Source: Candidatus Woesearchaeota archaeon (GTDB taxonomy: Archaea > Nanobdellota > Nanobdellia > Woesearchaeales > UBA10216). From it: a stretch of DNA of 64,000 bases. The stretch is taken from positions 54,453 through 118,452 of the forward strand of contig JACPCV010000004.1 of the NCBI GenBank assembly GCA_016184345.1, in the 5' to 3' direction. Position numbers and translations under genes: made by a program. Within the stretch, counting starts at the first letter, position 1; every line of letters starts with the position of its first letter. The notes below the pieces were generated by a model, which searched no databases, was not told the DNA's origin, and saw only the letters and a program-made list of their open reading frames with translations. This document shows positions 1-64,000 of this stretch, piece by piece.

Positions 1-577
1 ACGACGCAGCATAGATATGCTCGGGGCAAAGATTATTGGCCTGCGGTGATGTTTCGCAAGCCTGACCAACTTCAGGAACAATGAAAAATTTTTATCTGAA
101 ACAAGCGAAGTGACAAAAACGTGCCTTGAGCCCTTCACCAAATCCTCTGTCAAGTGCTGAGGGCCCAGGCTGTCGTTTGCACCCCTGTAAACAAGCACAG
201 ACTTCTCGCCTGAAGGAGAAGTGATGTTAAGGCCAACGCCGGTCCTTAATGCCTTATCGGTAACGACGTGGCTGGAATCGACTTTATTGGCTTCCAGGTC
301 TTTCAGGACCATGCTGCCGAGGTAGTCATTGCCTACAGAGCTTAGAAGCGCAGTTTCGGAGCCGAGGCGCTGCATTGCAACAGCAGAGTTTGCAGCGCTT
401 CCGCCAGGAAAAAGGTCAAGACCCTCAAGATCTGTCTTAGAGCCAAACGCGATGCAAACCAGATGCTCAGCCAGTTTACCTTCATGACCTGCGATATCAA
501 TCCGCTCAGTGTGGCCGGTTCTGGCAAACAGGTCAATAGTGGAACTTCCGACAACAAGGAAATCGTATTTTGCCATG
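1..577 (-). CDS. PfkB/ribokinase-family sugar kinase; N-terminal part only, the gene runs off the window start
   Basis: Reverse-strand translation from the ATG at 575-577 gives MAKYDFLVVGSSTIDLF...GGSAANSAVAMQRLG, the N-terminal GG/anion-hole region of PfkB carbohydrate kinases. There is no stop within the window. Confidence 0.65.
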
Positions 578-588
578 ACAGACCAGAA

Positions 589-1290
589 TCAGAACTGGCT
601 TAGCTTGCCAATGGCATAAGTGGCTGCTGCCGCAACCACTCCGATAAGCATCATCTCAAAGCCGCTTATGAACCAGTTCTTCCTTGTGACGTAAGTCCTC
701 GCAGCACCGGCAGCAAATAGGGAAACAAGCGTGATTGCCACAGCCGCAACAACGCCGCTTTGCGCAGTCACAAACGGGAACAGGAACGGGATTATGGGCA
801 GAATGCCCCCGGCTACGGAAGCGAGCCCTATGATCGCTCCAACAACCACAGGCTTGTCAGGCTCCTTCGGAAAGCCAAACTCCTCAGCCCTCATAGTCTC
901 AAGCCAGCGCTCCTTGTCAGACGTTATTATCTTCACTATGGAGCCAAGCTCCCTGCCCCTAAAGCCCTTGGCAGCGTAAAACTCCCTGACCTCCTTCCTT
1001 TCCCATTCCGGAAACTTTTCAAGATGCTCCCTTTCCTTCCTGAGCTCCTGCTCATAAAACTCGTTCTGGCTTTTGGTTGAAAGGTAGCCACCAAGTGTCA
1101 TCGAGATTGTCTCGCCAAGAAGAGCGGCTGCTGCGGAAAGCAGGATGATGCCCTTGCTGCCCAGAACGCTCACGCCTGCTATGACGCCAATAACCGTGAC
1201 TATGCCATCCTGGATGCCGAAAACAACCTCCCTGATGAGCTTGCCCTCCTTGGAGTGCTCCTCCTGCGCCTCAGGCCTTGGAATTTTCAT
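589..1290 (-). CDS. VIT1/CCC1-family Fe/Mn transporter
   Basis: 233 aa with an N-terminal ferritin-like cytoplasmic segment and the DGIVTVIGVIAGV motif; C-terminal TM helices typical of vacuolar iron transporter family proteins. Confidence 0.75.
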   Translation of the reverse strand: MKIPRPEAQEEHSKEGKLIREVVFGIQDGIVTVIGVIAGVSVLGSKGIILLSAAAALLGETISMTLGGYLSTKSQNEFYEQELRKEREHLEKFPEWERKEVREFYAAKGFRGRELGSIVKIITSDKERWLETMRAEEFGFPKEPDKPVVVGAIIGLASVAGGILPIIPFLFPFVTAQSGVVAAVAITLVSLFAAGAARTYVTRKNWFISGFEMMLIGVVAAAATYAIGKLSQF

Positions 1291-1449
1291 TTTGACAGCG
1301 CAGCTTTTGCAGCTGATGCTTTTAAACCTTCGCGTTTAGAGCACTGCAAGGTTGGCGTTGCAAAGGACGCATGGCAAACGTAAGAGTGGCAAGGCAGAAC
1401 TAACAAAAGTTTTAAATATGTGTTTAAATTGTGTGTTATATGTGGCTAT

Positions 1450-1462
1450 CTATATATAAAAA
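1450..1462 (+). promoter_or_regulatory. TATA box (ctatatataaaaa) for the RM-island regulator gene
   Basis: AT box about 25 nt upstream of the ATG at 1481, archaeal leaderless geometry. Alternatively a GGAGAGG RBS serves an ATG at 1493. Confidence 0.4.
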
Positions 1463-1480
1463 GGTGCATAACTACGAGGC

Positions 1481-1747
1481 ATGGAGAGGCAAATGATAAA
1501 AGGAATTAGCATTATTAAAAATTCGGAATATAGAAAGAAAATACTTTTAAGCTTAGTTGATGTTAATTATTTAACGCCTTCTGAAATATCAGAAAAAACG
1601 AAACTTCGCCTTAATCATGTCAGTAACTTTTTAAAAGACTTGAGAGATAATGAACTCATCATATGCCTAAACGATGATGAAAAGAGAGGGCGACTTTACC
1701 AAATAACCGGACTCGGTAAAAAAGTGGCAAAAGAAAATGGAAACTAA
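1481..1747 (+). CDS. Small winged-helix transcriptional regulator (controller-like) at the head of the methyltransferase operon
   Basis: 88 aa, helix-turn-helix-like core (LTPSEISEKTKLRLNHVSNFLKDL). Overlaps the methyltransferase start by 11 nt. AT-rich codon usage like the rest of the island. Confidence 0.45.
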   Translation: MERQMIKGISIIKNSEYRKKILLSLVDVNYLTPSEISEKTKLRLNHVSNFLKDLRDNELIICLNDDEKRGRLYQITGLGKKVAKENGN

Positions 1748-2558
1748 AATAAACCGGATAATTCCGGGTGACTGTTTGGAAACAATAAGGAATCTTCCGA
1801 ACGAATCGGTAGATTTGATAGTTACAGATCCACCATTTAACATAGGGAAAAAATATAACTCTTATAAAGACAAGATGAAAAAAGAGGAATATATTAGATG
1901 GTGTGAGAACTGGCTTACAGAATGTATAAGAATTTTAAAACCTCACGGAAGTTTATATTTATTTAATTACCCTGAGAATAATGCTTATCTAATGCCGTTT
2001 TTAGACAAAAATATGGTTTTTAAAAGATGGATGACTTGGCATTACCCAACAAATACAGGAATGTCACCAACAAATTATACAAGGTCACAACACAGTATTT
2101 TATTTTACACTAAAACAGAAAAAGCAAGGTGGAATAAGAATCATATAGCCGAGCCGTATCGTAATCCGACAGATAAACGGATACTAGAGAGAATAAAAAA
2201 CGGAAGCAATGGCAAAACCCCTTATGACGTATTTCATTATAACATTGTTAAAAATGTAAATAGAGACAAAACAGAGCACGTTTGTCAGCTTCCGATTGAA
2301 CTTGTTGAAACATTCATCAAAGCGAGTAGTAATGCGGGAGATCTAGTTTTTGATCCTTTTATGGGTTCTGGAACTGTAGCTGTTGCCTCAAAAAAATTGG
2401 ACAGGAATTATTTAGGTTGTGAAATTGATAAATACTATTGTAAAATCATAAATGAAAGATTAGCAGAAGTAGAAAAGCCATTGCACAATTTCATAGTTGA
2501 AGACGCAAAAAAGGAGCATAAACCTGCAAGAGTTGAAGCGATAACTTCTTTTTTATAA
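1737..2558 (+). CDS. DNA amino-methyltransferase, beta class (N6-adenine or N4-cytosine)
   Basis: Motif IV TDPPFN near the N-terminus and motif I FDPFMGSGT near the C-terminus. 273 aa. Confidence 0.85.
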   Translation: METKINRIIPGDCLETIRNLPNESVDLIVTDPPFNIGKKYNSYKDKMKKEEYIRWCENWLTECIRILKPHGSLYLFNYPENNAYLMPFLDKNMVFKRWMTWHYPTNTGMSPTNYTRSQHSILFYTKTEKARWNKNHIAEPYRNPTDKRILERIKNGSNGKTPYDVFHYNIVKNVNRDKTEHVCQLPIELVETFIKASSNAGDLVFDPFMGSGTVAVASKKLDRNYLGCEIDKYYCKIINERLAEVEKPLHNFIVEDAKKEHKPARVEAITSFL

Positions 2559-3113
2559 AACTACTTTTTGTCTTTTTAGCTTAATTGTGCCTCTGCATGT
2601 TCTTATAAATCCGCCAAAGAATACAAGTTTATCTTTTTTGTCATAAATTGTTTTAGCAGATAAAGATGGCCCATAAAAATTATTTTGAATGTTTGATTTC
2701 CAATTTTCTTTTTCAAGATGAACTAAACAGCAAAAGAATTCGTCAAAATTTCCACCCCACGAGACCATAAGGTAATCAAATGGTCTTTTGCTAAATTCTC
2801 CACCTGTCCAGCTGTTATCTGTGGAAGTCATTTTTATCTCCATAGGAACATTAATTTTTGTGAAGGTAAGGTCTGGATCTCTATCTGCTGATGCTCTTTT
2901 GACTTCGTAACCTAATTTTTTGCTAAAAGTATCGGCGCAGGCTTTTTCCATTATTTTACCAATCAATTCAGAAATATTTTTTCTGCTTAAACCCAAATCT
3001 CCATACTCATGGTTAAATTTCTTCATCCTTAAAACTACAATTTTAAGAGACTCAAAAAGTGTCTTTTTTGTTAAGCCAAATTTTTGCAAATCAGCATTTA
3101 CTTTCTTTGCCAT
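2553..3113 (-). CDS. Putative type II restriction endonuclease (PD-(D/E)xK)
   Basis: 186 aa, convergent with and overlapping the 3' end of the methyltransferase by 6 nt. Contains RDPDLTFTKINVPMEIKM, a PD...ExK catalytic signature. Confidence 0.5.
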   Translation of the reverse strand: MAKKVNADLQKFGLTKKTLFESLKIVVLRMKKFNHEYGDLGLSRKNISELIGKIMEKACADTFSKKLGYEVKRASADRDPDLTFTKINVPMEIKMTSTDNSWTGGEFSKRPFDYLMVSWGGNFDEFFCCLVHLEKENWKSNIQNNFYGPSLSAKTIYDKKDKLVFFGGFIRTCRGTIKLKRQKVVL

Positions 3114-3363
3114 TACCTGATAAAATCGCGTACACCTTAAATATAATTAACACAAACTAGACACCAACTAATAATACAACCCCTGTTGTCTTATCCGTCT
3201 TTTTCATGCTTGAACAAGACATAAATTACCATTTCGGGAACGTGCAGCCACCCAGAGCTTACCTTATGGGCTATATCAGAATGGTTCAGTTAAATGCTGA
3301 AGAGATAGACAAGCTGTTGTGGAGTTCCACCCGCCATCCGCCACGAACAATTTATAGAAATCG

Positions 3364-4239
3364 TCAATAATTTCTAATAACAACTTCGTTTATCACTCCT
3401 CTTTTGGCGCCGATGCAATTAATGGCTCTCCTCGCTTTAACCGTTACGATATTGAAATCCGAGTATAATTCTCTTATGAAAGGCGTATCACTGTTGCTTA
3501 ACATTAGCAAGCAATGTTTCTTATCCAGCTCTTTAAATTCCTTAGCTAACTGCCTCTGTTCATTTTCTAAAAAAGCGCCTTTTTGGTAAGATGTGAAGCT
3601 GGCAGTTTTTGTCAATGGGAAATATGGCGGATCCATATAAACAAAATCGTCCTCTTCTGCTTTTTTTACAGCTTCAGTGAAATCGGAAACCGATAGCTCA
3701 GCATTCTGCAAAAACTTTGAAGCCATCCTTAGTTTAACTTCTTGAAGTATAGCAGGTTTCTTATATTTACCAAAAGGAACGTTAAACTTGCCTTCCGAAT
3801 TTACCCTGTAAAGCCCGTTAAAGCACGTTTTGTTCAAGTAAATGAAAATTGCTGCTTTCTCCAGCCCATGTTTCATGGTGTTAAACTTTTGTCTTTGCTC
3901 ATTAAAATACGCTTTATTGTTATCCTTATCCCTATGTTCCCTCAATAGAGGGATGAGTTCATCTACATTATCTCTTACTGATTTGAACGTATTAATCAAA
4001 TCTTCGTTAATGTCAAATAGAAAACTTTGCGACGGGTTAAACTTCTGTTTCACGTTAAAGAATACGGCTCCGCTGCCTAAGAATATCTCCAAAAAATGGT
4101 TGAACTTTTGAGGGTAAAGCTCCGAGAATTGCCTTAATAGTTGGGTTTTCCCGCCTGCCCATTTAATGAATGCTGGATTGGCTATTTGCATCTGTTCTAA
4201 TATCTGAAAATTGCCTTTAAATGTGTTTTGAAACTCCAT
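3364..4239 (-). CDS. Dam-like N6-adenine DNA methyltransferase (alpha class, D12 family)
   Basis: N-terminal motif I FLEIFLGSGAV followed by DPPY (FVYMDPPYF). 291 aa. Similar to the Dam/DpnM family. Confidence 0.85.
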   Translation of the reverse strand: MEFQNTFKGNFQILEQMQIANPAFIKWAGGKTQLLRQFSELYPQKFNHFLEIFLGSGAVFFNVKQKFNPSQSFLFDINEDLINTFKSVRDNVDELIPLLREHRDKDNNKAYFNEQRQKFNTMKHGLEKAAIFIYLNKTCFNGLYRVNSEGKFNVPFGKYKKPAILQEVKLRMASKFLQNAELSVSDFTEAVKKAEEDDFVYMDPPYFPLTKTASFTSYQKGAFLENEQRQLAKEFKELDKKHCLLMLSNSDTPFIRELYSDFNIVTVKARRAINCIGAKRGVINEVVIRNY

Positions 4240-4327
4240 CGCACATCAACAGCGGTTTCTTATTTAAATAGCTTGCGCGGACAATTGTCCAGTGTCCAGT
4301 GGTTCTTGCCTTGATTAGAGCTGTTAA

Positions 4328-5089
4328 CTATTTATCTACACTTCTTTTACGGGCTTTCAGCAGCATGTAGCCCCCAACAACAGCCATCGGGATGCTCCAG
4401 AACTGGCCCCAGGTCAGGCCAAAGGCGTAATCAGGAACGACCTTGGCAAATTCAAGGAAAAACCGGATGCTGCCGTAGAGGAAGATGAACGCCCAGAAAA
4501 GGGAGCCCGTTGGCAATTTCTTATTCCGCAGCTGCCAGAGAACTGCAAAAATTGCAAAATTCTTTATGGCCTCGTAAATCTGGACAGGGTGCCTGAACTC
4601 AGGAATATTGCCAAACTTCACGCCCCAGGGCAATGAAGTGGGCGTGCCGTAAAACTCGCCGTTGAGGAAGTTTGCAATCCTGCCAAAAGCAAGCGCAAGC
4701 GCAGCAGGAATTACGGCAATATCTGCAATGTCGTAAAAGCTGATTTTTTTCTTTTTCGCGAAAAAATAGCCTGCTGCCACCAAACCAATGAGGCCACCGT
4801 GGAAAGCCATCCCGCCGTTCCAGACAGCAAAAATCTGGAGAGGGAAGCTGCTGTAGTATCCCCATGACGATATAACATGGCCAAGCCGCGCGCCAACAAG
4901 GACGGCAAACGTGGCAATAATCAGCAGTTCGTCGTAATCGCTCCTGCTGAGAGGGAGCTGCCGCTTTTTCGCAAGGTGCCTTATGATAAAGAACGAAACG
5001 AGAATGCCGAGGGCAAATATCAGGCCGTAGTACCTGACAGCGAAAGGGCCTATCTCGACAAGGACGGGGTCAATGTTGTAGTAAAACAT
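4328..5089 (-). CDS. lgt: Prolipoprotein diacylglyceryl transferase homolog
   Basis: 253 aa polytopic membrane protein with the Lgt signature FGRIANFLNGEFYG (G-R-x-x-N-F-x-N-x-E). Confidence 0.75.
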   Translation of the reverse strand: MFYYNIDPVLVEIGPFAVRYYGLIFALGILVSFFIIRHLAKKRQLPLSRSDYDELLIIATFAVLVGARLGHVISSWGYYSSFPLQIFAVWNGGMAFHGGLIGLVAAGYFFAKKKKISFYDIADIAVIPAALALAFGRIANFLNGEFYGTPTSLPWGVKFGNIPEFRHPVQIYEAIKNFAIFAVLWQLRNKKLPTGSLFWAFIFLYGSIRFFLEFAKVVPDYAFGLTWGQFWSIPMAVVGGYMLLKARKRSVDK

Positions 5090-5127
5090 GCTGCAAGAGG
5101 AAAAACACTGCTATTTATTGTTTTCCG

Positions 5128-5319
5128 CTACTTTCCGCCTGACTGGATTATGTCCAGAATCTCCTTGGCTGTAAAAAAAAGCCCAACAGCCGCTACTGCG
5201 GCAGCCCCCAGGCCGTGGCCGCCAAAGCCCCTGTACGCCAGAAATGCGCCAAGAAGTATTCCAAAGACGCTCAGCAACATATAAAATCCCGCCATTAACT
5301 TACCACCTCCAACCGCCAA
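5128..5319 (-). CDS. Small hydrophobic protein (2 TM), hypothetical
   Basis: 63-aa ORF, Gly/Ala-rich TM segments. Weak support. Confidence 0.25.
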   Translation of the reverse strand: MAVGGGKLMAGFYMLLSVFGILLGAFLAYRGFGGHGLGAAAVAAVGLFFTAKEILDIIQSGGK

Positions 5320-5420
5320 AAAACCAATAAAACGCCACTAACATTCAACACCACTAACATTCACTATCGTGAAGAATGCTGATGCCACTATTATTTAAAG
5401 TTTATTGAACCGAGCAGGCA

Positions 5421-6293
5421 CTAAACTCTCACAGTGCCGGAGAAAACCGACTCTGCGGGCCCGGTCATGTATACATGGTTATCCCTCGCCCACTCAACCA
5501 CCAGGTCCCCGCCCCTGAGGTGCACCTTAACCTTCCTGCCTGTCTTCCCGTTAAGGGAGGAAGCGACAACAGACGCGCATGCACCTGTCCCGCAAGCCAG
5601 GGTCTCGCCAACCCCCCTTTCCCAAACCAGAAGCTCAACCTCTTTCCTGTTCAGGACCCGGACAAACTCGGCATTTGCCCTCCTCGGAAACACAGGGTGG
5701 TTCTCAACCTCCTTCCCAATCTCCTCAATGTCAAAATCAGTGTCATCAACAAAAGTGACCGCATGCGGGTTGCCCATTGAAACAGCCGTTATCCTGATTT
5801 TCTTGTACTTAAGCTGCAGCGGCTCATCAATTGCCTTTGCTGCTGCGCTGCCGTTCATGGGAATCTCCTTTCTCAGGAGCTGGGGAACGCCCATGTCAAC
5901 CCTGAACATGCCATCAGCAGCAACTATTTTTTTGATTCCGGATAAAGTGCCAATCTTCAATTCCTTCCTTGTGCTGTAGCCATTGTCAATGATAAGCTTG
6001 GCAATGCACCTTATGCCGTTGCCGCACATCTCGGCTTCCGAGCCGTCAGCGTTAACAAGCCGCATCACACCGTCTAATGCCTTATCACTTGAAGGCAGCG
6101 CCATGAGGACGCCATCCGCCCCTATCCCAAAATGCCGGTCACACACGCTTTTTGCAAACGACTTCAGCCCTGGCTCGGACATCGCCCCAAAAACCCTTCT
6201 GTTGGCACTGCCAAAAAGGTCCAGAACAACAAAATCGTTCCCAAGGCCGTGCATTTTCACAAACTTCAGTACATTTGGCATTTTACACCCCAT
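5421..6293 (-). CDS. dapF: Diaminopimelate epimerase
   Basis: 290 aa with the catalytic cysteine motifs (EMCGNGIRC and ETLACGTGACA). Last gene of the lysine operon. Confidence 0.85.
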   Translation of the reverse strand: MGCKMPNVLKFVKMHGLGNDFVVLDLFGSANRRVFGAMSEPGLKSFAKSVCDRHFGIGADGVLMALPSSDKALDGVMRLVNADGSEAEMCGNGIRCIAKLIIDNGYSTRKELKIGTLSGIKKIVAADGMFRVDMGVPQLLRKEIPMNGSAAAKAIDEPLQLKYKKIRITAVSMGNPHAVTFVDDTDFDIEEIGKEVENHPVFPRRANAEFVRVLNRKEVELLVWERGVGETLACGTGACASVVASSLNGKTGRKVKVHLRGGDLVVEWARDNHVYMTGPAESVFSGTVRV

Positions 6294-7545
6294 AAATCAC
6301 GTGAGCCATGCTTTCACGTTCCCTTATAACCCTCGCCTTCCCATTGCTGACAAGCACTTCAGCAGGCCTGGGCCTCGTGTTGTACGTTGACGCCATTGAG
6401 AAGCCGTAAGCCCCAGCGACAAGTATGGCCAGCACGTCGCCTTCCTTGATTTTAGGCAGCTTCCTGTCTGCAATGCCACTTTCATTCCGCGTAAAAACAT
6501 CACCCGACTCGCAAATATTGCCGCACACAGCAATTTTTTCTTTTTTATTGCTCTCACAAGTTTCAACAGCCAGTATCGGGTGGTAGCTGCCGTAAGCCAT
6601 CGGCCGTATGAGATGGTTGAAACCAGTGTCCACTCCTACAAACTTGTGCTTTGGCGTTTGCTTAATCGTGTTCACGGTGCAAAGGAGAACACCGGATTCT
6701 GCAACAAGAAACCTTCCAGGCTCTATCACCATTGCCAGCTGCCTGCCAAAGCTGCTGCAAAAATCCGAAAAGAGCTTGCTGACAGCAGAGCCAAAGACAT
6801 TCATGTCAATCGGCTTCTGGTCAAGCTTATACGGCACCCCAATGCCACCGCCGAAGTCAACAAACTCCAAATCGCCAAGCTTCTCCCTGTTTTTGCTGAT
6901 AATTGCAAGCAGCACCTTCATTGCGTCCAGGAACTTGCCAGTCTCAAGGATGCCTGAGCCGATGTGCTCATGGATGCCAATAATTTTCAGGTTGTGTTTT
7001 GCCGCTATTTCAAACGCCTTCCCAATCTCACCAGCCCAGATGCCGAACTTGCTGTCAGGGCCGCCAGTAATGACATGGCTGTGGTGCCCTGCGCCAACAT
7101 CAGGATTAACCCTGAAGCAGACCTTTGAGCTGGGGTTGAGCTTGCCGTAGCGCTCAAGCTGCGACAAAGAGTCACAGTTGACAAGGACTTTTTTGGCAAC
7201 TGCAAACCTCATTTCCTCATCCGTAACAGAGGTTGACGTGAAGATTATCTGCTCAGGCCTGAAGCCCGCCTTCAGGGCCATTTCAATCTCGCCAGGAGAA
7301 ACTGCGTCAATGCCAACAAACTCCCCGCCTTCGTCCTTAATAACTTTCAGGATTGCAAGGTTGGTGTTTGCCTTTGCCGCATAATAAAGTTTCAGCGGCC
7401 TGCAAGGGATATTCTGAAGCAGAGCCCTGACCTTTGAGCGTATAGTTTCCTCATCGTAAACGTACAGGGGAGTGCCGAACTGCCTTGCCAAACCAGAAGC
7501 TGCGACCTCGCCAACAAAGAGCCTGTTGCCCTTTACTGAAATCAT
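6283..7545 (-). CDS. lysA: Diaminopimelate decarboxylase
   Basis: 420 aa, PLP fold-III decarboxylase (YAAKANTNLAILK lysine-PLP motif, GGGIGVPY, CGNICESGD). Confidence 0.9.
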   Translation of the reverse strand: MISVKGNRLFVGEVAASGLARQFGTPLYVYDEETIRSKVRALLQNIPCRPLKLYYAAKANTNLAILKVIKDEGGEFVGIDAVSPGEIEMALKAGFRPEQIIFTSTSVTDEEMRFAVAKKVLVNCDSLSQLERYGKLNPSSKVCFRVNPDVGAGHHSHVITGGPDSKFGIWAGEIGKAFEIAAKHNLKIIGIHEHIGSGILETGKFLDAMKVLLAIISKNREKLGDLEFVDFGGGIGVPYKLDQKPIDMNVFGSAVSKLFSDFCSSFGRQLAMVIEPGRFLVAESGVLLCTVNTIKQTPKHKFVGVDTGFNHLIRPMAYGSYHPILAVETCESNKKEKIAVCGNICESGDVFTRNESGIADRKLPKIKEGDVLAILVAGAYGFSMASTYNTRPRPAEVLVSNGKARVIRERESMAHVIYGV

Positions 7546-8717
7546 TTCCCCATCGCCTTCCTTATCCTGTCCATTGCCTCTGCAAGCCCTGCATCAGGAA
7601 CTGTCAGCGAGATGCGAATGTAGCCCTCGCCGTAGCTGCCGTAAGCAGCCCCGGGAGTAACTACAACACCGGCTTTCTCAAGCATGAGCGTGGCAAAGCC
7701 GGCAGAGGAATACCCCTCCGGAACACGGCACCACATGTAGAATGCGGCTTTTGGCTTTGCAGCCTTGACTCCAACAGCTGTTAATGTATCATAAACAAGG
7801 TCACGCCGCTTCTGATAGATGCTGTTGAGCTTCTCTATGTCCGAGTCAGGGGTATCAAGAAGCGCGGTTATGGCAGCATACTGCACAGCATTGAAAACTC
7901 CCGAGTCAACGTTGTTCTTCACAGTAGCCATTGCGGAGATTATCTCAGGATTGCCGACAGCCATGCCAATGCGCCAGCCGGTCATGTTGTAGGGCTTTGA
8001 AAGCGAATTGAACTCAACACCAACCTCCTTGGCGCCGGGCACTTCAAGGAAGCTCAACGGCCTGTAGCCGTCAAAGGCAATCTCGCTGTAAGGGTTGTCA
8101 GAGCAGACGATTATGCCCTTATCCTTTGCAAAGTCAACAACTTCCTTATAGAACTCCCTGCTGGCAACAGCGCCAGTTGGATTGTTTGGGTAATTCAGGT
8201 AAAGTATCCTGGCGTTCCTGCATGCGGCCCTGGACAAACCGCTAAGATCCGGCAGAAAACTGTTCGCTTCAAGAAGCGGAAGGTCACAAACCCTGCCATT
8301 TGCCAAAAGCGTAGCAGTCCTGTATGGGGTGTAACAGGGGTTGGGCACAAACGCGCAGTCACCTGGGTTAATGAACGCGAGCGAGAGGTGCAGGCTGCCC
8401 TCCTTTGAGCCGATAAGCGCAAGGACCTCACTCACAGGGTCAAGGCTGACATTGTGCCTTCTCTTGTACCACGCTGCAACAGCCTCCCTAAAGGAGTAAA
8501 GGCCCTCATAGTCAGGATACTGGTGGTTTTTGGGATCGTTAGCAGCCTTCTCAAGCTCAGCAATGATGTGCTTCGGAGTTGGCAGGTCAGGGTCGCCAAC
8601 AGCCAGGCTGATGACATCAACGCCGGATTTCTTAGCCTTGTCAATCTTCTTGTTAATCTCCGCAAACAGGTAAGGCGGAATCTGCTGCAATCTTCCTGAA
8701 CGGGCGAATTTTGTCAT
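7542..8717 (-). CDS. dapL: LL-diaminopimelate aminotransferase
   Basis: 391 aa class-I aminotransferase with IPPYLFAEIN at the N-terminus and SLSKPYNMTGWR (PLP-lysine). Sits between asd and lysA. Confidence 0.8.
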   Translation of the reverse strand: MTKFARSGRLQQIPPYLFAEINKKIDKAKKSGVDVISLAVGDPDLPTPKHIIAELEKAANDPKNHQYPDYEGLYSFREAVAAWYKRRHNVSLDPVSEVLALIGSKEGSLHLSLAFINPGDCAFVPNPCYTPYRTATLLANGRVCDLPLLEANSFLPDLSGLSRAACRNARILYLNYPNNPTGAVASREFYKEVVDFAKDKGIIVCSDNPYSEIAFDGYRPLSFLEVPGAKEVGVEFNSLSKPYNMTGWRIGMAVGNPEIISAMATVKNNVDSGVFNAVQYAAITALLDTPDSDIEKLNSIYQKRRDLVYDTLTAVGVKAAKPKAAFYMWCRVPEGYSSAGFATLMLEKAGVVVTPGAAYGSYGEGYIRISLTVPDAGLAEAMDRIRKAMGK

Positions 8718-8750
8718 TTTACTTGCAAGCCCCCAAACGCAGAAGCCATC

Positions 8751-9803
8751 TTAGCCAATCAGCCCCCTTGCTTTCATGAGCTCTGCGTTGAGGATGGCCG
8801 CGCCAGCAGCGCCCCTGATGGTGTTGTGGCCCAGCACAACGAACCTGTAATCAAGGACAGGGCACGACCTGATTCTGCCGACAACAGATGCCATTCCTTT
8901 TTCTAAGTTGCGGTCCAGCTTCGGCTGGGGCCTGTCAGCTTCCTTCCTGACAACTATAGGATGCTGCGGGGATGACGGAAGCTTCAGCTGCCTCAGCGGG
9001 TTAAAATTCTCAAAGGCGCCAATAATTTCCTTTTCAGTTGCAGATTTTGACAGCTTGACAGAAACGCATTCCGTATGGCCGTCAGAAACATTAACGCGGT
9101 TGCACTGCGCGCTTACGGCAACCTTTGCGCTTTCCACGCCATTGCTGCCGAATTTGCCGAGAAGCTTCAAGGTTTCTGACTGCACCTTTTCCTCCTCCAT
9201 TCCGATGTAAGGGTAAATGTTGTCAATGATGTCAAGGGAAGCTACTCCAGGGAAGCCTGCACCGCTCAGGGCCTGCATCGTGGTAACCATGACCTTCTCC
9301 AGGCCGAACCCGTCCATCAACGGCTTCAGGGCGAGGACCATGTGAATAGTGCTGCAGTTCGGATTGGTGACTATGAATCCCTTCCATCCCCTCAGCTTCT
9401 GCTGGGTTTTAACAAGGCCGAGGTGCTCAGGATTAACCTCCGGAATCAGGAGCGGAACGTCAGAATCCATTCTGTGATTCCTTGAGTTGCTGCTTACAAC
9501 ATAGCCCGCTTTTGCGAATTCCTCTTCGATAGGACCTGCTACAGCAGCATCAAGCGCGGAAAAAACAATGCTGCAGTTGAGGGTTGGCTTGCACTCCCTG
9601 AGCTTCATTCTCCTGGCGTATTCCGGAACATCTGCAGAAACCTTCCACCTTCCTGCCATGGCTTCCTCATACGCCTTGCCAGCAGATTCAGGCGAGGCAG
9701 CCAGCTCTGCAACCTCAAACCACGGATGGCTTTCAAGCAGCTGCACAAAGCGCTGCCCAACCATGCCTGTTGCTCCCAGAATGCCAACCTTGATTTTTTG
9801 CAT
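8751..9803 (-). CDS. asd: Aspartate-semialdehyde dehydrogenase
   Basis: 350 aa, GATGMVGQ Rossmann motif and the active-site region NPNCSTI. Confidence 0.9.
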
Positions 9804-9877
9804 GCAAAAATCCCCCGGACTAATGAAGCTGCGGCTATACGGGTAATATTAAAAGTTATCGCTATAATCCCGACAGC

Positions 9878-10630
9878 TCACCTGAAAAAGTCACTGATAA
9901 AATCATTCATGGTGAAAAAGCCCTTCTTCCCCTTGAGCCACTCAGCGGCCATCACAGCGCCAAGGGCAAAGCCAGCCCTGCTCCTCGCAGTGTGCTTGAG
10001 CTCAATTGTGTCTGCCTCACTGTCAAAGCCGACAACGTGAGTGCCCGGAATTGAACCGCCTCTAATGCTTGCAAAGTGCACCTCATCGGGGTTTATCCTG
10101 CGCTCAAGCTTTTCATACTGGGCCTGCTTCTTCCTGCCAATGTTTTTGAGCAGGATTTCAGCAATGCTCTTCGCCGTGCCAGAAGGGCTGTCAAGCTTCT
10201 GGCTGTGGTGAAGCTCATAGCCGAACACGTCATATTCCGGAACCTTGTTTACCAGCCTGGCAGCAGCCTCAACAATTCTGTAAAAGACATTGACACCAAC
10301 TGAAAAGTTTGAGCTGTAAATAAAGCCAATTCCAGACTGGCCAACAAGCTGCTTTGCGTCAGTAATGCTGTCATACCAGCCCGTGGTGCCGACAACCATG
10401 TTCTTCCCTGCAGCGGTAACCCTGGAAATGTTCGTAAGCGCAGCTGCAGGCATTGTGAAATCAATGACAACATCAGCGTCCTTGAAGCAGCTGCCTGAGC
10501 CGTCAACCTCCTTGTAAGTTGCTGCTGGCTCAGACTTGTCAATAATCGCGCAAACCGTGTGGCCGCGGAGCTTTGCAACCCGCTCCACCTCCCTGCCCAT
10601 CTTCCCGTAGCCAATCAGGGCAATTTTCAT
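9878..10630 (-). CDS. dapB: 4-hydroxy-tetrahydrodipicolinate reductase
   Basis: 250 aa, MKIALIGYGKMG NAD(P)-binding N-terminus and a DapB C-terminal domain. Confidence 0.9.
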   Translation of the reverse strand: MKIALIGYGKMGREVERVAKLRGHTVCAIIDKSEPAATYKEVDGSGSCFKDADVVIDFTMPAAALTNISRVTAAGKNMVVGTTGWYDSITDAKQLVGQSGIGFIYSSNFSVGVNVFYRIVEAAARLVNKVPEYDVFGYELHHSQKLDSPSGTAKSIAEILLKNIGRKKQAQYEKLERRINPDEVHFASIRGGSIPGTHVVGFDSEADTIELKHTARSRAGFALGAVMAAEWLKGKKGFFTMNDFISDFFR

Positions 10631-11538
10631 TCTACTACCCCCATGCCAGCCAGCACCTTCCTGAGCGTTTCCCTGTTCTCAGGGCGGAGCTCACACAGCG
10701 GAAGCCGGAGCGGCCCGGCCGGCATGCCCGCCATTTCCATTGCCTCCTTGATGGGTATCGGGTTTGTCTCAATGAACGCAGCCTTGAAGAGGGGAGCAAG
10801 GTATGAGTTCACTTTTTCAGCTTCCGCATAATTTTTCTGCATCGCGTATGCGCACAGGTCAGCTACCTTGCGCGGCAGCAGGTTGCTGATGACTGAGATA
10901 ACTCCCACTCCTCCTGCTTTCATCAGCTCAAGGGTCATGTTGTCATCTCCGCTTAAAACAACAAAGTCCTTCGGCATCTTTGCAATGACATCCTTCATCT
11001 GGTTCAGGTCGCCTGACGCTTCCTTGACGCCAACAATATTCTTGATCCCCTTGAACCGCTCCATTGTAGCAGTCTCAATATTCACTGCAGTCCGCCCCTT
11101 GATGTTGTATACGATGATGGGAATGTCAACTGCCTCAGCCACTGCCTTGAAGTGCCTGTAAAGCCCTTCCTGGGTTGGCTTGTTGTAATATGGCGATACA
11201 ATGAGCACGGCATCTGCGCCAAGCTCTTTAGCCACTCTGGTATGCTCAACTGTCGTAGCAGTGGAGTTTGTCCCTGTCCCGACAATTACCGGTATCCGCT
11301 TGCGGGCAGTTTCAACAACTGCAGTGATGATGGCCTTGCGTTCCTCTTCAGTAACAGTAGGCGATTCGCCTGTTGTCCCAAGCGGAACAAGCCCTGAAAT
11401 TCCCTGCTGTATCTGAAATTCAACGTTCTCCTTCAATCCTGTGATGTCCAGGCTGCCGTCCTGCCTGAAAGGCGTAACCATGGCGGTTATCGCACCTGAA
11501 ATCCTTACAGTTTTTTCATTTGAACCCATTGGTACCAC
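10627..11538 (-). CDS. dapA: 4-hydroxy-tetrahydrodipicolinate synthase
   Basis: 303 aa, TIM-barrel lyase with the GTTGE motif (LGTTGESPT) and Schiff-base lysine region VGVKEASGD. Confidence 0.9.
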   Translation of the reverse strand: MVPMGSNEKTVRISGAITAMVTPFRQDGSLDITGLKENVEFQIQQGISGLVPLGTTGESPTVTEEERKAIITAVVETARKRIPVIVGTGTNSTATTVEHTRVAKELGADAVLIVSPYYNKPTQEGLYRHFKAVAEAVDIPIIVYNIKGRTAVNIETATMERFKGIKNIVGVKEASGDLNQMKDVIAKMPKDFVVLSGDDNMTLELMKAGGVGVISVISNLLPRKVADLCAYAMQKNYAEAEKVNSYLAPLFKAAFIETNPIPIKEAMEMAGMPAGPLRLPLCELRPENRETLRKVLAGMGVVE

Positions 11539-11552
11539 CCCGTAATCTTGTT

Positions 11553-12953
11553 TTAGGCTTTCAATTTGCCTTGCCTCGCCTTTGCGACTGCTGCAACCGG
11601 AGCCTGGGCAACCTGTGCGCCAAAAAACTCGCCATGCAAAGCCCGGACAGCCTCGGCAAGGCGACTCTCATTTATAACGATGCTCACGTTAACGTCAGCG
11701 TAACTCTGCGACGTCATCTCAATATTAATGCCAAGCTTTCCGAGCATTGAAAATATCTTGCCCCCAACACCCGGCCTTGACTTTATGCCCATACCTATCA
11801 CGCTTATGGATGCTCTGTCTTCCAAAACAGACACGTTTGCAAACTCCTTGAGCTTCTCAACAAGCTTTGAAACGTCAAACGACTTATCAACAGTCACTGA
11901 AACATTCACTTCAGACGTTGATACCAGGTCAACAGGAACCTTGTAATCGTTAAAAAGCTTGAACACGTGGTAAAGGAAGCCATACGCCCTGAGCATCCTT
12001 GCCGAGTTAATGTTAATAACGTAAATCTTATTCTTTGAGGTTATGGCTGTCACATGCTCCTTTCTGGCAACGTTTTTCAGGATAAGCGTGCCTTTGCCTG
12101 AAGGGTTGAACGTGTTAAGCACCCTTACCGGGATGTTCCTGTCCAATGCAGGCAGGATTGTCTTTGGGTGGAGCACCTTTGCGCCAAAATAAGCAAGCTC
12201 GCTCGCCTCCTCAAACGAAACAACGTCAACAGTCCTTGCATCAGGCACAATCCTCGGATCAGCAGTCATGACGCCGTCAACGTCAGTCCAAATCTGGATT
12301 TCCCCTGCGCCAAGGGCAGCGCCGAAAATCGCGGCAGAATAATCGCTGCCTCCCCTTCCGAGAGTTGTGACTTCACCCTGCTCATTCTTGCCGATGAAGC
12401 CTGTAACAACAGGGATAGCGCCTTTTGGAATAACTGAAACGGCAGCCGCAATCCGCTGGTAAGCGCCCGGAAGAATCTCCGCATTGCCAAAATTCTGGTC
12501 TGTAACCACGCCAAGGTCATAAGCATTAAACGCCTGGGCGCTGAGACCGATTTTCCTTGCGGAAGCAGCAAAAATATTTGAAGACATCCGCTCGCCAAAC
12601 GAGGCAACGTAGTCCGTAGTCCGGGTGGTGAGCTCCTTGACGAGGGAGATGCCAAAAAGGACCTGCTCAAGCTCGGCAACATCCTCTGAGATGATGCCAG
12701 GGTCAAGCCCCAAGCCCTGAATAACTGTTTGGTGCCTTTCCTCAATTGCACCTATCATTTCTTTCGCGGAAAAGCCCCTCTCAAGGGCTTTCCTGGCTGA
12801 TGCAAGGAGAAGGTCAGTAACCTCTGAGAGGGCAGAAACCACAACAAAAGGGGCACGGCCTTTGCTTGCAGCCACTATGCCAACAGACTGCCGTATGCTT
12901 TCAGCACTGCCAACAGACGTGCCGCCAAACTTCATCACAATCACAGCAACCAT
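11553..12953 (-). CDS. lysC: Aspartate kinase
   Basis: 466 aa, KFGGTSVGS kinase N-terminus and C-terminal tandem ACT domains. First gene of the operon. Confidence 0.9.
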   Translation of the reverse strand: MVAVIVMKFGGTSVGSAESIRQSVGIVAASKGRAPFVVVSALSEVTDLLLASARKALERGFSAKEMIGAIEERHQTVIQGLGLDPGIISEDVAELEQVLFGISLVKELTTRTTDYVASFGERMSSNIFAASARKIGLSAQAFNAYDLGVVTDQNFGNAEILPGAYQRIAAAVSVIPKGAIPVVTGFIGKNEQGEVTTLGRGGSDYSAAIFGAALGAGEIQIWTDVDGVMTADPRIVPDARTVDVVSFEEASELAYFGAKVLHPKTILPALDRNIPVRVLNTFNPSGKGTLILKNVARKEHVTAITSKNKIYVININSARMLRAYGFLYHVFKLFNDYKVPVDLVSTSEVNVSVTVDKSFDVSKLVEKLKEFANVSVLEDRASISVIGMGIKSRPGVGGKIFSMLGKLGINIEMTSQSYADVNVSIVINESRLAEAVRALHGEFFGAQVAQAPVAAVAKARQGKLKA

Positions 12954-13111
12954 CCCCCTTAATCAATAGCGCTAAAAAGCGGAGCTTTCCGACTATTTAA
13001 AGCTTTATTCACCTTGTACAACCGCGACAGGACAAAACAGTGCGCTGCTATTAAAACTTAATGTTACTAAAATAACAAAATTTAAATAGAAATGTTATTT
13101 CCTTTGATGCC

Positions 13112-13792
13112 ATGGTAACTGTAAGCGCTGTAGTCAAGAAGCTCGTTGATGAAAAGCCGCTGCTGCAGGAAGGGCTGAGGCAGGGAATAGTAAACTTTGC
13201 AGCCCTGGCTGAAAGGATAAAGCCGCAGGCAGAGCAGCAGCTTGGGAAGAGAATCAAAGAAGCGGCAATAGTCATGGCGCTGCGAAGGCACGGCGAGGCG
13301 CTGGAAGAAAGCGATGTCCGGCAAATCGGCTTTGAACCCCACACCCAGCTAACGCTTAAGACAAACCTCGCGTACTTCTCTGTAAAAAGGTCAGTGCAGC
13401 TGTTCAGGAAGCTGGAAGCGCTCTACAAGATATTTGACTACGAAGCCGGGGATACCTTCAACGTAATCCACGGCAACAACGAAGTCTCGATAATTGCCAA
13501 TGACAAGCATGAGAAACGAATAGCGGCAGCCCTGGAGGATGAGCGCATAACAACAAAGGAAAAGAACCTTGTTTCAATATCAATGAGCTTCGGCAGGGAT
13601 TTCCCGTACACGCCGGGAGCACTGTTCGCGGTAACAAGAAAACTGTATTGGGACAACGTAAACATATTTGAAATAGTCTCAGCTGCAACCGAACTCACGC
13701 TGATATTCCAGAAAAAGGACGCAATGAGGGCGTATGCGTCGCTGCAGGAATTGATTGACGAGAAGCGGCATACTGCTCACTCAGCGCCATAA
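13112..13792 (+). CDS. Hypothetical protein divergent from lysC, possibly an ACT-like regulatory protein
   Basis: 226-aa ORF transcribed divergently from the lysine operon across a 158-bp intergenic region with TTTAAATAG boxes. No strong motif recognised. Confidence 0.35.
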   Translation: MVTVSAVVKKLVDEKPLLQEGLRQGIVNFAALAERIKPQAEQQLGKRIKEAAIVMALRRHGEALEESDVRQIGFEPHTQLTLKTNLAYFSVKRSVQLFRKLEALYKIFDYEAGDTFNVIHGNNEVSIIANDKHEKRIAAALEDERITTKEKNLVSISMSFGRDFPYTPGALFAVTRKLYWDNVNIFEIVSAATELTLIFQKKDAMRAYASLQELIDEKRHTAHSAP

Positions 13793-14307
13793 TCAACCAG
13801 GCTGAAAACGTCGTAGCCCTGCAGCTTCTCCCTTCCCTTAAGGAACGAAAGCTCTATCAGGAAGGCAAAGCCTGCCACTTTTCCGCCAAGCTTCTCAACC
13901 AGGTCAGCAGCTGCCTTGCTGGTGCCCCCTGTCGCTATGAGGTCATCAACTATCAAAACCCTGTCGCCTTTTTTTATGGCATCCTCGTGAACCTCAAACG
14001 CGTCAGTGCTGTACTCTGTAGTGAACTCCTGCCGGATTTTTTTGTAAGGGAGCTTCCCTGGCTTCCTCAGGGGAACAAACGCAACGCCGAGCTCGTAAGC
14101 AAGCACAGAGCCAAAAATAAAGCCGCGGCTTTCGGCAGAAGCAACAACTGTTATGCCCCTGCCCCTAAAGCGGTCAAGAAACTGCAGGATGGCGTACCTG
14201 AACACCTTGGCATCTGACAGTAAGGGAGTGATGTCCCTGAACATTATCCCCTTCTTCGGGAAGTCAGGGACAGCACGGATTTTGGATTTGATGTCCATCG
14301 TTCTCAC
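13777..14307 (-). CDS. apt: Adenine phosphoribosyltransferase
   Basis: 176 aa, PRPP-binding motif VLIVDDLIATGGT. Confidence 0.9.
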   Translation of the reverse strand: MRTMDIKSKIRAVPDFPKKGIMFRDITPLLSDAKVFRYAILQFLDRFRGRGITVVASAESRGFIFGSVLAYELGVAFVPLRKPGKLPYKKIRQEFTTEYSTDAFEVHEDAIKKGDRVLIVDDLIATGGTSKAAADLVEKLGGKVAGFAFLIELSFLKGREKLQGYDVFSLVDYGAE

Positions 14308-15083
14308 AGCAGCGCGTCTTTCAATGCGGACTGGCAGCTGCAGGACGCCTTTCCGGGAATTTTTGGGATAATATCCAAAAGCAGTTTCTTCGTTTTCTCA
14401 ACGTTGCTTCTCAGGGTTGAAACCACAGCCTCTGCCGTGACTGCCTCGCCTTTCCAGCAGTCATAATCTGTAACCTGGGCAACAGCAGCGTAGCACATCT
14501 CAGCCTCCCTTGCCAGCACACACTCAGGCACCATAGTCATATTGATAGTATCACAGTTCCAGCTCCTGAAAAGGCTTGACTCTGCCAGGGTGGAAAAGCG
14601 GGGCCCTTCAATAACAACATTCGTGCCGACCTTGTGGTAAGGCAGCCCAAGCCTCTCAGCCGAAGCGCCAAGCAGCTTCCTGAGCTCTGGGCAGAAGGGC
14701 TCTGCCATTGAAATGTGGCAGACCTTATCCTTGTCGTAAAAAGTTGAAGCCCTCTTTGTCGTGCGGTCAATGAACTGGCCTGTGAAAACAAGGTCGCCGG
14801 GCCTGAACTCCTCTTTAAGCGAGCCAACAGCACAAGGCGCTATAATCCTGGAAACGCCAAGCTGCTTCATCGCCCAGACGTTAGCGCGGTAATTCACATT
14901 TGTAGGATTTAAAACGTGGCCCTTTCCGTGCCTAGGAATAACAATGACATCAACACCGCCTATTTTTCCGGCAATTACCGGCTGAGACGGCTTGCCGTAA
15001 GGGGTATCAACATCAACCGCCCTGGCTCCTGACAGAAAATCAGCATCATACATTCCTGTGCCGCCAATAACCCCGACCTTCAC
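14304..15083 (-). CDS. mtnP: 5'-methylthioadenosine / purine nucleoside phosphorylase
   Basis: 259 aa, MKVGVIGGTG N-terminus and PNP/MTAP family core (TPYGKPS, VIPRHG). Confidence 0.85.
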   Translation of the reverse strand: MKVGVIGGTGMYDADFLSGARAVDVDTPYGKPSQPVIAGKIGGVDVIVIPRHGKGHVLNPTNVNYRANVWAMKQLGVSRIIAPCAVGSLKEEFRPGDLVFTGQFIDRTTKRASTFYDKDKVCHISMAEPFCPELRKLLGASAERLGLPYHKVGTNVVIEGPRFSTLAESSLFRSWNCDTINMTMVPECVLAREAEMCYAAVAQVTDYDCWKGEAVTAEAVVSTLRSNVEKTKKLLLDIIPKIPGKASCSCQSALKDALL

Positions 15084-15157
15084 GAGAACTGGCTTTTAAC
15101 CTGCCAGATTTAAATCTTTTGAAAAAATGTTGCACAGCCACTTTAAAGCCGCTGCAG

Positions 15158-15853
15158 TTAAACGCGCTGTTCCGAAAAGATAAGGCCTTCCAGCTTAATC
15201 CCTTCCAGCTCGACAGGAAGCTTCCTGCCTGTAGCAGCCAGGTTTCCTTCAAGGGCATGGACCATGCTAATCCCGGAAGCCGTGACCAGGCCGTGCTGGT
15301 AAAGTGCAATAGTGCGGTGGCCACCTGCCCCTGCAGCATAAACCTGCTTGTCATGGGCGACTGTAGGAAGCATTTCCGCAGAAGGGCGGTCATTGTCAAA
15401 AATCACGGGTATTTCTTCACGCAAGACGGCGCCTTCCAAACTGTGGTCGTGAAAGATTGCGTACGGCTTGAAACCGCTATTCACGAGCCCGCCAGCCAGA
15501 GCTGCGTGGGTCCTGAACTCTATGCTTTCACGCTCGCCCCAAAGCCTGGTGTAAGCTGTGCCACCATCATTAATTCTCAGAAGAGCAACCTGCAAATTTT
15601 TAACAGCCTCAACCACATCTTTTTTGCTTGCCTTAACTAGGAAATACTGGCCAGCTAAACTGGGAACGGGAACATTGAATTTGAGTGTTTGTATCTCACA
15701 AACATCATCAGCAACATCCTGCGGCAAACTATCAAGGCGCAACGAGAAATTACCACCTTCATTACTCAGCCACCCCTTTTTAGAGGGATATCTTGCAGCT
15801 CCCAGAACCTTGTATCGCTCTAACTGCTCGGATACCCAATTCTCAATAGACAT
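15158..15853 (-). CDS. Class II aldolase/adducin-family protein (MTRu-1-P dehydratase or fuculose-P aldolase-like)
   Basis: 231 aa. GGNFSLR near the N-terminus, E...H...AIFHDHS zinc-ligand block, and a QHGLVTASG C-terminal block. Confidence 0.65.
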   Translation of the reverse strand: MSIENWVSEQLERYKVLGAARYPSKKGWLSNEGGNFSLRLDSLPQDVADDVCEIQTLKFNVPVPSLAGQYFLVKASKKDVVEAVKNLQVALLRINDGGTAYTRLWGERESIEFRTHAALAGGLVNSGFKPYAIFHDHSLEGAVLREEIPVIFDNDRPSAEMLPTVAHDKQVYAAGAGGHRTIALYQHGLVTASGISMVHALEGNLAATGRKLPVELEGIKLEGLIFSEQRV

Positions 15854-15897
15854 GAAAGAATCTGGAAATATGGGGGAATAAAAATATTTGCATCCAC

Positions 15898-16506
15898 TCA
15901 GGCTTCCTGGGCAGCGCCCTTGACTTTGCCTGCCATCTTCTGCACAACTGCCTTGTCGCTTATGATTGCAGAATTGCCTGTAGGGTCCTCAATGATTATC
16001 TTCAGCTTCTCCTCACCCCAGACGCACCGGTTTATCTTCTTAACCATGTTCTTAGCCTTCTGGACAGCGGCCTCATCCTCATCAGTATCCCTGATGACCT
16101 CCACCTGGTGCTTCACCCTCTGGAGAAGGCCTTCAATGTTGGTAACGTAGCCGTTAGAGGCCTCACCGGGCTCAATGTCAGCAACGTAAGGTATCCTGAC
16201 TGTGGCCTGGCTTGACTTTACAACCCTTATGCCCATGTCATCAGGCCCTGAAACTTCAATAGAATGCTTTGCAGGCTCCCTCTGCTCTGCACATTCAAGG
16301 TCAGCCTTGTGAAACTTGCAGCTTGTGCACGTCATTGCAAACAAAAGAACTTTACCGAAATAGGGAACTTCCTGCTCCCTCTCAGTGAGGGTAAGGGACT
16401 TCTGCGAGCAGACCGGGCAAAGCTCGCCCATAACGACGCTAACGTTTGCATCATTGCTTTGGCTGCTGCCTTCGGCAATCCCTTTCTTCCCAAATGGCTT
16501 TGCCAT
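15898..16506 (-). CDS. ZPR1-type zinc-finger protein
   Basis: CPVC...x26...CTSC zinc ribbon followed by VVKSSQATVRIPYVADIEPG...GYVTNIEGLL, matching the ZPR1 A-domain signature. The ORF-track start at 16524 is TTG; the ATG at 16504-16506 sits ~25 nt downstream of the TTTAAATA box at 16530-16537. Confidence 0.7.
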   Translation of the reverse strand: MAKPFGKKGIAEGSSQSNDANVSVVMGELCPVCSQKSLTLTEREQEVPYFGKVLLFAMTCTSCKFHKADLECAEQREPAKHSIEVSGPDDMGIRVVKSSQATVRIPYVADIEPGEASNGYVTNIEGLLQRVKHQVEVIRDTDEDEAAVQKAKNMVKKINRCVWGEEKLKIIIEDPTGNSAIISDKAVVQKMAGKVKGAAQEA

Positions 16507-16566
16507 GGAAGAAAATCTCCGCAATACAATTTAAATAGTTTTTGGTGGAGAAAAAAATTCTTAGTC

Positions 16567-17211
16567 CTAAACCTGTAGTTTTTTACTAAATTCAGCGACT
16601 ATAGAAGCTTCATTCTTTCCTAAGGAATGTTGTTGCGGGTAATATTGGCGCGTAAAAATTCTAAGGTCGTTTTTGAATGGACTGTATGGAGGCGACTCGG
16701 ACGTGTACCCGCATCTCTCAAATGGGACTACGGCGCCATCGTGGACACCCACTGAATGCTTTAAGCTATCAGCATGCGCCGAGTATGCGAAAGATTCAAA
16801 GATTTGTTGCAAGGCACGTATAACATGTGTGCCAATGCCTTGGCGCTGTTTTGCCGGTTCTACCATTATGAAACCAGCATTACGTGGAGTTAACATGCCA
16901 CTACCCCGCATTGAAAATGGGGGCAGCACATAAAATGCAACTACACTTTCATCAATAGTTGCTGCAACCACTACCTTTTCCCTAGCTGATGAACGCAACC
17001 GTCTTAAGTATCCACTTACGGCCTCTTCAGGGCGTTGTTCAGGAGGCAAGCTCCTTAACTCCAACTCATCTCCAGCCATGACAACTGCTGCTTCATGTTT
17101 TTGTTGACTGCTCAATTCCCGAAAAAGCTTAAGCTCAAGCATAAAGGCGGGTAATTGCTCTTTGCTTAAATATGTTCCCAGCCAGCAAAGCGCAGCAATC
17201 TGCGTCTTCAC
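16567..17211 (-). CDS. GNAT-family N-acetyltransferase (likely shorter, starting at an internal Met)
   Basis: Acetyl-CoA-binding motif VEPAKQRQGIGTHVIRAL. The 5' end overlaps the metG stop, so the true start is probably downstream. Confidence 0.5.
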   Translation of the reverse strand: MKTQIAALCWLGTYLSKEQLPAFMLELKLFRELSSQQKHEAAVVMAGDELELRSLPPEQRPEEAVSGYLRRLRSSAREKVVVAATIDESVVAFYVLPPFSMRGSGMLTPRNAGFIMVEPAKQRQGIGTHVIRALQQIFESFAYSAHADSLKHSVGVHDGAVVPFERCGYTSESPPYSPFKNDLRIFTRQYYPQQHSLGKNEASIVAEFSKKLQV

Positions 17212-19349
17212 CTGACAACAGCATCATCAGCCGCGTCAACAGGGATGATTTCCTTGCTGGTCTTCAGCGGCTTAGCGCCATACATAACCTTCTCGTCCTT
17301 GACCCTGAGGTTAAGCCTGTAGAACTCGTCAATGGCAAGCTGCTTCCTGTTTCCGGCTATCTTTTCGGGGTCAGAGCCTTCAGGGAAAACCAAATCGCCC
17401 GGTTCAGAGCCCTGCGGAAAAACCACGGTAACCCTGCTGCCGTCATCAGCGGCCAGCAACATCCCCTGGCTTTCATAGCCGCGAAGCTTGGCATGCTTGA
17501 GGTTTGAAACAACAACAACCTTCTTCCCCAGAAGCTCGTCCTTTTTGTAGTAAGGCCTCAATCCGGCAACGAGCTGGATGACTTTTGGCTTGCCCTTGCC
17601 AATGTCAACCTTCAGGACATAAAGCTTGTCAGCATCAGGATGCTCTGCTATTTCACCTATCACGCCAACCTTAAGGACAGCGGGAAAAACAGGGGCGAGG
17701 GCAATTGTCTCCTCAATTGGGGCAAAGACAATCCTTGCAGGGTAAAGCTTCTTTGCAGACGGGAACCTGCCCAAGTCAGCAAAACTTAAGTGCTCAAAGT
17801 TCTCATAGCCAAAAAGCCGCAGAATCTTCTCGGAATACTTTGGCAGTATGGGGAAAGCCAGCAGCATGAGATCCCTGACTATCTGTGCTGCGACAGAAAC
17901 AACCCTGTGGCACTTCTTCTTGTCTGTTTTTATCAGCTGCCACGGCTGGTTTTCCTGGAAATAGCGGTTGCCAATGCTGCTCAGCTCAAGGAGCTCCCTG
18001 ACAGCATCCTTAAAGCTGTATTCCAGGTAATGCCCAGCTATGCTGTCATACTTAGGCTGCAGCTGCTGGAGGAAAAGCTTCTCATCAGTGCCGAGAGGCT
18101 CAAGCTTTGAATCAAAATTGTTGTTAAGGAACACAAGCGTGCGGTGCACAAAATTAGCCAGGTTGTTGACCAGGTCATTATTGGTTTTCTCCTTAAAATC
18201 ATTGAAGTCAAGGTTTATGTCACTCACTGACTTTGTCAAATGCGAGGCATAGTAAAACCTCAGGAACTCCGGCTCATGCCCTGAAACAGCAAGGTAATCC
18301 TTTGCTGTCAGGAAGTTGCCCCGTGACTTTGACATCTTCTCGCCGTTTACTGTGAGGTGGCCGTGCACTGCAATGTCGCTTGGGAGGCTAAAGCCTGCTG
18401 CGGCCAGCATGGCGGGCCAGAACAGGAGGTGGAAATAGATTATGTCCTTCCCTATAAAGTGGATTATTCTCGCATCAGGATTCTGCCAGTAAGCCTCAAG
18501 CGCCGTCTTGCCCAGCTTGTCCTTACAGTATTTCTCAGTTGCCGCAATGTAGCCGATTGGGGCATCAAGCCAGACATAGTAATACTTGTTAAGCTCACCC
18601 GGAATCTTAAAGCCAAAGTAGGGGCCATCCCTGGAGATGTCCCAGTCCTGCAGCCCTGACTTAATCCAGCCCTCAACAAAATGCCTCACATCGCTCTGGA
18701 TGCCCTTGTTGCCATCCAGCCACTCCTGCAGCTGCTGCGAAAAAGAGCTTAGCTTGAAGAAGTAATGAAGGCTCTGCTTCCTCACAGGGGCTAAACCGCA
18801 GATTGCACATCTCGGCTCAATAAGCTCAACAGGCTGGTAAGTGGCATTGCACTTCTCGCACTGGTCGCCATACTGGTCTTCAGCACCGCATTTTGGGCAT
18901 TTTCCTTTCACATACCTGTCGGGAAGGTAGCGCTTGTCATTCTCGCAGTAAGTGAGCTCAACAAGGCGTTGCTGGATAAGCCCCTTCTCATTAAGCCTGT
19001 TGAAGAAAAGGTCGCTGTAGAACCTGTTCTCAGGGCTGTTAGTGGAATGGTAAACGTCAAAGTTCACGAAAAAAGAAGCAAAATCAGCAGTGTGCTCATC
19101 ATAATACCTCTTGATAAGCTCCTCAGGCGCAATTTTTTCCTTTGCAGCAGCAAGCTCAATCGGAGTCCCATGCGTGTCATCGCCGCAAACGTAAATAACA
19201 TCCTTCCCCGACAGCCTCAGGAACCTCACAAATATGTCTGCCTGGATGTACTCAACAAGATGCCCAAGATGGATAGGACCATTAGCATACGGCAACCCCG
19301 CAGTCACGAGTATTTTCTCTTTCCGGCTGGCACCTGATTCTTTCACCAT
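17208..19349 (-). CDS. metG: Methionyl-tRNA synthetase with a C-terminal tRNA-binding domain
   Basis: 713 aa, HLGHLVEY (HIGH), KMSKS, zinc knuckles (CPKCG, CEKCN). C-terminal EMAP-like tRNA-binding domain. Confidence 0.95.
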   Translation of the reverse strand: MVKESGASRKEKILVTAGLPYANGPIHLGHLVEYIQADIFVRFLRLSGKDVIYVCGDDTHGTPIELAAAKEKIAPEELIKRYYDEHTADFASFFVNFDVYHSTNSPENRFYSDLFFNRLNEKGLIQQRLVELTYCENDKRYLPDRYVKGKCPKCGAEDQYGDQCEKCNATYQPVELIEPRCAICGLAPVRKQSLHYFFKLSSFSQQLQEWLDGNKGIQSDVRHFVEGWIKSGLQDWDISRDGPYFGFKIPGELNKYYYVWLDAPIGYIAATEKYCKDKLGKTALEAYWQNPDARIIHFIGKDIIYFHLLFWPAMLAAAGFSLPSDIAVHGHLTVNGEKMSKSRGNFLTAKDYLAVSGHEPEFLRFYYASHLTKSVSDINLDFNDFKEKTNNDLVNNLANFVHRTLVFLNNNFDSKLEPLGTDEKLFLQQLQPKYDSIAGHYLEYSFKDAVRELLELSSIGNRYFQENQPWQLIKTDKKKCHRVVSVAAQIVRDLMLLAFPILPKYSEKILRLFGYENFEHLSFADLGRFPSAKKLYPARIVFAPIEETIALAPVFPAVLKVGVIGEIAEHPDADKLYVLKVDIGKGKPKVIQLVAGLRPYYKKDELLGKKVVVVSNLKHAKLRGYESQGMLLAADDGSRVTVVFPQGSEPGDLVFPEGSDPEKIAGNRKQLAIDEFYRLNLRVKDEKVMYGAKPLKTSKEIIPVDAADDAVVR

Positions 19350-19372
19350 GAAAGAAAAAGGAACAGGGATTG

Positions 19373-19380
19373 TTTAAATA
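19373..19380 (-). promoter_or_regulatory. TTTAAATA box upstream of metG (leaderless start)
   Basis: Box lies 24-31 nt upstream of the ATG at 19349. The same box recurs at several other genes in the window. Confidence 0.4.
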
Positions 19381-19428
19381 GTTTGCCGAAAAAGGCCAAA
19401 ATAGAAGGCGAGAACGGCTCGATAAGAA

Positions 19429-19866
19429 TTAAATGCCCTCATCAGCAGCTTCTTCACCAATGGCCTTCCCCTTCTTCTCCTTCAGCTTCTTGGTGACGTC
19501 AATGCCGGCACTGCACTTGCCGCACTGGAAGCGCAACGTGGGAATGCCCTCAATGTTTTTCCTCTTGAACGGAATTTGCGCCTCGCCGCTGCTGCCGCAA
19601 CTCGGGCATTTATACTGTGAATTTGCAGTCAAGGATTCTTCGTATGACTTCTTGTCAATGCTGTAGCCGCAGCCGGGGCAGGCATACTCCTTTGCCCTGA
19701 TGAGGGCCTTGCCCTTCTTATCCCGGGGCTTCCCCATGATACTTTTTTTGCACTTGGGGCAGGCCTGCTTGAAAACCCAAACCTTGACACTGCCTTTACC
19801 TCCTTCAAGGGAGCGCTGCGTAAAATAAACGCACTCGTCCATGGACTCAGGCTGCTTTAGTGGCAT
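19429..19866 (-). CDS. Zinc-ribbon protein with four CxxC pairs, hypothetical
   Basis: 145 aa with CPKC, CPGC, CPSC and CGKC spaced as two zinc ribbons. TATTTAAAG box 24-32 nt upstream of the start. Confidence 0.5.
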   Translation of the reverse strand: MPLKQPESMDECVYFTQRSLEGGKGSVKVWVFKQACPKCKKSIMGKPRDKKGKALIRAKEYACPGCGYSIDKKSYEESLTANSQYKCPSCGSSGEAQIPFKRKNIEGIPTLRFQCGKCSAGIDVTKKLKEKKGKAIGEEAADEGI

Positions 19867-20008
19867 GAAGCCGGAAACCGAACAGCGGTTATTTAAAGTT
19901 TTTGAAATGCTATTTTTGCCTGAAGCCTGATGAAGCCATGATTCAGCCTGGCGGCAAAAAAAGATTAATTTTATAAATCAGCGCAGAATCTGCAGCCGCT
20001 GAACAAGC

Positions 20009-20239
20009 ATGAGCAAGAAAAGCAAGAAGAAGGAAAAGAAAATCAGCGCCAAGGCGCTCAGGTACGCGAAGTTCCAGAAGGAAAAGCCCGGAACCATTGA
20101 CTTGACAATGCCTGATCTCACCGAAGAGCAGAACAAGCAGAAGCAGCTAGACCAGGACAGGATTGACATGTTCCTCCGCAGAAACAGGAACCCGCCTACA
20201 AAGGAGATTTCCGAAAGAAGGATGAGGAGCAAGCGGTAA
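20009..20239 (+). CDS. Small lysine-rich basic protein, hypothetical
   Basis: 76 aa. TTTTATAAAT box ~31 nt upstream. Competes with an antisense 117-aa low-complexity ORF that looks spurious. Confidence 0.35.
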   Translation: MSKKSKKKEKKISAKALRYAKFQKEKPGTIDLTMPDLTEEQNKQKQLDQDRIDMFLRRNRNPPTKEISERRMRSKR

Positions 20240-20284
20240 GAAAAACAGGTTCTGAAGATTTTTTTGTTATTGAAGAATAAAGAT

Positions 20285-20683
20285 CTATTCCCCAAGCACT
20301 TCCTTAACCCATTTGTAAAATCTCTCGGCATCCCTCAAAGCGTCAGAAGCGTCCGATTTACTCATGAGCTTTTCTTCGTACTCTGCAGTGCTTTTAATCC
20401 GCAAAAGGTTGCTTAATTGCTGGTTTTTCTTCCCAATCTCAGGAAGGTTAAGCTTACTGAGCAGCTTGATAACCGCTTCATGCCTGCTGCCGCTGTTACG
20501 AAGGCCGAGATGCTTTACTGTAAGAGCATCGGCAGCGCTTATGCCGCAATGAACAGCCGCGATAACAGCCATATTCCAGCTATCGCTGGCAAAAGCAGAA
20601 TTCATGCCGGTATGGCACTCTTCCGCCTTCTTTAAAAAGTTCTTATAAAAGCTTGATGCCACGTTTACTGTATTAGCTTCCAT
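20285..20683 (-). CDS. HEPN-domain protein (toxin partner of the upstream MNT)
   Basis: 132 aa, R-x5-H motif (RNSGSRH). Overlaps the upstream nucleotidyltransferase gene by 19 nt. Confidence 0.65.
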   Translation of the reverse strand: MEANTVNVASSFYKNFLKKAEECHTGMNSAFASDSWNMAVIAAVHCGISAADALTVKHLGLRNSGSRHEAVIKLLSKLNLPEIGKKNQQLSNLLRIKSTAEYEEKLMSKSDASDALRDAERFYKWVKEVLGE

Positions 20684-21267
20684 AAATCCTCACCCTTAAT
20701 CAAGTTGTAACTTTCAAGAACACCCTTGACAAAAGGCGTATTCTTCTTGCGGACAAACTCATTTTTTGACATAATATAAGGCGCTATCACATTACCGTAC
20801 CTTTTGACAAAAAACTGCTGTTTTTCCTCCACAAACTTCTGAACTGCTTCCTTATTGCCAGTAATGAAAAGCACATCGACATCGCTATCCGGCTTCTCTG
20901 TTCCCCTTGCAACGCTGCCGAAAACAGCGCATGAAACCATCCCATTCGGAATCTCCCTTTTTAATTCTTGGACGAAATGATCCTTAAACATTTCCGCCTC
21001 TACGCCAAATAACGTCTGGAGCGCGTTATATGCGTAGCTACCAGTGTTCAAGGTTATGAGATTTGAGCGGCCATGGTATTCCAGCTTTACCAAATTTGAG
21101 GCTTGCAGCTCTCGCAGCGCGCGCCTCACGCCAGTGTGCGTAAGCCGTATGGACTCCGCCAACTCTCTCCCGGTAAAGGTCTTTGCCTTGAATTTAAAGA
21201 GCATCCTGAGTACGTTAACCTTAACCCTACTCCCCAGCACATCCTCCAAAAAAGCGTGCAGTCTCAT
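20665..21267 (-). CDS. Minimal nucleotidyltransferase (MNT) with N-terminal wHTH
   Basis: 200 aa, GS-x9-DxD motif (AVFGSVARGTEKPDSDVDVLFI). Confidence 0.75.
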   Translation of the reverse strand: MRLHAFLEDVLGSRVKVNVLRMLFKFKAKTFTGRELAESIRLTHTGVRRALRELQASNLVKLEYHGRSNLITLNTGSYAYNALQTLFGVEAEMFKDHFVQELKREIPNGMVSCAVFGSVARGTEKPDSDVDVLFITGNKEAVQKFVEEKQQFFVKRYGNVIAPYIMSKNEFVRKKNTPFVKGVLESYNLIKGEDLWKLIQ

Positions 21268-21360
21268 TTTTCATATGGAAACTTATTATTCCATGTGGAA
21301 ACTAAAAGTTCCACTACTATTTAAACCTTTCCATGCCCTAAAGTTTAACCTAGAAGCGTA

Positions 21361-21374
21361 GTAGCCCCGCCCGG
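21361..21374. repeat. 14-bp copy of the tRNA-Gln 3' end (gtagccccgcccgg)
   Basis: Identical to the tRNA-Gln 3' end at 23830-23843 on the + strand, in direct orientation. Confidence 0.6.
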
Positions 21375-21406
21375 ACAGGCAATGGTCTTGTCAACAGCCA
21401 GGGCTG

Positions 21407-21784
21407 TCAAGCTACTTTAACTTCAAACCTGGACTCGTCCTCTCCTTTCAAGATCAGACCACCACCCTTCTCTATGCTGTAGAACTGGGCAAATTCCTTT
21501 GGAATCCTCACCATTAAGGCTTCTCCAAGCTTTCCCACCTTTACAGGAATTCCATGCCTTAGCTTGTTAAATACGAGCATTTTCTGGGCATCTTCAGGGT
21601 GCAGCACGGTCTCATTGCATTTCGGGCATTTCCAAGCCCTAACAGACATTCCTTCAACTACCACTTTTGCCTTGCCCATCTTGCAGTTATCATTCTGGCA
21701 AAGATGCTCTGCTTCCCAAATATCACGCTTCATTTTCATCACCCTTTCGCTTATGTTTTTTGGAGTAAGTGAACTTACCAACAT
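21407..21784 (-). CDS. Zinc-ribbon plus AbrB/SpoVT-like small protein (putative antitoxin)
   Basis: CQNDNC...CPKCN zinc ribbon, then a swapped-hairpin-like C-terminus (ALMVRIPKEFAQFYSIEKGGGLILKGEDESRFEVKV). The 5' region overlaps the upstream gene. Confidence 0.4.
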   Translation of the reverse strand: MLVSSLTPKNISERVMKMKRDIWEAEHLCQNDNCKMGKAKVVVEGMSVRAWKCPKCNETVLHPEDAQKMLVFNKLRHGIPVKVGKLGEALMVRIPKEFAQFYSIEKGGGLILKGEDESRFEVKVA

Positions 21785-22040
21785 GAATCAGCCTCCATAC
21801 ATCCTCCTGAAAACCATCAGGATACCTTACACTTGTCTGGGCAACAACAGCCTTAAGCACCTTATTTCCTTTCCTCAAGCACTGCTCAACTATTCCTTCC
21901 TTTCTTTTGCCAGTGCCACAATCATAACCGTCCTCAAGTATCTCCACAACATCGTTCAAATCTATGTTCTCAGACACGGATTCCCTGCCAGCTGCCAAAG
22001 TGACTTCAATCCTAAGGCCTTTGTACCTGACGTCAAACAT
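21723..22040 (-). CDS. Small conserved hypothetical protein (DUF4258-like, putative toxin)
   Basis: 105 aa, immediately upstream of and overlapping the zinc-ribbon/AbrB gene. Family assignment is from memory and uncertain. Confidence 0.3.
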   Translation of the reverse strand: MFDVRYKGLRIEVTLAAGRESVSENIDLNDVVEILEDGYDCGTGKRKEGIVEQCLRKGNKVLKAVVAQTSVRYPDGFQEDVWRLIHVGKFTYSKKHKRKGDENEA

Positions 22041-22129
22041 AAAGCGCCCTCAAATAGTATCATAAATGATATCATAATAGATATCCTTATATTAATATTT
22101 TTCGGTTTTTTGTGCTGAATCAAGAATAG

Positions 22130-22143
22130 CCCCGCCCGGCGGA
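22130..22143. repeat. Second 13-14-bp copy of the tRNA-Gln 3' end (atagccccgcccgg)
   Basis: 13 nt identical to the tRNA 3' end, direct orientation. Confidence 0.6.
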
Positions 22144-22197
22144 ATGGCCGGGATCGGACAGTCGAATGTTATCTTTGGTTAAAAAGAGTTTATCCTG

Positions 22198-22680
22198 TTA
22201 TTTTGCGGCCTTCTCGCACAAGCTAAACATGTTGGTAAAGAAGAATTGGGCGTTCTTAACGCTTTCCTTGGCAGGTTCCAAATTGGCCTGCGGAATTCTT
22301 TTGTAAGTGAACCTTCCCCGCTTTCCCTTCTCAAACTCAAAAATATGCAGAAGCGTGTCTGCCTTAACCAACATGTTTTTGTAGATGTTCAACAGCTCAA
22401 CATCAACAATTCCGTTGTCAACGAGCCTTGAAAAGGCGTCAAAAGTTTTCCTATGTTCTTCCGGAGCTTCAGTTTTTATGCCTTTCAGCAGCAAATACGC
22501 TTTGGCTGAGTAAAAAATAGAATAGTAAGCGTGTGAGATTGTTGCACTGTAATAAGTGTCTTGTTTCATGCCAAAAACGGTGACCTGCAGGCTTATATCA
22601 TCGCTAATCCGCAGAATCATAATTGAAAGGTTCAGTTCATTCTGCGACCGCTGCAGGTATAGTTTATATTCGGAATCCAC
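22198..22680 (-). CDS. HEPN-like domain protein (partner of the upstream MNT)
   Basis: 160 aa, alpha-helical, overlaps the upstream MNT gene by 17 nt. HEPN assignment rests on context and helical composition. Confidence 0.5.
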   Translation of the reverse strand: MDSEYKLYLQRSQNELNLSIMILRISDDISLQVTVFGMKQDTYYSATISHAYYSIFYSAKAYLLLKGIKTEAPEEHRKTFDAFSRLVDNGIVDVELLNIYKNMLVKADTLLHIFEFEKGKRGRFTYKRIPQANLEPAKESVKNAQFFFTNMFSLCEKAAK

Positions 22681-23314
22681 GCTTCATCCCCTCCAATACA
22701 ATGCCATAGAAAATCTGGTGATTATGCACGGCAAGGTGTTTCCGCGCTATTTGCTTTCCCAGATTCTCCTCATCATTCGTAAGCATCTCAATCATTTCCG
22801 CCCGTGGGATTACATGAACATCAACTTCAACCAAAATTTTAAGCTTCGCACTATTCACTGCTGCTTCAATCAGCTTCACTTTTTCCGGATCCTCAACGAA
22901 AATAGCGATATCTATATCGGAAGTTCGTTTTTGCTCGCCGACCGCATAAGAACCAAAAACAGCGACAGAATAGAACTGCGTGACAAGATCAAGTTCACCG
23001 GTAATCCTGGCCACTGCCAGCTTTACCTCTTTTCCAGCCCGCCTATCATTACAAAGAGCAATATAGCAAAAGGTGATATCATTTTGCAGGTTAAGCGTCA
23101 GGAGGCCAGATTTTCCAACTTTCCGCTCGATAATAACTTCTTCCCTTTTCAACTGGTTGATTGCCAAAGCCAAAGAGTTATTTGACTTCTCCCGAGAGTC
23201 TTTTTTAATCTGGCCGCGGGTATGTTCGGCAAATGGGTTCCTTGCGAACACTTCAAATATTTTCAGCTGTTTTTGAGTAAGCATAAAACCACCTAATTGG
23301 TTTATATGAACCAT
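22664..23314 (-). CDS. Minimal nucleotidyltransferase (MNT) with N-terminal wHTH
   Basis: 216 aa, AVFGSYAVGEQKRTSDIDIAIFV. Confidence 0.75.
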   Translation of the reverse strand: MVHINQLGGFMLTQKQLKIFEVFARNPFAEHTRGQIKKDSREKSNNSLALAINQLKREEVIIERKVGKSGLLTLNLQNDITFCYIALCNDRRAGKEVKLAVARITGELDLVTQFYSVAVFGSYAVGEQKRTSDIDIAIFVEDPEKVKLIEAAVNSAKLKILVEVDVHVIPRAEMIEMLTNDEENLGKQIARKHLAVHNHQIFYGIVLEGMKRGFRI

Positions 23315-23388
23315 AATAATGGTTATTTATATATTTTTCCATTTGGGATATGTCTTTAGCCGTCTGAATTACCCCGACGGTGGTTTGA

Positions 23389-23452
23389 CACCCAAATACG
23401 CGGCCTAAACTGCCCCTACAGGCCTTGTAAAGCCAAATACACGGCCTAACTG
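23389..23452. repeat. Two direct ~21-bp repeats (ccaaatacgcggcctaaactg / ccaaatacacggcctaactgg) in a divergent promoter region
   Basis: Found by eye between the MNT gene (start 23314) and the 23473 ORF. About 18/21 identical, spaced ~36 bp. Confidence 0.4.
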
Positions 23453-23472
23453 GCTCGTTTAGAGAACCGAAT

Positions 23473-23763
23473 ATGTCACAGTGCATTAGTTGTAGGAAAA
23501 GAATTAAGCCTTGGTTCAGGGAATGTTATCATTGTCATTCTCAGCATAGAGGTAGTTCAAACCTAATTCTAGGCATCATTTCTTTTATTTGGTTGCCCTC
23601 AATTCCCACATTGCTGTTGGTCGGATTCGGAAATGCGTTCAGGCAAGCGGGGATGCCAAACAATCTACTTTTGATATTTTGGGCGGTGTCTAGCATTATT
23701 CTAATTCTAGTTAGGGAACAAGAACTCCATGACATTTATGAACAGATAATGAAGCTATTTTAG
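23473..23763 (+). CDS. Small zinc-ribbon membrane protein, hypothetical
   Basis: 96 aa: CISCRKR...CYHC then two TM helices. Confidence 0.35.
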   Translation: MSQCISCRKRIKPWFRECYHCHSQHRGSSNLILGIISFIWLPSIPTLLLVGFGNAFRQAGMPNNLLLIFWAVSSIILILVREQELHDIYEQIMKLF

Positions 23764-23830
23764 GAAAAACGACAAATCTTAAACGAACTAATCGAGGGCT
23801 GATCACCCTCGAAAATCCGATATGAGTGAG

Positions 23831-23933
23831 TAGCCCCGCCCGGATTCGAACCGAGGTTACCGGAGCCAGAGTCCGATGTGCTTCGTCGCTGGCCTCCCGA
23901 AGAGGTCAACTTTGACCGCTACACCACGGGGCT
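23831..23933 (-). tRNA. tRNA-Gln (anticodon CUG) with a ~29-nt non-canonical intron in the D-loop
   Basis: 5' AGCCCCGTGGTGTAG, the archaeal Gln/Glu-type start. Acceptor AGCCCCG/CGGGGCT, D-stem GTGT/GCAC, anticodon stem TCGGA/TCCGG with loop CTCTGGC, T-arm CTCGG-TTCGAAT-CCGGG, discriminator A. About 29 extra nt (GGTCAAAGTTGACC and CCTCTTCGGGAGG hairpins) lie between the D-loop and the D-stem 3' strand. Confidence 0.6.
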
Positions 23934-23982
23934 GTGAATAAGGCAGAAAAGCAGCCAGTTTAAAAAAATTTGGGTTGTTTGG

Positions 23983-25179
23983 CTATTTTGCCGCGGCAGG
24001 TGCTGCTGCGGCTTTGTTCCTTTTGAACAACGAGGAGAACACGCTTGCACATTTGTGGCTGCTTGCCTTCCTGAGGAAGCCGCACTTAAGCTTCTGGCAG
24101 CTATGGCCTTGGGCTATCTCGTTGCCGGCGCATTCCAGCTTTTTGCAGGCATGATTTGCGGCAGCTTCGTCCTCGCCGCAGTTTAGCTTGCTGCAGCTGT
24201 TGTTGAAGATGTACTCGTCTTCCGCGCATTCAAGAGATGCACAGCTGTGCTCAGAAACGTACTCGTTGTATTCACACGACAGCGGCTGGCACTTCCTGCT
24301 GTCACCGCAAACAAAACCAGAGTCGCAGTCCAAGTCAGTGCAGCAGTCATAATCAACGCAGGTGTGGTTTGACTGGTACTGGCACGAGCCGCAGCTTACC
24401 GGAATGCAGAAGCCCCCATCGCAGCGCTCGCTTTGGAGGCACTGGCCGTCACTGCTGCACGAGGGGCGGTCTGTGCACTCAAAGGAATCGTAAAACTTGT
24501 ACTTCGCTGTGTCACAATCATCATACCTTATCATTAGCTTGGAAACGTTAAGAGGCGTCTGCCACTTCAGCGTGTAGGTGTTTGAGCCCACACGCTTAAT
24601 CCTAGTTATGTTTATTGTTTCAAAATCAGGGCTGACGGCATCCGGGGCATGAGTAAGCTCTTTTTTCTTGCCGCCAATGCTTGCAACAGCATCGTACCTC
24701 AGCATGAACGGCTTTTCAAAGCGGAACTCGTTCTTCTTGTCATAACGGAAGCTGTAGGCAGTGTATTTCCCAAAAAAAGTGTCGTTGCGCCTGTAGCAGC
24801 TGTTTATTGTTATGTTGATGAGCTTGCAGCTGAACTTGAAAGGGGGGCAGGTAACGCCGTAGCTGCCCTTGTCAACTTTTATCGTGTAGTAGCCACCCTT
24901 AACATCAACAACAGCCATGTCGTCGGACGTAAACTTAAACATGCCGTTGGACATCTCTCTCCACGTTCCTGAAACAGCAGAAGCCGAGCCGCCGCTCCTC
25001 TTGATTGAAATAGACTTGCCCCTGTCCTCAAGGTTGGAGATGCTGAAAGCGCCGGTATTCTGGCAGTGAGACTCTGCAACCGGCTTTGGCTGTAGCTGGG
25101 CTGAGACAGCAGCAGCAGTAGCAATAAGCAAAGTGCCGACTAAAGCTGCCAGCAAAGCAGTTTCCGCCTCTTTTTTCAT
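23983..25179 (-). CDS. Secreted cysteine-rich protein with C-x3-C repeats, hypothetical
   Basis: 398 aa, N-terminal signal/TM (LLAALVGTLLIATAAAVSAQ). C-terminal half has ~8 repeats of ...SC.KL.C.EDE... Divergent from the next gene. Confidence 0.55.
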   Translation of the reverse strand: MKKEAETALLAALVGTLLIATAAAVSAQLQPKPVAESHCQNTGAFSISNLEDRGKSISIKRSGGSASAVSGTWREMSNGMFKFTSDDMAVVDVKGGYYTIKVDKGSYGVTCPPFKFSCKLINITINSCYRRNDTFFGKYTAYSFRYDKKNEFRFEKPFMLRYDAVASIGGKKKELTHAPDAVSPDFETINITRIKRVGSNTYTLKWQTPLNVSKLMIRYDDCDTAKYKFYDSFECTDRPSCSSDGQCLQSERCDGGFCIPVSCGSCQYQSNHTCVDYDCCTDLDCDSGFVCGDSRKCQPLSCEYNEYVSEHSCASLECAEDEYIFNNSCSKLNCGEDEAAANHACKKLECAGNEIAQGHSCQKLKCGFLRKASSHKCASVFSSLFKRNKAAAAPAAAK

Positions 25180-25244
25180 TAAGACGACTATGCAACTGCC
25201 CCTTTAAAAAAATTTTGCAAAGGAAGGGAGAGCCAACAGAAAGT

Positions 25245-25252
25245 TTTAAATA
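25245..25252 (+). promoter_or_regulatory. TTTAAATA box for the large repeat-protein gene
   Basis: 27-34 nt upstream of the ATG at 25279. Confidence 0.4.
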
Positions 25253-25278
25253 GCGAGCTGGGAGTATGCTGGCTTGGC

Positions 25279-27969
25279 ATGAGAAAAGAGGCAGGAATTT
25301 CTTCAGCATCAGCTTCAACAATAGCCATCTTTAGCGCTTTAATCGCTTCATTACTGCTAGTAATAGCTGTTGCAGCCCAGGAAGAGGAGGAAGAGGTCAT
25401 GGTCGAGGAGGAGCTTGTTCCTGAGGAAGCAGCAGGGGTAACTCCTGACAGCCCAATCTACGTCTTTGACAAGATTGTTGACGACGTGCAGCTTGCTCTC
25501 GCTAAAGGAGAGGACAAGACAAAGAAAGCCCTTGAAATAAAGGAGGAAAGGATTGCAGAAGCAGCCATAATGGTTGACAAGAAAAAGCCAGATGCGGCAA
25601 AAGGCGCGCTTGAGCTCGCAGCAAAGGCAGCAGGGCAGGCGCAGAAGGAGCTTGACCCTGAGTTTGAAAAAGAGACAAACGAAAAAGTAAGGAGGGCGGC
25701 AAAGCTGCTCTCTGGCCTGCAGGAAAAGCTCCCTGACCAGGGCTGGGAGGGCGTAGAGAAAGCGCTTGACGCACAGCTCAGCGAGGAAGAAAAGGTAAGG
25801 GTAGCGCTTCTCGTGTCAAAAAGCAGGCTCACCTACTGCGATGCCATTGCACAGCAGGACTTTGACCTAATGAAGCAGGACGAACTCTGCCAGGTGGAAA
25901 AAGCCCCACAGTGGCTCAGAGAAAGGGTAGAAGGCGAGTTCAAGTCAAGGGAAGACAAAGCCAGGAACCTGATTATAGACACGGTAAGCTCCTGTGTAGT
26001 AGACCCTAAAAAGTGCGACTGCAGCCAGATACCTGTTGGGAAGCACAGCCAGTCATGCGAAGTCAAAAAGGCATTAGCGATAAGGTGCGAGTACGAAAAC
26101 GACGAGTCGGCATGCTCAGAGCTGGCTTCTGAGAAGCTTGAAGACTTCCTGCCCGAGTTCGTTGGCGAGGAGGGGAAGCAGACTGTGCTCTCGCACCTGC
26201 GCGAGAAGGAAGAGCAAATGTTTGAAAAGTTCAAGCCGCCGGAATGCGCAAATGCGCAAACGTTCCAGGAATGCTTCGCAGTCATGAAAGACCTCTACGG
26301 AACACCCATGCAATGCAAAGGCCTAAGCGATGACGAATGCATGGAATTCATTAAGCGAAACCCTCCAACCGAGAAGCCCAACCTGCCGCCGGAATGCAAT
26401 GAGGCAGGCGTCCAAAAGCCAGTTGAGTGCGCAGAGCTCATGTTCAGCAAATATGGAACACCCCCACAATGCGAAGGGCTTGACACAAGGGAATGCATGA
26501 AGCTGATGAGGCAGGAAAGGCCTGATGCGATGCAAAACGCAATGCCAAAGGAGTGCCAGGACGCAGGAGCGAAAGAGCCAAGGCAGTGCTTTGACATAAT
26601 GACTGCAAAATTCGGCTTCCCGCCAGAATGCGAAGGGCTGGATACTGATTCCTGCTTCAAGGAAATGATGAAGCGGGGACCCGGAGAAGGGCCGGAAGGC
26701 GGAACAAGGCAGGAAACTCCGGAGTGCCAGGAGAAGGGAGTAAAAGGCAAGGACTGCTTCCTGCTAATGACTGAGCTCTATGGGGGAATGCCACAGGAAT
26801 GCGAAGGGCTGAGCGCTGACGAATGCTTTGAGAAAGTGACAAAGGAAGGCCCGCCAAAAGGAGCACCTCCGGTAAACTGCGTCGGGCTAAGCCCTGAAGA
26901 GTGCAGGGCAAAGATCCAGGAGCAGCACGGGCTCCCGCCGGAATGCGCGCAGAATCCTGACCAGTGCCAGAACGCGTTTGAAGGCAGGGGAGTGCCGGGA
27001 GGAATACCTGCAGAATGCGCAGGGCTTGAGCCAGAGCAGTGCGAGCTTGTAATGATGCAGAAGTTCGGGCCGCCGGAATGCAAAGAGGCAACAAAGGACG
27101 AGTGCGAGGCAATAATGAAGGAAAAATACGGAGAAGGCGGCTTTGGAGGAGGACCCGGTCCCGGCGGTCCGGGCCAAGGCGGTGAAGGCGGCTTCGGATT
27201 TGGAGGAACAGGCGGAGGAGGCTTTGTAAATGAATGCGAAGGCCTGCCAAGGGAGGAGTGCGAGAACAAGATGTTTGAAAAGTTTGCCCCGCCGGAATGC
27301 AGCGGCTTATCAAGGGAAGAATGCGGAAGGATGACCAGGGGGAGGTTTGAGCGCGAGAGGCAGGAACAAGATAAAAACCGCGGTGAATGCGAAGGCCTAT
27401 CAGAAGAAGAATGCAGAGGCAAGTTCTTTGAAGGCAGGGGAGAGGGAGACGCAAGAGGCGAGGGCGAAAGGCGGGAAGGAGGGGATGCAGGAGCGGCTGG
27501 ACCACAACGCACATTTAGGGAGCCGCTTGGGGAGCCTATAAGGGGAGCACCTTCTGGGTGTGAAGGACTCTCACCAGAAGAATGCGGCTCAAGAATGGAA
27601 CAGGCAGCGAAGGAAAGGTTCATTCCGCAAGGAGAGCCGATAAGGCGAGAACCGCAACAGCAGCCATACCCGGCAAGGGAATATCCTGCAGGCTCATACC
27701 CCGAACGGGGAGGAGAATACCCGAGAGGTTACCAGCAGCCCAGCGGCGGAGAAGGCAGCTACCCAAGCAGTGAAGGTTCTTACCCTGGCAGCGGGAGCGG
27801 CACCAGCGATGGCGGAAGCGAAAGCAGTGGAGGATTTGGAGGAGACTCTGGAAGCCCAGGCAGAAGTGACAGTGGCAGCGGGGGAGGCGGCTCAGGCGGC
27901 GGAGAAGGCACAGCAGCAGCGATAACAGGCCAGATAATAAAAGCAATCAAGTGGGTAGGCGGGAGATAA
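25279..27969 (+). CDS. Large secreted low-complexity protein with >12 tandem Cys-containing repeats (PPEC-EGL-x3-EC-x2-M-x3-G), acidic N-terminus and Gly/Ser-rich C-terminus
   Basis: 896 aa, N-terminal hydrophobic anchor or signal. Repeat unit of about 22-30 aa (e.g. GTPPQCEGLDTRECMKLMRQERP, GFPPECEGLDTDSCFKEMMKRGP). C-terminal G/S/Y-rich tail. Antisense ORFs in this region are compositional artefacts. Confidence 0.7.
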   Translation: MRKEAGISSASASTIAIFSALIASLLLVIAVAAQEEEEEVMVEEELVPEEAAGVTPDSPIYVFDKIVDDVQLALAKGEDKTKKALEIKEERIAEAAIMVDKKKPDAAKGALELAAKAAGQAQKELDPEFEKETNEKVRRAAKLLSGLQEKLPDQGWEGVEKALDAQLSEEEKVRVALLVSKSRLTYCDAIAQQDFDLMKQDELCQVEKAPQWLRERVEGEFKSREDKARNLIIDTVSSCVVDPKKCDCSQIPVGKHSQSCEVKKALAIRCEYENDESACSELASEKLEDFLPEFVGEEGKQTVLSHLREKEEQMFEKFKPPECANAQTFQECFAVMKDLYGTPMQCKGLSDDECMEFIKRNPPTEKPNLPPECNEAGVQKPVECAELMFSKYGTPPQCEGLDTRECMKLMRQERPDAMQNAMPKECQDAGAKEPRQCFDIMTAKFGFPPECEGLDTDSCFKEMMKRGPGEGPEGGTRQETPECQEKGVKGKDCFLLMTELYGGMPQECEGLSADECFEKVTKEGPPKGAPPVNCVGLSPEECRAKIQEQHGLPPECAQNPDQCQNAFEGRGVPGGIPAECAGLEPEQCELVMMQKFGPPECKEATKDECEAIMKEKYGEGGFGGGPGPGGPGQGGEGGFGFGGTGGGGFVNECEGLPREECENKMFEKFAPPECSGLSREECGRMTRGRFERERQEQDKNRGECEGLSEEECRGKFFEGRGEGDARGEGERREGGDAGAAGPQRTFREPLGEPIRGAPSGCEGLSPEECGSRMEQAAKERFIPQGEPIRREPQQQPYPAREYPAGSYPERGGEYPRGYQQPSGGEGSYPSSEGSYPGSGSGTSDGGSESSGGFGGDSGSPGRSDSGSGGGGSGGGEGTAAAITGQIIKAIKWVGGR

Positions 27970-27972
27970 CTT

Positions 27973-28260
27973 TTACTTCTTTGATGCATTTTTGTTGCGG
28001 TAGTAAAGCCACATCGCAGTTGCACCAGTAACAAGGCCAGCCGCAGCACCAGCAACCAAGCCTTCAAGCCCTGCAGTGTAAACAGGATGATTGTCAATGA
28101 ACTGCCTAACGCCTTCCGGCGCAGCAGATTTGACAGTGCCATAAGCAAAGTCAACCGCCTTAAAGAACCAGCCGTGAGGCGGAGGCAGGCCTGTGTAAGC
28201 GGCTGTAGCTAATGCGGCAATGCCGCCCACGATTAAAACAGGCTTTGAAACCTTCATCAT
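27973..28260 (-). CDS. Small membrane protein, hypothetical
   Basis: 95 aa, two hydrophobic segments and a lysine-rich C-terminus. Confidence 0.35.
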   Translation of the reverse strand: MMKVSKPVLIVGGIAALATAAYTGLPPPHGWFFKAVDFAYGTVKSAAPEGVRQFIDNHPVYTAGLEGLVAGAAAGLVTGATAMWLYYRNKNASKK

Positions 28261-28369
28261 AATACGCTAAGTTTACTCTGGGCTATTTAAACTTTACTAT
28301 TTTTACCATTATAAAGTAACTACTTTCCATACATAAACTAATTAAAACCAGCAGCTGATTCTTTGCATT

Positions 28370-28996
28370 ATGAAGGCTTTAAAGACGTTATCAATAGGCG
28401 CAGAAGCCGTTATATACGCAGATGAGCGCAGGAAGGCTGTAATTAAGCAGCGGCAGCCAAAGAAATACCGCGTTAAAGAACTGGATGAGAAACTCAGGCT
28501 GCACCGCATGAGAAGGGAGGCAAAGGTGATTGAAGCGCTGCAGAAGCTCGGAATACCTGTCCCTAAGCTGGTTGATGCTGATGAGAAAACAGCAACGATA
28601 ACGATGCAACTCATTGAAGGCAGGAAGGTAAGGGACGTCCTAGGCAAAGGCAATTACCGTGACATTTGCAGCAAGATAGGGAAAGCGATTGGAACAATGC
28701 ACTCCAGCGACATTGTCCACGGCGACTTGACTACGTCAAACATGATTCGCAGCAGCCACGACGGAAAAACATACTTTGTAGACTTCGGGCTGAGCCTTTT
28801 TTCAAACAAGGATGAGGACAAGGCAGTTGACCTGCATCTCTTCAGGCAGGCACTCAGCAGCAGCCATCATGAAATTGCGAATAAGTGCTTTACAGCTGCT
28901 GTGACAGCCTACAAGGGAACAAACAAAAACTGGCAGCCTGTGCTAAGACGTCTGGAAAAGGTTGAAGAACGAGGAAGGAACAAAGGGAAAGGATAG
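28370..28996 (+). CDS. bud32: KEOPS complex kinase/ATPase Bud32
   Basis: 208 aa. RIO-like kinase motifs HGDLTTSNM and DFGLS. Confidence 0.8.
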   Translation: MKALKTLSIGAEAVIYADERRKAVIKQRQPKKYRVKELDEKLRLHRMRREAKVIEALQKLGIPVPKLVDADEKTATITMQLIEGRKVRDVLGKGNYRDICSKIGKAIGTMHSSDIVHGDLTTSNMIRSSHDGKTYFVDFGLSLFSNKDEDKAVDLHLFRQALSSSHHEIANKCFTAAVTAYKGTNKNWQPVLRRLEKVEERGRNKGKG

Positions 28997-29060
28997 AAAG
29001 GCTTAAAATCGAAAGGTATATAAGTAAGATATGCTTTACTTATCCTACAGGTGACGCACT

Positions 29061-29324
29061 ATGCAAGTTGAATTAACAAGGATATCTGAAAAAGGACAGG
29101 TCGTTATTCCTTCTTCTCTAAGGAAAGAGATGGGAATAAAGAAATCAGACCAATTTATGATATTTGGAGAAGGCGGGACAGTAATATTGAAGAAGATAGA
29201 AACGCCGGCAATTAAAAGAACATTTGACGAGATTGCCAAGCCATTACAACAGGCGGCAAAGCAGGCAGGATTAACAAGAGCTGACGTAAACAAAGCCATC
29301 AAAGATGTAAGAAATGTTGCTTAA
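29061..29324 (+). CDS. AbrB/MazE/SpoVT-family antitoxin (VapB-like)
   Basis: 87 aa, swapped-hairpin motif (GQVVIPSSLRKEMGIKKSDQFMIFGEGGTVILKK). Confidence 0.7.
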   Translation: MQVELTRISEKGQVVIPSSLRKEMGIKKSDQFMIFGEGGTVILKKIETPAIKRTFDEIAKPLQQAAKQAGLTRADVNKAIKDVRNVA

Positions 29325-29550
29325 ATTAGTTCTTGATACCAACACAATTGTTTCACTTTCCCATTTGGTTATTGCTCCCAAATTGAACATAAAAGTTTGC
29401 AGAGATGAGAAGGATAATAAATTCCTAGAATGCGCAGAGAACGCAAAAGCTGATTATATTATCAGTGGAGACGATGACTTGCTGTCATTGAAGGAACATA
29501 AAGGAATTCCTATTGTGAGAACTTCCAAAATACTGCATTTACTGAAATAA
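29314..29550 (+). CDS. Short PIN_3-like protein, apparently truncated or degenerate toxin
   Basis: 78 aa. N-terminal LVLDTNTIVS and C-terminal CRDEKDNKFLECAENAKADYIISGDDDLL resemble the two ends of PIN_3 nucleases, but the middle ~40 aa are missing. Overlaps the antitoxin gene by 11 nt. Confidence 0.4.
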   Translation: MLLKLVLDTNTIVSLSHLVIAPKLNIKVCRDEKDNKFLECAENAKADYIISGDDDLLSLKEHKGIPIVRTSKILHLLK

Positions 29551-29798
29551 ATTTCTTTTTCCGCAGAAAAAGGCAATATGTCCGAAGGACTGAGCCCTTT
29601 TCCCCTCGTCACTAAGAAAAAATTTGGGCGAATGAAATGAAGCGAACTGAAGAGAACACAGAAGTATGCCTGAACTAAGCGAAGGTTGGATTTTAGTGCA
29701 ACGATGCCGAAGGGAAAAATCCAAAGTTGAGAAAAAGACTGATACAATCAAAGCCGAAGGCTAATAAAAGCATACATAATAAAGGCTGGGACTACCGC

Positions 29799-30311
29799 TT
29801 AAAGTAGAAACATAACCGCCCAGAATATCACACCAACAATTATCCAAACCACTTCTCCAATTGAAAAATCTGTCTTTTCTGGTGATTTTTGGGTTTTATC
29901 CCAATACCCATTAAAATATTTTTGAATTGCAATTAATGGAAGAAGAGCTAAAACAGTAAATACCAAACTAAAATACCAATATTGATCCGGAAGTTTCCAT
30001 GAAAGTCTATTGTCAATCAGGGTTAAACCAATATACACTGCAGTTAAATCACCTGCAGAAAATTTTGTATTTACTTTCTTCTGGTTTGCTAGTTTGATAA
30101 TTGTTCTAAACTGGTCATAAATCAACCAAATACCATATAAAGGCACAATCAAACCCAGAGTTCTCCATTTTGGGTGAATATCTTTTTTAGCTGTTTCCTT
30201 AATATATTTCCAATTTCTATAAAGCCAATAGATTTCATAAATTCCTAGAGTAACGATACTAAGTATAATCAACTTCTTAATTGGAAACTTATTTGAATAT
30301 TTTTCCTTCAT
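29799..30311 (-). CDS. Membrane protein (4-5 TM), hypothetical, in AT-rich DNA
   Basis: 170 aa, Trp/Tyr-rich TM segments. Confidence 0.35.
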   Translation of the reverse strand: MKEKYSNKFPIKKLIILSIVTLGIYEIYWLYRNWKYIKETAKKDIHPKWRTLGLIVPLYGIWLIYDQFRTIIKLANQKKVNTKFSAGDLTAVYIGLTLIDNRLSWKLPDQYWYFSLVFTVLALLPLIAIQKYFNGYWDKTQKSPEKTDFSIGEVVWIIVGVIFWAVMFLL

Positions 30312-30392
30312 ATTAATATTAACAAATTTGGCTATTATTTAAAACTATCTAAAGCTGGTCCAGCCTCTTAAAGTTTAAGGTCTTTTTCTGAA

Positions 30393-30833
30393 TTGCATTT
30401 AATCGGTGTTATACTCCCAGCAGCCGAATTTATGAAGAAGTCAATAAATGAGGCAAGGGTTGAACACTACAGCAGCAGCGAGGAGCGGAGAAAATCTAAG
30501 AGGCAGAATTTTATTAAAATACAGAGAACTTTGACAGATAGAATAATATTTAAAGACCAAAGCGTTTTTCTTTTTAGTATGCGAAGTATTCAATGGTTCC
30601 TCATTGGTATTTTTTTAATAGTTATGGGTATCTGGTTTATTAAAATAGATATGACATGGGCTCTTGGTTGCAATATTTTAGATGACTCTTCTACGTTAAA
30701 TAAAGCTGATATAGTTGCATGTGTAAATGGTGAGATTTTAGACCCGTTTATATGGCTGTTATTTCCTTTAGGAGTAGTTTTTAATATCTGTGGGTGGATA
30801 GAAGCTATAGCAGAAAAAAGAGAAAAAAGATAA
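30393..30833 (+). CDS. Membrane protein, hypothetical, in AT-rich DNA
   Basis: 146 aa with two clear TM helices. Confidence 0.3.
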   Translation: MHLIGVILPAAEFMKKSINEARVEHYSSSEERRKSKRQNFIKIQRTLTDRIIFKDQSVFLFSMRSIQWFLIGIFLIVMGIWFIKIDMTWALGCNILDDSSTLNKADIVACVNGEILDPFIWLLFPLGVVFNICGWIEAIAEKREKR

Positions 30834-31030
30834 TGTCTGAATTAGCTCTTCGTTGCAAGACTTGTAAAAAAATATTCTTTAAATTTGATATTCCATTTAG
30901 TTTATCCAAACTTTACTCTAAGAAAAAAGAAAGAAGGGTTCATTTAGGCCATCGTGTAGATGTTATTGAAGTAAAATAAAATCCGCCCCCTTTTTCGTTT
31001 ACAGGCACATTGAAAGCATTAAAGTTTTCT

Positions 31031-31306
31031 TTACTCTTTCGAAGCCGAAGAAGCTAAAGAAGCCGAAGGCCTCTTCACAGCTATCGGTATGACGCCCTTC
31101 TCAAACTCAAGCTTTGCTATTTCAACAGGGCTGTACCTGAGCTTCTTAAGGCCTTCCTCATCAAGCTTGATAAGAAAAGGCGCGCCCATTGAAATCTGCA
31201 ATGCGCGAGCGCCAATCATCCTTGCAGTCTCGTACTTGTTGTACTTCTGGGCGAGTTCGCCAGCCGCACCGGAATCCTTGGAAGCCTTTCCTGCCATTTT
31301 AACCAC
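31031..31306 (-). CDS. rpoK: DNA-directed RNA polymerase subunit K (Rpo6/omega)
   Basis: 91 aa, YETARMIGARALQISMGAP signature. Confidence 0.8.
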   Translation of the reverse strand: MVKMAGKASKDSGAAGELAQKYNKYETARMIGARALQISMGAPFLIKLDEEGLKKLRYSPVEIAKLEFEKGVIPIAVKRPSASLASSASKE

Positions 31307-31330
31307 CGTTTTAACAATCGATATTTAAGC

Positions 31331-32167
31331 TTACCGTTTGAGCCGAGCCATCAGCTCAGCTGCCTTCACGGTTGCCAGCTCAATCATCCTGCCGATATCA
31401 TCAATTGCTACTGGGGCATCACCGCCTTTCTGCATGGCACATATCTTGCCATCCTGCGCCAGGGCAACAGTGAGCCTGGAGTCAACAACCTTCTCCTCCT
31501 CAATTGAGGGGTCAACAAACAAGTAATCGCCAATCTTCATCACAGTAATGGACAAGGGCAGCCTCGCTATTGGAAGCTTCTTGTCAGTCAGCTTCTTGTA
31601 ATTTACAACCTTCCCGTCGTATTCCGGGAACCTTGCATCCTGCACAGCCGCAACAGCAGCAAGGGCAGCAGCGTCAAGCAGGTTGCCGTCAGAGTTTATC
31701 GTGCAGATGTCAATGGCAATCATCCAGACCTTCTCACCTTCAATAAGGCAGAGCTTCTTCGTGTCAATTGCCTTGGACTCCCTAAGGCCGCGGTCAACAA
31801 CCCTGGCAACCTCAATGGACTCCTCATTTGGAGGGCCGGCCTCGTAATCAGGGCTTGACAATGGCAGAAGCTCAGCGCCAACCATCAGGTTGCCGTCCTT
31901 TGGAGTGTCAGGGTAGGGCTTCTCAACAGACAGCTTCACGCCCGCTATGACCTCTGTATCGCCAATCTTAACCCTGGCTGAGCCCTCGGCATTCTTTGTC
32001 ACACCGTACTCAACAACAACAGGCCTGAACTCATCCAGGCTTCTGCCGTCATAGCGCTTGCCCTTCTCAAACCATTTCACAATGTGCAACTTCAAAAACT
32101 CATTCATTTCAAAACCACCATCACTTGTTATTGCCGTCAGTGCTGTTAACCTCAACAGAGGAGGCAA
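31331..32167 (-). CDS. rrp42: Exosome complex component Rrp42
   Basis: RNase PH-like inactive subunit. The likely start is the internal Met at ~32107, which overlaps the rrp41 stop. Confidence 0.8.
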   Translation of the reverse strand: MPPLLRLTALTAITSDGGFEMNEFLKLHIVKWFEKGKRYDGRSLDEFRPVVVEYGVTKNAEGSARVKIGDTEVIAGVKLSVEKPYPDTPKDGNLMVGAELLPLSSPDYEAGPPNEESIEVARVVDRGLRESKAIDTKKLCLIEGEKVWMIAIDICTINSDGNLLDAAALAAVAAVQDARFPEYDGKVVNYKKLTDKKLPIARLPLSITVMKIGDYLFVDPSIEEEKVVDSRLTVALAQDGKICAMQKGGDAPVAIDDIGRMIELATVKAAELMARLKR

Positions 32168-32858
32168 ACCTCTCCTTCAAGGCCTTCTTCTGGATTTCAT
32201 AAATCCGGGCACAGGCCTTCCTTCCCATCTCAAGGGCCCTCTTGAGGCTTTCCTTGTCAATTAGGCCGTCCATCTGAAGCAGGGAAACATGCCCTGTCCT
32301 TGGGATAAAGGCAACAGGAATATCAGCAACATCGCCTTCCTCATACGACTCTTCAGCATAATTCAGGTCAACGGCAATCATGCTGCCAACCTTCCCGACA
32401 GAAACTGATGAGACCATGTCCTTCATTGACAGGCCGGCATCAGCCAGGGCAATTGAAGCTGCGCAAATTCCCGCACACCTAGTTCCGGCATCTGTCTGGG
32501 GAAGCTCAATAAAAACGTCAACAACCGCATTTGGAAAGTCCTCAAGGTTAAGGACAGGCAGCAGCGCCTTCTCGGTAACCATGGAGATTTCCTTTGACCT
32601 CCTTGAGCCGCCCGGCTTGACGCGGTCGCCAGCCCCTGAGAAAGGCATCATGTTATACCTCACCCTCAATGTCCCGCGCTGCGGGTTCTGGAGGAACCTC
32701 GGGAACATGTCCCTCGGGCCGTACACTGCCGCGTAAGCAACAGTATTCCCTATCTGGAACATTGCAGAGCCGTCAGCCCTCTTGATGACGCCAGCCTTTG
32801 CAACAATAGGCCTGAGCTCATCCGGCTTCCGGCCATCAACACGCTTGTCATAACCCAT
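32121..32858 (-). CDS. rrp41: Exosome complex exonuclease Rrp41
   Basis: 245 aa, RNase PH domain (RPDELRPIVAKAGVIKRADGSA, phosphate-binding GSRR region). Confidence 0.9.
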   Translation of the reverse strand: MGYDKRVDGRKPDELRPIVAKAGVIKRADGSAMFQIGNTVAYAAVYGPRDMFPRFLQNPQRGTLRVRYNMMPFSGAGDRVKPGGSRRSKEISMVTEKALLPVLNLEDFPNAVVDVFIELPQTDAGTRCAGICAASIALADAGLSMKDMVSSVSVGKVGSMIAVDLNYAEESYEEGDVADIPVAFIPRTGHVSLLQMDGLIDKESLKRALEMGRKACARIYEIQKKALKERFASSVEVNSTDGNNK

Positions 32859-32864
32859 AAAAAA

Positions 32865-33614
32865 TCACCTTTGCGGCACAATTCCGCCAGAAGCGGAATG
32901 TGCAATCGGGCTTTGCCCGATTTGCAGCTTCCTTGCCTCTTCATCAAGGAACGCCTTAATCCTGTCTGTCAAGCCTGATATGTGACTCTCGCTCTCAATC
33001 TTCCTCAGGGCAGCAACTGCAATGAGCTCCTGCCCAGGCTCGCCCTGCAGCCATACAATGCCGTTCTGGCCGACGATAATCTTGCAGCCAGTGGCGTCCT
33101 TAATCATGCTGACCATGCTGCCCTGCTTGCCAATTATCCTAGGCACCTTGTTCGGGGCAACGGTTATAATCCTGCCCTCAGGCAGCTTCCTCAGGCCGGG
33201 GCCCTTCATGCTAAGGTCAACCAGGTTCTGGGAAGTAACGTTAACGATGCTGGTCACGAGGTAATCGCCAAAGGTAAAATACCTCGTCAGGTCAGCACCC
33301 CTCGCTATGAATTCTGACGTCGCATCCTTCATTGAAAGCATGGCAGTGTAAGCAGAATTGATTTCAACGCGCCAGCCGGAAATAGCCACATCAATGACCT
33401 TGCCGATGATTACATCGCCCCTCTTCGGCAGGTACTTGCCGGCAAGCGGGATAAGCTTGACCAATCTCCCATCAACAGCAAGCAGCCCAAGCCGCGAGGC
33501 AACAAGCTTGTCGCCATCCCGGTAAACGCCCTCTGTAGGCAGAAAATCCATACCTGCAGCGACTTCCTCTCCGGGCACCACAATACTTTTGTCCTGAACC
33601 AACAATTCTCCCAT
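32865..33614 (-). CDS. rrp4: Exosome RNA-binding subunit Rrp4 (N-terminal + S1 + KH domains)
   Basis: 249 aa. S1 domain (GDVIIGKVIDV...) and KH motif IIGKQGSMVSMI. Confidence 0.85.
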   Translation of the reverse strand: MGELLVQDKSIVVPGEEVAAGMDFLPTEGVYRDGDKLVASRLGLLAVDGRLVKLIPLAGKYLPKRGDVIIGKVIDVAISGWRVEINSAYTAMLSMKDATSEFIARGADLTRYFTFGDYLVTSIVNVTSQNLVDLSMKGPGLRKLPEGRIITVAPNKVPRIIGKQGSMVSMIKDATGCKIIVGQNGIVWLQGEPGQELIAVAALRKIESESHISGLTDRIKAFLDEEARKLQIGQSPIAHSASGGIVPQR

Positions 33615-33650
33615 TCAATTCACCACTCAATTATTTTAACCATTGCCTGT

Positions 33651-34373
33651 TTATCTTACACCTATGACCCTGCTCTCAACAGCCCCTTTCGTGAGCCTGT
33701 TCAGCTCTGAATAAAGGTCCTGCTGCATTCCAGCAGGGACTTCAACCACAGCCACCAGGCTGCCATCGTCCTGCCATGAATCCTTCTGCAGGGTGCCAAA
33801 GCCCTTCAGCAAAGGATACGCCTTTGCTGCGAACTGCGCCGGAATATGAAACTCAACCTGCCGAACCTCAAACTTTATCGGCAGCACAGGCATCAGCTGC
33901 TTCACGATGCCGTGAATCTGCTCCTCAGCCGCCTGATGCTCGTCAATCCTGACCTTGGCTTCCTCAATGGCCGCCTCAATCCTGTTAGGAGGGTGAGGGT
34001 AGCCTGTCTTTGGGTCAACAGCTGTCCTATGGATGATTTCAATGACTGCCTTCCTTTTGTCCTCGCGAAGCCGGTCCCTGTACTCGGCTGTAAGCTGAAT
34101 CTCACCCTTCTGGATTATCTGCCTCGCGACCTCAAAATGGTCGCCTGTCTTGAACACGCTCTTCATGACGTGCTCGGAAGCTTCAAGCCCTTTCCTGGCA
34201 TCAGCGAATACCCTATCGTAAAGCAGGACATCCCTGATGTCACCCTGGCCCTGCCTGAACGCGATGGCCTTGTCTGGGTCAACTATGACCTCAAAGCCCT
34301 CCCCGCCTGCCCTGAGCCGGGCAAGGTTATAATGGGGCTTCTCCTTCCCGAAATGCTCGGTTGACCATGCCAT
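33651..34373 (-). CDS. sdo1: Ribosome maturation factor SDO1/SBDS
   Basis: 240 aa. Conserved position between psmA and rrp4 in the archaeal exosome superoperon. SBDS N-domain (ARLRAGGEGFEVIVDPDKA). Confidence 0.8.
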   Translation of the reverse strand: MAWSTEHFGKEKPHYNLARLRAGGEGFEVIVDPDKAIAFRQGQGDIRDVLLYDRVFADARKGLEASEHVMKSVFKTGDHFEVARQIIQKGEIQLTAEYRDRLREDKRKAVIEIIHRTAVDPKTGYPHPPNRIEAAIEEAKVRIDEHQAAEEQIHGIVKQLMPVLPIKFEVRQVEFHIPAQFAAKAYPLLKGFGTLQKDSWQDDGSLVAVVEVPAGMQQDLYSELNRLTKGAVESRVIGVR

Positions 34374-34378
34374 GGTTA

Positions 34379-35134
34379 TTACTGGTCTTTCTTCTTCGGG
34401 GCTGACTTCCTAATCTCCTCCATATACTTCTCAATCTCAGCCCTCTTGAGCTTTGTGAACCTCTTATTAGCAAGTGTTATGTAAGCGCCTGCAATCCTAT
34501 CATAGTTGAAGTCCTTCTCAATGACCTTGTAAAGCGCCCTGAGGCCGAGCTTAATGGCATCGTCAAGGCTGAGGTCTTCCCTGTACTCCTTCTTGAGCAC
34601 TTCCTCAATCTCAGGCTCGCCCTCGCCTATGACTGTCGCCCTATACTGGAAGTAGATGCCAGTAGGGTCTGTCTCAAAAAGCTTGGCGCCTGTGTCGTCA
34701 ATGCCTGCTATCAGGAGAGAGACTCCAAAAGGCCTCAGGCCTCCGGACTGGGTGCAGAACTGCTTAAGGTTTGAAACGTCCTTGACAACAGACAACACAT
34801 CAATGGCCGAATCATAAGTAACGCGGTGCTGCTGCGCCCTGAGCTGGGCACGCTCAATCAAAACCCTAGCATCAGACAAAATCCCGGAAGCTGTAGCAGC
34901 AATGTGGTCATCAACCTGCCAAATCTTCTCAACAGCCTCAGCAACCACAAGGCTGTCAACAATACGCTTGTCGGTAATAAAAACGATGCCCTCCCTGCAG
35001 ACCATCCCAATAGCGGTAGAGCCCTGCCTTACAGTCTTCTTTGCATACTCAACCTGCAAAAGCCTCCCGTCAGGGCTGAACATGGTAATGGCGCGGTCAT
35101 AACCCATAATCTGATGAGGCATTGGCTGCTGCAT
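34379..35134 (-). CDS. psmA: Proteasome subunit alpha
   Basis: 251 aa, YDRAITMFSPDGRLLQVEYA N-terminus. Confidence 0.9.
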   Translation of the reverse strand: MQQPMPHQIMGYDRAITMFSPDGRLLQVEYAKKTVRQGSTAIGMVCREGIVFITDKRIVDSLVVAEAVEKIWQVDDHIAATASGILSDARVLIERAQLRAQQHRVTYDSAIDVLSVVKDVSNLKQFCTQSGGLRPFGVSLLIAGIDDTGAKLFETDPTGIYFQYRATVIGEGEPEIEEVLKKEYREDLSLDDAIKLGLRALYKVIEKDFNYDRIAGAYITLANKRFTKLKRAEIEKYMEEIRKSAPKKKDQ

Positions 35135-35425
35135 TCAAATCACCCCTCAACTCCGAATGAAAATCGGCTGCCCGCCATAGCTGCAGCTGCTATACTTACC
35201 ATAACTGTTTTTGCTGGCATCTTTCCCATCATGTGAATCATTTTTTCCGCTGGCTTAAAGCCAGTAAACGAAGAATCTAGCTCAGGTTCTTCTTATCTCA
35301 CAGCTTTTAGAACAGCACGGCTGTATTTAAAGGTTTCGGAATAGTTTTGGAAAGCGCCGCGATAACGCTGCAGCCGCATACTTGAGCCAGTGATAACAAA
35401 CTTTAAAAATACGCCAAGCGGAGAG

Positions 35426-35878
35426 ATGAGCAAGATGCCACTGAGCGGAATGCTGACATGCGGGAACTGCGGAGCAAGGACGCAGATGAACACCATGAGG
35501 TACAACCTCAGCGGAAGCAAGCTCATATGCCAAAACTGCATTGAAAAGGAAAGGAGCGGCTTAAAGCCTGGAACCACCCACTCAATGTCTGCCAGGCTCA
35601 GGCAGGAGCAGATGGTGCAGAAAACAGCTGCCACGATGCCTTTACACACTGAAGCAGCAGGAGATCAGGGGCAAAATCATACAGGGCCTGCAGAGGCTGG
35701 TGGCGAGGGCATGGCAAGGTATGTCTGCCGGAGCTGCCACTTCAAGTTCTCAAGGAAAAGGGACGTAGAGATAGGCACGTGCCCGTACTGCGGAAGGGAA
35801 GCGGTATCGCCAGCATACGAAGGCAAGGCGCAGGACCTCATTGAAGAATCAGCAGGGATGGAAGACAGGATGTTCTAA
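35426..35878 (+). CDS. Double zinc-ribbon protein, hypothetical
   Basis: CGNCGA...CQNC and CRSCHF...CPYCG. The ORF-track start at 35390 is GTG; the ATG at 35426 (MSKMPLSG) is preferred, with TTTAAAAA ~20 nt upstream. Confidence 0.45.
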   Translation: MSKMPLSGMLTCGNCGARTQMNTMRYNLSGSKLICQNCIEKERSGLKPGTTHSMSARLRQEQMVQKTAATMPLHTEAAGDQGQNHTGPAEAGGEGMARYVCRSCHFKFSRKRDVEIGTCPYCGREAVSPAYEGKAQDLIEESAGMEDRMF

Positions 35879-35958
35879 CGATTCCTTTAGGAATATTTCT
35901 CTCATTTTTTATTATAAAAATCAAAACTATTTTAAATTACAGCTGCTAATGCAGGTGC

Positions 35959-36525
35959 ATGTGGCAAACAAGCAGCCTTAACCCCGAGCTTCAGGAGATA
36001 AAACAGCTCAGGAAGAAGCACAGCCTCACGCAAGCGCAGCTGGCGAAGCTGGCGGGGGTCTCCCAAAGCCTGGTTGCAAAGATAGAAGCTGGCACGATTG
36101 ACCCGACATTCAGCCATGTGAAAAGAATACTGGAAGTCCTGCACAGCATGGAAACGGAAAAAGAGCCGAAAGCAGGGCAGCTGATAACGCACAGGATAAT
36201 TGTCGTAGGGAAAAGCGAGCCCCTGTCCAAAGCGATAAGGGAAATGAAGAATTACGGCATATCACAGCTGCCTGTCACTGATGGCAGAGGAATTGTCGGG
36301 CTTGTTTCAGAAACAGCTATAATTGAAAAGATGGCAGAGGGCAGAGAGCTGTCAAAACTCGGCGTGAAAGACGTCATGGAAGAAGCCCCACCTGTCGTTG
36401 CAATGGCAACGCCAATGGCAGCGGTCACTGAGCTGCTAAGGCACTCTTCCCTGATTATTGTCGCTGAGAACGGAAAGCCGAAGGGCGTGATAACCAAGGC
36501 GGATATGCTGAAGAGGATAGGATAA
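35959..36525 (+). CDS. HTH (XRE-type) plus tandem CBS-domain regulator
   Basis: 188 aa. LTQAQLAKLAGVSQSLVAKIE helix-turn-helix, then two CBS modules. The 3' end contains one copy of the 44-bp repeat. Confidence 0.7.
   Translation: MWQTSSLNPELQEIKQLRKKHSLTQAQLAKLAGVSQSLVAKIEAGTIDPTFSHVKRILEVLHSMETEKEPKAGQLITHRIIVVGKSEPLSKAIREMKNYGISQLPVTDGRGIVGLVSETAIIEKMAEGRELSKLGVKDVMEEAPPVVAMATPMAAVTELLRHSSLIIVAENGKPKGVITKADMLKRIG
36475..36518. repeat. 44-bp direct repeat, left copy, inside the 3' end of the CBS gene
   Basis: aagccgaagggcgtgataaccaaggcggatatgctgaagaggat, identical to 37468-37511. Confidence 0.85.
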
Positions 36526-36567
36526 ATAAGCTCTGTTAAAAGTCTTTGGCGACTGCAAGTTGCGCCG

Positions 36568-37401
36568 TTAGCCCTGCTGCGGCGAATATTTGTCTAGAAT
36601 GTCCTGCCTGCCAGTACACTTGGCAGCCAGAAGCATAAAATTAAGTATCTCAGAGGTCATTTTTTTAGGTATTTCTTCAGGTAGACCTTCTAATTTGCTG
36701 TGAAGGTCAACACCTGCCAATTTCGCAATGTTATAAACTGAAGCTGCAGCTGTGTAGAACCGCAAAGCATTTTCGCAAGTGGTAAAGTACTTATTTATAG
36801 TTTCTTTTCCTACGGTATCGGCCAAGTATTCCTCCAACCGTCTGTCTGAGGCCTCAAACAGTCTGAAGCCAAACATTGAGAGTTGAACTTTCTCTAATTC
36901 TAGAAACTCGCTTTTAACCTGTTCCATCCGGGGCGGGCTAGCGTAGCGATAGAGGTCTGCAAGATGAAGAGAGGCGTCTGCCCAAACATAAAAAAACATA
37001 TACTTTCCCTCACGCCTTTTACCGAATATAATGCCCGGCTGCAGTTTTGCTAACTGCATTTCTAAACTACCAGTTTGCTCTAAAAATTTGTAAACGTTCT
37101 CAAAAGTCACAGCAGTTTGCTCGAAGCGCCGAACCGCCGCTTTCCATTTTCCAAGAGGTATTAGAGGTGGCTCATCGAAGGGTGAGTCTGGATTTATCCA
37201 AACATAAGGATCAAGATCAAACCCATCCAGAATTCTGCGAGCTTCAGCATATTTTCGGATTGCAATTGTTAACTCGGAAAATGTTTGAGGCATCAAAAAA
37301 TCGTGTTCAGCCAGCACTTCTTCTAGAAAGGAAACTGCGATTCCTGAGTAAACTCGCGGCGCTCCTTCAGTCCCATGCTCTTTTGGCAAGTTATCAACCA
37401 T
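36568..37401 (-). CDS. Hypothetical 277-aa protein, the sole cargo between the 44-bp direct repeats
   Basis: Long ORF with no recognisable motif. Opposite strand to flanking genes. Confidence 0.5.
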   Translation of the reverse strand: MVDNLPKEHGTEGAPRVYSGIAVSFLEEVLAEHDFLMPQTFSELTIAIRKYAEARRILDGFDLDPYVWINPDSPFDEPPLIPLGKWKAAVRRFEQTAVTFENVYKFLEQTGSLEMQLAKLQPGIIFGKRREGKYMFFYVWADASLHLADLYRYASPPRMEQVKSEFLELEKVQLSMFGFRLFEASDRRLEEYLADTVGKETINKYFTTCENALRFYTAAASVYNIAKLAGVDLHSKLEGLPEEIPKKMTSEILNFMLLAAKCTGRQDILDKYSPQQG

Positions 37402-37467
37402 TTGAGCAAGTGATTTGAAACTAATATATTAAGATTATGGCTGGAGGACAATCTCAAGTTATGTGGG

Positions 37468-37511
37468 AAGCCGAAGGGCGTGATAACCAAGGCGGATATG
37501 CTGAAGAGGAT
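37468..37511. repeat. 44-bp direct repeat, right copy
   Basis: Perfect copy of 36475-36518. Re-encodes ...KPKGVITKADMLKRI in frame, followed by a stop. Confidence 0.85.
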
Positions 37512-37574
37512 TAGCTGAAGTAAAAACGCTTATAAACAGTAACCACAATTTAGCTGCCAGCGAGGTGCGCTAAA

Positions 37575-38078
37575 ATGGTAAATCGGTTCATTAGCGGGCT
37601 GAGATCCTTAGTAGGAATCAGCGAGAAAGAGGACGTCATTGAACTTAGGGAGCTTGTGAAGGCTCATAAGCTGCTTGAAAAACCCGGAGGCATAAAAGAG
37701 GAACAAAAATTCTACGAAGAGCTGCCTAACAGGATTGAACAAGCCCGCCAATTGTTGTCTGATGCAATGAAGCATGATGAGAAGCTTAAAAGAGCTTCAG
37801 AACAGCTCATGATAAATATAGGCACGTTGCCACTAGCCATGAAAAGGGAAATCGGAGATAGAGAACGGCAAGCCATACTGATAGCGGGAAATATAAAGCA
37901 ACATCTGGATGTGGTAGTTGAAAGCTTGGATGAGTTGAAGCGAACGCTTTACACGTTCAACCTTCAACAGATAGAAGATCATTTGTATAGGATTATTGAG
38001 GCAGTCAGATGGCTGTTCCGGTCAGAGGCAAAAGCGGCACAGATGCTGAAAAGCCTTGAAGATTTGTCAAGGCACTAA
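37575..38078 (+). CDS. Hypothetical alpha-helical/coiled-coil protein
   Basis: 167 aa. GAGGTG RBS ~10 nt upstream. Confidence 0.4.
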   Translation: MVNRFISGLRSLVGISEKEDVIELRELVKAHKLLEKPGGIKEEQKFYEELPNRIEQARQLLSDAMKHDEKLKRASEQLMINIGTLPLAMKREIGDRERQAILIAGNIKQHLDVVVESLDELKRTLYTFNLQQIEDHLYRIIEAVRWLFRSEAKAAQMLKSLEDLSRH

Positions 38079-38097
38079 TTCCGACTGCCTGACGGCC

Positions 38098-38838
38098 TTA
38101 GGCAATATCCCTAACCTTCCCGAAGCGGTAAACTTTGTCGCCGATAACGAAAACCTCAAACTGGCTTAAATCCTGCCGCATGAACGGACTGATGAATTTC
38201 TCTTTCATGATGTCAGTGCCTATTGTAACCTGATTGAAGGAGGGCATGACTATCATCCTCTTGCCCTTCCACTTGCCGAGGATGAAGCACTTGTAAAGCT
38301 CGCTCCTGGCTCCCTCCCTCAGCGAGACAGCAGGGTGCTCATCGCCAACAATGACAATTTTTGACTTTTCAAACTCTCTGCTGGCAGGGATTTCATGGCC
38401 GTGGCTAACGAATTTGCCGTTAATGGCAATGTCCTCCACAACGACTATGCCCCTTTTCCTCGCTATTGGGGCTAATTTAACATCATGGTTGCCCTTCACA
38501 AGTATCACCTGCTTTGAGTGCCCAAGAAGGAAGTCAATGAGCTTCAGGATTTCACGCCATTCCTGGCCTGTGATCGTGCCAAACTCGTGCTTGAGGTCGC
38601 CGTTCACAACAACAGCCTCAAGTTTTTTACTTTTCAGCTGCAGGCGCAACAGCGAGAATATTTTTTCCAGGCGGCTGATTGTATCCTTAAACTGGAACCT
38701 GGGCAGGAACACGCCCTGCCTTCCCATGGCTTCCTCGTAGCCGAGGTGCACATCCCCAATTACCAGAATGTTCTCTTTCCTGAGGTAGAGCGCGAGGTCA
38801 GCTATTGCAATACCCGGGAGGATTTCTATGAGTGCCAT
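38098..38838 (-). CDS. Calcineurin-like metallophosphoesterase (the MPE partner usually found beside Lhr)
   Basis: 246 aa, GDVHLG...GDLKH...GNHD...GH motifs. Confidence 0.75.
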   Translation of the reverse strand: MALIEILPGIAIADLALYLRKENILVIGDVHLGYEEAMGRQGVFLPRFQFKDTISRLEKIFSLLRLQLKSKKLEAVVVNGDLKHEFGTITGQEWREILKLIDFLLGHSKQVILVKGNHDVKLAPIARKRGIVVVEDIAINGKFVSHGHEIPASREFEKSKIVIVGDEHPAVSLREGARSELYKCFILGKWKGKRMIVMPSFNQVTIGTDIMKEKFISPFMRQDLSQFEVFVIGDKVYRFGKVRDIA

Positions 38839-38886
38839 GCAAAAAAGAAAGATTTAGGGGTATAAATTGGTTGCTGAGAAAAATGC

Positions 38887-39126
38887 CTAACCAAAACTTT
38901 CAGGAAGCTCCATTTCACCAAGGCTGCACCTTTGGCAAATCGTGCCTTCAAGGCTAAGCCCCTTGAGCTTGAACAGCTTGAACGGCCTGCCGCAATTGGC
39001 ACAGGTGATAGTAACCTGCTCAAGAGTGGGAACCTCGTCAGCTGCCTTTTTGACTGGTACGGCAGCTGCTGTTTTCGGCTGCCTCGGCTGCCGCTGTTGC
39101 TTCTTTGCATGCCTGTGCTTCTTCAT
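38887..39126 (-). CDS. Small zinc-ribbon protein with a basic N-terminus, hypothetical
   Basis: 79 aa, CANCG...CQRC. TTTAAATA box ~30 nt upstream (39156-39163). Confidence 0.5.
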   Translation of the reverse strand: MKKHRHAKKQQRQPRQPKTAAAVPVKKAADEVPTLEQVTITCANCGRPFKLFKLKGLSLEGTICQRCSLGEMELPESFG

Positions 39127-39359
39127 GACGCAAGGCAGCTTTTCCCCCTGCCGAATTTAAATAGTTTTTGCTTTCCCGAGTGCTGTAGAAAATCTGCCAA
39201 AGCCTCTTCCGGTCAGTGCAAGTCGGCAGCCGCCGACTGCACAGTCGGGCGCATCCCGACTTGTGCCTGACTCGGTTACTCCCTCCCTCGCTTAGCGAAG
39301 GGAGGAGATAACCGACCTTGGCGTCAAGCCAAGGCTGAAGCGGCAAAAACCGACTGTTT

Positions 39360-42005
39360 CTATAGAGCCGCTTTCCCGCCAATTCTCTCCAGCACCTTCT
39401 GGTGCATCCTCTTTAGGAACTCCTGCCTGTCCTCCATGCGCATGACATCGGTATGGGCTTCAAGAACTATGCTGAAGGCAAAGGGCGAAGGCATTGGCGT
39501 GTTGATTGCTTTCATCTTAATCTTGCCATCTTCCAGAAGCCTGAGCACTGCTGAGGCTGCGGGAAGGTCCATGAGGTCCTCAAGCACCTCCCTCCTGGCT
39601 TCCTTGAGGATGCTGAAGTCAGGGCTGATTCGCCTGACAGCATTAATCAGTATCTGGGAAGATACCTGCTGCCTGCCAACTCGCCTGGTGTAGCCCTTGT
39701 ACTCGCGCAGAATCATCAAAGCCCGGGCAGCGCAATGCCTGAACCTCCTCCTCAGGATTTCTGTATGCTCAAGGGCTGCTGACAGAATTTGGGGAAGCTT
39801 CTCTGACTTCAGAAGCTTAAGGGCAGCTGTAGCGTTAAACGGCTTCTCGTAAGCGACGTAAAAGCCGTTGTCAGTTATGCCTACCTCAACATCGCGGTGC
39901 TGGGTCCTGGAAATGGCAAAAGCAACCGCCCTTGAAAGGCAGTCATTCACCCTCCTGCCAAACATGGAGTGAAAAACAGCATAATGGCGCCTGTCCTCAG
40001 CATAGCTTTCAATGACGATCTTCCTGTCATGCGGAATCTCTGCAAAAAGGAACTGCTCCCTGAAATAGCTGTAGATTGACTGCGCAGAATTTCCATCAAC
40101 GTAGAGGTAGCTGTTTATGAATTCCAGAATCTCCTCCCTGCTGCGGTTGTGGTTGAACTTCTCTTCCATCAATCTGCGAAACCTGCCGATGCTGCTTGCA
40201 AGGTCAAAGCTCAGCGGCAGCATCTCGGAAAACCACGAAGGGATGGTCGGAGGCCTGTCAACAGAGCCCTTAACGTAAGCAACCATGCCCTTGGCGTGGC
40301 CGAACTGGTACTTATCCCCCCCGAGAACAAACACATCACTCTTCTTGAGCCGCTCAAGGAAAGACTCGTCAATCTTGCCAACAACCTGCTCTGTGCCTGA
40401 AATCTTCACGGTAACAAAGGTTTCATCAGGGATTGTGCCTATGTTTGTCATGTAAATAACACGGCTCAGCCTGCCCCTTCTCCCAACCATCCCTGTTGAC
40501 TCATCATACCATATCTTTGCGTAGATATGCCTATCCTCCAGGGAAATATACTTTCCAGCAAGGTAGTCCAGGACATCCTTGAAGTCATTAAAGCCCAGGT
40601 TGTGGTAGCAGTAGCTGCTGCGAACCATACTGAACAGGTCATTGATGTTAATCCTGTCAGCGATTGCTATCCCGAAAATCTGCTGGGCAAGCACATCAAG
40701 GCAGTTCGTCGGCAGGTGTATCCTGTCAATTTCTTTTTCTATTGCTGATTTCAGAAGCACAGCGCACTCAACGAGATCATCACGGTCAAGGACAACAATC
40801 CTGCCTGTTGAAGTCTCGTGCAGGCGATGACCACTGCGGCCTATCCTCTGGATGGCCCTCGCGACTGACTTTGGGCTGCCGAGGAGAATCACAAGGTCAA
40901 CGTAACCAATGTCAATGCCAAGCTCAAGGCTTGTTGAGCTTACAACGCACTTCAGCTTGCCAGAGCGCAAAGCACTTTCAATGCCGTAACGGTGGGATTT
41001 GCTGAGCGAGCCGTGATGCGCACCTATCGTCTGCTCTGCGGTAGCATAATTTTTGGGGAACTTTTCCTTCAGGTGGTTGATAACGCGCTCTGTCGCCGAC
41101 CTCGTGTTGGTAAAAATAAGCGTCGTGCGGTGCTCCTGGATTAAGCTGTCAATAAGGGTGTACATGGCATCACGCATCGACGCCTGGCTGGCATCAATCA
41201 GGTCAGGAACCGGGCTGATAACCTTCAGGTCCATCTTCTTGACAAACTGGACGTCGCAGATTTTGCAGTTCCTGTACTTGCCGCTGCCGACATCGGCAAT
41301 GCCAACAAGGAATTTCGCAATCTCTTCCAAAGGCGCGATTGTCGCTGAAAGCCCAATCCTTGTCATGGCAGGGGAAAGCCGCTGCAGCCGCTCAAGGCTA
41401 AGCGAAAGATGAACACCCCTCTTGTTTTCCGCAAGGGCGTGAATCTCATCAATAATGCACCAGTCAACTCTTCCCAGATGGGCAACGAACTTTGACGAAG
41501 AGAGGACAATCGCCAAGGATTCCGGAGTGGTGATAAGGATGTGAGGCGGCTTTCTGAGCATTTTTGACTTCTCAGCTGCGGTTGTGTCGCCGGTTCTCAC
41601 GGCAACGCGAATGCCAAGCTTTTTGCCTGCAAGCTTCTCAATCTCCTCCAAGGGCTCCTTAAGATTCTTGCTGATGTCATTGTTCAATGCTTTAAGAGGT
41701 GAAACGTAAACGCAGTAAATCCTGTCCTCAAGGATGCCCTTCTGGCTGCAGTCAACCAGCTCGTTAAGGATGGAAAGGAAAGCAGTCAGTGTCTTTGTTG
41801 CCCCTGTAGGGGCTGAAACGAGAATGTTGCCCCTGCTGTGGATTTCCATCACGCCAAAAAGCTGCGGCAGGCTGAACTCCTTAAAGCGCGAGAAAAACCA
41901 CTGCTTAACAAGCGGGTTTAGTATGCCAAGTATCTCATCAGGAGTGTTTGGCACTTCCTTCCTTGCAATTTCTCCGCCATCCGCAGAAGCTGTTGCAATA
42001 ACCAT
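39360..42005 (-). CDS. lhr: Lhr-type ATP-dependent helicase (superfamily 2, DEIH)
   Basis: 881 aa, Walker A APTGATKT, DEIH box (CIIDEIHAL), SAT, and an Lhr C-terminal domain. Confidence 0.9.
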   Translation of the reverse strand: MVIATASADGGEIARKEVPNTPDEILGILNPLVKQWFFSRFKEFSLPQLFGVMEIHSRGNILVSAPTGATKTLTAFLSILNELVDCSQKGILEDRIYCVYVSPLKALNNDISKNLKEPLEEIEKLAGKKLGIRVAVRTGDTTAAEKSKMLRKPPHILITTPESLAIVLSSSKFVAHLGRVDWCIIDEIHALAENKRGVHLSLSLERLQRLSPAMTRIGLSATIAPLEEIAKFLVGIADVGSGKYRNCKICDVQFVKKMDLKVISPVPDLIDASQASMRDAMYTLIDSLIQEHRTTLIFTNTRSATERVINHLKEKFPKNYATAEQTIGAHHGSLSKSHRYGIESALRSGKLKCVVSSTSLELGIDIGYVDLVILLGSPKSVARAIQRIGRSGHRLHETSTGRIVVLDRDDLVECAVLLKSAIEKEIDRIHLPTNCLDVLAQQIFGIAIADRININDLFSMVRSSYCYHNLGFNDFKDVLDYLAGKYISLEDRHIYAKIWYDESTGMVGRRGRLSRVIYMTNIGTIPDETFVTVKISGTEQVVGKIDESFLERLKKSDVFVLGGDKYQFGHAKGMVAYVKGSVDRPPTIPSWFSEMLPLSFDLASSIGRFRRLMEEKFNHNRSREEILEFINSYLYVDGNSAQSIYSYFREQFLFAEIPHDRKIVIESYAEDRRHYAVFHSMFGRRVNDCLSRAVAFAISRTQHRDVEVGITDNGFYVAYEKPFNATAALKLLKSEKLPQILSAALEHTEILRRRFRHCAARALMILREYKGYTRRVGRQQVSSQILINAVRRISPDFSILKEARREVLEDLMDLPAASAVLRLLEDGKIKMKAINTPMPSPFAFSIVLEAHTDVMRMEDRQEFLKRMHQKVLERIGGKAAL

Positions 42006-42059
42006 GAGTTGCTGGAATGGAAAGAGTGTTTAAAAGGGTTACTCACGCATATGATGGTG

Positions 42060-42171
42060 CGCCGGGAGCGGGAACTTCACCTCCCTAGGAAAGGATTTGA
42101 ACCCGCAGGGCCTCTGGGGAAGCCCACTCGTTTCTGAAACGAGCGCGTCTACCTGATTTCGCCATCCCGGC
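42060..42171 (-). tRNA. tRNA-Leu (anticodon CAG), class II, with a ~22-nt intron in the T-loop (59/60)
   Basis: Acceptor GCCGGGA/TCCCGGC, 3-bp D-stem GCG/CGC, anticodon arm CTCGT-TTCAGAA-ACGAG, long variable arm. T-stem GCGGG...CCCGC is interrupted after TTCAAA by TCCTTTCCTAGGGAGGTGAAGT. Confidence 0.6.
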
Positions 42172-42562
42172 GTGAAATAAGCACTGCAAATCAAGATTCA
42201 AATGCCTTTCGTGCAGATTTCCGGAAAACTTTCGAATTATTCAGAAGAGTTTTGTTTAATGCCGTAAATTTTTCACAAATTCGTTAATTTCCCGAAAAGT
42301 TTCCGGTTTGCCCGGATTATTTCGCCCAGGATTTTAGAAAAGTTTATTAATAACCTCACCCATACGGTAGATAAGACCTCTGGGGAAGTTTAAGCGCACG
42401 CCGGTTTCGCCTTTCTTTTTTATTTTTGATCTATTTTTCTCATAGCTGAACAAGTAGTTCACAAAAGTTTATTAAGAAGTTCCACTTAATAACAAATAGA
42501 TTGTTGTGCACAGTTTAGGCGTATACCAATTACGCCATTTTCTTTTTATTTTTTAAACTTAA

Positions 42563-43282
42563 TCAGGCATAGATGCCGTACAAAAGCAAAAGCCCTAACA
42601 GGCTTATTGTTCCAAAAACTGCGACTATAAGCTCCATAAGCCAAATCCTTGAAGGCAGCACTTTCCATTTCAAATGCCCGAAAGCAGCTATGCTGTCCAG
42701 CAGGCTTTTAAACCCAAAAGAGAACCAAAACAAAAGATAGCTGCTCTGCTGCACAGCCAATACAATCAAAACAGTAGTAAAAGCATGCACAAACAATGCG
42801 AAAATTCTTTCAATTACCGGCGCAGTTGCAGTCAGAATAAACTCTGAAACCTTTTTTTGTTTTTCTTCAGCCGCTTGGGAGAGCGAGAAAAGCCCAAGAA
42901 CCCAAGCTTCGGTTGCTCCGAAACCAACACCGAAAACCAAAGCCTCCGGCCAACTTGCTGCACGAAGCATAGGCTGTAAGAGAACAAACAGCAGCACAAT
43001 TCCACACTCAAATATTCCTGTGAGAAACCCAATGTAGGCCCAGCTGGCAGGGCCTGATAAAGCTCTTGGAAAATTCTTCTCGAGAAAATCCATTACGGGT
43101 TTGTTAGTAGGAACACTCCAAGCAAGTTTCAAGCCAACCGCTACAAGCCACGCCAAAGCACCAAGCGCTAGAAATGGCAAAGCGGAAGAACCAGAAACGG
43201 CCATAACTCCTATGGCAGCCACTACAGCTACACCACCCATGCCTAAACGGCCAGCATAGGAAAGAAGACTGGCGGTTGCCAT
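42563..43282 (-). CDS. Polytopic membrane protein, hypothetical
   Basis: 239 aa, ~7 TM segments. Confidence 0.4.
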   Translation of the reverse strand: MATASLLSYAGRLGMGGVAVVAAIGVMAVSGSSALPFLALGALAWLVAVGLKLAWSVPTNKPVMDFLEKNFPRALSGPASWAYIGFLTGIFECGIVLLFVLLQPMLRAASWPEALVFGVGFGATEAWVLGLFSLSQAAEEKQKKVSEFILTATAPVIERIFALFVHAFTTVLIVLAVQQSSYLLFWFSFGFKSLLDSIAAFGHLKWKVLPSRIWLMELIVAVFGTISLLGLLLLYGIYA

Positions 43283-43288
43283 TAAAAC

Positions 43289-44899
43289 TCACCGGAACTG
43301 CTTTTCTTTCATCATGTCCCTGACAAACTTCTTTGTCTCAGGGCTGTCCCTGTCCAGGGCCTTGGGCTGCGCTGGCTGGCGCTGCATCTGCTGCCTGCGC
43401 TTCTCCTCGATTATGCGCCTTATCCTGGACTCCTCATCATCAGGCTGCTGCACCGACCTTTGGCTGCTGCCAGCTTCACCGCTGCCACCTCTCTGCACCC
43501 TTTCCATTGAGCTGCCCCTTCTCTTTTTACGCAGGGAGGAAAGCCCTATAACCGCAACAAGAATCATCAGTGCGGTAAGCAGGAACGGAAGGCGGCTGCC
43601 CTGCTGCCTGCCGGTTTCCGGAGCTATGACCTTGACGTTGGTGCCTGTTATGCCAAGGAAATCAGACGCTTTCTTGACAACAGAGCGCCTGTCCTCAACG
43701 TACACGTTTTCAACAGGGGATGTGCCGGCAACTGTTGGGAAGCTTATGTTGTATTCCCCGCCTGAAACAGCCTTTGTAAGGTCCACCTCAAAGGCCTGGC
43801 CGGGCTTCATGTCAACATCTTCAACAACCACATAAGTCTTCCTGCCAGACAAAGTTACATTGAACATCTTGGCATAATTAACATTGCCTGTGTTGTTGAC
43901 GATAACAGTTCCGTTGTTGAACACGACAGACACACTCTCAACCTCATCAACCACCAGCGGGCTTGCGTCTGCAAGGCCCTTCCCCGATGAGGTGAGGGTA
44001 TAAGCTCCCGGTGCCTGGCCGGGCGCGAAAGCAAGCGTGATGTTTGTGCCCGTATAATTTAATGCGGAGAGGACCGCATTGCCGGCCTGGTCAGAAACCC
44101 TGACGGCAATTGGGGAGCTTATCAAATCATCAGCCTGGTCGTAAACCAAAACAGACAGGTAGAAGATTTCTCCAGGCTTTACAGTACGGCTGCTTAGCGT
44201 GTTAACTATGCGGGTAGGGACTGCCTGGACATCAAAGCCAATCGATGCGGAGCCTGAGTTGCCATACGAGTCGTTGACTGTGAATGAAAGTACATGCCTG
44301 CCGCTCTTAATGTTTCTTGGGAGCCTGATGCTGTACGAAAAGGTGTTGTTTGAAACAAGCGAGGAGTACTGGGTGCCGAGAAAAGCCATCACCACAGAAG
44401 CTGGCAGCGCGTGGCTCTTGCCAACAGTGCCGGAAACCTCAACAGACTGGGATGGAAGGTATGATTCCTTATCAATGAGCAGTGCCACCGATGCCAGGTT
44501 AGTGACGTTGAAGAAGTTTGAAATGCCGCTCTCATTCACAGAGCTGTCAAAAGAGGTTGCATTTGCAGCAACATAGCACCTTCCAAGCATGCTGCCGGAA
44601 ATGCTGAGCGGGGGAACGCTGACCTCCTGCTTCTGGCCTGCATTAAGGTTTGTAGGCAGCGTGTAAAAGTCCAGCCCATAATTGGTGCAGAACAGGGAAA
44701 GCTTCAGCAGCCCGCTAAAGTCCTGGTCGCGCGAAAAATCGTAATTAACCACGACCTGGTCTCCAAAGTTATAAGCATCCTTGTCAGCCTTCACATTCAG
44801 GGAGGCAGAAGCCGAAACAGCACCAAGCAACAGGACGAAACCAAGCAACAGGACGAAATAGACGGCACCCGAGAGAGAACTACACACGCTTTTCTTCAT
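43289..44899 (-). CDS. Predicted cell-surface protein (signal peptide, large extracellular domain, C-terminal TM anchor, charged tail)
   Basis: 536 aa. N-terminal signal (LLLGFVLLLGAVSASA), Ser/Thr/Asn/Val-rich beta-type domain, TM LLTALMILVAVIGL, basic cytoplasmic tail. Confidence 0.5.
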   Translation of the reverse strand: MKKSVCSSLSGAVYFVLLLGFVLLLGAVSASASLNVKADKDAYNFGDQVVVNYDFSRDQDFSGLLKLSLFCTNYGLDFYTLPTNLNAGQKQEVSVPPLSISGSMLGRCYVAANATSFDSSVNESGISNFFNVTNLASVALLIDKESYLPSQSVEVSGTVGKSHALPASVVMAFLGTQYSSLVSNNTFSYSIRLPRNIKSGRHVLSFTVNDSYGNSGSASIGFDVQAVPTRIVNTLSSRTVKPGEIFYLSVLVYDQADDLISSPIAVRVSDQAGNAVLSALNYTGTNITLAFAPGQAPGAYTLTSSGKGLADASPLVVDEVESVSVVFNNGTVIVNNTGNVNYAKMFNVTLSGRKTYVVVEDVDMKPGQAFEVDLTKAVSGGEYNISFPTVAGTSPVENVYVEDRRSVVKKASDFLGITGTNVKVIAPETGRQQGSRLPFLLTALMILVAVIGLSSLRKKRRGSSMERVQRGGSGEAGSSQRSVQQPDDEESRIRRIIEEKRRQQMQRQPAQPKALDRDSPETKKFVRDMMKEKQFR

Positions 44900-44977
44900 T
44901 TTGGCTAACCCTAACCCAACTGCACAGCAGTGGCTTAAATATTTTGCTATTTGACGACAAAAAGCAGCCGCAAACGA

Positions 44978-45844
44978 TTACCCGAAAATCATCGGCGTAA
45001 TGAAAACCTCAACCACTGCCGCAAGGAACAGCGCGCCAACAGAGAGCGCAATGAGGTCAACAGAATCAGTTAGCACAGCCCTGAACCTGGGGCTGCCAAA
45101 GCTGTGCCTCGCAACAGCAACAGAGATTATCCCGCCAGCCAGGGCAGCAATGAAGTAAGCAAGAATCTCAAGGCTGCCGTGGGTGAGGTACCGCATCAGG
45201 CCGACAGAGTACGATGAAAAGTAGCCGGCTATGCCTGACATGCCTGCTGTAGCGGCAGCGCCGCTCAGGGCGCTCCTGACAAAAGAGCCTATGGCCGCAG
45301 CAATGACAGTAGCGTTCCACGCAAGTATGAAAACAGAGCCTGCACCGTAAAAAAAAGCGATAAGAAGCACGAACATAAGAACACGGATGTTATTCATGAA
45401 AATCCTGCCAAAAGAATCTGCCGAAGTAGCAGCAGAAGTGACGCAGCCCACAGCGCCACCGGAGTTTATGCTCTGGATAGTGCACTCCTGGACATTAAAC
45501 AGCTGGCTTGAGAAGGTGTGGGGCAGCACGACATACCACAGCGAGAAGGCAACCACAAAGCCGAGGAAAAGGAACATGAAATACGAAAGGGCCTTGCCAT
45601 GCTCCTTCAAAAGCGCAAGCTCATGCGGGATAACTGCGTCCTTACTCTCCTCCCTCCTCAAAGTGCCCTGAATGAGGTAAGTGCAGGCAAGCGTGGTGAG
45701 AAAAACCATGACAATGCCGGCATACTGCCTGAAGATGTAAAAGCCCAGGAAGATTGACACCGAGCTGTAAACCAGCCCGATAAAGAACATCTCCCACGGG
45801 CTGCGCTCAGCCCTCCTGGGATTGATGAGCATCTCAAGGACCAT
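44978..45844 (-). CDS. DUF95/SpoIIM-like membrane protein
   Basis: 288 aa, 6 TM. Family call is tentative. TTTAAATA box 24-31 nt upstream of the start. Confidence 0.3.
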   Translation of the reverse strand: MVLEMLINPRRAERSPWEMFFIGLVYSSVSIFLGFYIFRQYAGIVMVFLTTLACTYLIQGTLRREESKDAVIPHELALLKEHGKALSYFMFLFLGFVVAFSLWYVVLPHTFSSQLFNVQECTIQSINSGGAVGCVTSAATSADSFGRIFMNNIRVLMFVLLIAFFYGAGSVFILAWNATVIAAAIGSFVRSALSGAAATAGMSGIAGYFSSYSVGLMRYLTHGSLEILAYFIAALAGGIISVAVARHSFGSPRFRAVLTDSVDLIALSVGALFLAAVVEVFITPMIFG

Positions 45845-45915
45845 GCACCCTTCTTTCCGATGCAGCGTTTAAATAGCTTTCCCCAAACTTTACTCAGCCG
45901 GAAACAAAAGCAGGC

Positions 45916-46479
45916 TCAGCGCTTAAACTGGGCAAGGTCAATAACTGCCAGAAAATCCCTTCCCCCATTGGCATATGATACTTCCAGGCTAGGGTGCTTA
46001 AAAGTCGTGAAGCCACCCCTTCCCGGATTCTCCCTGATTTCCTTTTCATAATCCCACTCTTTTGCATTCGGGTTTGAAATGTGCATCAAGGCATGAGAGG
46101 AGTCAGCGGGATGGTAATGCCGTATGACCGTCAGTGCATTTTTAACATCTTCCCCGCCATGCACAACAAGGTTTGCAAGTGATTCAGAGAAAATTCCTAT
46201 AAACAACCAGTACTGCATTCCAAAAAATTGTTTTGTGAATAAGCGGTAATAAAGCTGAAGAGAATGAGCAAGGCCGGCCACCTTGTCTAGACTCACAACC
46301 TGCTCATACTGGGTAAGCCTATAGGGAAGCGTAACATTCTCCCATCTATTAGGAGTGAAGTGCTCGTAATTACCAAAGCTTGCAGCGCCATCCCAACCGA
46401 TGAGCGCCAACATCCCATCCAAACCCAAATCCGGCCGAAATGTCATAAAAAGAAATGCCTTACTTCCTAGCCTTCTCAA
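45916..46479 (-). CDS. Hypothetical protein, occupies the position after rpsL where rps7 would be expected
   Basis: 187-aa ORF overlapping the rps12 stop by ~20 nt. No ribosomal S7 features. Confidence 0.35.
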
Positions 46480-46903
46480 GCTTGCCGTGAAGCAGAGCGT
46501 TAAGCGACTGGTCGTTGACCTTGATGACCTTCCACCTCACGCCTGGAATGTCACCGTAAGACCTGCCCTTCCTTCCCCCAATGCACTCAACCATTACCTC
46601 ATCGTGCTCGTCAATAAGCTTTGAAGCGCCATCGCCAGGGCAAAATGCTGTCACCTGCCTGCCATTCTTGATCAATTGAACTCGAACGCACTTCCTCATC
46701 GCAGAGTTAGGCTGCTTTGCCTCAAACTGCACCTTCTCAAGAACAATGCCCTTAGCCTGCCATGAGCCCTCAAGAGGGTCAGACTTAACCCTCAGGTTCA
46801 GAACCCTTGCCACGTAAGAGTGCTTCGCCCACCTCGCCCTGGCCCTGCGCCTAGCAAGCGAGCCTCCTGCATTCAAACCACGAGCCTTCTTCGCCATATC
46901 CAC
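46460..46903 (-). CDS. rpsL: 30S ribosomal protein S12 (uS12)
   Basis: 147 aa, [31 protein letters not shown] signature. Confidence 0.9.
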
Positions 46904-46941
46904 AAGAGCATTAAGGGGTGGTTTATAAAGATTACTAACGC

Positions 46942-46975
46942 TTGAGCTGTAAGGTTAGCGGGTGGTAAGCAAGGT
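46942..46975 (+). repeat. Island boundary repeat A (ttgagctgtaaggttagcgggtggtaagcaaggt), outer left
   Basis: About 31/34 identical to repeat B. Its reverse complement matches repeat D (52753-52785). Confidence 0.7.
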
Positions 46976-47240
46976 ATTGTTCAGGGTTTGTGTTAAGTAA
47001 CAGATGTTAAGGAAACGTCTGAAAAACATTTATAAAGGTCTATTATTGAGCTTTTTCTATGGGTAGGGCACCAAGCCATAAAACAGAGAGGTATGGTGCA
47101 AAGGTAAGCCATAAACAGGTTGTTTGCTCAAAACAGTTCCCAGAATGCCCTGAAACTCCGAATTACAACGATTGCCACACTTGTCCCTTGTGGGGAACGG
47201 GCATTAGTTCAACATATAAGCAAAAATGGTTAAACGAAAA

Positions 47241-47274
47241 TTGAGCTGTAAGGTTAGCGTTTGGTAAGCAAAAG
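47241..47274 (+). repeat. Island boundary repeat B (ttgagctgtaaggttagcgtttggtaagcaaaag), inner left
   Basis: Its reverse complement matches repeat C (52332-52362), about 21/27. Confidence 0.7.
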
Positions 47275-47306
47275 CTGTTTATAAAACTAGCTTTGATGAG
47301 GTAAAA

Positions 47307-47897
47307 ATGCTTATTCCGCCTTATCCAATAATCCCGATGCAATTTCAATATTTGGAAAAGATTGATAAAATTGCTCAGGATTTGCAAGAGAAGGCAAAAC
47401 AGCACGGTCACAAAGATAAATTTATTGATGGGAACGAGTTAAGAGCCAATAAAATCGGTAAATTAGGCGAACTCGGTTTTAGGGACTTTCTTGATTTATA
47501 TTCAATCAAGTATGAATATGATGAAAGTTTGGATGACCTTGATGAAAAGGATTTTTTCTTATGGGAAGCAGAGAAAAAAGCAAAGTTAGATTTAAAGACT
47601 CAACGTATAAGGGAAAATCAACGACCTATACCTATTTGGAATTGTGAGGTTAATGATAAGCAAAAAGATAAAAAAATGGATTACTATGCTTTTACAAAGT
47701 ACAATGAGGATATTCAGGAACTTCATTTTGTTGGATTTATTGGTTATGAACGTTTCTGGAAAATAGCTCAAAAAAGGAAAGTTGGAGAAACGTTTTTTGG
47801 TGGAGAACCAGTAAAAGGCGACAATTGGTGTGTTCAAATATCGGATTTAGAAACGCCTGAAGAATTTTTAAAACAATTTAAAAAGAAACAACAATAA
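47307..47897 (+). CDS. Hypothetical protein, convergent with the methyltransferase; possible PD-(D/E)xK nuclease
   Basis: 196 aa, AT-rich. Segment ...GFRDFLDLY...DFFLWEAEKK offers a possible D...E-x-K arrangement, weakly supported. Abuts the methyltransferase stop with no gap. Confidence 0.3.
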   Translation: MLIPPYPIIPMQFQYLEKIDKIAQDLQEKAKQHGHKDKFIDGNELRANKIGKLGELGFRDFLDLYSIKYEYDESLDDLDEKDFFLWEAEKKAKLDLKTQRIRENQRPIPIWNCEVNDKQKDKKMDYYAFTKYNEDIQELHFVGFIGYERFWKIAQKRKVGETFFGGEPVKGDNWCVQISDLETPEEFLKQFKKKQQ

Positions 47898-49448
47898 TTA
47901 AAAGTGTCCTATTTTCTTTTGACTTTCCCTCTTTGTTGATAAATCTTTAATTCCTTGCGCTTCTTTGAATGGCATATAGCTACTCGGTAATCTTAATCTC
48001 GTATCATCTAAAAATTCTTTAATGGTAATTATTTGTATTTTTGGATATTCTTCTTCCATCATCCCAATTTTAAAGAAGCCTTCCTTATTCGCTTCTTCTT
48101 TCATTGGCTTTGTTGGGTCTTCCAAAGTTATGAGAACCCCTCCAATAGCTTTTTCCCTTTTCATATCACCATTTAAAGCAGAAATATCCTTCCTTTGAAC
48201 CCCGCCGCTCTTAACCTGAATAAGAATTTTCTCAAAGTCCTTTTCAGAAGTTCTTATGATAACATACCCGTCTATTCCTTCATCGGCACTTTTCTTTTTT
48301 GAAGGGATTGCATTAACTAAACTTAAAGCCCAATATTGAAATTCAAACCTGTTTTTTAAAGCGAGTTCTTTTGCACCCCCAACGTCTTTCGGAATACCAT
48401 CAAGACTAATCTTTATGCCTTTTTCAAATAAGTGAAATTGTTTTTCTAACCTGCTTTTAATAAGAGTAATGGCTAATGTTGTAATGTCAATTCCGACCCA
48501 TTTTCTATCTAAATGTTCAGCAACAGAAACCGTAGTTCCACAACCGCAAAAAGGGTCAAGAATAACATCGCCCTTATTTGAACTTACACGGATAATTCGT
48601 TCCAAAAGTGCCTCTGGTTTTTGAGTGGGATAACCTAAAACTTCTTGGTCTCTTTTCAAAGTCATCATATCAATACCGTGCAAAGGCTTTACATCACCCC
48701 ACCAATCCCTCAAAGGATAGCCTTTTGCCTCATCTAAATATTGCCTATACCTCCCCCCACTTCCATCAGGTTGTAATTGAAAAAGCCTTCCTTTTTCGTC
48801 TATGTGCGTAAAATACATTTTTATATAATTATCATCATAAGGGGTAAATTGTATGTTAAAAGTGTATTCGCTACTCTTCGTATAAAAGAAAATTATGTCG
48901 TGCTTTCTTGAATATTTCTTAGCTTTCGGGCTTTCCCTTCCACTATAACACCATGCGATTTCATTCCTAAAATTGTTTTTATCAAATATGCTGTCTAAAA
49001 TTATTTTTAGATAATGGCTTGCGGTTGGGTCGCAATGTAAGTAAATAGACCCTGTTTTTTTCAAAACCCTATGCAGTTCTATTAATCTTATTGTCATCAT
49101 TACTAAATAAGCCATCATATCGTTTTCGCCTAAAATCTTCTTAAATCCTTGAATTAAATCAGAAATCTCAGTGTTTATTTTTGTTTTAGAAGGTCTTGTG
49201 CCTATCAGTTCTTCAAAAGTTCTTTCTGCCTCTTCCGTCCAATGCCATGTATCATCAAAAGCTTTCAGTTGTGCACCATTTTTAACAAGCCCTTCTTTAA
49301 ACAGAATATTGTATGCTCTATTGGAATTAAATGGCGGGTCAAGATAAATCAGGTCAATGCATTCATCTGAAAATCTATCTCTTAATACTTCAAGATTATC
49401 GCCAAAAAATAAGGTTCTATTTTCCATTAAGCTTATTTTTTGCACCAT
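47898..49448 (-). CDS. Beta-class DNA amino-methyltransferase fused to a C-terminal Mrr-like PD-(D/E)xK nuclease domain
   Basis: 516 aa. DPPFNSNRAYN (motif IV) then DPFCGCGTT (motif I). C-terminal ~180 aa carry ADEGIDGYVI and ILIQVKSG, resembling the Mrr catalytic GIDG / Q-x-K motifs. Confidence 0.7.
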   Translation of the reverse strand: MVQKISLMENRTLFFGDNLEVLRDRFSDECIDLIYLDPPFNSNRAYNILFKEGLVKNGAQLKAFDDTWHWTEEAERTFEELIGTRPSKTKINTEISDLIQGFKKILGENDMMAYLVMMTIRLIELHRVLKKTGSIYLHCDPTASHYLKIILDSIFDKNNFRNEIAWCYSGRESPKAKKYSRKHDIIFFYTKSSEYTFNIQFTPYDDNYIKMYFTHIDEKGRLFQLQPDGSGGRYRQYLDEAKGYPLRDWWGDVKPLHGIDMMTLKRDQEVLGYPTQKPEALLERIIRVSSNKGDVILDPFCGCGTTVSVAEHLDRKWVGIDITTLAITLIKSRLEKQFHLFEKGIKISLDGIPKDVGGAKELALKNRFEFQYWALSLVNAIPSKKKSADEGIDGYVIIRTSEKDFEKILIQVKSGGVQRKDISALNGDMKREKAIGGVLITLEDPTKPMKEEANKEGFFKIGMMEEEYPKIQIITIKEFLDDTRLRLPSSYMPFKEAQGIKDLSTKRESQKKIGHF

Positions 49449-49468
49449 CTTTAAAAACTTTCTTTTCG

Positions 49469-49663
49469 CTACTTTGTTTCTATTAAATCTACTCTTGTTT
49501 TATCGTTTTTGCTTATGACTATTTTTCCTTTTTTTATCTCGGCTTCTAAGTCTTGTCCTTCTTTCCAACCTATTTTATCAATAAGAAAATTAGGGATTAC
49601 TATCCAATGTTTTTGATATGCTTTTCCCTTGTATTCTCGGCTTTTTTGCTTTAATAGTCGCAT
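49469..49663 (-). CDS. AbrB/SpoVT-like small DNA-binding protein
   Basis: 64 aa, HWIVIPNFLIDKIGWKEGQDLEAEIKKGKIVISK. Divergent from the transposase gene across a motif-rich 117-bp spacer. Confidence 0.4.
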   Translation of the reverse strand: MRLLKQKSREYKGKAYQKHWIVIPNFLIDKIGWKEGQDLEAEIKKGKIVISKNDKTRVDLIETK

Positions 49664-49667
49664 AAGA

Positions 49668-49775
49668 AGTCTTAGATACCTACCCCTTTATAAGCATTTC
49701 GGTATCTAAACATATAGTTCCGATTAACTCTCTTTAGGTATCGAAATGTTTATATACTTGCTTAGATACCTAATA
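49668..49775. promoter_or_regulatory. Four copies of an AGATACC/GGTATCT motif in the divergent intergenic spacer
   Basis: cttagatacct at 49671-49681 and 49761-49771 (direct). Inverted ggtatct at 49701-49707 and ggtatcg near 49737-49743. Confidence 0.45.
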
Positions 49776-49779
49776 CGCT

Positions 49780-50661
49780 ATGGAAATGCAAACAAAATGC
49801 GTCTTTTGCAAAGCCACCAACTATATCAAGTGGGGTACTCGCAAAACAGAGAACAGGGGTAGTATTCAGAGGTATAAATGCCTGTCTTGTAAGAAGCGAT
49901 TTACTAATGATGATGGTTTTTACAGGATGCGAAATAGCGAAGAGAAGATTACAGCAGCTATTGACCTTTACTTTTCTAACTTGTCCAGTAGGAAGGTTAG
50001 GAACCACTTTAGAAGGCATTGGAACCATAATGCCAGTCATATGAGCATACTTGATTGGTGCCGAAGATACACCCTTAAAATCCAAAAATACGTGGCTACA
50101 ATGCAGCCACAGCTAAGTGGGCAGTTCTATATGGACGAAACCGAAATAGACAGAGGCAGGGGAAATGATGTTTTTTGGTGTAACGTGGACTGGGGAACAC
50201 GATTCATTAACTCAACAATGTATAGTCCTCACAATCAAACTGTAGAGGATGCTGCTACTTTCCTTAAAGCTACTGTTGCCAAAGGACTGCCAAAATACAT
50301 TCAGACAGATGCGGGTGTTTTTTACCCACAGGCATTTCAAAAGACCTTCTACTCAAGTAAAGCACAAGGTTTGACAGTAGAACACCGCATCCAGAACTAC
50401 CACAAAACAGGCAAGCACAACGTAAGGATTGAAACCGTCTTTATGAAGGTCAAAGACCGAGTGGACGATTTTAGAGGGCTTAAAGCCCTATGGAGTGCTC
50501 CGATACTAATGCAGGGCATAATATTACAGCATAACTTCATAGAAGCACACACAACAACAGGAAAAGTGCCTTCAGAATTAGCAGGTCTTAAACTGGAGGC
50601 AGGACAAAACAGATGGCTTGGAATGATAAAGTTGGCTTCGTCGGGAACAAAAGGTTTATAA
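49780..50661 (+). mobile_element. DDE transposase with N-terminal zinc ribbon, IS6-like
   Basis: 293 aa. CVFCKATN...YKCLSCKK zinc finger, then FYMDETEIDRGRG...NVDWGTRFI, resembling the DETY(V/I)K and D..R core of IS6-family enzymes. No matching terminal inverted repeats found. Confidence 0.5.
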
Positions 50662-50705
50662 ATAACGTTATATTAACGTTAAATAAACGTTATGAGGACG
50701 TTAAG

Positions 50706-50882
50706 ATGTATGTTCCAAAAGGTAAGCGGAAATTTTTTATAACTGTAAGAGAAGTCAGAGCAGATAACGTTTTAGGGGATTCAGAGTCGTTTTCGGTTTA
50801 TGATTCAGAAGTAAGAATGACCAGAAGAGAGCTTGTAGATTTTTTGACTCAAAAGATTAACGAGACGGATAAAGATGTTTGA
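50706..50882 (+). CDS. Small hypothetical protein, first gene of the unknown island operon
   Basis: The internal ATG (MYVPKGKRKFFITVREV...) has a GAGGA RBS 8 nt upstream. The ORF-track start at 50613 extends into the transposase gene. Confidence 0.25.
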   Translation: MYVPKGKRKFFITVREVRADNVLGDSESFSVYDSEVRMTRRELVDFLTQKINETDKDV

Positions 50883-51519
50883 ACTAATAAAATTCGTAGG
50901 CGTAATTTGGGATTACTACGATAACACTAACACACTTATAAGAATTTTGAAAACAATTTGGCGATACGTGAATTTCTGGAAATGGTTTATTCAAAATCCA
51001 AAAATTAGAATGAAATATGGAAGATTAATTAATGCAAAAGGAAACTACAATGATAGCTTATTAAAAATAAAATCAAAACTAAAATCTGGCGATTATGAAT
51101 TTAGTGACGGCGTAATAGAGCATGATAATAAATTACTTTTTGAATTTAAGGATACCAGATTAGGTTATCAAATAAAATTTTATCCATTAAAAGAAAATTC
51201 TCATCATATCAAAATAAGCACAATATTCTACACACTCTTTCCTTTTCGTGAATTAACTACCATTAATGATATTAAGAAGGATTTTTATCGTCTTTGTGAA
51301 TTAATAAGAACATTAATTAAGATGCAAGGAAACGAAAACGAAACTATATTTTTAGAAGTTGGAGTAAAAAATAAAAATTCCATCAGGTCAAGTTTTGATT
51401 ATAAAGATGTTCACGTAACATTCTTAGATGAAAAAATCCAGATTGATAATACGTATGGTTCAGAATTTGACCAGATAATTCTTCTTATTTTAACAAGATG
51501 GCTGATAGACCGTAACTAA
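50875..51519 (+). CDS. Hypothetical 214-aa protein (AT-rich, island)
   Basis: Overlaps the upstream small ORF by 8 nt, so operon-like. No recognisable motif. Confidence 0.4.
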   Translation: MFELIKFVGVIWDYYDNTNTLIRILKTIWRYVNFWKWFIQNPKIRMKYGRLINAKGNYNDSLLKIKSKLKSGDYEFSDGVIEHDNKLLFEFKDTRLGYQIKFYPLKENSHHIKISTIFYTLFPFRELTTINDIKKDFYRLCELIRTLIKMQGNENETIFLEVGVKNKNSIRSSFDYKDVHVTFLDEKIQIDNTYGSEFDQIILLILTRWLIDRN

Positions 51520-52286
51520 TGAGAATAATCTTCGTAACCTTGAGATACTTCGGGTAATTCAGTTTGAACTTCCGATTTTTGAACATAGTCAGAATAAGGC
51601 AGGAAAATTGTTGTAAGTTCTTTAAGCAACAAGATTTCTTCATCTGAGTTCTTCAGAATAATGTGTTTTAACAAAGAACCAGATTTAAAGATGGCAACTT
51701 TAATCCTTTTTCCTATTTTTGATAAGACCTCAACACCTATCCCCTCTCTTTCTGAAGGGGCTGTTATAAACTTGAGGTCTTCATCAATTTCTTCCCCATA
51801 TTGACCTTGATATTTTATGTTACCTTCTTCCCTGACACCGTTAAACCAGATATTATCAAATTCGCCCTTTCTTTTAGCTTCAAGGACTAATTGCGGTTTA
51901 AAACTAACTGGGCGAATCTTTTTACCTGATTCATATAAAATCTTACTTAAAATCTCAATACCGAATAAACTAGCTTTTTCTTTTGATTCAAATAAAATAA
52001 CATCAATATCAGGAAATATTGTAAAATTTAATTCGTCCTTGAGAAAAATGGGCTTTTCTTTTAAAATTGGCATATAATTATCCTCAATCTCATAATCATA
52101 GTCCATATACCGCCTTTTAACAAGAATTGTTCCACTAATAAACTTTCTTTTTTCTGAAATAAGAGGTTTGCCAGCAATTCTCACTTCTTTAATCCTATCA
52201 GAATCAATTGATTTATAGTTAAAACCGATTAATTTCTTCTCGGCTTCTTTCTTAGTTATTTTAAGACATTTTGTAATAAACGCCAT
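51516..52286 (-). CDS. Hypothetical 256-aa protein (AT-rich, island)
   Basis: Convergent with the 50875 gene, 3' ends overlap by 4 nt. No recognisable motif. Confidence 0.4.
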   Translation of the reverse strand: MAFITKCLKITKKEAEKKLIGFNYKSIDSDRIKEVRIAGKPLISEKRKFISGTILVKRRYMDYDYEIEDNYMPILKEKPIFLKDELNFTIFPDIDVILFESKEKASLFGIEILSKILYESGKKIRPVSFKPQLVLEAKRKGEFDNIWFNGVREEGNIKYQGQYGEEIDEDLKFITAPSEREGIGVEVLSKIGKRIKVAIFKSGSLLKHIILKNSDEEILLLKELTTIFLPYSDYVQKSEVQTELPEVSQGYEDYSH

Positions 52287-52331
52287 ATTCCATAACTTAA
52301 AAATATGGGTATATAAACCTTTATCACTTGT

Positions 52332-52362
52332 CAGTTTACCAAACGTTTACTTTATAGCCAAC
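52332..52362 (-). repeat. Island boundary repeat C (inverted copy of B), inner right
   Basis: Reverse complement gttggctataaagtaaacgtttggtaaactg vs B gctgtaaggttagcgtttggtaagca. Confidence 0.65.
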
Positions 52363-52364
52363 AA

Positions 52365-52697
52365 TCATTTGCCTTTTAGTAGTTTATTTACTGTTGGTAG
52401 GCTTTTTTTAACTTCATCCAACAACTTAAGTTGAACCTCAAGTGGCAGGACTGGAGCGATTATGGTTTCAATAACTACCTTAAGCCGCTTAACATAGAAC
52501 TCTACACCCTCCTTTTTCCCAGCAGCAACTAACGCTTCAGACAGGTCATAAACTGCTTTTTGAATCCGCTGAAACTCTGGCTTAAGACTTTGCTCTACTA
52601 CTCCCCGAGCAACTTCCTCTTCAGGCACGCCCAGCATAGCAGCCAGCTCCTTACGCTTCTGCTTATAAAAATCCGTTTGCTCCTTATCCCACTCCAT
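52365..52697 (-). CDS. Hypothetical 110-aa helical protein between inner and outer right repeats
   Basis: Normal GC. Lies between repeats C and D. Confidence 0.4.
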   Translation of the reverse strand: MEWDKEQTDFYKQKRKELAAMLGVPEEEVARGVVEQSLKPEFQRIQKAVYDLSEALVAAGKKEGVEFYVKRLKVVIETIIAPVLPLEVQLKLLDEVKKSLPTVNKLLKGK

Positions 52698-52752
52698 AAA
52701 GAGTCAAAAGAACAAGCTAAAGATAAAAAGCTTCCCATCCCTAACCAAGAAG

Positions 52753-52785
52753 CTACCACCCGTTTACTTTACAGCCCACTAACGC
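52753..52785 (-). repeat. Island boundary repeat D (inverted copy of A), outer right
   Basis: Reverse complement gcgttagtgggctgtaaagtaaacgggtggtag vs A gagctgtaaggttagcgggtggtaag. Both share the gggtgg variant. Confidence 0.65.
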
Positions 52786-52842
52786 TTGGCATTTGTTCCT
52801 TATTGGTATCCCTTCTATGCTAGCGTCAGATAAACTTCAGAA

Positions 52843-53361
52843 CTACACAACCTTTACTTCTTTTATCGGGAAATATCTCTGGATTATGGATTCCATGTTC
52901 CTGAGGTTCCTGCCGGAACGGCCGATGAGGTAGCCGCGGCTTTCTGACGACTCCGGGGTTATTGTGATTATGCCGTCTGAAACTGAAATGTCCCTTGCCT
53001 TGGAGGGCTGGATGAGGCCGGCCACGAACTGCACAAGGTCGTCGGAGAACTCTGCTATCTTGACTTTCCTTTTCAGGGCTTCCTCAATGCGCTTCACGTT
53101 TGCGCCTCCTTTCCCGACAGCAAGGCCGTACTGCGCTGGCTCAACCACGAAAACGAGAAGGCTGTTCTGGTCAACAAAGCAGTCCTTCAGCCTGGCTTTT
53201 GTAGCTGCCTCAAAGAAGGACATCAGCTTCATCAGCGTATTGTCATACTTTATTTTCTGCATCTTATCATGAGAATCAGCGGCAGCAGCCATCATCAACG
53301 ACCATTCACGGATATTTATCTCAAAACGCCCACTACAGATATGGAGAACGGCTTCTTGCAC
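52843..53361 (-). CDS. nusA: Transcription elongation/termination factor NusA (archaeal, KH domains)
   Basis: GLAVGKGGANVKRIE and LIGRSGRNLRNME KH motifs. The likely start is the internal Met at ~53262 (MQKIKYD...), which avoids overlap with L30e. Confidence 0.75.
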   Translation of the reverse strand: MQEAVLHICSGRFEINIREWSLMMAAAADSHDKMQKIKYDNTLMKLMSFFEAATKARLKDCFVDQNSLLVFVVEPAQYGLAVGKGGANVKRIEEALKRKVKIAEFSDDLVQFVAGLIQPSKARDISVSDGIITITPESSESRGYLIGRSGRNLRNMESIIQRYFPIKEVKVV

Positions 53362-53579
53362 ATGACGCCGAGCTCATCATTCGGAATTTCAAGCTGCACA
53401 ACCTCGCAGCCGGCATCAGGACCGTACTGGCCAAGGCTGTCCTTCACCGAAGGGAGCGAGTTTGACGCGACAAATACCTTTGCAAGCTTGTTTTGCTTCA
53501 GCATCTTCATGACCTCGGCAGTGCCTATTACGAGCTTGCCGCCCTGCACGTGCTTCCTCAATTCAGTAATGGCTTCCAT
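53316..53579 (-). CDS. rpl30e: 50S ribosomal protein L30e
   Basis: 87 aa. Conserved position after rpoA''. GKLVIGTAEVMKMLKQNKLAKVFVASN signature. Confidence 0.85.
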   Translation of the reverse strand: MEAITELRKHVQGGKLVIGTAEVMKMLKQNKLAKVFVASNSLPSVKDSLGQYGPDAGCEVVQLEIPNDELGVMCKKPFSISVVGVLR

Positions 53580-53586
53580 CTTTCAT

Positions 53587-56289
53587 TCACGCCTTAGCTT
53601 CCTGCCTTTTTGAAACCAGCTTCGGGAGGCCAGTTCCAACTGGCACGGGCTGGTTCAGCATTACATTCTCAACAACTGAAGTCAGGTTGTCAACCTCTCC
53701 GTAAAGGCTTGCATTTATTATGTGCTTTATGGGAGTCTCAAAACTGGCACGGGCAAGGACGCTTGCCTTGTCCCTTACAACACCGTACCTTGTTATGCCC
53801 TTTACCTTGCCGTCAGCGCACATGACATCGGCAACAAGCATCAAATGACGGATGTCAACGTTAAGGCCCTGGGTCTCAATGACCTTGTAAACCTCATCAA
53901 TCACTGCCTGCCTTGCAGCCTCTATGCCAAGGGTTTCCTCAATCTCAAAAACATCATTAGTTGTTGTCCTTGTCTCGTCAACGAACGGCAGCTGGAGCAC
54001 CTTCTTCAGGTTTGAGCCGAACGTGAGTATGACATACTCATTGTTCTTCCTGACAGGAAGCACCTGAGACACCCCCCTGACTCCCCTGACAAAGGTCTCC
54101 TTGGCCTTCTCCTTGAGCTTGAATATGTCGCTCACCCCGCCTTCCTTTGCCTTTACCTTGAGGATAAGGGTATCGCTTTTTATGTCAACGTGAACGCCCT
54201 TGACGCCAACCTTGAGCGCCTTGGCAAGCGTGACCTCGTTAATGCCAAGCTCCTTCATCTTGCCTGTATCAAGCTGCACCTCAATCCTGTTGTCAGCAAC
54301 ATTGATTGAGAACTCCAGGGCTATGTCCTTGAGCTTGGTCTCCTTAACCATCAGCGCAACCTTCTTGATGTCCTGGCCCTCGGAGTAGGGCTTCTTGAGG
54401 TAAATCTCCATCATCGGGGTAGTCAGGTTTTTCCTTCCATCCAGGATTTCAATAATCCTCGGCAGTCCCATGGTGACGTTCATCTCTGAAACGCCTGCGA
54501 AGTGGAACGTGTCCAGAGTGTTGTGGGTTACGATGCCGTCAAAGGTTGTGAAGGTCTCTGTATCTTCCACAGAGAAGTCATAGACGTGTACCGCAGTTGG
54601 TTTCACATAATCCAGCGCCACTATTTCGTCCCACACAACATCAGCATCCAACATCCTTTTAATTACGCCCAGTTCTTCGCTGATGTCAGCACTCTTTTTT
54701 GCTGCAAGCGCCGAGAAATTTTCGGCATACCTTGCAAGCGCTGCCCTTCCCACCTTCTGCTTCCTTGTCAGCTTGGTTACCAGCCTGCTTGGAAGCCCAA
54801 GCTTCTGGCCAAGCGCTGCAAACAGCTGCCCGTAGCCGGGAATCATGTCAATTACGTCATAACTTTTTCCCCTCACCTCAGCCGCTTCCAGCTTTTCAGC
54901 CAGCTTAACCAGCGCGGCCCTCTTTTCAGGAATCATTGAGCCAATCTTTTCCAAAAACTTTTTGCCGTACCTGTAGGAAATGGAAAGCCAGCACTGGCCC
55001 TTCTTATCCGAATTCTTTACAGAAAATATTCCCAGCCGCGTGAGCAGCAAAGAAATTCCGTCAATAAGCTCCTCAGAATTGGAGCTGGCCCTTATCACAT
55101 TTCTAATGACGCTTACATTTCCGTCGCCGTCAAAATACGCCTGCAGCAGGCTGGCGATGAAATCCTCATTGGCATCGTAAGCGAATGCGGGAATTTTCTT
55201 GTTGTCTGATTTCTTGCCGCAGACCAGCCTAAGAAGGTCTGCAAGCACTGTTGAGTGCATCCATAAGGTGGTGCTTGGCCCGAATTCGCCCATTTCGCGC
55301 TTGACGTTATAGCCGACTTTGTACTTGCCTGCGAACTGCACAGCCATTGCCAAATACTCTTCTGACACGTTGGAAATGCCTACAGAGTTCTCGACGTGAA
55401 CGCCTTCCGCGAGGTAAGCGCCAACAAGCCAGCCAAACGAGCTGTCAAGGGGCATGACTTCATGTATCTGAGCTCTGCCGTGGTTCTGGTAAGGGTAAAC
55501 AAAGCCTTCCTGGACTAAAACCTGGTTAGCTGAATTGGCGTAATTATTTATCTGCTCGTACTTCAAGGGAATTGTGGCTGCGCTGTGCAGCCTGCTGTTG
55601 CTCTCAATGGCTTTTTTAAGCTCGCTGCCATAGACATACCTTTCTTTTGGCAGGAACTCTTCAATTGCAAGCAAGTCTTTCGATCCGGCAATGGCAAGCT
55701 TCCTAAGCGCTGGAATCCTGGCGCCAACTTTTAAGCTGGAGCCTGCAACAGGCTTAACCTTGTTGTCGTCTCTTATGACAAAGGAGTGGTATGGCGTGGC
55801 TACAATCTGCCTTCCGGAAGCGGTTGTTATCCTCAACAGCTTGGAAGGAGCCGTGTGCCTGCTGACCGCAGTAATCCTGCGCCACACTATTTTCTCATCC
55901 TTGCCTAAGCTGGGCACAAACACATTGCCAGCAAGCTGGCAGACCGATGTTTGCTCGTGATTAGCCAGCTCCTTGAAGCCGTAAAACGCCATGGCGGCAT
56001 CAACGAACCTTCCAATCTCCACCGCTTTAACGCCCTGCTCGACCTTAATAATGACCTTTTCCGCATAGTCGACTGACATCTGCGTTCCTGGCTCGCCTAT
56101 GGACTCCGCAGCAACCAGGCCGACAGACTCGCCTGCCTCAACCTTCATTCCAGAGTACTCGTCAGCAATGCTCTTGGCAATCTCCTTTGCCCTTGAGTCT
56201 GAAACCTTTTCAGGCATTGCCGCAACTACCTCTGCATAGAGCCCTGGCGGAAGGGTGCCCTGAAGTTCCTTCAAAATGCTGGTTGCCAT
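53587..56289 (-). CDS. rpoA2: DNA-directed RNA polymerase subunit A'' interrupted by an intein
   Basis: 900 aa, against ~380 aa for a typical A''. Exteins: N-terminal 71 aa ending GEPGTQM; C-terminal 310 aa starting TLDTFHFAGVSEMN. Confidence 0.9.
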   Translation of the reverse strand: MATSILKELQGTLPPGLYAEVVAAMPEKVSDSRAKEIAKSIADEYSGMKVEAGESVGLVAAESIGEPGTQMSVDYAEKVIIKVEQGVKAVEIGRFVDAAMAFYGFKELANHEQTSVCQLAGNVFVPSLGKDEKIVWRRITAVSRHTAPSKLLRITTASGRQIVATPYHSFVIRDDNKVKPVAGSSLKVGARIPALRKLAIAGSKDLLAIEEFLPKERYVYGSELKKAIESNSRLHSAATIPLKYEQINNYANSANQVLVQEGFVYPYQNHGRAQIHEVMPLDSSFGWLVGAYLAEGVHVENSVGISNVSEEYLAMAVQFAGKYKVGYNVKREMGEFGPSTTLWMHSTVLADLLRLVCGKKSDNKKIPAFAYDANEDFIASLLQAYFDGDGNVSVIRNVIRASSNSEELIDGISLLLTRLGIFSVKNSDKKGQCWLSISYRYGKKFLEKIGSMIPEKRAALVKLAEKLEAAEVRGKSYDVIDMIPGYGQLFAALGQKLGLPSRLVTKLTRKQKVGRAALARYAENFSALAAKKSADISEELGVIKRMLDADVVWDEIVALDYVKPTAVHVYDFSVEDTETFTTFDGIVTHNTLDTFHFAGVSEMNVTMGLPRIIEILDGRKNLTTPMMEIYLKKPYSEGQDIKKVALMVKETKLKDIALEFSINVADNRIEVQLDTGKMKELGINEVTLAKALKVGVKGVHVDIKSDTLILKVKAKEGGVSDIFKLKEKAKETFVRGVRGVSQVLPVRKNNEYVILTFGSNLKKVLQLPFVDETRTTTNDVFEIEETLGIEAARQAVIDEVYKVIETQGLNVDIRHLMLVADVMCADGKVKGITRYGVVRDKASVLARASFETPIKHIINASLYGEVDNLTSVVENVMLNQPVPVGTGLPKLVSKRQEAKA
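54520..56076 (-). other. Intein (519 aa) with LAGLIDADG homing-endonuclease domain inside rpoA''
   Basis: Starts with Ser (SVDYAEKVIIKV, block A) and has block B GRQIVATPYHSF. Two LAGLIDADG motifs (GWLVGAYLAEG, LLQAYFDGDG). Ends VTHN followed by Thr +1. Confidence 0.8.
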
Positions 56290-56304
56290 TTGTTTACACC
56301 GTTC

Positions 56305-58905
56305 CTACTGCGACGCCTTTTCACTGGCTTCGCTTATGACCCTCTTGACGCTAAGCGCGCCGCCTTCTGACTTTGAAACGTCAATGCCGTCCTCGCCGTA
56401 GCTGAACTGCACAATCCTCTTTCCAGAATCGCGGACAGTGCCGTCATACTCCACCTTGAGGTCCTGCAGCGCATTAGCTAACCTCCTGTAGAGGTAGCCT
56501 GACTTTGGAGTCCTCAACGCCGTGTCCATCAGTGCATCCCTGCCTACAACAGACTGGAAGAAGAACTCAGCCGGCTTTAACCCTGCCTTGAAGCTGTTCT
56601 TTATGAAACCGCGGGCTTCAGGAGTCAAGTCATCGCGCTGGAAGCATGAAAGTGTCCTTCCAGAGTAGCCTGCCTCAATCCTCTTGCCCCTCAACGCCTG
56701 CTGGCCAACGCAGCCTGCCATCTGGGCAAGGTTAAGGGGAGTTCCGCGAGCTCCGGAAATCGCCATCACGATTGTGTGGGAGTAGCTCTCAACATTCATC
56801 GCAACAATCTTGCCTGTCTCATCCCTTGCCTTGTTAAGCACTTCAAGAATCTTCAGCTCAAGAGTCTCCCTCAAAGTCCTGCCCGGAAGGATGTCCAGCT
56901 GGCCTGAGTTGTACTGCGCAATAAGCCCGGCAACATCCTGCTCGGCCTTCTCAAAAACATTCTTGATGGCTGACTTTGCCTCATTCGGAAGGTCGGTATC
57001 AGACAGTGCTGTGGTGAATCCGCGCTTCATCAGGACAGCAATGCCAAGCTTGAACATCTTGCCAAGCACATCAAGGGCAAACTGCCTGCCATACTTCTTG
57101 TGAAGGTTCCTGAGCAGCAGGCCCGAGCCCTCACCGAGGTTATTCTTGTCCATGACGCCGCTGACAAGCTTTCCGGACTTAATCACGACCTCAGGCTCCT
57201 CCCTTGACTTTGACCTCCCTGTAAAGCTGAAGTCATCAGGCAGGAGGACACTAAACACCTCCTTGCCGGTAACAGATTCCTTCTTCGGGAGCTTTGCAGC
57301 CTCAGTAATTCCAATGGATGCGAGAAGGTCAATGGCATCGGCCCTCGGCATTGAAAATCCCCCCCGGGTCAGCAGGTAGTTCCCTGAAATCGCGTCCTGG
57401 ATGCAGCCTATGACAGACAGGCCATACCTCGGCGAAATCATCTGGGTATCAACAAGCATCAGGAGCTCTGCTTCAGCCCTGGCTTCCTCAGTCTGCGGTA
57501 TGTGAAGGTTCATCTCATCGCCATCAAAGTCAGCATTATAAGGGAAGCAGACAGCGGGGTTGAGCCTGAGCGTCTTGTTCGGCAGCACCCTGACCCTGTG
57601 GCACATCATGCTCATCCTGTGCAGCGAAGGCTGCCTGTTGAAAATGGCAATGTCACCATCCATCAGGTGCCTCTCAACAATGTAGCCCGGCTGGAGCTCC
57701 TCAATGGAAGCCTCAATGGTATCCTCGGTGAGCTTTTTCTTCTTGCCATCAGGCCTGATAATGTAGTTCGCGCCGGGGTAATTCTTCGGGCCCTTCCTCA
57801 CAAACTCCTTGAGGTAAGCCATGTTCCAGTCTGACACCCTCTCGGGAACAGTCAGCTTCATCGCCATGATGTCAGGAACGCCAACCTCGTTGAGCTCAAG
57901 CATAGGGTCAGGGCTTATGACAGTCCTTGCGGAAAAGTTAGTCCTCTTGCCTGTAAGGTTATGCCTTATCCTGCCCTCCTTGCTCTTGATGCGCTCAGTC
58001 AGGGTTTTGAGCGGCTGGCCCGAGCGGTGCCTTGCCGGAGGGAGCTGCGCAACCTCATTGTCAAAGAAAGTCGTGATGTGGTACTGCAGCAAATCCCAGA
58101 GGTCCTCAACGATTATCTCAGGAGCGCCTGCATTGATGTTCTCAAAAAGGCGCTGGTTAATCCTGACAATATCACCGAGCTTGTGGGTGAGGTCATCCTC
58201 AGAGCGCTCGCCAGTCTCCAGGGTAATCGAAGGCCTCATAGTCACAGGAGGAATAGGAAGCACTGTAAGCACCATCCACTCAGGCCTCACTGATGCAGGG
58301 TTGAGGCCAAACAACTCGATGTCCGCATCGTTGAGCTTCTCAAGCCTGCTCCTTATCTCAATCGGGGAAATCCTCTTTTCATCCTCGAAGAATGTCGTCG
58401 GCTTCTCAATGACTATCTTCTTCTGCTTTGCCTTGCAGTGGGGGCACTTGCCACCGCCCTTTGAGGCAGTTATCAGGTCCTTGAGCTTCTTCCTCATGAC
58501 ATCAGGGCCCTTGTCCTTGCCAAGGCGCTTCAGCCTGTCGCCGTACTGCTCAATCCTGGCAGTCGGCAGCAGAATCCTTGAGCACTCCCTGCACGTGTAC
58601 CTCAGCAAAGTCAGGACTACAGAAATGAAACTGATGTGAATGACAGGCCGTGCAAGCGAGATGTAGCCAAAGTGGCCTGTGCACTCCTTGAGCTTTGAGC
58701 CGCAGGTCTTGCACCTCAGGCCGGGGTCAATGACGCCAAGCCTGACATCCATCAAGCCCCCATCAACAGGATAGCCCTCCTTATCATAAAGCTCAGGCGT
58801 GACTATCTTGGCTGCAGCCATCTTCTTGATAAACTTCGGGCTCAGCACGCCAAATACCACATTGGCAACCTTCTTGTACACGTACGGCTCGGTATCATCA
58901 GGCAT
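56305..58905 (-). CDS. rpoA1: DNA-directed RNA polymerase subunit A'
   Basis: 866 aa. Zinc-binding CKTCGSKLKEC, NADFDGDEMN catalytic loop. Confidence 0.95.
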   Translation of the reverse strand: MPDDTEPYVYKKVANVVFGVLSPKFIKKMAAAKIVTPELYDKEGYPVDGGLMDVRLGVIDPGLRCKTCGSKLKECTGHFGYISLARPVIHISFISVVLTLLRYTCRECSRILLPTARIEQYGDRLKRLGKDKGPDVMRKKLKDLITASKGGGKCPHCKAKQKKIVIEKPTTFFEDEKRISPIEIRSRLEKLNDADIELFGLNPASVRPEWMVLTVLPIPPVTMRPSITLETGERSEDDLTHKLGDIVRINQRLFENINAGAPEIIVEDLWDLLQYHITTFFDNEVAQLPPARHRSGQPLKTLTERIKSKEGRIRHNLTGKRTNFSARTVISPDPMLELNEVGVPDIMAMKLTVPERVSDWNMAYLKEFVRKGPKNYPGANYIIRPDGKKKKLTEDTIEASIEELQPGYIVERHLMDGDIAIFNRQPSLHRMSMMCHRVRVLPNKTLRLNPAVCFPYNADFDGDEMNLHIPQTEEARAEAELLMLVDTQMISPRYGLSVIGCIQDAISGNYLLTRGGFSMPRADAIDLLASIGITEAAKLPKKESVTGKEVFSVLLPDDFSFTGRSKSREEPEVVIKSGKLVSGVMDKNNLGEGSGLLLRNLHKKYGRQFALDVLGKMFKLGIAVLMKRGFTTALSDTDLPNEAKSAIKNVFEKAEQDVAGLIAQYNSGQLDILPGRTLRETLELKILEVLNKARDETGKIVAMNVESYSHTIVMAISGARGTPLNLAQMAGCVGQQALRGKRIEAGYSGRTLSCFQRDDLTPEARGFIKNSFKAGLKPAEFFFQSVVGRDALMDTALRTPKSGYLYRRLANALQDLKVEYDGTVRDSGKRIVQFSYGEDGIDVSKSEGGALSVKRVISEASEKASQ

Positions 58906-58922
58906 TTCTTGTTTTCTCCAAA

Positions 58923-60746
58923 TCAGTATTTTGTCTTCAGCTTAAGCTGCGGATACAGCACCAGGCTCTTGAACTCGTCAAGTATGAGCTTGAAAGCATA
59001 AGCAACCTCAATGAAGCTTATGGCAGACTCGCCGCACACCTGGCAGTAGCTCCTTCGCTTGAACTCATCATAGATTGCAACCATGCCGCAGTTCTCGCAC
59101 ACAGGAACAATGGTGCGGTCAGCATCAAACCTCTCCTTCAACAGCATTGCAGCCCCATGGGCCACAAAAGTGTCCTTCTCCATCTCACCCAGCCTTAAGC
59201 CGCCTTCCTTTGCCCTGCCCTCTGTAGGCTGCCTAGTGAGCAGCTGGATTGGGCCTCTAGCTCTCGAGTGGATTTTGTTTGCAACCATGTGCTTCAATCT
59301 TAAGTAGTACATGTCTCCCACAAAAATGCCAACCTGGAACGCCTCGCCTGTCTCGCCGTTGTACATTGTCTCAAGGCCGTTGTCCCTGAAGCCAAGGCTG
59401 AGAAGCTCCTTCCTAATCATCTCTTCCGGTTCCGAGTCAAAAACAGTGCCGTTAATGTGCCTTCCGGACAGCGCCCCAGTCTTGCCTGCAATAAGCTCAA
59501 TAAGGTGGGCCATCGTCATCCTTGTCGGAATGCTGTGAGGGCTGAAAATCAGGTCAGGGGTTATGCCTGAAGCTGTGAAAGGCATGTCCGCCTCGGGGAC
59601 AATCAGGCCAACAACGCCCTTCTGGCCGTGCCTGGAGCTGAACTTGTCACCCACCTCAGGAATGCGCTGGTCCCTTATTTTCACCTGGATGAGCTTGTTG
59701 CCCTCGCTGTTCTCAGTAATCAGGACAAAATCAATTATGCCTTCCTCACCGTGCTTCATAATCACAGAGCTCTCCCGCCTGGTCTCAGCAGAAAGCGAAT
59801 ACTGCTCCATGCTGCTCAAGAACCTCGGAGGCGAGGTCTTCCCAATAACGACATCACCCTCCCTGACCTGGGCCTCAGGGTAGATTATGCCATCCTCCTC
59901 CAAAAAGCGGTAGTCCTTCTCGCTCTTAAAGCCCTTGACATCCTTGGCAGGAATGCAAACCTCATCAACCAGGCCGCCAGAATACCTGAGTTCCTCTGCA
60001 ATCATGGGCCTGTAATAACTGCCGCGGCCCATGCCCCTTCCAATCGAGCCGCCGTTAATGATAATGGCGTCTTCCATGTTGTAGCCCTTGTAGCTCATAA
60101 CAGCAACAACAAGGTTCTGGCCCGCAGGGTGCTTCCCGTATTCTGAAATGTCATGCATGACTGACTTGACAACAGGCATCTGCGGATTGTGAAGGAGGTT
60201 GACATCCATGTCCATCCTTATCATGTAGTTGGAAGCGTAAAAGCCAATCGCCTGCTTCTGGTTCTTCGAACCGGTATTGACCTTCTGCGCAGAGTTGAAG
60301 TTTGCATAAGGAACAAGGCTTGTGACCAGGCCAAACATCGTAAGAGGGCTAAGCTCAAGGTGCGTGTGCTGGGGCGTAAGCTCCTCCTCAAAGAAGGCAA
60401 CAAGCGCGTTTTCCTCTTCAGCAGCGTCAATGTATTCAATGACGCCCTGCTTCACCAAGTCAGACCACTTAAGCTCGTTCCTTCCAAGCTTGTCAACATG
60501 GTCAGGCGTGAGCATAGTCCTGCCATCCCTGACTACGATAAGCGGCCTCCTCAAGCGGCCCTTCGCAGCCTCTATGTGAACCTCATCGCTCGCAGCGTTA
60601 AAGTAGACATTAACATTCTCTGAGAGGGCATTCCGCCTCCTCTCCTCGCGCATTGAAGCGGCAAATGCCTCGCCGTCCTCAACCGTGCCTACAAACTTCC
60701 CGCTCAGGTACACATCAGACATTTTCACCACATCACTGCCTGGCAA
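58923..60746 (-). CDS. rpoB1: DNA-directed RNA polymerase subunit B' (C-terminal half of split RpoB)
   Basis: 607 aa. Likely start MSDVYLSG a few codons into the ORF, overlapping the B'' stop. C-terminal zinc ribbon CENCG...CQVCG. Confidence 0.9.
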   Translation of the reverse strand: MPGSDVVKMSDVYLSGKFVGTVEDGEAFAASMREERRRNALSENVNVYFNAASDEVHIEAAKGRLRRPLIVVRDGRTMLTPDHVDKLGRNELKWSDLVKQGVIEYIDAAEEENALVAFFEEELTPQHTHLELSPLTMFGLVTSLVPYANFNSAQKVNTGSKNQKQAIGFYASNYMIRMDMDVNLLHNPQMPVVKSVMHDISEYGKHPAGQNLVVAVMSYKGYNMEDAIIINGGSIGRGMGRGSYYRPMIAEELRYSGGLVDEVCIPAKDVKGFKSEKDYRFLEEDGIIYPEAQVREGDVVIGKTSPPRFLSSMEQYSLSAETRRESSVIMKHGEEGIIDFVLITENSEGNKLIQVKIRDQRIPEVGDKFSSRHGQKGVVGLIVPEADMPFTASGITPDLIFSPHSIPTRMTMAHLIELIAGKTGALSGRHINGTVFDSEPEEMIRKELLSLGFRDNGLETMYNGETGEAFQVGIFVGDMYYLRLKHMVANKIHSRARGPIQLLTRQPTEGRAKEGGLRLGEMEKDTFVAHGAAMLLKERFDADRTIVPVCENCGMVAIYDEFKRRSYCQVCGESAISFIEVAYAFKLILDEFKSLVLYPQLKLKTKY

Positions 60747-62274
60747 CAGGCTTCAAGCCGTAGTTGCGCATAAGCTTCAAAACATCATCCTCATTAGCGT
60801 CAAGGCTCACCGTAGCGACAAGCGACAGGTTTTTCTTCAGCCCAATGTTGGTGCCTTCAGGCGTCTCGATCGGGCAAAGCCTGCCAAGATGGGTGCAGTG
60901 AAGCTCCCTCGCCTGGAAGTTCTCCTGCGTTGCCGAAAGCGGGCTGACAACCCTCTGAAGATGGCTCATCATCTCAAGGAAATTAAGGCGCTGTATCCTC
61001 TGGCTGACGCCCTTCCTGCCGCCAACCCAGGCGCCTGTTGCCATTGAGCTGTAAATCCTTGAAGTAAGAAGCTTCTCCCTGATAATAACCTTAAGCGTTG
61101 GAAACTTGCCCCTCTTGACAACGCGCTGGAAGTTATACAGCAGGTCACCAATAAGCACTTTGAGGTTGACCCTGAGCAGGTCAGCAAGCAGGTCGCCTGA
61201 AAGCTTCAGCCGCTTGTTCATGTAGTGGTCCTTGTCATCAGCAGGAAGCTGCCCCCTCAGGCCCAGGATGTATTTCCTCACCATCTTGCAAAGGTTGTAG
61301 GCCTTCCACATCCTGTCCTTAGTAACTATGCCAAGATGGGGAAGAAGGTACTTGTCAAGGATTTCCTTCATGCGCTCAAGCCTGATTTCCTTCGGCTGGG
61401 TGATGCCTGAAACCTTGGCAATCGCATCCATGGCATCCTCCTCAGTCTTTAAGTCAGCAGAATCCAGGAGGTTAACGAGAAGCTCGTCAAAGTTCTCTGA
61501 GCCGGCTATGAACCTCATGATTTCCTCATCCTTGGTAATGCCCAGGGCCTTTATGACTGCAATAAGCGGAACCCTCCTGACCCTGGTGAATGTGAGATAG
61601 AAAATGCCATCCTTCATCCTTTCAATGGTGTGCGGAATCTTGTAAGAGCCCTTCTCGGAAAATATCTTGCAGACCAGCTTCCCGGTGCTGCCCGACTCCT
61701 TGTCAATAAGGACCTTGTTGGAAGCAAGGTCTTCAACCTTGACCAGCACTTTTTCAGTGCCGTTGATAATGAAGTATCCGCCGGGGTCGTCAGGGTCCTC
61801 GCCGTGCTGGACCAGCTCCTCGCTGCTGAGCTTGTTCAAATGACAAACCTTTGACTTAAGCATCACAGGCAGGCTGCCAATCTGGGTCTCAAAGCTCTCG
61901 CGCTGCGCGCCGTTAATGTGCGCGCTGACGGTAATGTACATCGGGGCAGCGTACGTAAGCTTCCTGAGCCTTGCCTCCATCGGGTAAATCTTCCTGACAG
62001 AACCATCAGCCTCGGTTATCTCGGGCTTTGTGATCCTGACATTGTCAAACCTAATCTTGAACTCGTCAACATTAGGCGGGATGATTGTAGGCAGGATTTC
62101 CCTGTTCTCCTCAATGATTGAGTTGAGCTCATTGTCCAGGAAATAGTTGAACGACTCTATGTCTGACTTTACAAAGGACTGCTCCTCAAAGAACTTCTTC
62201 ATGAGAACAGCGTAGTTGTTCATTCCATCAGCACCAAACGAATTTAAACCAACACTATGTAAGCACAACAACAC
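60733..62274 (-). CDS. rpoB2: DNA-directed RNA polymerase subunit B'' (N-terminal half of split RpoB)
   Basis: Probable start at MNNYAVLMKKFFEEQ (~62223) with GGTG upstream. About 496 aa. Confidence 0.9.
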   Translation of the reverse strand: MLLCLHSVGLNSFGADGMNNYAVLMKKFFEEQSFVKSDIESFNYFLDNELNSIIEENREILPTIIPPNVDEFKIRFDNVRITKPEITEADGSVRKIYPMEARLRKLTYAAPMYITVSAHINGAQRESFETQIGSLPVMLKSKVCHLNKLSSEELVQHGEDPDDPGGYFIINGTEKVLVKVEDLASNKVLIDKESGSTGKLVCKIFSEKGSYKIPHTIERMKDGIFYLTFTRVRRVPLIAVIKALGITKDEEIMRFIAGSENFDELLVNLLDSADLKTEEDAMDAIAKVSGITQPKEIRLERMKEILDKYLLPHLGIVTKDRMWKAYNLCKMVRKYILGLRGQLPADDKDHYMNKRLKLSGDLLADLLRVNLKVLIGDLLYNFQRVVKRGKFPTLKVIIREKLLTSRIYSSMATGAWVGGRKGVSQRIQRLNFLEMMSHLQRVVSPLSATQENFQARELHCTHLGRLCPIETPEGTNIGLKKNLSLVATVSLDANEDDVLKLMRNYGLKPVARQ

Positions 62275-62494
62275 GGTAAAAAACCGTCTGCCCTGCCGTC
62301 GCGCTTTTCCTGGTAATCCTGATTATGTCGCCAAACTTGACGTTCATGCCGAGCAACACGGCATCCCTCTTGAGTATGCGCGGGAAATCCTCAGCCCTTG
62401 AGCTGAACTGCTTCAGAACCTCCTCTTTCTCCTTCTCCGAGAGCTTCTCGTGCTTCGGAACAAGCACATGCTTCTTAACGTCAATCCTCTTCAT
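62255..62494 (-). CDS. rpoH: DNA-directed RNA polymerase subunit H (Rpb5-like)
   Basis: 79 aa. HVLVPKHEKLSEKEKEEVLKQF. Its 3' end overlaps the rpoB'' start. Confidence 0.85.
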   Translation of the reverse strand: MKRIDVKKHVLVPKHEKLSEKEKEEVLKQFSSRAEDFPRILKRDAVLLGMNVKFGDIIRITRKSATAGQTVFYRVVVLT

Positions 62495-62515
62495 TTTTGA
62501 ACCCTCTGGATTAGG

Positions 62516-62649
62516 CGGGCCGGACGGGACTTCCCTACCTTATCCTTTTTGGCCAAGCTTTTTGCTCGCCACAGCGAGGAAAAAGGTTGTTTGAACCCGC
62601 GACCCACGGATTAAAAGTCCGTTGCGCTGCCAGGCTGCGCTACCGGCCC
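62516..62649 (-). tRNA. tRNA-Lys (anticodon UUU) with a 60-nt intron in the T-loop between positions 59/60
   Basis: GGGCCGG-TA-GCGC-AGCCTGGCA-GCGC-A-ACGGA-CTTTTAA-TCCGT-GGGTC-GCGGG-TTCAAA[60-nt insert]T-CCCGT-CCGGCCC-G. The mature sequence is 74 nt with all stems paired. CC follows the discriminator. Confidence 0.7.
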
Positions 62650-62720
62650 GATAATGCCTGGATGATGCAAGTTGGCATTAGCCGACTGCACATTCCGCCT
62701 CGCGGAATTGTGAGCGAAAG

Positions 62721-62816
62721 CGCCCTGGCCGGGACTTTCAAAACCGCTCGGTTAATTTGAACCCGGGTCGCAGCCGTGACAGGGCTGTATTCTAGGCCAG
62801 GCTGAACCACCAGGGC
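62721..62816 (-). tRNA. tRNA-Asp (anticodon GUC) with a 21-nt intron at T-loop position 59/60
   Basis: GCCCTGG-TG-GTTC-AGCCTGGCCTA-GAAT-A-CAGCC-CTGTCAC-GGCTG-CGAC-CCGGG-TTCAAA[TTAACCGAGCGGTTTTGAAAG]T-CCCGG-CCAGGGC-G. Confidence 0.7.
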
Positions 62817-63057
62817 GATACTGATTTGTGTGAACTGGTGAAATCTGCGGATCTCGGCACTGCTGGGTTTAAACGTCGATAGCTCTACCTGTTGAAAACA
62901 ACTTTAAGTAGAGAAAAACACGTCGCCCCAGCCATTCCAAAGTCAAAAACAGCCACTTGTTTATAAAGTTAACTGTCACAACCTTCACCCTTGACAAACA
63001 CCGCTAATGACTGAGGCTTTAAATACTAGGGCTTTTAAAACAACCAAGTGAAGCAAA

Positions 63058-63213
63058 ATGGGAAGGATGACGATAAGAATAAACGATGATCTCGATAAAA
63101 AAGTTCGTGCGAAGGCAAAAGAAAGGTTTGGAGAAGGGGAGGACAACCTTAGCAAAGCATTTGAGGCAGCATTCAACGAATACATTGAAACTGCTCTGGA
63201 AGAGAAAGAATAA
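63058..63213 (+). CDS. Ribbon-helix-helix (CopG-like) small protein, 51 aa; not in the ORF track
   Basis: Hand translation gives MGRMTIRINDDLDKKVRAKAKERFGEGEDNLSKAFEAAFNEYIETALEEKE. CTTTAAATACT box ~31 nt upstream. Confidence 0.55.
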   Translation: MGRMTIRINDDLDKKVRAKAKERFGEGEDNLSKAFEAAFNEYIETALEEKE

Positions 63214-63306
63214 TCCGCGCACCCGGACTTCTGCCATTGGCGAAAGCTTTAAATATCTGCGTATCTATTTGCTTCAAAACGATACGATTTTGGGGCTGAT
63301 GAGCAA

Positions 63307-63609
63307 ATGACAGCAACTGTAACAACAAGGGTGACTGAGGAAGTGCTGAGGCAGATTGATGAGTTTTCATCAGACAAGAACATGGACAGGGCTACAATGC
63401 TGCGCAACCTGATTGAGCACGGCTTGGCTGAAGAGAAAAGGAGGAAAGTCCTTTCAGACTACAAGGAAAGGAAAATAAGCCTGCAAAGGGCTGCAGAGCT
63501 TCTTGGAATCCACCTTGTCGAAATGCTGGAACTAATAGAAAGGGAAGGCATCTATCTCGACTACACTGCGGAAGAGCTGCGAGAAGACCTGAAAGGCCTG
63601 CCAAGATGA
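63307..63609 (+). CDS. UPF0175-family antitoxin-like protein
   Basis: 100 aa, ISLQRAAELLGIHLVEMLELIEREGI. Stop overlaps the next start (ATGA). Confidence 0.6.
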   Translation: MTATVTTRVTEEVLRQIDEFSSDKNMDRATMLRNLIEHGLAEEKRRKVLSDYKERKISLQRAAELLGIHLVEMLELIEREGIYLDYTAEELREDLKGLPR

Positions 63610-64000
63610 AAATTGTAAGCAACACTTCTCCGCTCGTCTTTCTCACAAAAATCAACAGGCTGGACTTTCTAAAAGGATACAAACTTACAATCCCGGGACA
63701 AGTTTTTGAGGAGATAATAGAATGGGAAAAGATTGATAGCGAAAGCTGCTTAAATCTGAAGGAGTGGATTAGCAAGAACAAAATTGCTGTGAAAAAAGCC
63801 GATGTCACCAGCAATTTGCCACAGAGCTTGGGAAAAGGTGAAAAGGCCGCAATATCTTTGGCTTTAAAGGAAGGCATAAAAGTAATATTAATCGATGAGA
63901 AGAAAGCAAGAGTAGCGGCTAAATCTTCAGGAATTATCCCGATAGGAACAATTGCCGTTGTCAAACAGCAGCTGATAGAAAAGAAGATAACAGCAAAAGA
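63606..64000 (+). CDS. PIN-domain protein (COG2405/DUF3368-type), partial, runs off the window end
   Basis: MKIVSNTSPLVFLTKINRLDFL... is a PIN N-terminus. No stop before the window end. Classic UPF0175/PIN pairing. Confidence 0.55.
   Translation, partial: MKIVSNTSPLVFLTKINRLDFLKGYKLTIPGQVFEEIIEWEKIDSESCLNLKEWISKNKIAVKKADVTSNLPQSLGKGEKAAISLALKEGIKVILIDEKKARVAAKSSGIIPIGTIAVVKQQLIEKKITAK

Follow-up and report, generated by a model that had tools for sequence, protein, structure and literature searches.

Introduction

BtgZI is a characterized Type IIC enzyme in which an N-terminal methyltransferase and a C-terminal PD-QxK nuclease are joined in one chain (PMC4081073). In MmeI-type enzymes the catalytic scaffold is fixed while the specificity module attached to it diversifies (PMC4081073). 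The QxK form of the PD-(D/E)xK active site is documented in an active enzyme, MspJI, where it comprises D334, Q355 and K357 in a 'DX20QAK' motif (PMC3479186).

We analyzed a 64,000-nucleotide stretch of DNA (the window) from a DPANN (Woesearchaeota) genome in which a single gene encodes a methyltransferase followed by an Mrr-type domain. Like BtgZI (Type IIC/IIS, GCGATG 10/14), the product is one chain with the methyltransferase first, the QxK nuclease-type domain last and Gln for the second acidic residue (PMC4081073). BtgZI, which we compared by its description only, has an alpha-class methyltransferase, whereas that of the fusion is beta-class and Mod-like; activity is demonstrated for BtgZI but only predicted for the fusion. 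More generally, the fusion differs from Type IIC and IIG enzymes in its beta class (DPPF) and its methyltransferase-to-nuclease order, which is otherwise seen only in the BtgZI exception. With MmeI-type IIG/IIL enzymes it appears to share a solitary gene, a conserved catalytic scaffold and a fast-diversifying recognition module, with no separate methyltransferase or restriction enzyme needed (PMC4081073). However, in MmeI-type enzymes the nuclease is N-terminal, the methyltransferase belongs to the gamma class and the recognition domain is C-terminal, whereas the fusion has the reverse order, a beta-class methyltransferase and an internal recognition region.

The fusion gene and its methyltransferase domain

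The fusion gene and its convergent neighbor comprise the following features.

47898..49427, minus strand: methyltransferase-Mrr fusion gene, 509 aa from M8; the open frame reaches 49448
48462..49358, minus strand: beta-class N6_N4 DNA methyltransferase domain, aa 31-329 (Pfam, PDB sequences, PADLOC)
48654..48866, minus strand: hypervariable target-recognition region, aa ~195-265 (identity and column entropy)
48006..48353, minus strand: Mrr-type PD-(D/E)xK-fold domain, aa 366-481, with E369/Q371 in helix 1, D389, D393 and Q411-V-K413
47337..47897, plus strand: small PD-(D/E)xK-type nuclease candidate, 186 aa from M11, with GKLGE55, D82 and D95-L-K97-T

In the ORF listing of the window, the minus-strand frame (47898-49448) spans 516 aa and the plus-strand frame (47307-47897) 196 aa; they are convergent, with a gap of 0 nt. 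An earlier reading made from the letters alone (the sequence-only reading) had reported both ORFs and four motifs in the longer one, and all of these are present: DPPFN (aa 37-41), DPFCGCGTT (aa 298-306), GIDGYVI (aa 391-397) and IQVKSG (aa 410-415). Homolog alignments, together with the NCBI models, place the likely starts further inside both frames. For the fusion this is M8 at 49427, matching P0001 (509 aa, 100% identical) and the start MENRTLFFGDNL of its homologs; for the small ORF it is M11 at 47337, as in P0121 (186 aa).

One polypeptide thus holds a methyltransferase domain and a nuclease-type domain, each above its Pfam gathering cut-off. N6_N4_Mtase matches with E 3.8e-45 (155 bits vs a cut-off of 26.7) over model positions 1-218 of 221, and Mrr_cat matches aa 384-455 with E 3.6e-10 (40.4 bits vs 21). 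These scores lie far beyond chance; the fusion of a beta-class methyltransferase with an Mrr-type domain is real, and the amino-methyltransferase and Mrr-like assignments made in the sequence-only reading are borne out.

The methyltransferase has motif IV (DPPF, aa 37-40) first, then the recognition region (~195-265), then motif I (DPFCGCGTT, aa 298-306). A PDB sequence search matched the domain to CcrM, M.MboIIA, M.RsrI and EcoP15I Mod, and against PADLOC the fusion protein scored E 2e-61 with MTase_II and E 1e-38 with MTase_III. Its likeness to the Type III Mod subunit of EcoP15I (4zcf_A, E 7e-9; 6k0w_B, E 1e-10) extends to the beta-class motif order and a central variable recognition region. 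Unlike Type III systems, the fusion has no adjacent Res helicase-nuclease, and its nuclease-like domain is fused directly, with no motor. The Asp of DPPF and the likeness to adenine methyltransferases suggest that the product is m6A.

The recognition region stands out sharply from its surroundings. Mean identity to the 119 non-identical homologs listed is 23% there, compared with 65-77% in the methyltransferase core and 53% in the C-terminal domain; column entropy is 2.26, vs 0.6-0.9 in the catalytic core, and the alignment shows large indels among homologs. As judged from these alignments, the fusion family displays the MmeI-type pattern of a variable recognition region on a fixed catalytic core. 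Such hypervariability suggests arms-race selection.

The C-terminal Mrr-type domain

The predicted AlphaFold model of the C-terminal domain (pLDDT 83) has a restriction-endonuclease fold. Its top Foldseek match is the catalytic domain of MspJI (4f0p_C, E 1.4e-4, TM 0.51), followed by EcoO109I, EndoMS, Can2 and EcoT38I. What had been proposed from the letters as an Mrr catalytic core has an Mrr-type restriction-endonuclease fold in this model and keeps D...QxK. A PDB sequence search with a profile of this domain alone gave no meaningful match. The predicted active-site spacing is D393-X17-Q411-V-K413, so that likeness to the Mrr/MspJI group (Type IV/IIM) comprises the Mrr_cat match, the structural match and D-X17-QVK alongside the DX20QAK of MspJI. 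In Mrr and MspJI, however, the nuclease is joined to an N-terminal winged-helix or SRA reader and cuts modified DNA, whereas the partner domain in the fusion is a methyltransferase, which would write the mark, and Gln replaces the helix-1 Glu.

The highest-scoring Pfam model for this domain is NA-iREase1 (NACHT-associated inactive restriction endonuclease 1), which matches aa 380-481 with E 4.1e-13 (49.7 bits vs a cut-off of 27). The fusion differs from that family in having no NACHT NTPase and in keeping the D/Q/K positions, with D393 and K413 essentially invariant in its own family.

We counted residues over 196 sequences, 120 cellular and 76 in the viral alignment. D389 and D393 are present in all 196 and K413 in 195, the single exception being gapped over that region; Q472 is nearly invariant among homologs of 40-65% identity. 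Other positions are less constrained. Helix 1 reads FEFQYW in the fusion against a family consensus of FEFEYW, so that E369 is kept and E371 is replaced by Q. Position 371 is E in 113/120 and Q in 7/120 cellular sequences, and Q in 60/76 sequences of the viral alignment. Position 411 is Q in 158 of the 196 sequences, S in 36 and E in 1, with Ser in 34 of the 76 viral-alignment sequences (45%). Two canonical metal-site positions are thus relaxed, by Glu to Gln at 371 and Gln to Ser at 411. SxK variants of PD-(D/E)xK enzymes do exist, as in Cfr10I. Because its own helix-1 Glu is Gln, and because 45% of viral homologs have Ser for Q411, the domain stays a candidate nuclease.

A widespread family of stand-alone proteins

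The fusion is an ordinary further member of an uncharacterized but widespread family. Its methyltransferase-Mrr architecture is common to all but 2 of the 119 non-identical homologs listed (the exceptions, P0029 and P0120, have no Mrr-type Pfam matches). IMG/VR holds 250 viral relatives, and 80/80 viral loci retrieved encode near full-length proteins of the same architecture. With BtgZI sharing it as well, the domain order is not the unusual one that the sequence-only reading took it for.

The neighborhoods of these genes have little in common. Neighbors of 74 viral homologs are heterogeneous, no protein family occurring in more than 3 of 139 neighbors, although integrases and recombinases are often nearby. 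The five cellular contexts all differ, and some homologs stand solitary amid housekeeping genes. Across these 74 viral and 5 cellular contexts, the family has no conserved separate restriction gene or partner. In effect, its members are horizontally mobile, stand-alone proteins, and the family is large and very common. In JGI annotation the homologs are merely adenine-specific methyltransferases, and our literature searches returned no paper characterizing the family and no biochemical report on any member.

The convergent small nuclease candidate

The 186-aa protein is a candidate phage-type PD-(D/E)xK nuclease, a proposal resting on its E55...D82...D95-x-K97 signature and its predicted fold; the suggestion in the sequence-only reading that the abutting ORF encodes such a nuclease is upheld at that strength. 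The small ORF had no significant match in Pfam, NCBIfam, PADLOC, PHROGs or PDB sequences, and a ToxT match (E 0.004) was judged spurious. The AlphaFold model (pLDDT 80.5) gave weak matches to PDB structures, mostly PD-(D/E)xK nucleases. Against BFVD it gave 31 matches at E<=1e-3 (best 3e-9), and the fold resembles small phage proteins, part of them annotated as restriction endonucleases. The family, at 447 cluster representatives, is conserved in size and motifs, with D82 invariant and K97 and T98 at least 90% conserved.

This gene and the fusion gene do not form a conserved restriction-modification pair. The small-nuclease family is absent from 88/88 retrieved loci of methyltransferase homologs. 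P0030 and P0003, which share the recognition region of the fusion, are both solitary and have no small nuclease beside them. Conversely, the two non-identical close homologs of the small protein adjoin a Type IIG enzyme and a complete Type III Res/Mod system, respectively, and distant family members lie in phage-like or unrelated contexts. A locus search with a narrow alignment of the family recovered nothing beyond the Nanoarchaeia locus known before, and none from viruses; a wider alignment was too divergent for locus finding. A protein found beside three different kinds of restriction-modification system could be an accessory or counter-defence nuclease.

A scan for sigma-70 promoters and terminators, which is of bacterial type and uninformative for an archaeon, found no terminator between the convergent genes. 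A second island in the window likewise holds a methyltransferase convergent with a 186-aa ORF (2553-3113). That ORF was considered as a paralog of the small nuclease and rejected, there being no similarity.

A 5.8-kb transposon carries both genes

Both genes ride as cargo within a 5.8-kb transposon that ends in terminal inverted repeats and has the following parts.

46945..52777, no strand assigned: whole mobile element, 5,833 bp (low GC, repeats and empty site)
46934..46944, plus strand: left 11-bp direct repeat ACTAACGCTTG (target-site duplication)
52778..52788, plus strand: right 11-bp direct repeat ACTAACGCTTG
46946..46967, plus strand: outer left terminal inverted-repeat motif GCTGTAAGGTTAGCGGGTGGTA (motif scan)
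47245..47266, plus strand: inner left repeat copy, followed by a TATA-like box and the small nuclease gene
52337..52358, minus strand: inner right repeat copy, followed inward by a TATA-like box and a 256-aa ORF
52754..52775, minus strand: outer right terminal inverted-repeat motif (motif scan)
49469..49663, minus strand: 64-aa AbrB/SpoVT (MazE_antitoxin-like) small DNA-binding protein (Pfam, NCBIfam)
49780..50661, plus strand: DDE transposase-like gene (IS6/IS240-like) with an N-terminal zinc ribbon (Pfam, NCBIfam)

The element lies in the spacer between NusA and S12. Its GC content is 0.34, compared with 0.50-0.52 in host DNA, and a close relative (L107) has an empty site consisting of NusA, 47 nt and S12. 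The 11-bp sequence is found exactly twice in the window, once at each end of the element. The 22-nt repeat motif has 4 matches in the window vs 0.01 expected. We considered the four repeats as operators only and set this aside in favor of transposon ends, the better fit: the distance between repeat and TATA-like box ranges from 12 to 63 nt, the 11-bp duplication borders the outer pair and the site is empty in the relative. Public scans for the terminal motif returned single matches only, at chance level (~4 expected by a rough estimate), so that no sister copies of the element were identified.

The adjoining transposase noted in the sequence-only reading is present as a transposase-like gene, which scores just above the Pfam cut-off with DDE_Tnp_IS240 (E 4e-6) and below the NCBIfam cut-off of 125 bits with transpos_IS6 (E 1.2e-18, 67.6 bits). 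The 64-aa ORF falls just under the Pfam cut-off for MazE_antitoxin (E 3.7e-5, 24.0 bits vs 24.7) and matches an NCBIfam AbrB domain with E 5e-3. Encoded on the methyltransferase strand, 41 nt upstream of where that gene starts, it is a possible regulator; it is not conserved beside fusion homologs. The ORF listing and Pfam gave no ResIII or helicase ORF within the element.

Discussion

The reading we prefer, while placing it somewhat short of an even chance, is that the fusion is a single-chain restriction-modification enzyme carried on a transposon, with the small nuclease a separate gene that is not its obligate restriction partner. The recognition region, between motifs IV-VIII and X-I, would select a short DNA site. 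The methyltransferase, using S-adenosylmethionine, would mark an adenine at that site on resident DNA. The D393...Q411-x-K413 domain, tethered to the same recognition module, would then cut incoming DNA that lacks the mark, close to such sites; two bound molecules would probably first unite their single active sites. The 186-aa phage-type nuclease would be a separate traveller on the same element. Type IIC/IIG/IIL enzymes and BtgZI operate by this kind of mechanism, and the invariant D393 and near-invariant K413, taken with the hypervariable recognition domain, fit such an enzyme. The sequence-only reading had likewise proposed a modification-plus-restriction enzyme in a single chain. That proposal is plausible but was overstated, since the helix-1 Glu is Gln and the top Pfam family is named inactive.

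That top match to NA-iREase1 was counted against the single-chain reading, as was the abundance of the family on viral contigs, with its 250 relatives. Methyltransferases on viral contigs are usually orphan protective enzymes. Also counted against it was the separate nuclease gene abutting the methyltransferase, a classic convergent Type II layout. Furthermore, Mod-like methyltransferases usually leave their mark on a single strand, and a single-chain system that has no motor would therefore depend on a two-site rule.

Several of these same observations feed a competing explanation, one we regard as possible though rather doubtful, in which the fusion only methylates. The Mrr-type domain would then be a non-cleaving module for non-specific DNA binding, processivity or oligomerization, the enzyme would protect viral or mobile-element DNA from host restriction or act epigenetically, and the small nuclease would be unrelated cargo. 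The 'inactive REase' name of the top Pfam family agrees with this, as do the loss of metal ligands at 371 and 411 in many homologs, with Q371 in the fusion itself, and the viral relatives, which, as phage accessory genes do, often have integrases and recombinases nearby. So do the JGI labels and the homologs that are solitary among housekeeping genes. Yet a purely structural or DNA-binding role is hard to square with the conservation of D389, D393, K413 and, nearly, Q472. Active QxK enzymes of the PD-(D/E)xK class are documented, MspJI among them, and the suggested arms-race selection on the recognition region points the same way.

An unlikely third explanation makes the locus a conventional Type II system, with the 186-aa protein as cognate restriction endonuclease, the 509-aa protein as a methyltransferase with an accessory C-terminal domain and the 64-aa AbrB-like protein as controller. 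The tight convergence of the genes, the signature and restriction-endonuclease-like fold of the small protein, and the small DNA-binding gene just upstream of the methyltransferase would all suit it. Both non-identical close homologs of the small protein adjoin restriction-modification systems, and the layout recurs in the second island. But while adjacency is as in classical Type II pairs, co-inheritance is absent (0/88 related loci), and the homologs with the same recognition region are solitary. The Type IIG and Type III neighbors of the small-protein homologs have nucleases of their own and different methyltransferases. The phage-like or unrelated settings of distant relatives, and conservation in size and motifs over 447 cluster representatives, also argue against a cognate endonuclease; general phage nucleases typically show such breadth more than sequence-specific restriction enzymes do.

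Returning to the single-chain reading, we propose tentatively that the family may be a distinct, hitherto uncharacterized subclass of single-chain restriction-modification enzymes, in which a Mod-like beta-class m6A methyltransferase and a C-terminal Mrr-type D-(Q/S)xK nuclease would share one hypervariable recognition region. With similar reserve, such a subclass might be regarded as in effect a motor-less 'Type III-lite' or a beta-class Type IIC. The family's membership, spread over CPR bacteria, DPANN archaea and the viruses of both, may run from hundreds into thousands.

The locus has a local value as a cleanly bounded transposon insertion in a core transcription/translation operon, with a relative whose site is empty. 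If the C-terminal domain does not cleave, the family would be another case in which methyltransferases have taken over a restriction-endonuclease fold as a DNA-binding module. If it does cleave, this abundant family would represent a restriction-modification design that is compact and programmable, its scaffold fixed and its recognition region variable, and enzyme discovery would be able to draw new specificities from it. The compactness of a single-chain enzyme would suit tiny genomes and the accessory-gene slots of viruses. Such a design would help to account for the ability of ultra-small CPR and DPANN genomes, and of their viruses, to afford defence.

Results

A methyltransferase-Mrr fusion of common architecture

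Two convergent genes meet here with a 0-nt gap between them:

47898-49448, minus strand: fusion ORF, 516 aa
47307-47897, plus strand: small ORF, 196 aa

All of the sequence motifs cited for the fusion protein in the sequence-only reading were found at the locus. Three Pfam domains exceeded their curated cut-offs, namely N6_N4_Mtase (aa 31-329, E 3.8e-45), NA-iREase1 (aa 380-481, E 4.1e-13) and Mrr_cat (aa 384-455, E 3.6e-10). DPPF (motif IV, aa 37-40) is followed by a variable region and then by DPFCGCGTT (motif I, aa 298-306), so the motif order of the methyltransferase part is that of the beta class. Its PDB sequence matches were CcrM, M.MboIIA, DpnA, M.RsrI and Type III Mod proteins; PADLOC classed it as a Type II methyltransferase (E 2e-61) and matched Type III Mod more weakly. 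A Candidatus Woesearchaeota assembly in NCBI has the identical protein (100%), annotated "restriction endonuclease" and 509 aa long, so translation of the fusion gene probably begins at M8 (49427). For the small ORF, M11 is the probable start, which gives 186 aa. A 14-nt inverted repeat (CAAAAAATAAGGTT / AAGCTTATTTTTTG; 12-nt spacer; window 49403-49442) lies across the probable methyltransferase start codon and could be an operator or translational hairpin.

The domain order had been thought unusual. That was an overstatement, because the architecture is very common among homologs and has a published precedent. We listed 119 non-identical homologs of ~500 aa and about 50-67% identity, mostly from CPR/Patescibacteria and DPANN, and all carry the same three Pfam domains except P0029 (381 aa) and P0120, which have no Mrr-type Pfam matches. 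IMG/VR holds 250 relatives; 80 loci were retrieved, and the homolog in each of them is near full length, C-terminal domain included. The precedent is BtgZI (PMC4081073), a Type IIC enzyme in which an alpha-class methyltransferase forms the N-terminal part and a PD-QxK nuclease the C-terminal part. It is alike in domain order, whereas the methyltransferase of the fusion protein is beta-class and Mod-like.

Both genes are cargo of a transposon-like element

The pair lies in a low-GC island (GC 0.34 versus 0.50-0.52 in the host) between a NusA-like KH gene and rpS12. The window contains exactly four copies of a 22-nt motif (46946, 47245, 52337 and 52754), against 0.01 expected, arranged as two nested inverted pairs. 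The terminal inverted repeats are imperfect, ~24 bp long, and the internal copies lie 299 nt and 417 nt inside the respective ends. Directly outside the outer pair, and nowhere else in the window, is an 11-bp direct repeat, ACTAACGCTTG. In a close relative (L107; NusA 87% identical), NusA is followed by 47 nt and then S12, with the island absent and the same S12 TATA region; the insertion point is this 47-nt spacer (flanked span 46934-52788). The nested repeats, the direct repeat and the empty site thus define a transposon-like element of 5,833 bp (46945-52777), bounded by terminal inverted repeats and flanked by a target-site duplication, and both genes are its cargo. Its other genes encode an IS6/IS240-like DDE transposase and an AbrB-like protein of 64 aa, the latter placed just upstream of the methyltransferase; five further ORFs gave no significant family match.

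Every repeat copy has, going inward, a TATA-like box and then an inward-facing gene. The spacers between outer and inner copies hold small ORFs that might encode DNA-binding or transposition accessory factors of the element:

47059-47244, plus strand: 61 aa, CX6CX8CX2C pattern (possible zinc ribbon), no Pfam match
52365-52697, minus strand: 110 aa, helical, no significant family match

The small ORF is a nuclease candidate of a phage-associated family

The small ORF had no match in Pfam, NCBIfam, PADLOC, PHROGs or PDB sequences, and only two non-identical close homologs (within L001 2644-7375 and L004 6001-11311). One, in a Nanoarchaeia contig, comes just downstream of a Type IIG-like enzyme of 1,109 aa (PLD-SNF2 helicase upstream) and before a PDDEXK_1 protein; the other, in Methanofastidiosum, and a Type III Res/Mod operon converge, the operon itself following a UvrD-PDDEXK helicase-nuclease. 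These defense-gene neighbors hint at an accessory role beside restriction-modification systems, and the three closest contexts of the small ORF all lie near such genes. A profile search gathered 447 cluster representatives (150-210 aa), in which G-x-x-G-E is conserved, D82 is invariant and positions 95-98 read (D/E)-x-K-T; together these form a canonical E...D...(D/E)xK signature. The AlphaFold model (pLDDT 80.5) gave only weak PDB matches, most of them PD-(D/E)xK nucleases (SPARDA, DpnI, EcoRV, NhoI, HincII, Hjc). Against viral structures it gave 31 matches at E<=1e-3 (best 3e-9, TM 0.63-0.76), which are small uncharacterized phage proteins, two named "Restriction endonuclease". Distant family members occur in phage-like or unrelated contexts. 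Given this signature, these model matches and these varied contexts, the small ORF is a real nuclease candidate of a phage-associated family and not an obligate partner of neighboring restriction-modification genes.

The C-terminal domain keeps its core and relaxes two positions

The AlphaFold model of aa 340-516, built from a 30-sequence alignment (pLDDT 83), was closest in the PDB to the MspJI catalytic domain (E 1.4e-4, TM 0.51). The next matches also had the restriction-endonuclease fold: EcoO109I, EndoMS, Can2, EcoT38I and the Rpb5 domain. MspJI uses D334, Q355 and K357, the "DX20QAK" motif (PMC3479186), in place of which the fusion protein has D393-X17-Q411-V-K413. Conservation was counted in two sets that both include the window protein, one with the 119 listed homologs (120 sequences) and one with 75 distinct viral homologs (76 sequences).

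Residues at C-terminal positions (listed-homolog set; viral set)
Position 371, helix 1: E 113, Q 7; Q 60, E 16
D389: 120/120; 76/76
D393: 120/120; 76/76
Position 411: Q 117, S 2, gap 1; Q 41, S 34, E 1
K413: 119/120, 1 gapped; 76/76

By these counts the predicted nuclease core is strongly conserved, with two classical metal-site positions relaxed. The window protein belongs to the Q371 minority of cellular sequences.

Other features of the window

The RNA polymerase subunit A'' gene has an intein that includes a homing-endonuclease domain of the LAGLIDADG type (Pfam: Intein_splicing E 1e-13, LAGLIDADG_3 E 5e-15); its L107 ortholog is 378 aa, without intein. A second low-GC island (1737-4239, GC 0.33-0.37) carries another restriction-modification-like cassette, whose 186-aa ORF proved unrelated to the small nuclease. 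A third low-GC stretch (29000-31000, 0.31-0.37), which may be another inserted island, includes an ORF of 146 aa that Pfam did not match. At 25000-28000 the composition is strongly skewed, unlike the rest of the window (GC up to 0.57, AT skew up to +0.36, GC skew positive), and no Rfam family reached gathering score there.

53587-56289, minus strand: A'' gene, 900 aa
1737-2558, plus strand: N6_N4 methyltransferase, 273 aa
2553-3113, minus strand: unannotated ORF, 186 aa, convergent and overlapping with the 273-aa methyltransferase
3364-4239, minus strand: Dam-like D12-class methyltransferase
28370-28996, plus strand: RIO/protein-kinase-like ORF adjoining the third stretch
29799-30311, minus strand: DUF4234-like ORF, just under the Pfam cut-off

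Discussion

The convergent layout would suit a classical Type II pair of fusion protein and small nuclease, but the co-inheritance test failed, and we consider this pairing unlikely. Of 88 methyltransferase-homolog loci searched with an HMM, none had a member of the small-nuclease family. The immediate neighbors of 74 viral homologs are heterogeneous, any one Pfam or PHROG family appearing in at most 3 of 139, and include integrases, recombinases, SNase-type nucleases and other methyltransferases; the five cellular contexts looked at all differ. P0030 and P0003, the two homologs with the recognition-region type of the fusion protein, are solitary. Thus, the fusion is a stand-alone gene: an orphan methyltransferase, or else a restriction-modification enzyme complete in itself.

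Identity to the 119 listed homologs is 65% in the N-terminal core, 77% in the motif X-I-III block and 53% in the C-terminal domain, and falls to 23%, with large indels, in the recognition region (aa 195-265). Our leading, tentative reading is a single-chain enzyme for restriction and modification, of the same Type IIC kind as BtgZI, because D393 is invariant and K413 nearly so, the recognition region is diversifying, the gene is solitary and mobile, and BtgZI offers a precedent. An orphan methyltransferase whose restriction-endonuclease-fold module does not cleave is somewhat less likely; this reading draws on the relaxation at positions 371 and 411, the abundance of the family in viruses, and the top Pfam score of the C-terminal domain, which goes to NA-iREase1, a family named as inactive. 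Overall, the methyltransferase-Mrr locus is real, yet it is an ordinary member of its family, one that is known and biochemically uncharacterized.

Follow-up and report, generated by a model that had tools for sequence, protein, structure and literature searches.

IS6-type elements carry no resolvase, and the resolution of their cointegrates needs homologous recombination. To our knowledge, the sole known role of the RdgC/RexA clamp fold on a mobile element is Rex exclusion, which is still poorly understood. In the lambda Rex system (cI-rexA-rexB) the rex genes are co-transcribed, and RexB is a small membrane protein. RdgC (303 aa in E. coli; PDB 2OWL) is a recombination-associated, nucleoid-associated DNA clamp encoded by a stand-alone bacterial housekeeping gene; it forms a ring-shaped homodimer, binds DNA non-specifically and inhibits RecA. 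As for the transposons, IS6 is described as strikingly homogeneous (about 800 bp, transposase only): its members measure 700-890 bp and carry nothing but the transposase, one tIS with a single passenger gene is on record, and the hallmarks of the family are 8-bp direct repeats and TIRs with a cTGTt motif (PMC7986276). Mobile elements in DPANN archaea have hardly been explored, and our literature search found no description of so large an IS6-like transposon in these archaea as the one reported here.

In this study, we analysed 64,000 nucleotides from a Candidatus Woesearchaeota archaeon (the window, that is, the whole stretch at its full length). We found that the conserved NusA-rpsL ribosomal/RNAP gene cluster is interrupted by a mobile element, and that three neighbouring ORFs within it, of 58, 214 and 256 aa, constitute one conserved cassette that is recurrent in DPANN-type IS6-like DDE transposons. 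The conserved multi-gene core of these elements includes two protein families without annotation anywhere, p214 and p256. The original prediction had grouped these three ORFs with a fourth one of 110 aa, and all four are present exactly where it had placed them. Our analysis also corrects the annotation of the element boundaries and of the start of the 214-aa gene, and adds a small ORF that had been missed.

Boundaries and gene content of the transposon

What had been described as a mobile island bearing restriction-modification genes is a bona fide IS6-like DDE transposon of 5,836 bp (46943-52778), with TIRs of about 25 nt at its ends and an 8-bp TSD; the ORFs do sit within it, together with a methyltransferase/Mrr fusion gene. 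The insertion point lies between NusA and the rpsL promoter. The left copy of the TSD (CTAACGCT, 46935..46942) abuts the outer left TIR (TGAGCTGTAAGGTTAGCGGGTGGTAAGCAA, 46943..46972, plus strand) and is identical to the right copy (52779..52786), which adjoins the outer right TIR (TGGGCTGTAAAGTAAACGGGTGGTAGCTTC on the minus strand, 52749..52778); the expected empty target site reads ...GATTACTAACGCTTGGCATTTG... Perfect 8-bp TSDs flank four elements, namely the one in the window and those of the related loci L004 (CGAATTGT), L009 (GAATTATG) and L013 (CTATAAAA), and the TGRGCTGTnAAGT tip of the outer left TIR is common to element ends in L001, L004, L009 and L013. The elements of this family range from 2,121 to 5,997 bp and hold 4-9 genes. 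Those that recur are the genes of the cassette, of the IS6-like transposase and of a protein resembling AbrB/MazE. The island occupied the same site in 16 of 16 Logan contigs, a comparison that gave no sign of recent mobility, and an Rfam scan of it returned no known RNA.

The transposon in the window is a nested element. An inner left TIR-like repeat (47242..47271, plus strand), with 94% identity to the outer left TIR, and an inner right TIR (TGGCTATAAAGTAAACGTTTGGTAA on the minus strand, 52336..52360) both carry CGTTTGG, and the outer pair has CGGGTGG. No clean TSD was found for the inner pair (5/8 match). The inner right TIR is the transposon end found with the cassette in most relatives examined, and it is at this inner right end that the cassette lies. 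A 14-nt inverted repeat (49744-57/52309-22) was considered as a pair of IS ends and rejected; the true ends are the TGRGCTGT repeats with TSDs, and we read the 14-nt repeats as two inward-facing BRE/TATA boxes.

The transposase (293 aa; 49780..50661, plus strand) is labelled IS1 family in the NCBI annotation. Its matches in NCBIfam and Pfam point to a DDE transposase of IS6-like type, and it bears a zinc ribbon at its N-terminus: the best NCBIfam model is IS6 (E 1.2e-18; 67.6 bits, below the curated cut-off of 125 bits), with IS1 at 6e-7, and Pfam DDE_Tnp_IS240 is matched at 27.4 bits (cut-off 27). As in IS6/IS26, the elements studied here have 8-bp TSDs and short TIRs with an internal cTGTt (the TIRs read TGRGCTGTnAAGT), and an N-terminal zinc finger is shared with the transposases of longer IS6 members. 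Unlike those elements, they are multi-kb and carry conserved cargo, and their tips read TG(A/G)G instead of GG. A transposase related to that of a family known for its uniformity is seen here to move elements of 2-6 kb with a conserved multi-gene core.

Several other genes of the element lie to the left of the transposase. A putative ORF for a 61-aa Cys-rich, zinc-ribbon-like protein (47059..47244, plus strand; GC 0.43) belongs to the outer shell and shows weak similarity (E 0.006) to a 62-aa ORF of L004-L006. A 196-aa ORF (47307..47897, plus strand) matches no family and is possibly the restriction partner of the adjacent methylase; a different unannotated ORF and a methylase hold the equivalent TIR-side position in L026 and L020. 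In the methylase itself (516 aa; 47898..49448, minus strand), Pfam recognises an N6/N4 DNA methyltransferase and, fused to it, a restriction endonuclease domain of the Mrr type (N6_N4_Mtase 3.8e-45; Mrr_cat 3.6e-10). The 64-aa AbrB/MazE-like protein (49469..49663, minus strand; Pfam MazE_antitoxin 3.7e-5) has homologues with 48-84% identity in L001, L004, L007, L013, L020 and L026. Its gene and the transposase gene are divergent, and the region between them (49675..49770) contains four GGTATC/GATACC half-sites, arranged as two inverted pairs, and the TATA-like TTTATATA, presumably an operator and promoters; of the 26 GGTATC matches in the window, 4 fall within these 96 nt.

A conserved cassette of three genes

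Homologues of p214 (50875..51519, plus strand) and p256 (51516..52286, minus strand) were found to be invariably adjacent, a point that the original prediction had put forward for checking. This holds in every locus that carries both, that is, in 11 of 11 independent archaeal loci (the window, L001, L004, L007, L009, L010, L011, L013, L016, L017 and L041), at 20-70% identity; the lowest values are about 28% for p256 and 27% for p214. p214 is an obligate neighbour of the p256 family. The two genes are convergent in ten of these loci and co-directional in L016, and the stop codons overlap by 4-13 nt in nine of the ten convergent ones. In the window the overlap is exactly the 4 nt predicted (51516-51519; CTAA, read as TAA on the plus strand and TAG on the minus strand). 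In L018 and L040, two more distant p256 relatives each face a convergent gene for roughly 200-230 aa and overlap it by 4 nt; homology of these positional partners to p214 was not demonstrable. The p214 family comprises 14 relatives, and the p256 family grew from 5 relatives on the first pass to 33 representatives among 1.84 billion, with no p256 relatives in the IMG/VR viral contigs. Both families are conserved, with dN/dS values of 0.08-0.25 against orthologues, indicative of purifying selection, and the two ORFs are real genes. The NCBI call for the 214-aa gene is 183 aa long and omits 31 N-terminal residues that are conserved in the family; the 214-aa start is the correct one.

The cassette is found on these transposons and also on other mobile or variable regions. 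Transposase orthologues with 60-68% identity adjoin it in L001, L007 and L013. It is kept in L009, where only a degraded relic of the transposase is left, and in L004, where a type IIG RM gene has taken the place of the transposase, and altogether it occurs without a transposase in L004, L009, L010, L011, L016-L018, L040 and L041. Its neighbours include RM genes, Mrr, Vsr, Dam, MazE/PIN, HicB and conjugation genes.

The view of all four ORFs as a single unit was borne out for the 58-, 214- and 256-aa ORFs and failed for the 110-aa ORF (52365..52697, minus strand), whose product is predicted to be helical. This ORF is contiguous with the others in the window and shares its strand with the 256-aa gene, but a four-gene system is highly improbable. 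As originally described, it is flanked by the two right-hand repeats, the inner one at 52336-52377 and the outer one at 52754-52794. It belongs to the outer shell, and the inner right TIR separates it from the 256-aa gene. Its GC content is 0.44, as against 0.27-0.31 for p214 and p256, and the equivalent place in L004 holds an unrelated 88-aa ORF. Moreover, no homologue was found in viral or JGI metagenome scans, in the fetched loci or in the family libraries, and PCNA-like matches in the PDB were not significant (E 0.1-0.3). Since homologues are not detectable, it is its length that argues for this ORF. Because it lacks a homologue and never accompanies the cassette elsewhere, the unit is one of three genes; the outer shell of the transposon carries the 110-aa ORF along as an unrelated orphan passenger.

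The small gene and its presumed operator

The third member of the cassette is the 58-aa ORF that starts at ATG 50706 (50706..50882, plus strand). Its mechanical ORF begins at ATG 50613 and would encode 89 aa; we prefer the shorter version because the 89-aa start falls inside the transposase gene, upstream of the operator and TATA array. This array (50664..50702, plus strand) lies directly 5' of the 58-aa ORF and consists of four (A/G)ACGTT hexamers at an exact spacing of 11 nt, overlapping a TATA-like sequence. It occurs once in the window and in none of 100 shuffles. At its position, relatives have GTCC/GGAC repeats, also spaced by 11 nt where measured, and the type of repeat co-varies with the type of regulator. 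The regulators of the relatives are RHH-like proteins of 48-49 aa, with weak NikA-like matches, or an AbrB-like protein of 58 aa (L041); the 58-aa ORF of the window is not homologous to either kind and has no detectable homologue, so the case for it is made by its position and promoter context. A small regulator gene usually accompanies the 214/256 pair, and its fold varies. These genes overlap the p214 gene by 8 or 4 nt in relatives; the 8-nt ATGnnTGA-type overlap, exact in the window (50875-50882) as the original prediction had it, recurs in L003, L005, L007, L009 and L013. We presume that the 58-aa protein is the autoregulator of the cassette. The swappable small regulators resemble the control modules of TA and RM systems.

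This arrangement recalls type II TA systems, in which a small RHH/AbrB-type protein is encoded upstream of a larger, translationally coupled gene, with operator repeats (to which binding, in our case, is inferred) and carriage on mobile elements. The small ORF and p214 could accordingly be read as a TA pair with a novel toxin, p256 being merely linked or a third regulator. The interchange of RHH and AbrB folds, as seen among antitoxins, speaks for such a pair. However, we regard it as improbable: p214 has no known toxin family or fold, the regulators are minimal DNA-binding domains (48-58 aa), those of 48-49 aa being too short for a toxin-neutralising segment, and p256 is always linked. In addition, the p214-p256 adjacency is conserved at least as well as that of the small ORF and p214; in L016 and L017 the place directly 5' of p214 showed no small gene, and in L010 and L011 none was called there.

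Two further candidates were discarded. The weak NikA-like RHH matches had suggested a relaxase or mobilisation module, which was rejected on the lack of a conserved HUH motif in the family alignments. A partition system, suggested by the RHH proteins and the kinetochore-like fold, was rejected on the lack of an NTPase in the cassette.

Predicted folds of p256 and p214

The earlier statement that no motif could be placed in a known family holds at the level of sequence. The four ORFs have no significant match in Pfam, PADLOC, NCBIfam or PHROGs, and none at E <= 1 among the PADLOC-DB v2 HMMs; PDB sequence searches with the p214 and p256 family profiles and with the 110-aa protein were empty, and no ordinary housekeeping family was found. 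Thirteen members of the p214 family were likewise without a PADLOC match. Among 31 members of the p256 family there was a single one, to the ATPase-Toprim model (E 8.5e-4), which is not attributable.

Structure-based searching, as the original prediction had proposed, led for p256 to an RdgC/RexA-type DNA-binding fold; a search of BFVD with p214 was uninformative, with TM-scores <=0.35. The model of p256 has the three-dimensional fold of RdgC, with base and centre domains (RdgC/RexA/IML3-CHL4 fold), followed by an acidic, disordered C-terminal tail. A conserved QxGxxIDxD acidic loop falls in a low-confidence, unstructured part of the model (residues ~161-176). The likeness to RdgC is one of predicted fold: neither the p256 of the window nor any of 31 family members matches Pfam RdgC (PF04381), and alignment of the family profile to E. 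coli RdgC with hhalign gives E 0.37. Unlike RdgC, p256 ends in an acidic tail, is encoded on mobile elements and comes with an obligate partner gene. About 30 nt upstream of its ATG lies the TATA-like AAAGGTTTATATAC (52309..52322, minus strand), a presumed p256 promoter; the DNA similarity of the window to L001 and L004 stops at these same positions. In L001, L004, L007, L009 and L013, a TGRGCTGTnAAGT motif equivalent to the inner right TIR precedes the p256 homologue by ~60-85 nt.

On the other hand, p214 begins at its N-terminus with an amphipathic helical hairpin, behind which lie TBP-like/helix-grip domains. A role as membrane effector was rejected, since the maximum 19-residue Kyte-Doolittle hydropathy of <=1.4 predicts no TM helix anywhere in the family. 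The notion that p214 and p256 are diverged paralogues was also dropped, the hhalign comparison being not significant. By analogy with the IML3-CHL4 and CENP-L-CENP-N kinetochore heterodimers, one idea is that p214 and p256 might form a heterodimer; those are eukaryotic chromosomal proteins, however, and p214 and p256 show no detectable homology to each other.

Possible function of the cassette

The original prediction proposed a defence or addiction system; no defence or toxin model matches these proteins, and such a role is something that we still infer. The only functional lead is the predicted RdgC/RexA-type fold, which would fit a Rex-like module and a recombination or DNA-handling accessory alike. 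Overall, we modestly favour the explanation that the cassette acts as a Rex-like selfish conflict module, to which we assign a probability of roughly 0.4. The four ACGTT repeats, phased at 11 nt across the TATA box of the small gene, would be the binding site of its own DNA-binding product, which would in this way govern the 214-aa gene that is coupled to it in translation. Transcription of the 256-aa gene would run convergently, from the TATA box beside the transposon end. p256, with its RdgC/RexA fold, would most likely bind DNA as a dimeric clamp and may sense foreign or abnormal DNA, p214 being its effector or modulator, and tight repression together with the convergent overlap would keep the two products balanced. 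The module might serve exclusion, abortive infection or addiction. Selfish conduct of this kind would account for the survival of the cassette on elements that have lost their transposase. The RM, toxin-antitoxin-type and conjugation genes in its neighbourhood and the likeness of its interchangeable regulators to TA and RM control modules also speak for this reading.

Compared with lambda Rex itself, the cassette shows clear differences. There is no sequence similarity between the proteins, the host is archaeal, and p214 and p256 are encoded by convergent genes, whereas the rex genes are co-transcribed. Moreover, p214 is a soluble-looking protein with TBP-like domains and no TM helices, and an adjacent polytopic, RexB-like membrane partner was not found in the p214 family. 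An analogy with Kiwa (KwaB/DUF4868) was rejected: the literature offered no link between KwaB and RdgC, and PADLOC gave no match.

A different, somewhat less likely explanation is that the cassette is a DNA-transaction accessory, in which the p256 clamp and p214 would influence the recombination or replication that the host carries out at the element; they might control the recombination that resolves cointegrates, protect intermediates of transposition or conjugation, or target the replication fork. The predicted fold agrees with such a role, but the cassette persists in the nine loci without a transposase listed above, it contains no ATPase or nuclease, and its PIP-like tail is degenerate in the p256 of the window and missing from distant relatives. 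Tight autoregulation by swappable small repressors is, furthermore, more typical of TA, RM and defence systems. By a modest margin, we prefer a Rex-like exclusion or addiction module as the putative function.

A broader and tentative reading, which we hold to be possible though on balance unlikely, is that p214 and p256 make up a previously unrecognised two-subunit archaeal DNA-sensing system, built from an RdgC/RexA-fold clamp under a swappable mini-repressor and forming the core of a new large IS6-like "transporter" lineage in DPANN. It might serve Rex-like exclusion or addiction; alternatively, it might be a recombination modulator, encoded by the element itself, in place of the absent resolvase. 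If true, this would add a new functional class to the modules borne by transposons and give archaeal RdgC-fold proteins their first functional context. With its strict pairing, convergent overlap and swappable regulator, the cassette is a compact and tractable candidate for either a conflict system or a recombination modulator.

A last observation concerns L018, in which the positional partner of the distant p256 relative, a protein non-homologous to p214, has one true N-terminal TM helix (hydropathy 2.97), which recalls membrane effectors of the RexB type.

Results

The four open reading frames (ORFs) singled out by the original prediction lie exactly where it placed them: a 58-aa ORF at 50706-50882 (+), a 214-aa ORF (p214) at 50875-51519 (+), a 256-aa ORF (p256) at 51516-52286 (-) and a 110-aa ORF at 52365-52697 (-). 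The 8-nt overlap of the first two is exact, as is the 4-nt convergent overlap of the p214 and p256 stop codons (CTAA, 51516-51519), and the 110-aa ORF does stand between the inner and outer right-hand repeats. All four belong to an island with a GC content of 0.29-0.39, against ~0.50 in its flanks, inserted within the conserved archaeal rpoA''-L30e-NusA-S12 cluster between rpsL (46460-46903, -) and a NusA-like KH gene (52843-53361, -). All 16 Logan contigs that carry the window p214 have the island at the identical site. At NCBI, where the window proteins are MBI2176188-94, the 58-aa ORF is absent and the 214-aa gene is shortened to 183 aa. The longer start is the right one, since the 31 N-terminal residues missing from the NCBI call are conserved in the family. 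The claim that none of these proteins can be placed in a known family also holds: Pfam, PADLOC, NCBIfam and PHROG gave no significant match for any of the four, and PDB sequence searches with the p214 and p256 family profiles and with the 110-aa protein returned nothing significant.

The p214 and p256 families are very rare. A first search found 5 relatives of p256 among 5.8 billion clusters and a profile search 33 representatives among 1.84 billion, while for p214 the initial search gave 3 relatives and the profile search 14. The original prediction had asked whether homologues of the two proteins are always adjacent. They are, in all 11 independent loci having both (the window and the related loci L001, L004, L007, L009, L010, L011, L013, L016, L017 and L041; partner family membership checked by HMM), at identities to the window proteins as low as ~28% for p256 and ~27% for p214. 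Ten of the 11 loci have the genes in convergent orientation, and nine of these ten show a stop-codon overlap of 4-13 nt. In the Nanohaloarchaeal MAG L016 they are co-directional yet neighbouring, and adjacency has therefore outlived a rearrangement. Two further p256 relatives (L018 and L040, ~20% identity) have a convergent partner of ~200-230 aa with a 4-nt overlap, whose homology to p214 is not demonstrable. With dN/dS values of 0.08-0.25 for both, p214 and p256 are under purifying selection.

At least six independent loci have a small gene directly 5' of p214, the two overlapping by 8 nt (or 4 nt). The product of this small gene is a ribbon-helix-helix-like protein of 48-49 aa with weak NikA-like matches in most relatives and a 58-aa AbrB/MazE-like protein in L041; for the window 58-aa protein no homologue was detectable. 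Upstream of each small gene, a TATA-like box overlaps short repeats whose sequence varies with the regulator. In the relatives these are GTCC/GGAC repeats, with 11-nt spacing where measured. The window has four (A/G)ACGTT hexamers at exact 11-nt spacing (50664-50702) 5' of the 58-aa ORF, an array unique in the window and found in 0 of 100 shuffles. Mainly because the repeats co-vary with the regulator, we accept the 58-aa ORF as a putative genuine autoregulator, displaced from a different family; for the same reason, the ATG at 50706 is preferred over the upstream ATG at 50613. That the small ORF and p214 form a plain type II toxin-antitoxin (TA) system is improbable, as it would leave unexplained both the invariant linkage to p256 and the minimal size of the regulator.

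Altogether, the small gene, p214 and p256 constitute a strictly linked three-gene cassette. The original prediction had taken all four ORFs as a single unit, and here it has to be corrected. The 110-aa ORF has no homologue in any fetched locus or in the viral and JGI metagenome scans, its GC content is 0.44 vs 0.27-0.31 in the cassette genes, and a transposon end stands between it and the cassette. In L004, the equivalent position is taken by an unrelated 88-aa ORF. A four-gene system including the 110-aa ORF is essentially excluded.

The island is a transposon. A TG(A/G)GCTGTnAAGT motif lies ~60-85 nt 5' of the p256 homologue in most relatives examined and, mapped on both strands, corresponds to terminal inverted repeats (TIRs) of ~25-30 nt. 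The elements comprise the window outer element (46943-52778; 5,836 bp; target-site duplication (TSD) CTAACGCT), the L004 outer element (1319-7315; 5,997 bp; TSD CGAATTGT), those of L009 (2759-4879; 2,121 bp; TSD GAATTATG) and L013 (5919-9473; 3,555 bp; TSD CTATAAAA), and that of L001 (9916-13453; 3,538 bp), with no recognisable TSD. The four TSDs cannot be coincidence, because each is a perfect 8-mer at the exact junctions with a chance of ~1.5e-5. In the window, the outer TIR pair (46943-46972 and 52749-52778) has CGGGTGG where the inner TIR-like repeats (47242-47271 and 52336-52360) share CGTTTGG, and a TSD is found at the outer pair only, the inner one having no clean TSD (5/8). The inner pair encloses a restriction-modification (RM) fusion, an AbrB-like gene, the transposase and the cassette; apart from the 110-aa ORF, the outer shell has just a Cys-rich ORF of 61 aa. 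L004 is likewise nested, with an extra inner end adjoining p256; in L020, the TIR is present as two direct copies. Such nested or duplicated ends could stem from a nested insertion with a subsequent deletion, from IS6-type intramolecular events, or from several binding sites for the transposase.

Single copies of the 18-mer TIR core TGAGCTGTAAGGTTAGCG, set within conserved flanks, are also found in L021, L027, L031, L033, L034 and L037 (metagenome; L034 labelled human gut), and in L023, L028, L038 and L039. The flanks form two recurrent groups, GGATTCGATT/TGAGC...AACAATATTTG and AGCATTGATT/TGAGC...GCAAGGTTAG, with neither an inverted partner nor the cassette nearby. These copies may represent solo ends, another kind of element or coincidental matches; by a rough estimate, ~20-30 chance 18-mer matches are plausible in a collection this large.

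The nearest family to the 293-aa transposase (49780-50661) is IS6, matched in NCBIfam at E 1.2e-18 but under the curated cut-off, with further matches to IS1 (6e-7) and Pfam DDE_Tnp_IS240. Orthologues of the transposase adjoin the cassette in L001, L007 and L013 (60-68% identity), and a 44-residue relic is all that is left in L009. The cassette-bearing elements show both IS6 hallmarks, the 8-bp repeats and the cTGTt motif inside the inverted repeats (PMC7986276). However, the IS6 family is described as homogeneous, at 700-890 bp and with one passenger gene known from just one element (PMC7986276), whereas the elements described here span 2-6 kb and share a recurring gene set: transposase, AbrB/MazE-like protein (homologues in L001, L004, L007, L013, L020 and L026), small regulator, p214 and p256. 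RM genes and small ORFs are variable extras.

The AbrB/MazE-like gene and the transposase are divergent, and the 116 nt separating them hold four GGTATC/GATACC half-sites in two inverted pairs (49675-49770), probably an operator for AbrB-like control of the transposase; the equivalent region of L013 holds TTCGGTACCGAA palindromes. A module consisting of TIR, unannotated ORF, DNA methyltransferase and AbrB/MazE-like gene is present in L020 (1861-3793), bounded by the two direct TIR copies, the second of which extends into the AbrB-like gene at its 5' end, and in L026 (9754-11586). The RM genes differ from module to module, which suggests that RM modules are exchanged cassette-like at this transposon end. 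In L001 (12643-13414), a DUF6864 protein (121 aa, E 3e-15) and an ORF of 83 aa come after the AbrB/MazE-like gene, possibly as a separate TA-like pair within the transposon family.

The predicted structure of p256 was compared with known folds, giving two figures per structure, in the same order throughout: E. coli RdgC, 12.2 and 204; CHL4, 8.1 and 120; CENP-L, 8.0 and 170; IML3, 7.7 and 150; and Lambda RexA, 6.4 and 155. These matches make up exactly the group of folds presented as a common DNA-binding scaffold in the paper on the RexA structure (PMC11077077), to which YejK and CENP-N are further relatives (PMC11229321). At the sequence level, p256 has no similarity to RdgC or RexA. The family motif W-x-x-G...GNI...QxGxxIDxD maps to a loop that is modelled with low confidence, and the closer p256 clade has an added acidic disordered C-terminal tail. 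Many such C-termini (alignments A1 and A3) carry sLxD[FWY][FLIM] (e.g., SLNDWLH, TLGDFI, ELEDFFV), which is degenerate in the window protein (GYEDYSH; residues 237-256) and absent in distant relatives. From its sequence, the tail resembles a candidate archaeal PCNA-interacting peptide or SSB-type tail.

Discussion

We rate the locus as a probable IS6-type transposon carrying an RdgC/RexA-fold module. In the literature, we found no description of the p214 and p256 families or the cassette, nor of IS6-like elements whose core comprises several conserved genes. Besides IS6-like transposons, the cassette occurs in other regions that are variable or mobile: T4SS, ArdC or NikA-like genes lie near it in L011 and L017, the short contig L009 has Prim-Pol and Dam genes, and other neighbourhoods hold Mrr, Vsr, HicB, MNT, PIN or RM genes.

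The small protein would repress its own promoter, and hence p214, and p256 would be driven by a TATA box next to the transposon end. p256 may bind DNA as an RdgC-like dimer, with p214 as its functional partner. We tentatively favour, at a probability of roughly 40%, a selfish conflict module acting in Rex-like exclusion, abortive infection or addiction, in which p256 would be the DNA sensor and p214 an effector or modulator. This function is favoured because the cassette outlives the transposase (L004, L009), retains an exchangeable repressor of the kind seen in TA and RM control modules, has a predicted fold in common with RexA and sits among defence-type cargo. Against it, an effector domain is absent, p214 lacks a membrane segment, defence HMMs gave no match except one unattributed, and the fold resembles housekeeping RdgC more than RexA. 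The cassette might instead be a DNA-transaction accessory that tunes host recombination or handles replication or transfer intermediates, the main alternative and in our view a somewhat less probable one; IS6-type elements without a resolvase depend on host recombination (PMC7986276). As for the compact, possibly novel defence or addiction system originally proposed, the system is indeed compact, conserved, mobile and novel, with three genes rather than four, and a defence or addiction role is plausible only.

Elsewhere in the window, low-GC patches at 1000-4000, 29000-31000, 37000-38000 and 42000-43000 (0.31-0.43 vs ~0.50) could be other foreign insertions; they contain neither the TGRGCTGT TIR motif nor a second transposase copy. 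ARAGORN calls a 91-nt tRNA-Leu(CAG) at 42082-42172 (-), which may hold an intron. The sole Rfam tRNA match, 58 nt at 62592-62649 (-), is barely over threshold and is not called by ARAGORN. Directly 3' of rpsL, where rpsG (S7) is the gene expected in archaea, lies a putative 187-aa gene (45916-46479, -) with a TTG start and no Pfam match, overlapping the end of the S12 gene. Finally, the RNA polymerase subunit A'' gene (53587-56289, -) encodes a 900-aa product with an intein, as Pfam marks Intein_splicing and LAGLIDADG_3 between two RNA_pol_Rpb1_5 segments in the identical gene of L045.

Follow-up and report, generated by a model that had tools for sequence, protein, structure and literature searches.

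Genomic context of the tRNA genes

The window analysed here, a 64-kb stretch of DNA (64,000 nucleotides), carries four tRNA genes on its minus strand. tRNA-Asp(GUC) (62816..62721) and tRNA-Lys(UUU) (62649..62516) lie upstream of rpoH (62255..62494, minus strand; Pfam RNA_pol_Rpb5_C, E 4e-26), the first gene of the RNA polymerase operon. tRNA-Leu(CAG) (42171..42060), a type II tRNA with a long variable arm, and tRNA-Gln(CUG) (23933..23831) are located elsewhere in the window. Downstream of tRNA-Lys the operon reads rpoH, B'', B', A' and an intein-containing A'', the Rpb2 and Rpb1 domains being found downstream of rpoH; rpoB is split in the window (B'' and B'). The A'' subunit (53587-56289, minus strand) reaches 900 aa because of its intein, which bears a LAGLIDADG homing-endonuclease domain.

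Judging by its RNA polymerase genes, the window comes from a DPANN Woesearchaeota archaeon. Its RpoB'' is 96% identical to that of a Candidatus Woesearchaeota MAG, and the best RpoB'' matches are labelled Woesearchaeota or Nanoarchaeia, as are the 80 best genomic relatives, with some exceptions. The exceptions among these 80 are entries named "uncultured Methanosarcinales" and one "Syntrophales bacterium", which are catch-all or evidently mismatched deposit names. Taxonomically, the Woesearchaeota belong within the Nanobdellati, equivalent to DPANN, and we take the host to be a tiny groundwater archaeon. The preliminary description of this DNA had read the tRNA introns as informative about lineage, with DPANN groups among the candidates, and the RpoB'' match bears this out.

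A gap of 21 nt (62495-62515) separates the 3' end of tRNA-Lys from the ATG of the downstream rpoH, and the synteny of tRNA-Asp, tRNA-Lys and rpoH is kept in most of the 80 related genomes (L001-L080). The conserved order, together with this short gap, hints that the tRNAs are co-transcribed with the RNA polymerase operon or that the tRNA gene overlaps a promoter. An exact-protein look-up of rpoH retrieved three independent public assemblies, all short contigs, that match the Asp/Lys region exactly over 155-483 nt upstream of rpoH; those of 326 and 483 nt span the introns of both tRNA-Asp and tRNA-Lys and that of 155 nt spans tRNA-Lys and its intron. This agreement shows that the region is no artefact of assembly.

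Elsewhere in the window, two patches of low GC content (1737-4239 and 47898-50661; about 34-35% against a mean of 47%) encode DNA methyltransferases together with a methylase-restriction fusion and a DDE transposase-like ORF, and probably represent mobile or defence islands. Genes for a HEPN protein and an adjacent nucleotidyltransferase, located just upstream of the tRNA-Gln region with a separate nucleotidyltransferase ORF further on (20285-21267 and 22664-23314, minus strand), look toxin-antitoxin-like.

Four tRNA genes interrupted outside the anticodon loop

When the four genes were folded by hand, the acceptor stem, D-arm, anticodon arm and T-stem were found to be perfect in each of them, with one extra block of sequence. 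In tRNA-Lys, tRNA-Asp and tRNA-Leu the block comes after GGGTTCAAA and before a T and the 3' strand of the T-stem, which therefore places the insert at site 59/60. The exons of tRNA-Asp are 62816..62756, ending at A59, and 62734..62721, starting at U60, and flank an intron of 21 nt (62755..62735, TTAACCGAGCGGTTTTGAAAG). Those of tRNA-Lys are 62649..62590 and 62529..62516, on either side of a 60-nt intron (62589..62530), and those of tRNA-Leu are 42171..42096 and 42073..42060, around an intron of 22 nt (42095..42074, TCCTTTCCTAGGGAGGTGAAGT).

In tRNA-Gln the block separates the D-loop from the 3' strand of the D-stem. It follows directly on AGCGGTCAA, the mature D-loop, as an intron of 30 nt at the 3' edge of the D-loop (23911..23882, AGTTGACCTCTTCGGGAGGCCAGCGACGAA) between exons 23933..23912 and 23881..23831. 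Flanking A residues make the placement of this junction ambiguous: 20a/20b, 20b/21 and 21/22 are equivalent and give the same product.

In silico removal of the inserts led ARAGORN to call tRNA-Lys(ttt) of 74 nt, tRNA-Asp(gtc) of 75 nt and tRNA-Leu(cag), the latter as a perfect type-II cloverleaf; tRNA-Gln(ctg) was called after any D-loop deletion of roughly 24-35 nt. The preliminary description had claimed non-canonical introns in all four tRNAs, and indeed each gives a clean cloverleaf only once one insert has been taken out. The lengths it gave for the T-loop inserts of tRNA-Lys, tRNA-Asp and tRNA-Leu (60, 21 and about 22 nt) agree with the ARAGORN calls on the spliced sequences. For tRNA-Gln its D-loop location stands, and its length of about 29 nt is to be amended to 30 nt, at the 3' edge of the loop. 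None of the four genes (0/4) has a canonical intron.

Detection by standard tRNA finders

Ordinary finders miss or mis-fold most of the tRNAs of this Woesearchaeota stretch. On the raw window, ARAGORN with default settings returned a single tRNA, a mis-folded tRNA-Leu of 91 nt with a wrong acceptor stem and T arm; allowing introns in the anticodon loop added a poor 94-nt "Arg(ccg)" fold at the tRNA-Gln locus. Both calls were discarded in favour of the spliced folds. With the Rfam tRNA model, tRNA-Lys alone passed the threshold (30.1 bits), its T-arm being skipped, tRNA-Gln (27.2 bits) and tRNA-Leu (21.8 bits) remained below it, and tRNA-Asp was missed altogether in the window at the gathering and E-value thresholds. 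The Rfam search of the window thus produced partial tRNA matches only, and no other RNA family of note. Both ARAGORN and Rfam fail on the unspliced genes, as anticipated in the preliminary description. Consequently, apparent gaps in DPANN tRNA sets can be artefacts of annotation rather than biology.

Additional tRNA genes were sought across the whole 64-kb window with two scans. One submitted to ARAGORN all single deletions of 10-130 nt that are BHB-like, on either strand (n=398,779); the other searched for a T-arm, whether or not it held a 59/60 insert, together with a matching acceptor stem within 450 nt upstream. Neither scan found a tRNA locus beyond the four, which in the second were the only candidates whose 5' parts resemble a tRNA; both scans are of a kind that would overlook split genes and genes interrupted within the acceptor or T-stem. 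Two isolated ARAGORN calls (20739..20534 and 59172..59061) are not tRNA-like and overlap protein-coding ORFs. All four, that is every tRNA gene detectable in the window, are interrupted. A tRNA-Tyr gene was looked for in the window and is absent from it; relatives have one upstream of tRNA-Asp, with a homologous intron.

Structure of the exon-intron junctions

Archaeal bulge-helix-bulge (BHB) motifs consist of an outer helix and a central helix of 4 bp with a 3-nt bulge on each strand, cleavage taking place after the second base of each bulge. In our model of the T-loop site, the T-stem is the outer helix and U54-U55-C56-A57 the exon strand of the central helix, whose second strand is formed by intron bases -6 to -3. 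A58-A59 and the first intron base make up the 5' bulge, and intron bases -2 and -1 with U60 the 3' bulge.

Folding the junctions in search of BHB or relaxed motifs, the check proposed in the preliminary description, gave strict motifs in tRNA-Asp and tRNA-Leu and relaxed ones in tRNA-Lys and tRNA-Gln. The central helices of tRNA-Asp and tRNA-Leu have four Watson-Crick pairs and 3-nt bulges (strict hBHBh'). In tRNA-Asp, U54-A57 (62761..62758) pairs with intron TGAA (62740..62737), with bulges AA|U and AG|U. In tRNA-Leu the central helix joins UUCA to UGAA, with bulges AA|U and GU|U. Next comes an inner hairpin of 6 bp, which was read by hand; the minimum-energy (MFE) fold draws one of 5 bp in a shifted register.

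The tRNA-Lys junction forms three of the four central pairs, its intron offering GGGA followed by AG|T (U-A, U.G, C-G and an A57.G mismatch), and the BHB-constrained fold lies 2.4 kcal/mol above the MFE and so is not the minimum-energy fold. In tRNA-Gln, three of the four central pairs also form, G18-G19-U20-C20a facing GACG (3 bp of GUC/GAC, plus G.G). The best geometry places the 5' cut after AGCGGTCAA (bulge AA|A) and the 3' cut at AA|G, and the intron holds a 4+5-bp hairpin inside. The outer helix is not contiguous, making this a relaxed motif of the HBh' type. The mismatches of tRNA-Lys (A.G) and tRNA-Gln (G.G) fall where the relatives pair.

Conservation of the T-loop introns among relatives

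To compare the T-loop introns, loci were fetched around rpoB'' from the 80 related genomes, including the region upstream of rpoH, which served as the context gene anchoring the comparison. Applied to these genomes, the scan of BHB deletions with ARAGORN was too noisy to be read directly and was replaced by spliced alignment of the mature tRNA-Lys and tRNA-Asp of the window.

In the closest relatives the exons are identical to those of the window, at 74/74 positions for tRNA-Lys and 75/75 for tRNA-Asp, and the inserts at the same site differ in length and sequence. The tRNA-Lys intron measures 60 nt in the window and 51, 38, 36, 94, 52, 23 and 23 nt in close relatives. The tRNA-Asp intron measures 21 nt in the window and 56, 53, 58 and 35 nt in L001, L004, L005 and L007, the exons being 75/75 identical in L001, L003 and L005 with aligned inserts of 56-89 nt. 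The aligned inserts of L003 and L006 (89 and 92 nt) span a duplicated 3' exon, which inflates them, so that the introns themselves are truly shorter. In both genomes (L003 3415-3578, L006 3423-3589) the 14-nt tRNA-Asp 3' exon TCCCGGCCAGGGCG is repeated about 40 nt downstream, and the repeat could be the leftover of an integration or duplication at the 3' end of the tRNA gene. Intron-less orthologues were also encountered, of tRNA-Lys in L015, L048 and L075 and of tRNA-Asp in L044.

In the orthologous tRNA-Lys introns the segment facing the T-loop reads TGAA, TGGA or TGAG. The window intron is odd compared with its close relatives, having a G where theirs have a T, at the base opposite A57. For an ungapped alignment, 96 T-loop junctions were cut out at constant distances from the T-stem. 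Since pairing of the T-stem was imposed at extraction, the central helix provides the only independent test. It is paired in 93.9% of cells, and two of the four pairs show compensatory changes: 17 distinct sequences have G57-C for A57-U, and 7 have C55-G for U55-A. None of 500 shuffles reached the observed covariation score, and once the partner columns were slid by 1-3 positions, overall pairing of the structure was at most 60%, against 97.3% in register.

Such tRNA interruptions are the rule in this DPANN Woesearchaeota archaeon. Among its relatives, 71 of the 75 analysable tRNA-Lys orthologues are interrupted, by one to four inserts each, as are 56 of 57 tRNA-Asp orthologues, that is about 95% of the orthologous Lys and Asp genes of the 80 genomes, most often at 59/60. 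By insert positions that are approximate, as read from the spliced alignments, the T-loop site ranks first (47 in Lys, 48 in Asp), against 23 and 32 for the canonical region and 31 and 13 for the D-loop. Canonical introns coexist with the others in orthologues of both genes. For a little-studied lineage, these data add near-universal interruption of tRNA-Lys and tRNA-Asp, a prevalence of 59/60 and a fast turnover of introns.

Conservation of the D-loop intron of tRNA-Gln

An exact-pattern scan of metagenomes with the tRNA-Gln anticodon arm of the window found nothing. A broader pattern, requiring an insert between the GG of the D-loop and the CUG anticodon loop, retrieved 45 tRNA-Gln genes. 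Eleven of these (L084, L085, L090, L092, L094, L098, L104, L107, L116, L117 and L120) bear an insert directly after AGYGGYCAA. Their last intron bases before the bulge are GACT, GATT, GGCT or AACT, a segment that pairs with GGUC or GGCC (GGYC), fully so in 10 of the 11, and the site covaries among these homologues through a double change from U20-A to C20-G. Insertion at the same spot and pairing in 11 metagenomic genes therefore fix the site and the mature D-loop. About 27 of the 45 loci were set aside as not having the same site, their insert following the D-stem (25/26-like); they are near-identical, GC-rich and mostly end in CCA.

Proposed processing and alternative explanations

The BHB geometry, the conservation of exons, the covariation and the restored cloverleaves together identify ordinary archaeal splicing-endonuclease introns. 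The reading as non-canonical introns put forward in the preliminary description is upheld: cloverleaves are restored, junctions are BHB-like, exons are kept while introns vary, and the helix covaries. As far as sequence can tell, the four inserts are very probably archaeal BHB introns at non-canonical sites, excised by EndA and joined by an RNA ligase. Gene interruptions of this kind are already known, and their presence in a DPANN archaeon calls for no new mechanism.

At the T-loop site, the pre-tRNA would refold locally, keeping the T-stem as outer helix. The near-invariant U54-U55-C56-R57 would pair with a YGAA-type segment (UGAA in tRNA-Asp and tRNA-Leu), 3-6 nt before the 3' end of the intron, into a 4-bp central helix. 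A58-A59 and the first intron base would bulge on the 5' side, the last two intron bases and U60 on the 3' side, and a cut after the second base of each bulge would leave exon ends at 59 and 60. The EndA protein would excise the intron, and an RNA ligase, which in archaea is of the RtcB type, would then join the exons. tRNA-Gln would follow the same logic, with G18-G19-U20-C20a of the D-loop as the exon strand of the central helix.

Within this scheme, the geometry of the junctions, its conservation and its covariation are observed. Cleavage by EndA, ligation and, at tRNA-Lys and tRNA-Gln, the need for an EndA of relaxed specificity would follow by analogy with the established archaeal pathway. 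Efficient cleavage of tRNA-Lys and tRNA-Gln would presume such an enzyme, as each has one mismatch (A.G and G.G, respectively) in its central helix. The pattern of interruption thus predicts a splicing endonuclease of relaxed specificity in these organisms. The tRNA_int_endo domain was absent from the 60 window ORFs searched with Pfam, and tblastn and phmmer searches with the Methanocaldococcus jannaschii EndA as query, validated against PDB 1a79, found no EndA in the window or in any fetched locus.

Alternatively, the four loci could be pseudogenes, decaying or disrupted by remnants of mobile DNA, that keep their inserts and have functional copies elsewhere. Two observations lean this way: the central helices of tRNA-Lys and tRNA-Gln are one pair short compared with those of relatives, and a module of roughly 40 nt from the tRNA-Lys intron also occurs in intergenic repeats of the distant relative L025. 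Yet the exons show perfect conservation and every cloverleaf pair is intact, the junction helix covaries, no other tRNA genes were found in the window, and about 95% of the orthologues in the 80 genomes are interrupted alike, which decay would not maintain. We consider pseudogenes very unlikely.

Less likely still are folds with a canonical intron or none, in which the tRNA-Gln locus would encode tRNA-Arg(CCG), interrupted by 10 nt in the anticodon loop, and the tRNA-Leu would be an unspliced molecule of 91 nt. These are the calls that ARAGORN makes on the raw sequence, but in the 94-nt Arg(CCG) fold the D-stem is weak, the anticodon stem contains a C.A mismatch and a long "variable" region stays unpaired, and the unspliced tRNA-Leu has mismatched acceptor and T stems, whereas the spliced tRNA-Gln and tRNA-Leu fold perfectly and the former fits the D-loop format AGYGGYCAA of its homologues. 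The preliminary description had itself raised canonical-position folds as the alternative to look for, and those drawn by ARAGORN, once examined, are poorer than the spliced ones. Finally, there is hardly any chance that the inserts are kept in the mature tRNAs as expanded T- or D-loops, as 21-60 nt between 59 and 60 would destroy the T-loop/D-loop elbow, the length and sequence of the insert are unconstrained among relatives save for the BHB segment, and intron-less orthologues exist.

Relation to known tRNA introns

Non-canonical BHB tRNA introns are reportedly known in Crenarchaeota/Thermoproteales from the work of Marck and Grosjean in 2003 and Sugahara et al. in 2008. A review covers these introns and has 59/60 and 20/21 among their published sites (PMC4090602). 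The introns described here are likewise short, lie outside 37/38, sites 59/60 and 20/21 included, have BHB or relaxed BHB junctions and are missed by scanners, and several per gene are possible (here in the relatives). They differ in that the host is a DPANN Woesearchaeota archaeon and not a member of the TACK group, and in that inserts at 59/60 outnumber those at the canonical site in both of the orthologous genes surveyed. Canonical 37/38 archaeal introns are built on the same BHB architecture and presumably depend on the same enzymes; in our introns, however, the exon strand of the central helix comes from the T-loop or D-loop rather than from the anticodon loop. As in the split and permuted tRNA genes of Nanoarchaeum equitans and Caldivirga (PMC3218864), processing would be BHB-dependent. 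Unlike those genes, no trans-splicing is needed, since the exons in the window are contiguous and in normal order.

In DPANN, EndA variants with an extra loop have been tied to increased tRNA disruption in a survey that included one Woesearchaeota genome, and incomplete tRNA sets were proposed there to hide, probably, unrecognised disrupted genes (PMC5829648). Variants of the enzyme comprise an alpha4 form with the L3 loop and the epsilon2 form of ARMAN-2 (PMC5829648, PMC3239211 and PMC12397907). The present genes resemble the disrupted DPANN tRNA genes in belonging to the same superphylum and in the relaxed BHB substrates to be expected. These three articles centre on the enzymes, and the specific 59/60 introns of tRNA-Lys, tRNA-Asp and tRNA-Leu and D-loop intron of tRNA-Gln, with their comparative pattern, are not described in the portions of them that were accessible. 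Our findings should be useful for the annotation and the natural history of DPANN tRNA genes.

Intron sequences shared between tRNA genes

Some intron sequences are common to different tRNA genes in Woesearchaeota. The core of the 60-nt tRNA-Lys intron, about 40 nt, consists of CAACCTTTT, a variable hairpin and AAAAGCTTGRCCAAAAA. It was also found in 59/60 introns of tRNA-Tyr (L004 and L007), tRNA-Asp (L004 and L036) and tRNA-Lys (L010), the module copies lying at L004 2212-2271, L007 about 973-1032, L010 631-668 and L036 about 3526. The invariant core between the window intron and those of L004, L007, L010 and L036 is TTTT...AAAAGCT...C.AAAAA, and the window intron is about 84% identical to the tRNA-Tyr introns of L004 and L007 over 43 nt. 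The orthologous tRNA-Lys introns of the nearest relatives, of 23 nt, are unrelated to that of the window. A role of the 60-nt intron as a C/D-box guide RNA, terminator or promoter was considered; no C or D boxes were seen in it by eye.

From these sequences, the sharing of the tRNA-Lys intron, seen in a small sample and partly in low-complexity sequence, suggests that introns are exchanged between tRNA genes or are mobile. Conversion between neighbouring genes would account for it equally well. In L001, the closest relative, the 59/60 introns of the adjacent tRNA-Asp and tRNA-Lys genes (55-332) are 97% identical over 35 nt.

Transposition of tRNA introns has been reported in Thermoproteales (Fujishima et al. 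2010, as summarised in PMC4090602). The similar introns seen here at the same kind of site in different tRNA genes resemble that case; ours differs in concerning DPANN, in its small sample and in the occurrence of the module outside tRNAs as well. It is conceivable, though we put it forward tentatively and lean against it, that the Woesearchaeota 59/60 introns form a mobile or exchanging family for which the invariant T-loop U54-R57 serves as a universal docking helix. If so, introns, or a small repeat riding in them, would move between DPANN tRNA genes, and such mobility would explain why 59/60 outnumbers the canonical site.

In L025, the module appears twice in reverse orientation (7440-7560 and 8810-8880), in intergenic positions inside the RNA polymerase operon. 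Each copy is preceded by a hairpin, and its final AAAAAGGTTGT abuts an ATG; the module may be a small repeated element in this genome. The tRNA-Asp 59/60 introns of L045 and L069 (131 and 94 nt), two different genomes, have an inverted-repeat segment of 31 nt, gtgagcgagttcgcaacgagctcactcgca, in common without a single difference, which looks like the insertion of a small palindromic element into these introns. Lastly, the sense strand of the window tRNA-Lys intron carries a run of T5 (62580-62584, minus strand), with T5-T6 in the homologous introns. The run resembles an archaeal oligo-T termination signal within a tRNA gene, and lies 5' of the hairpin, not 3'.
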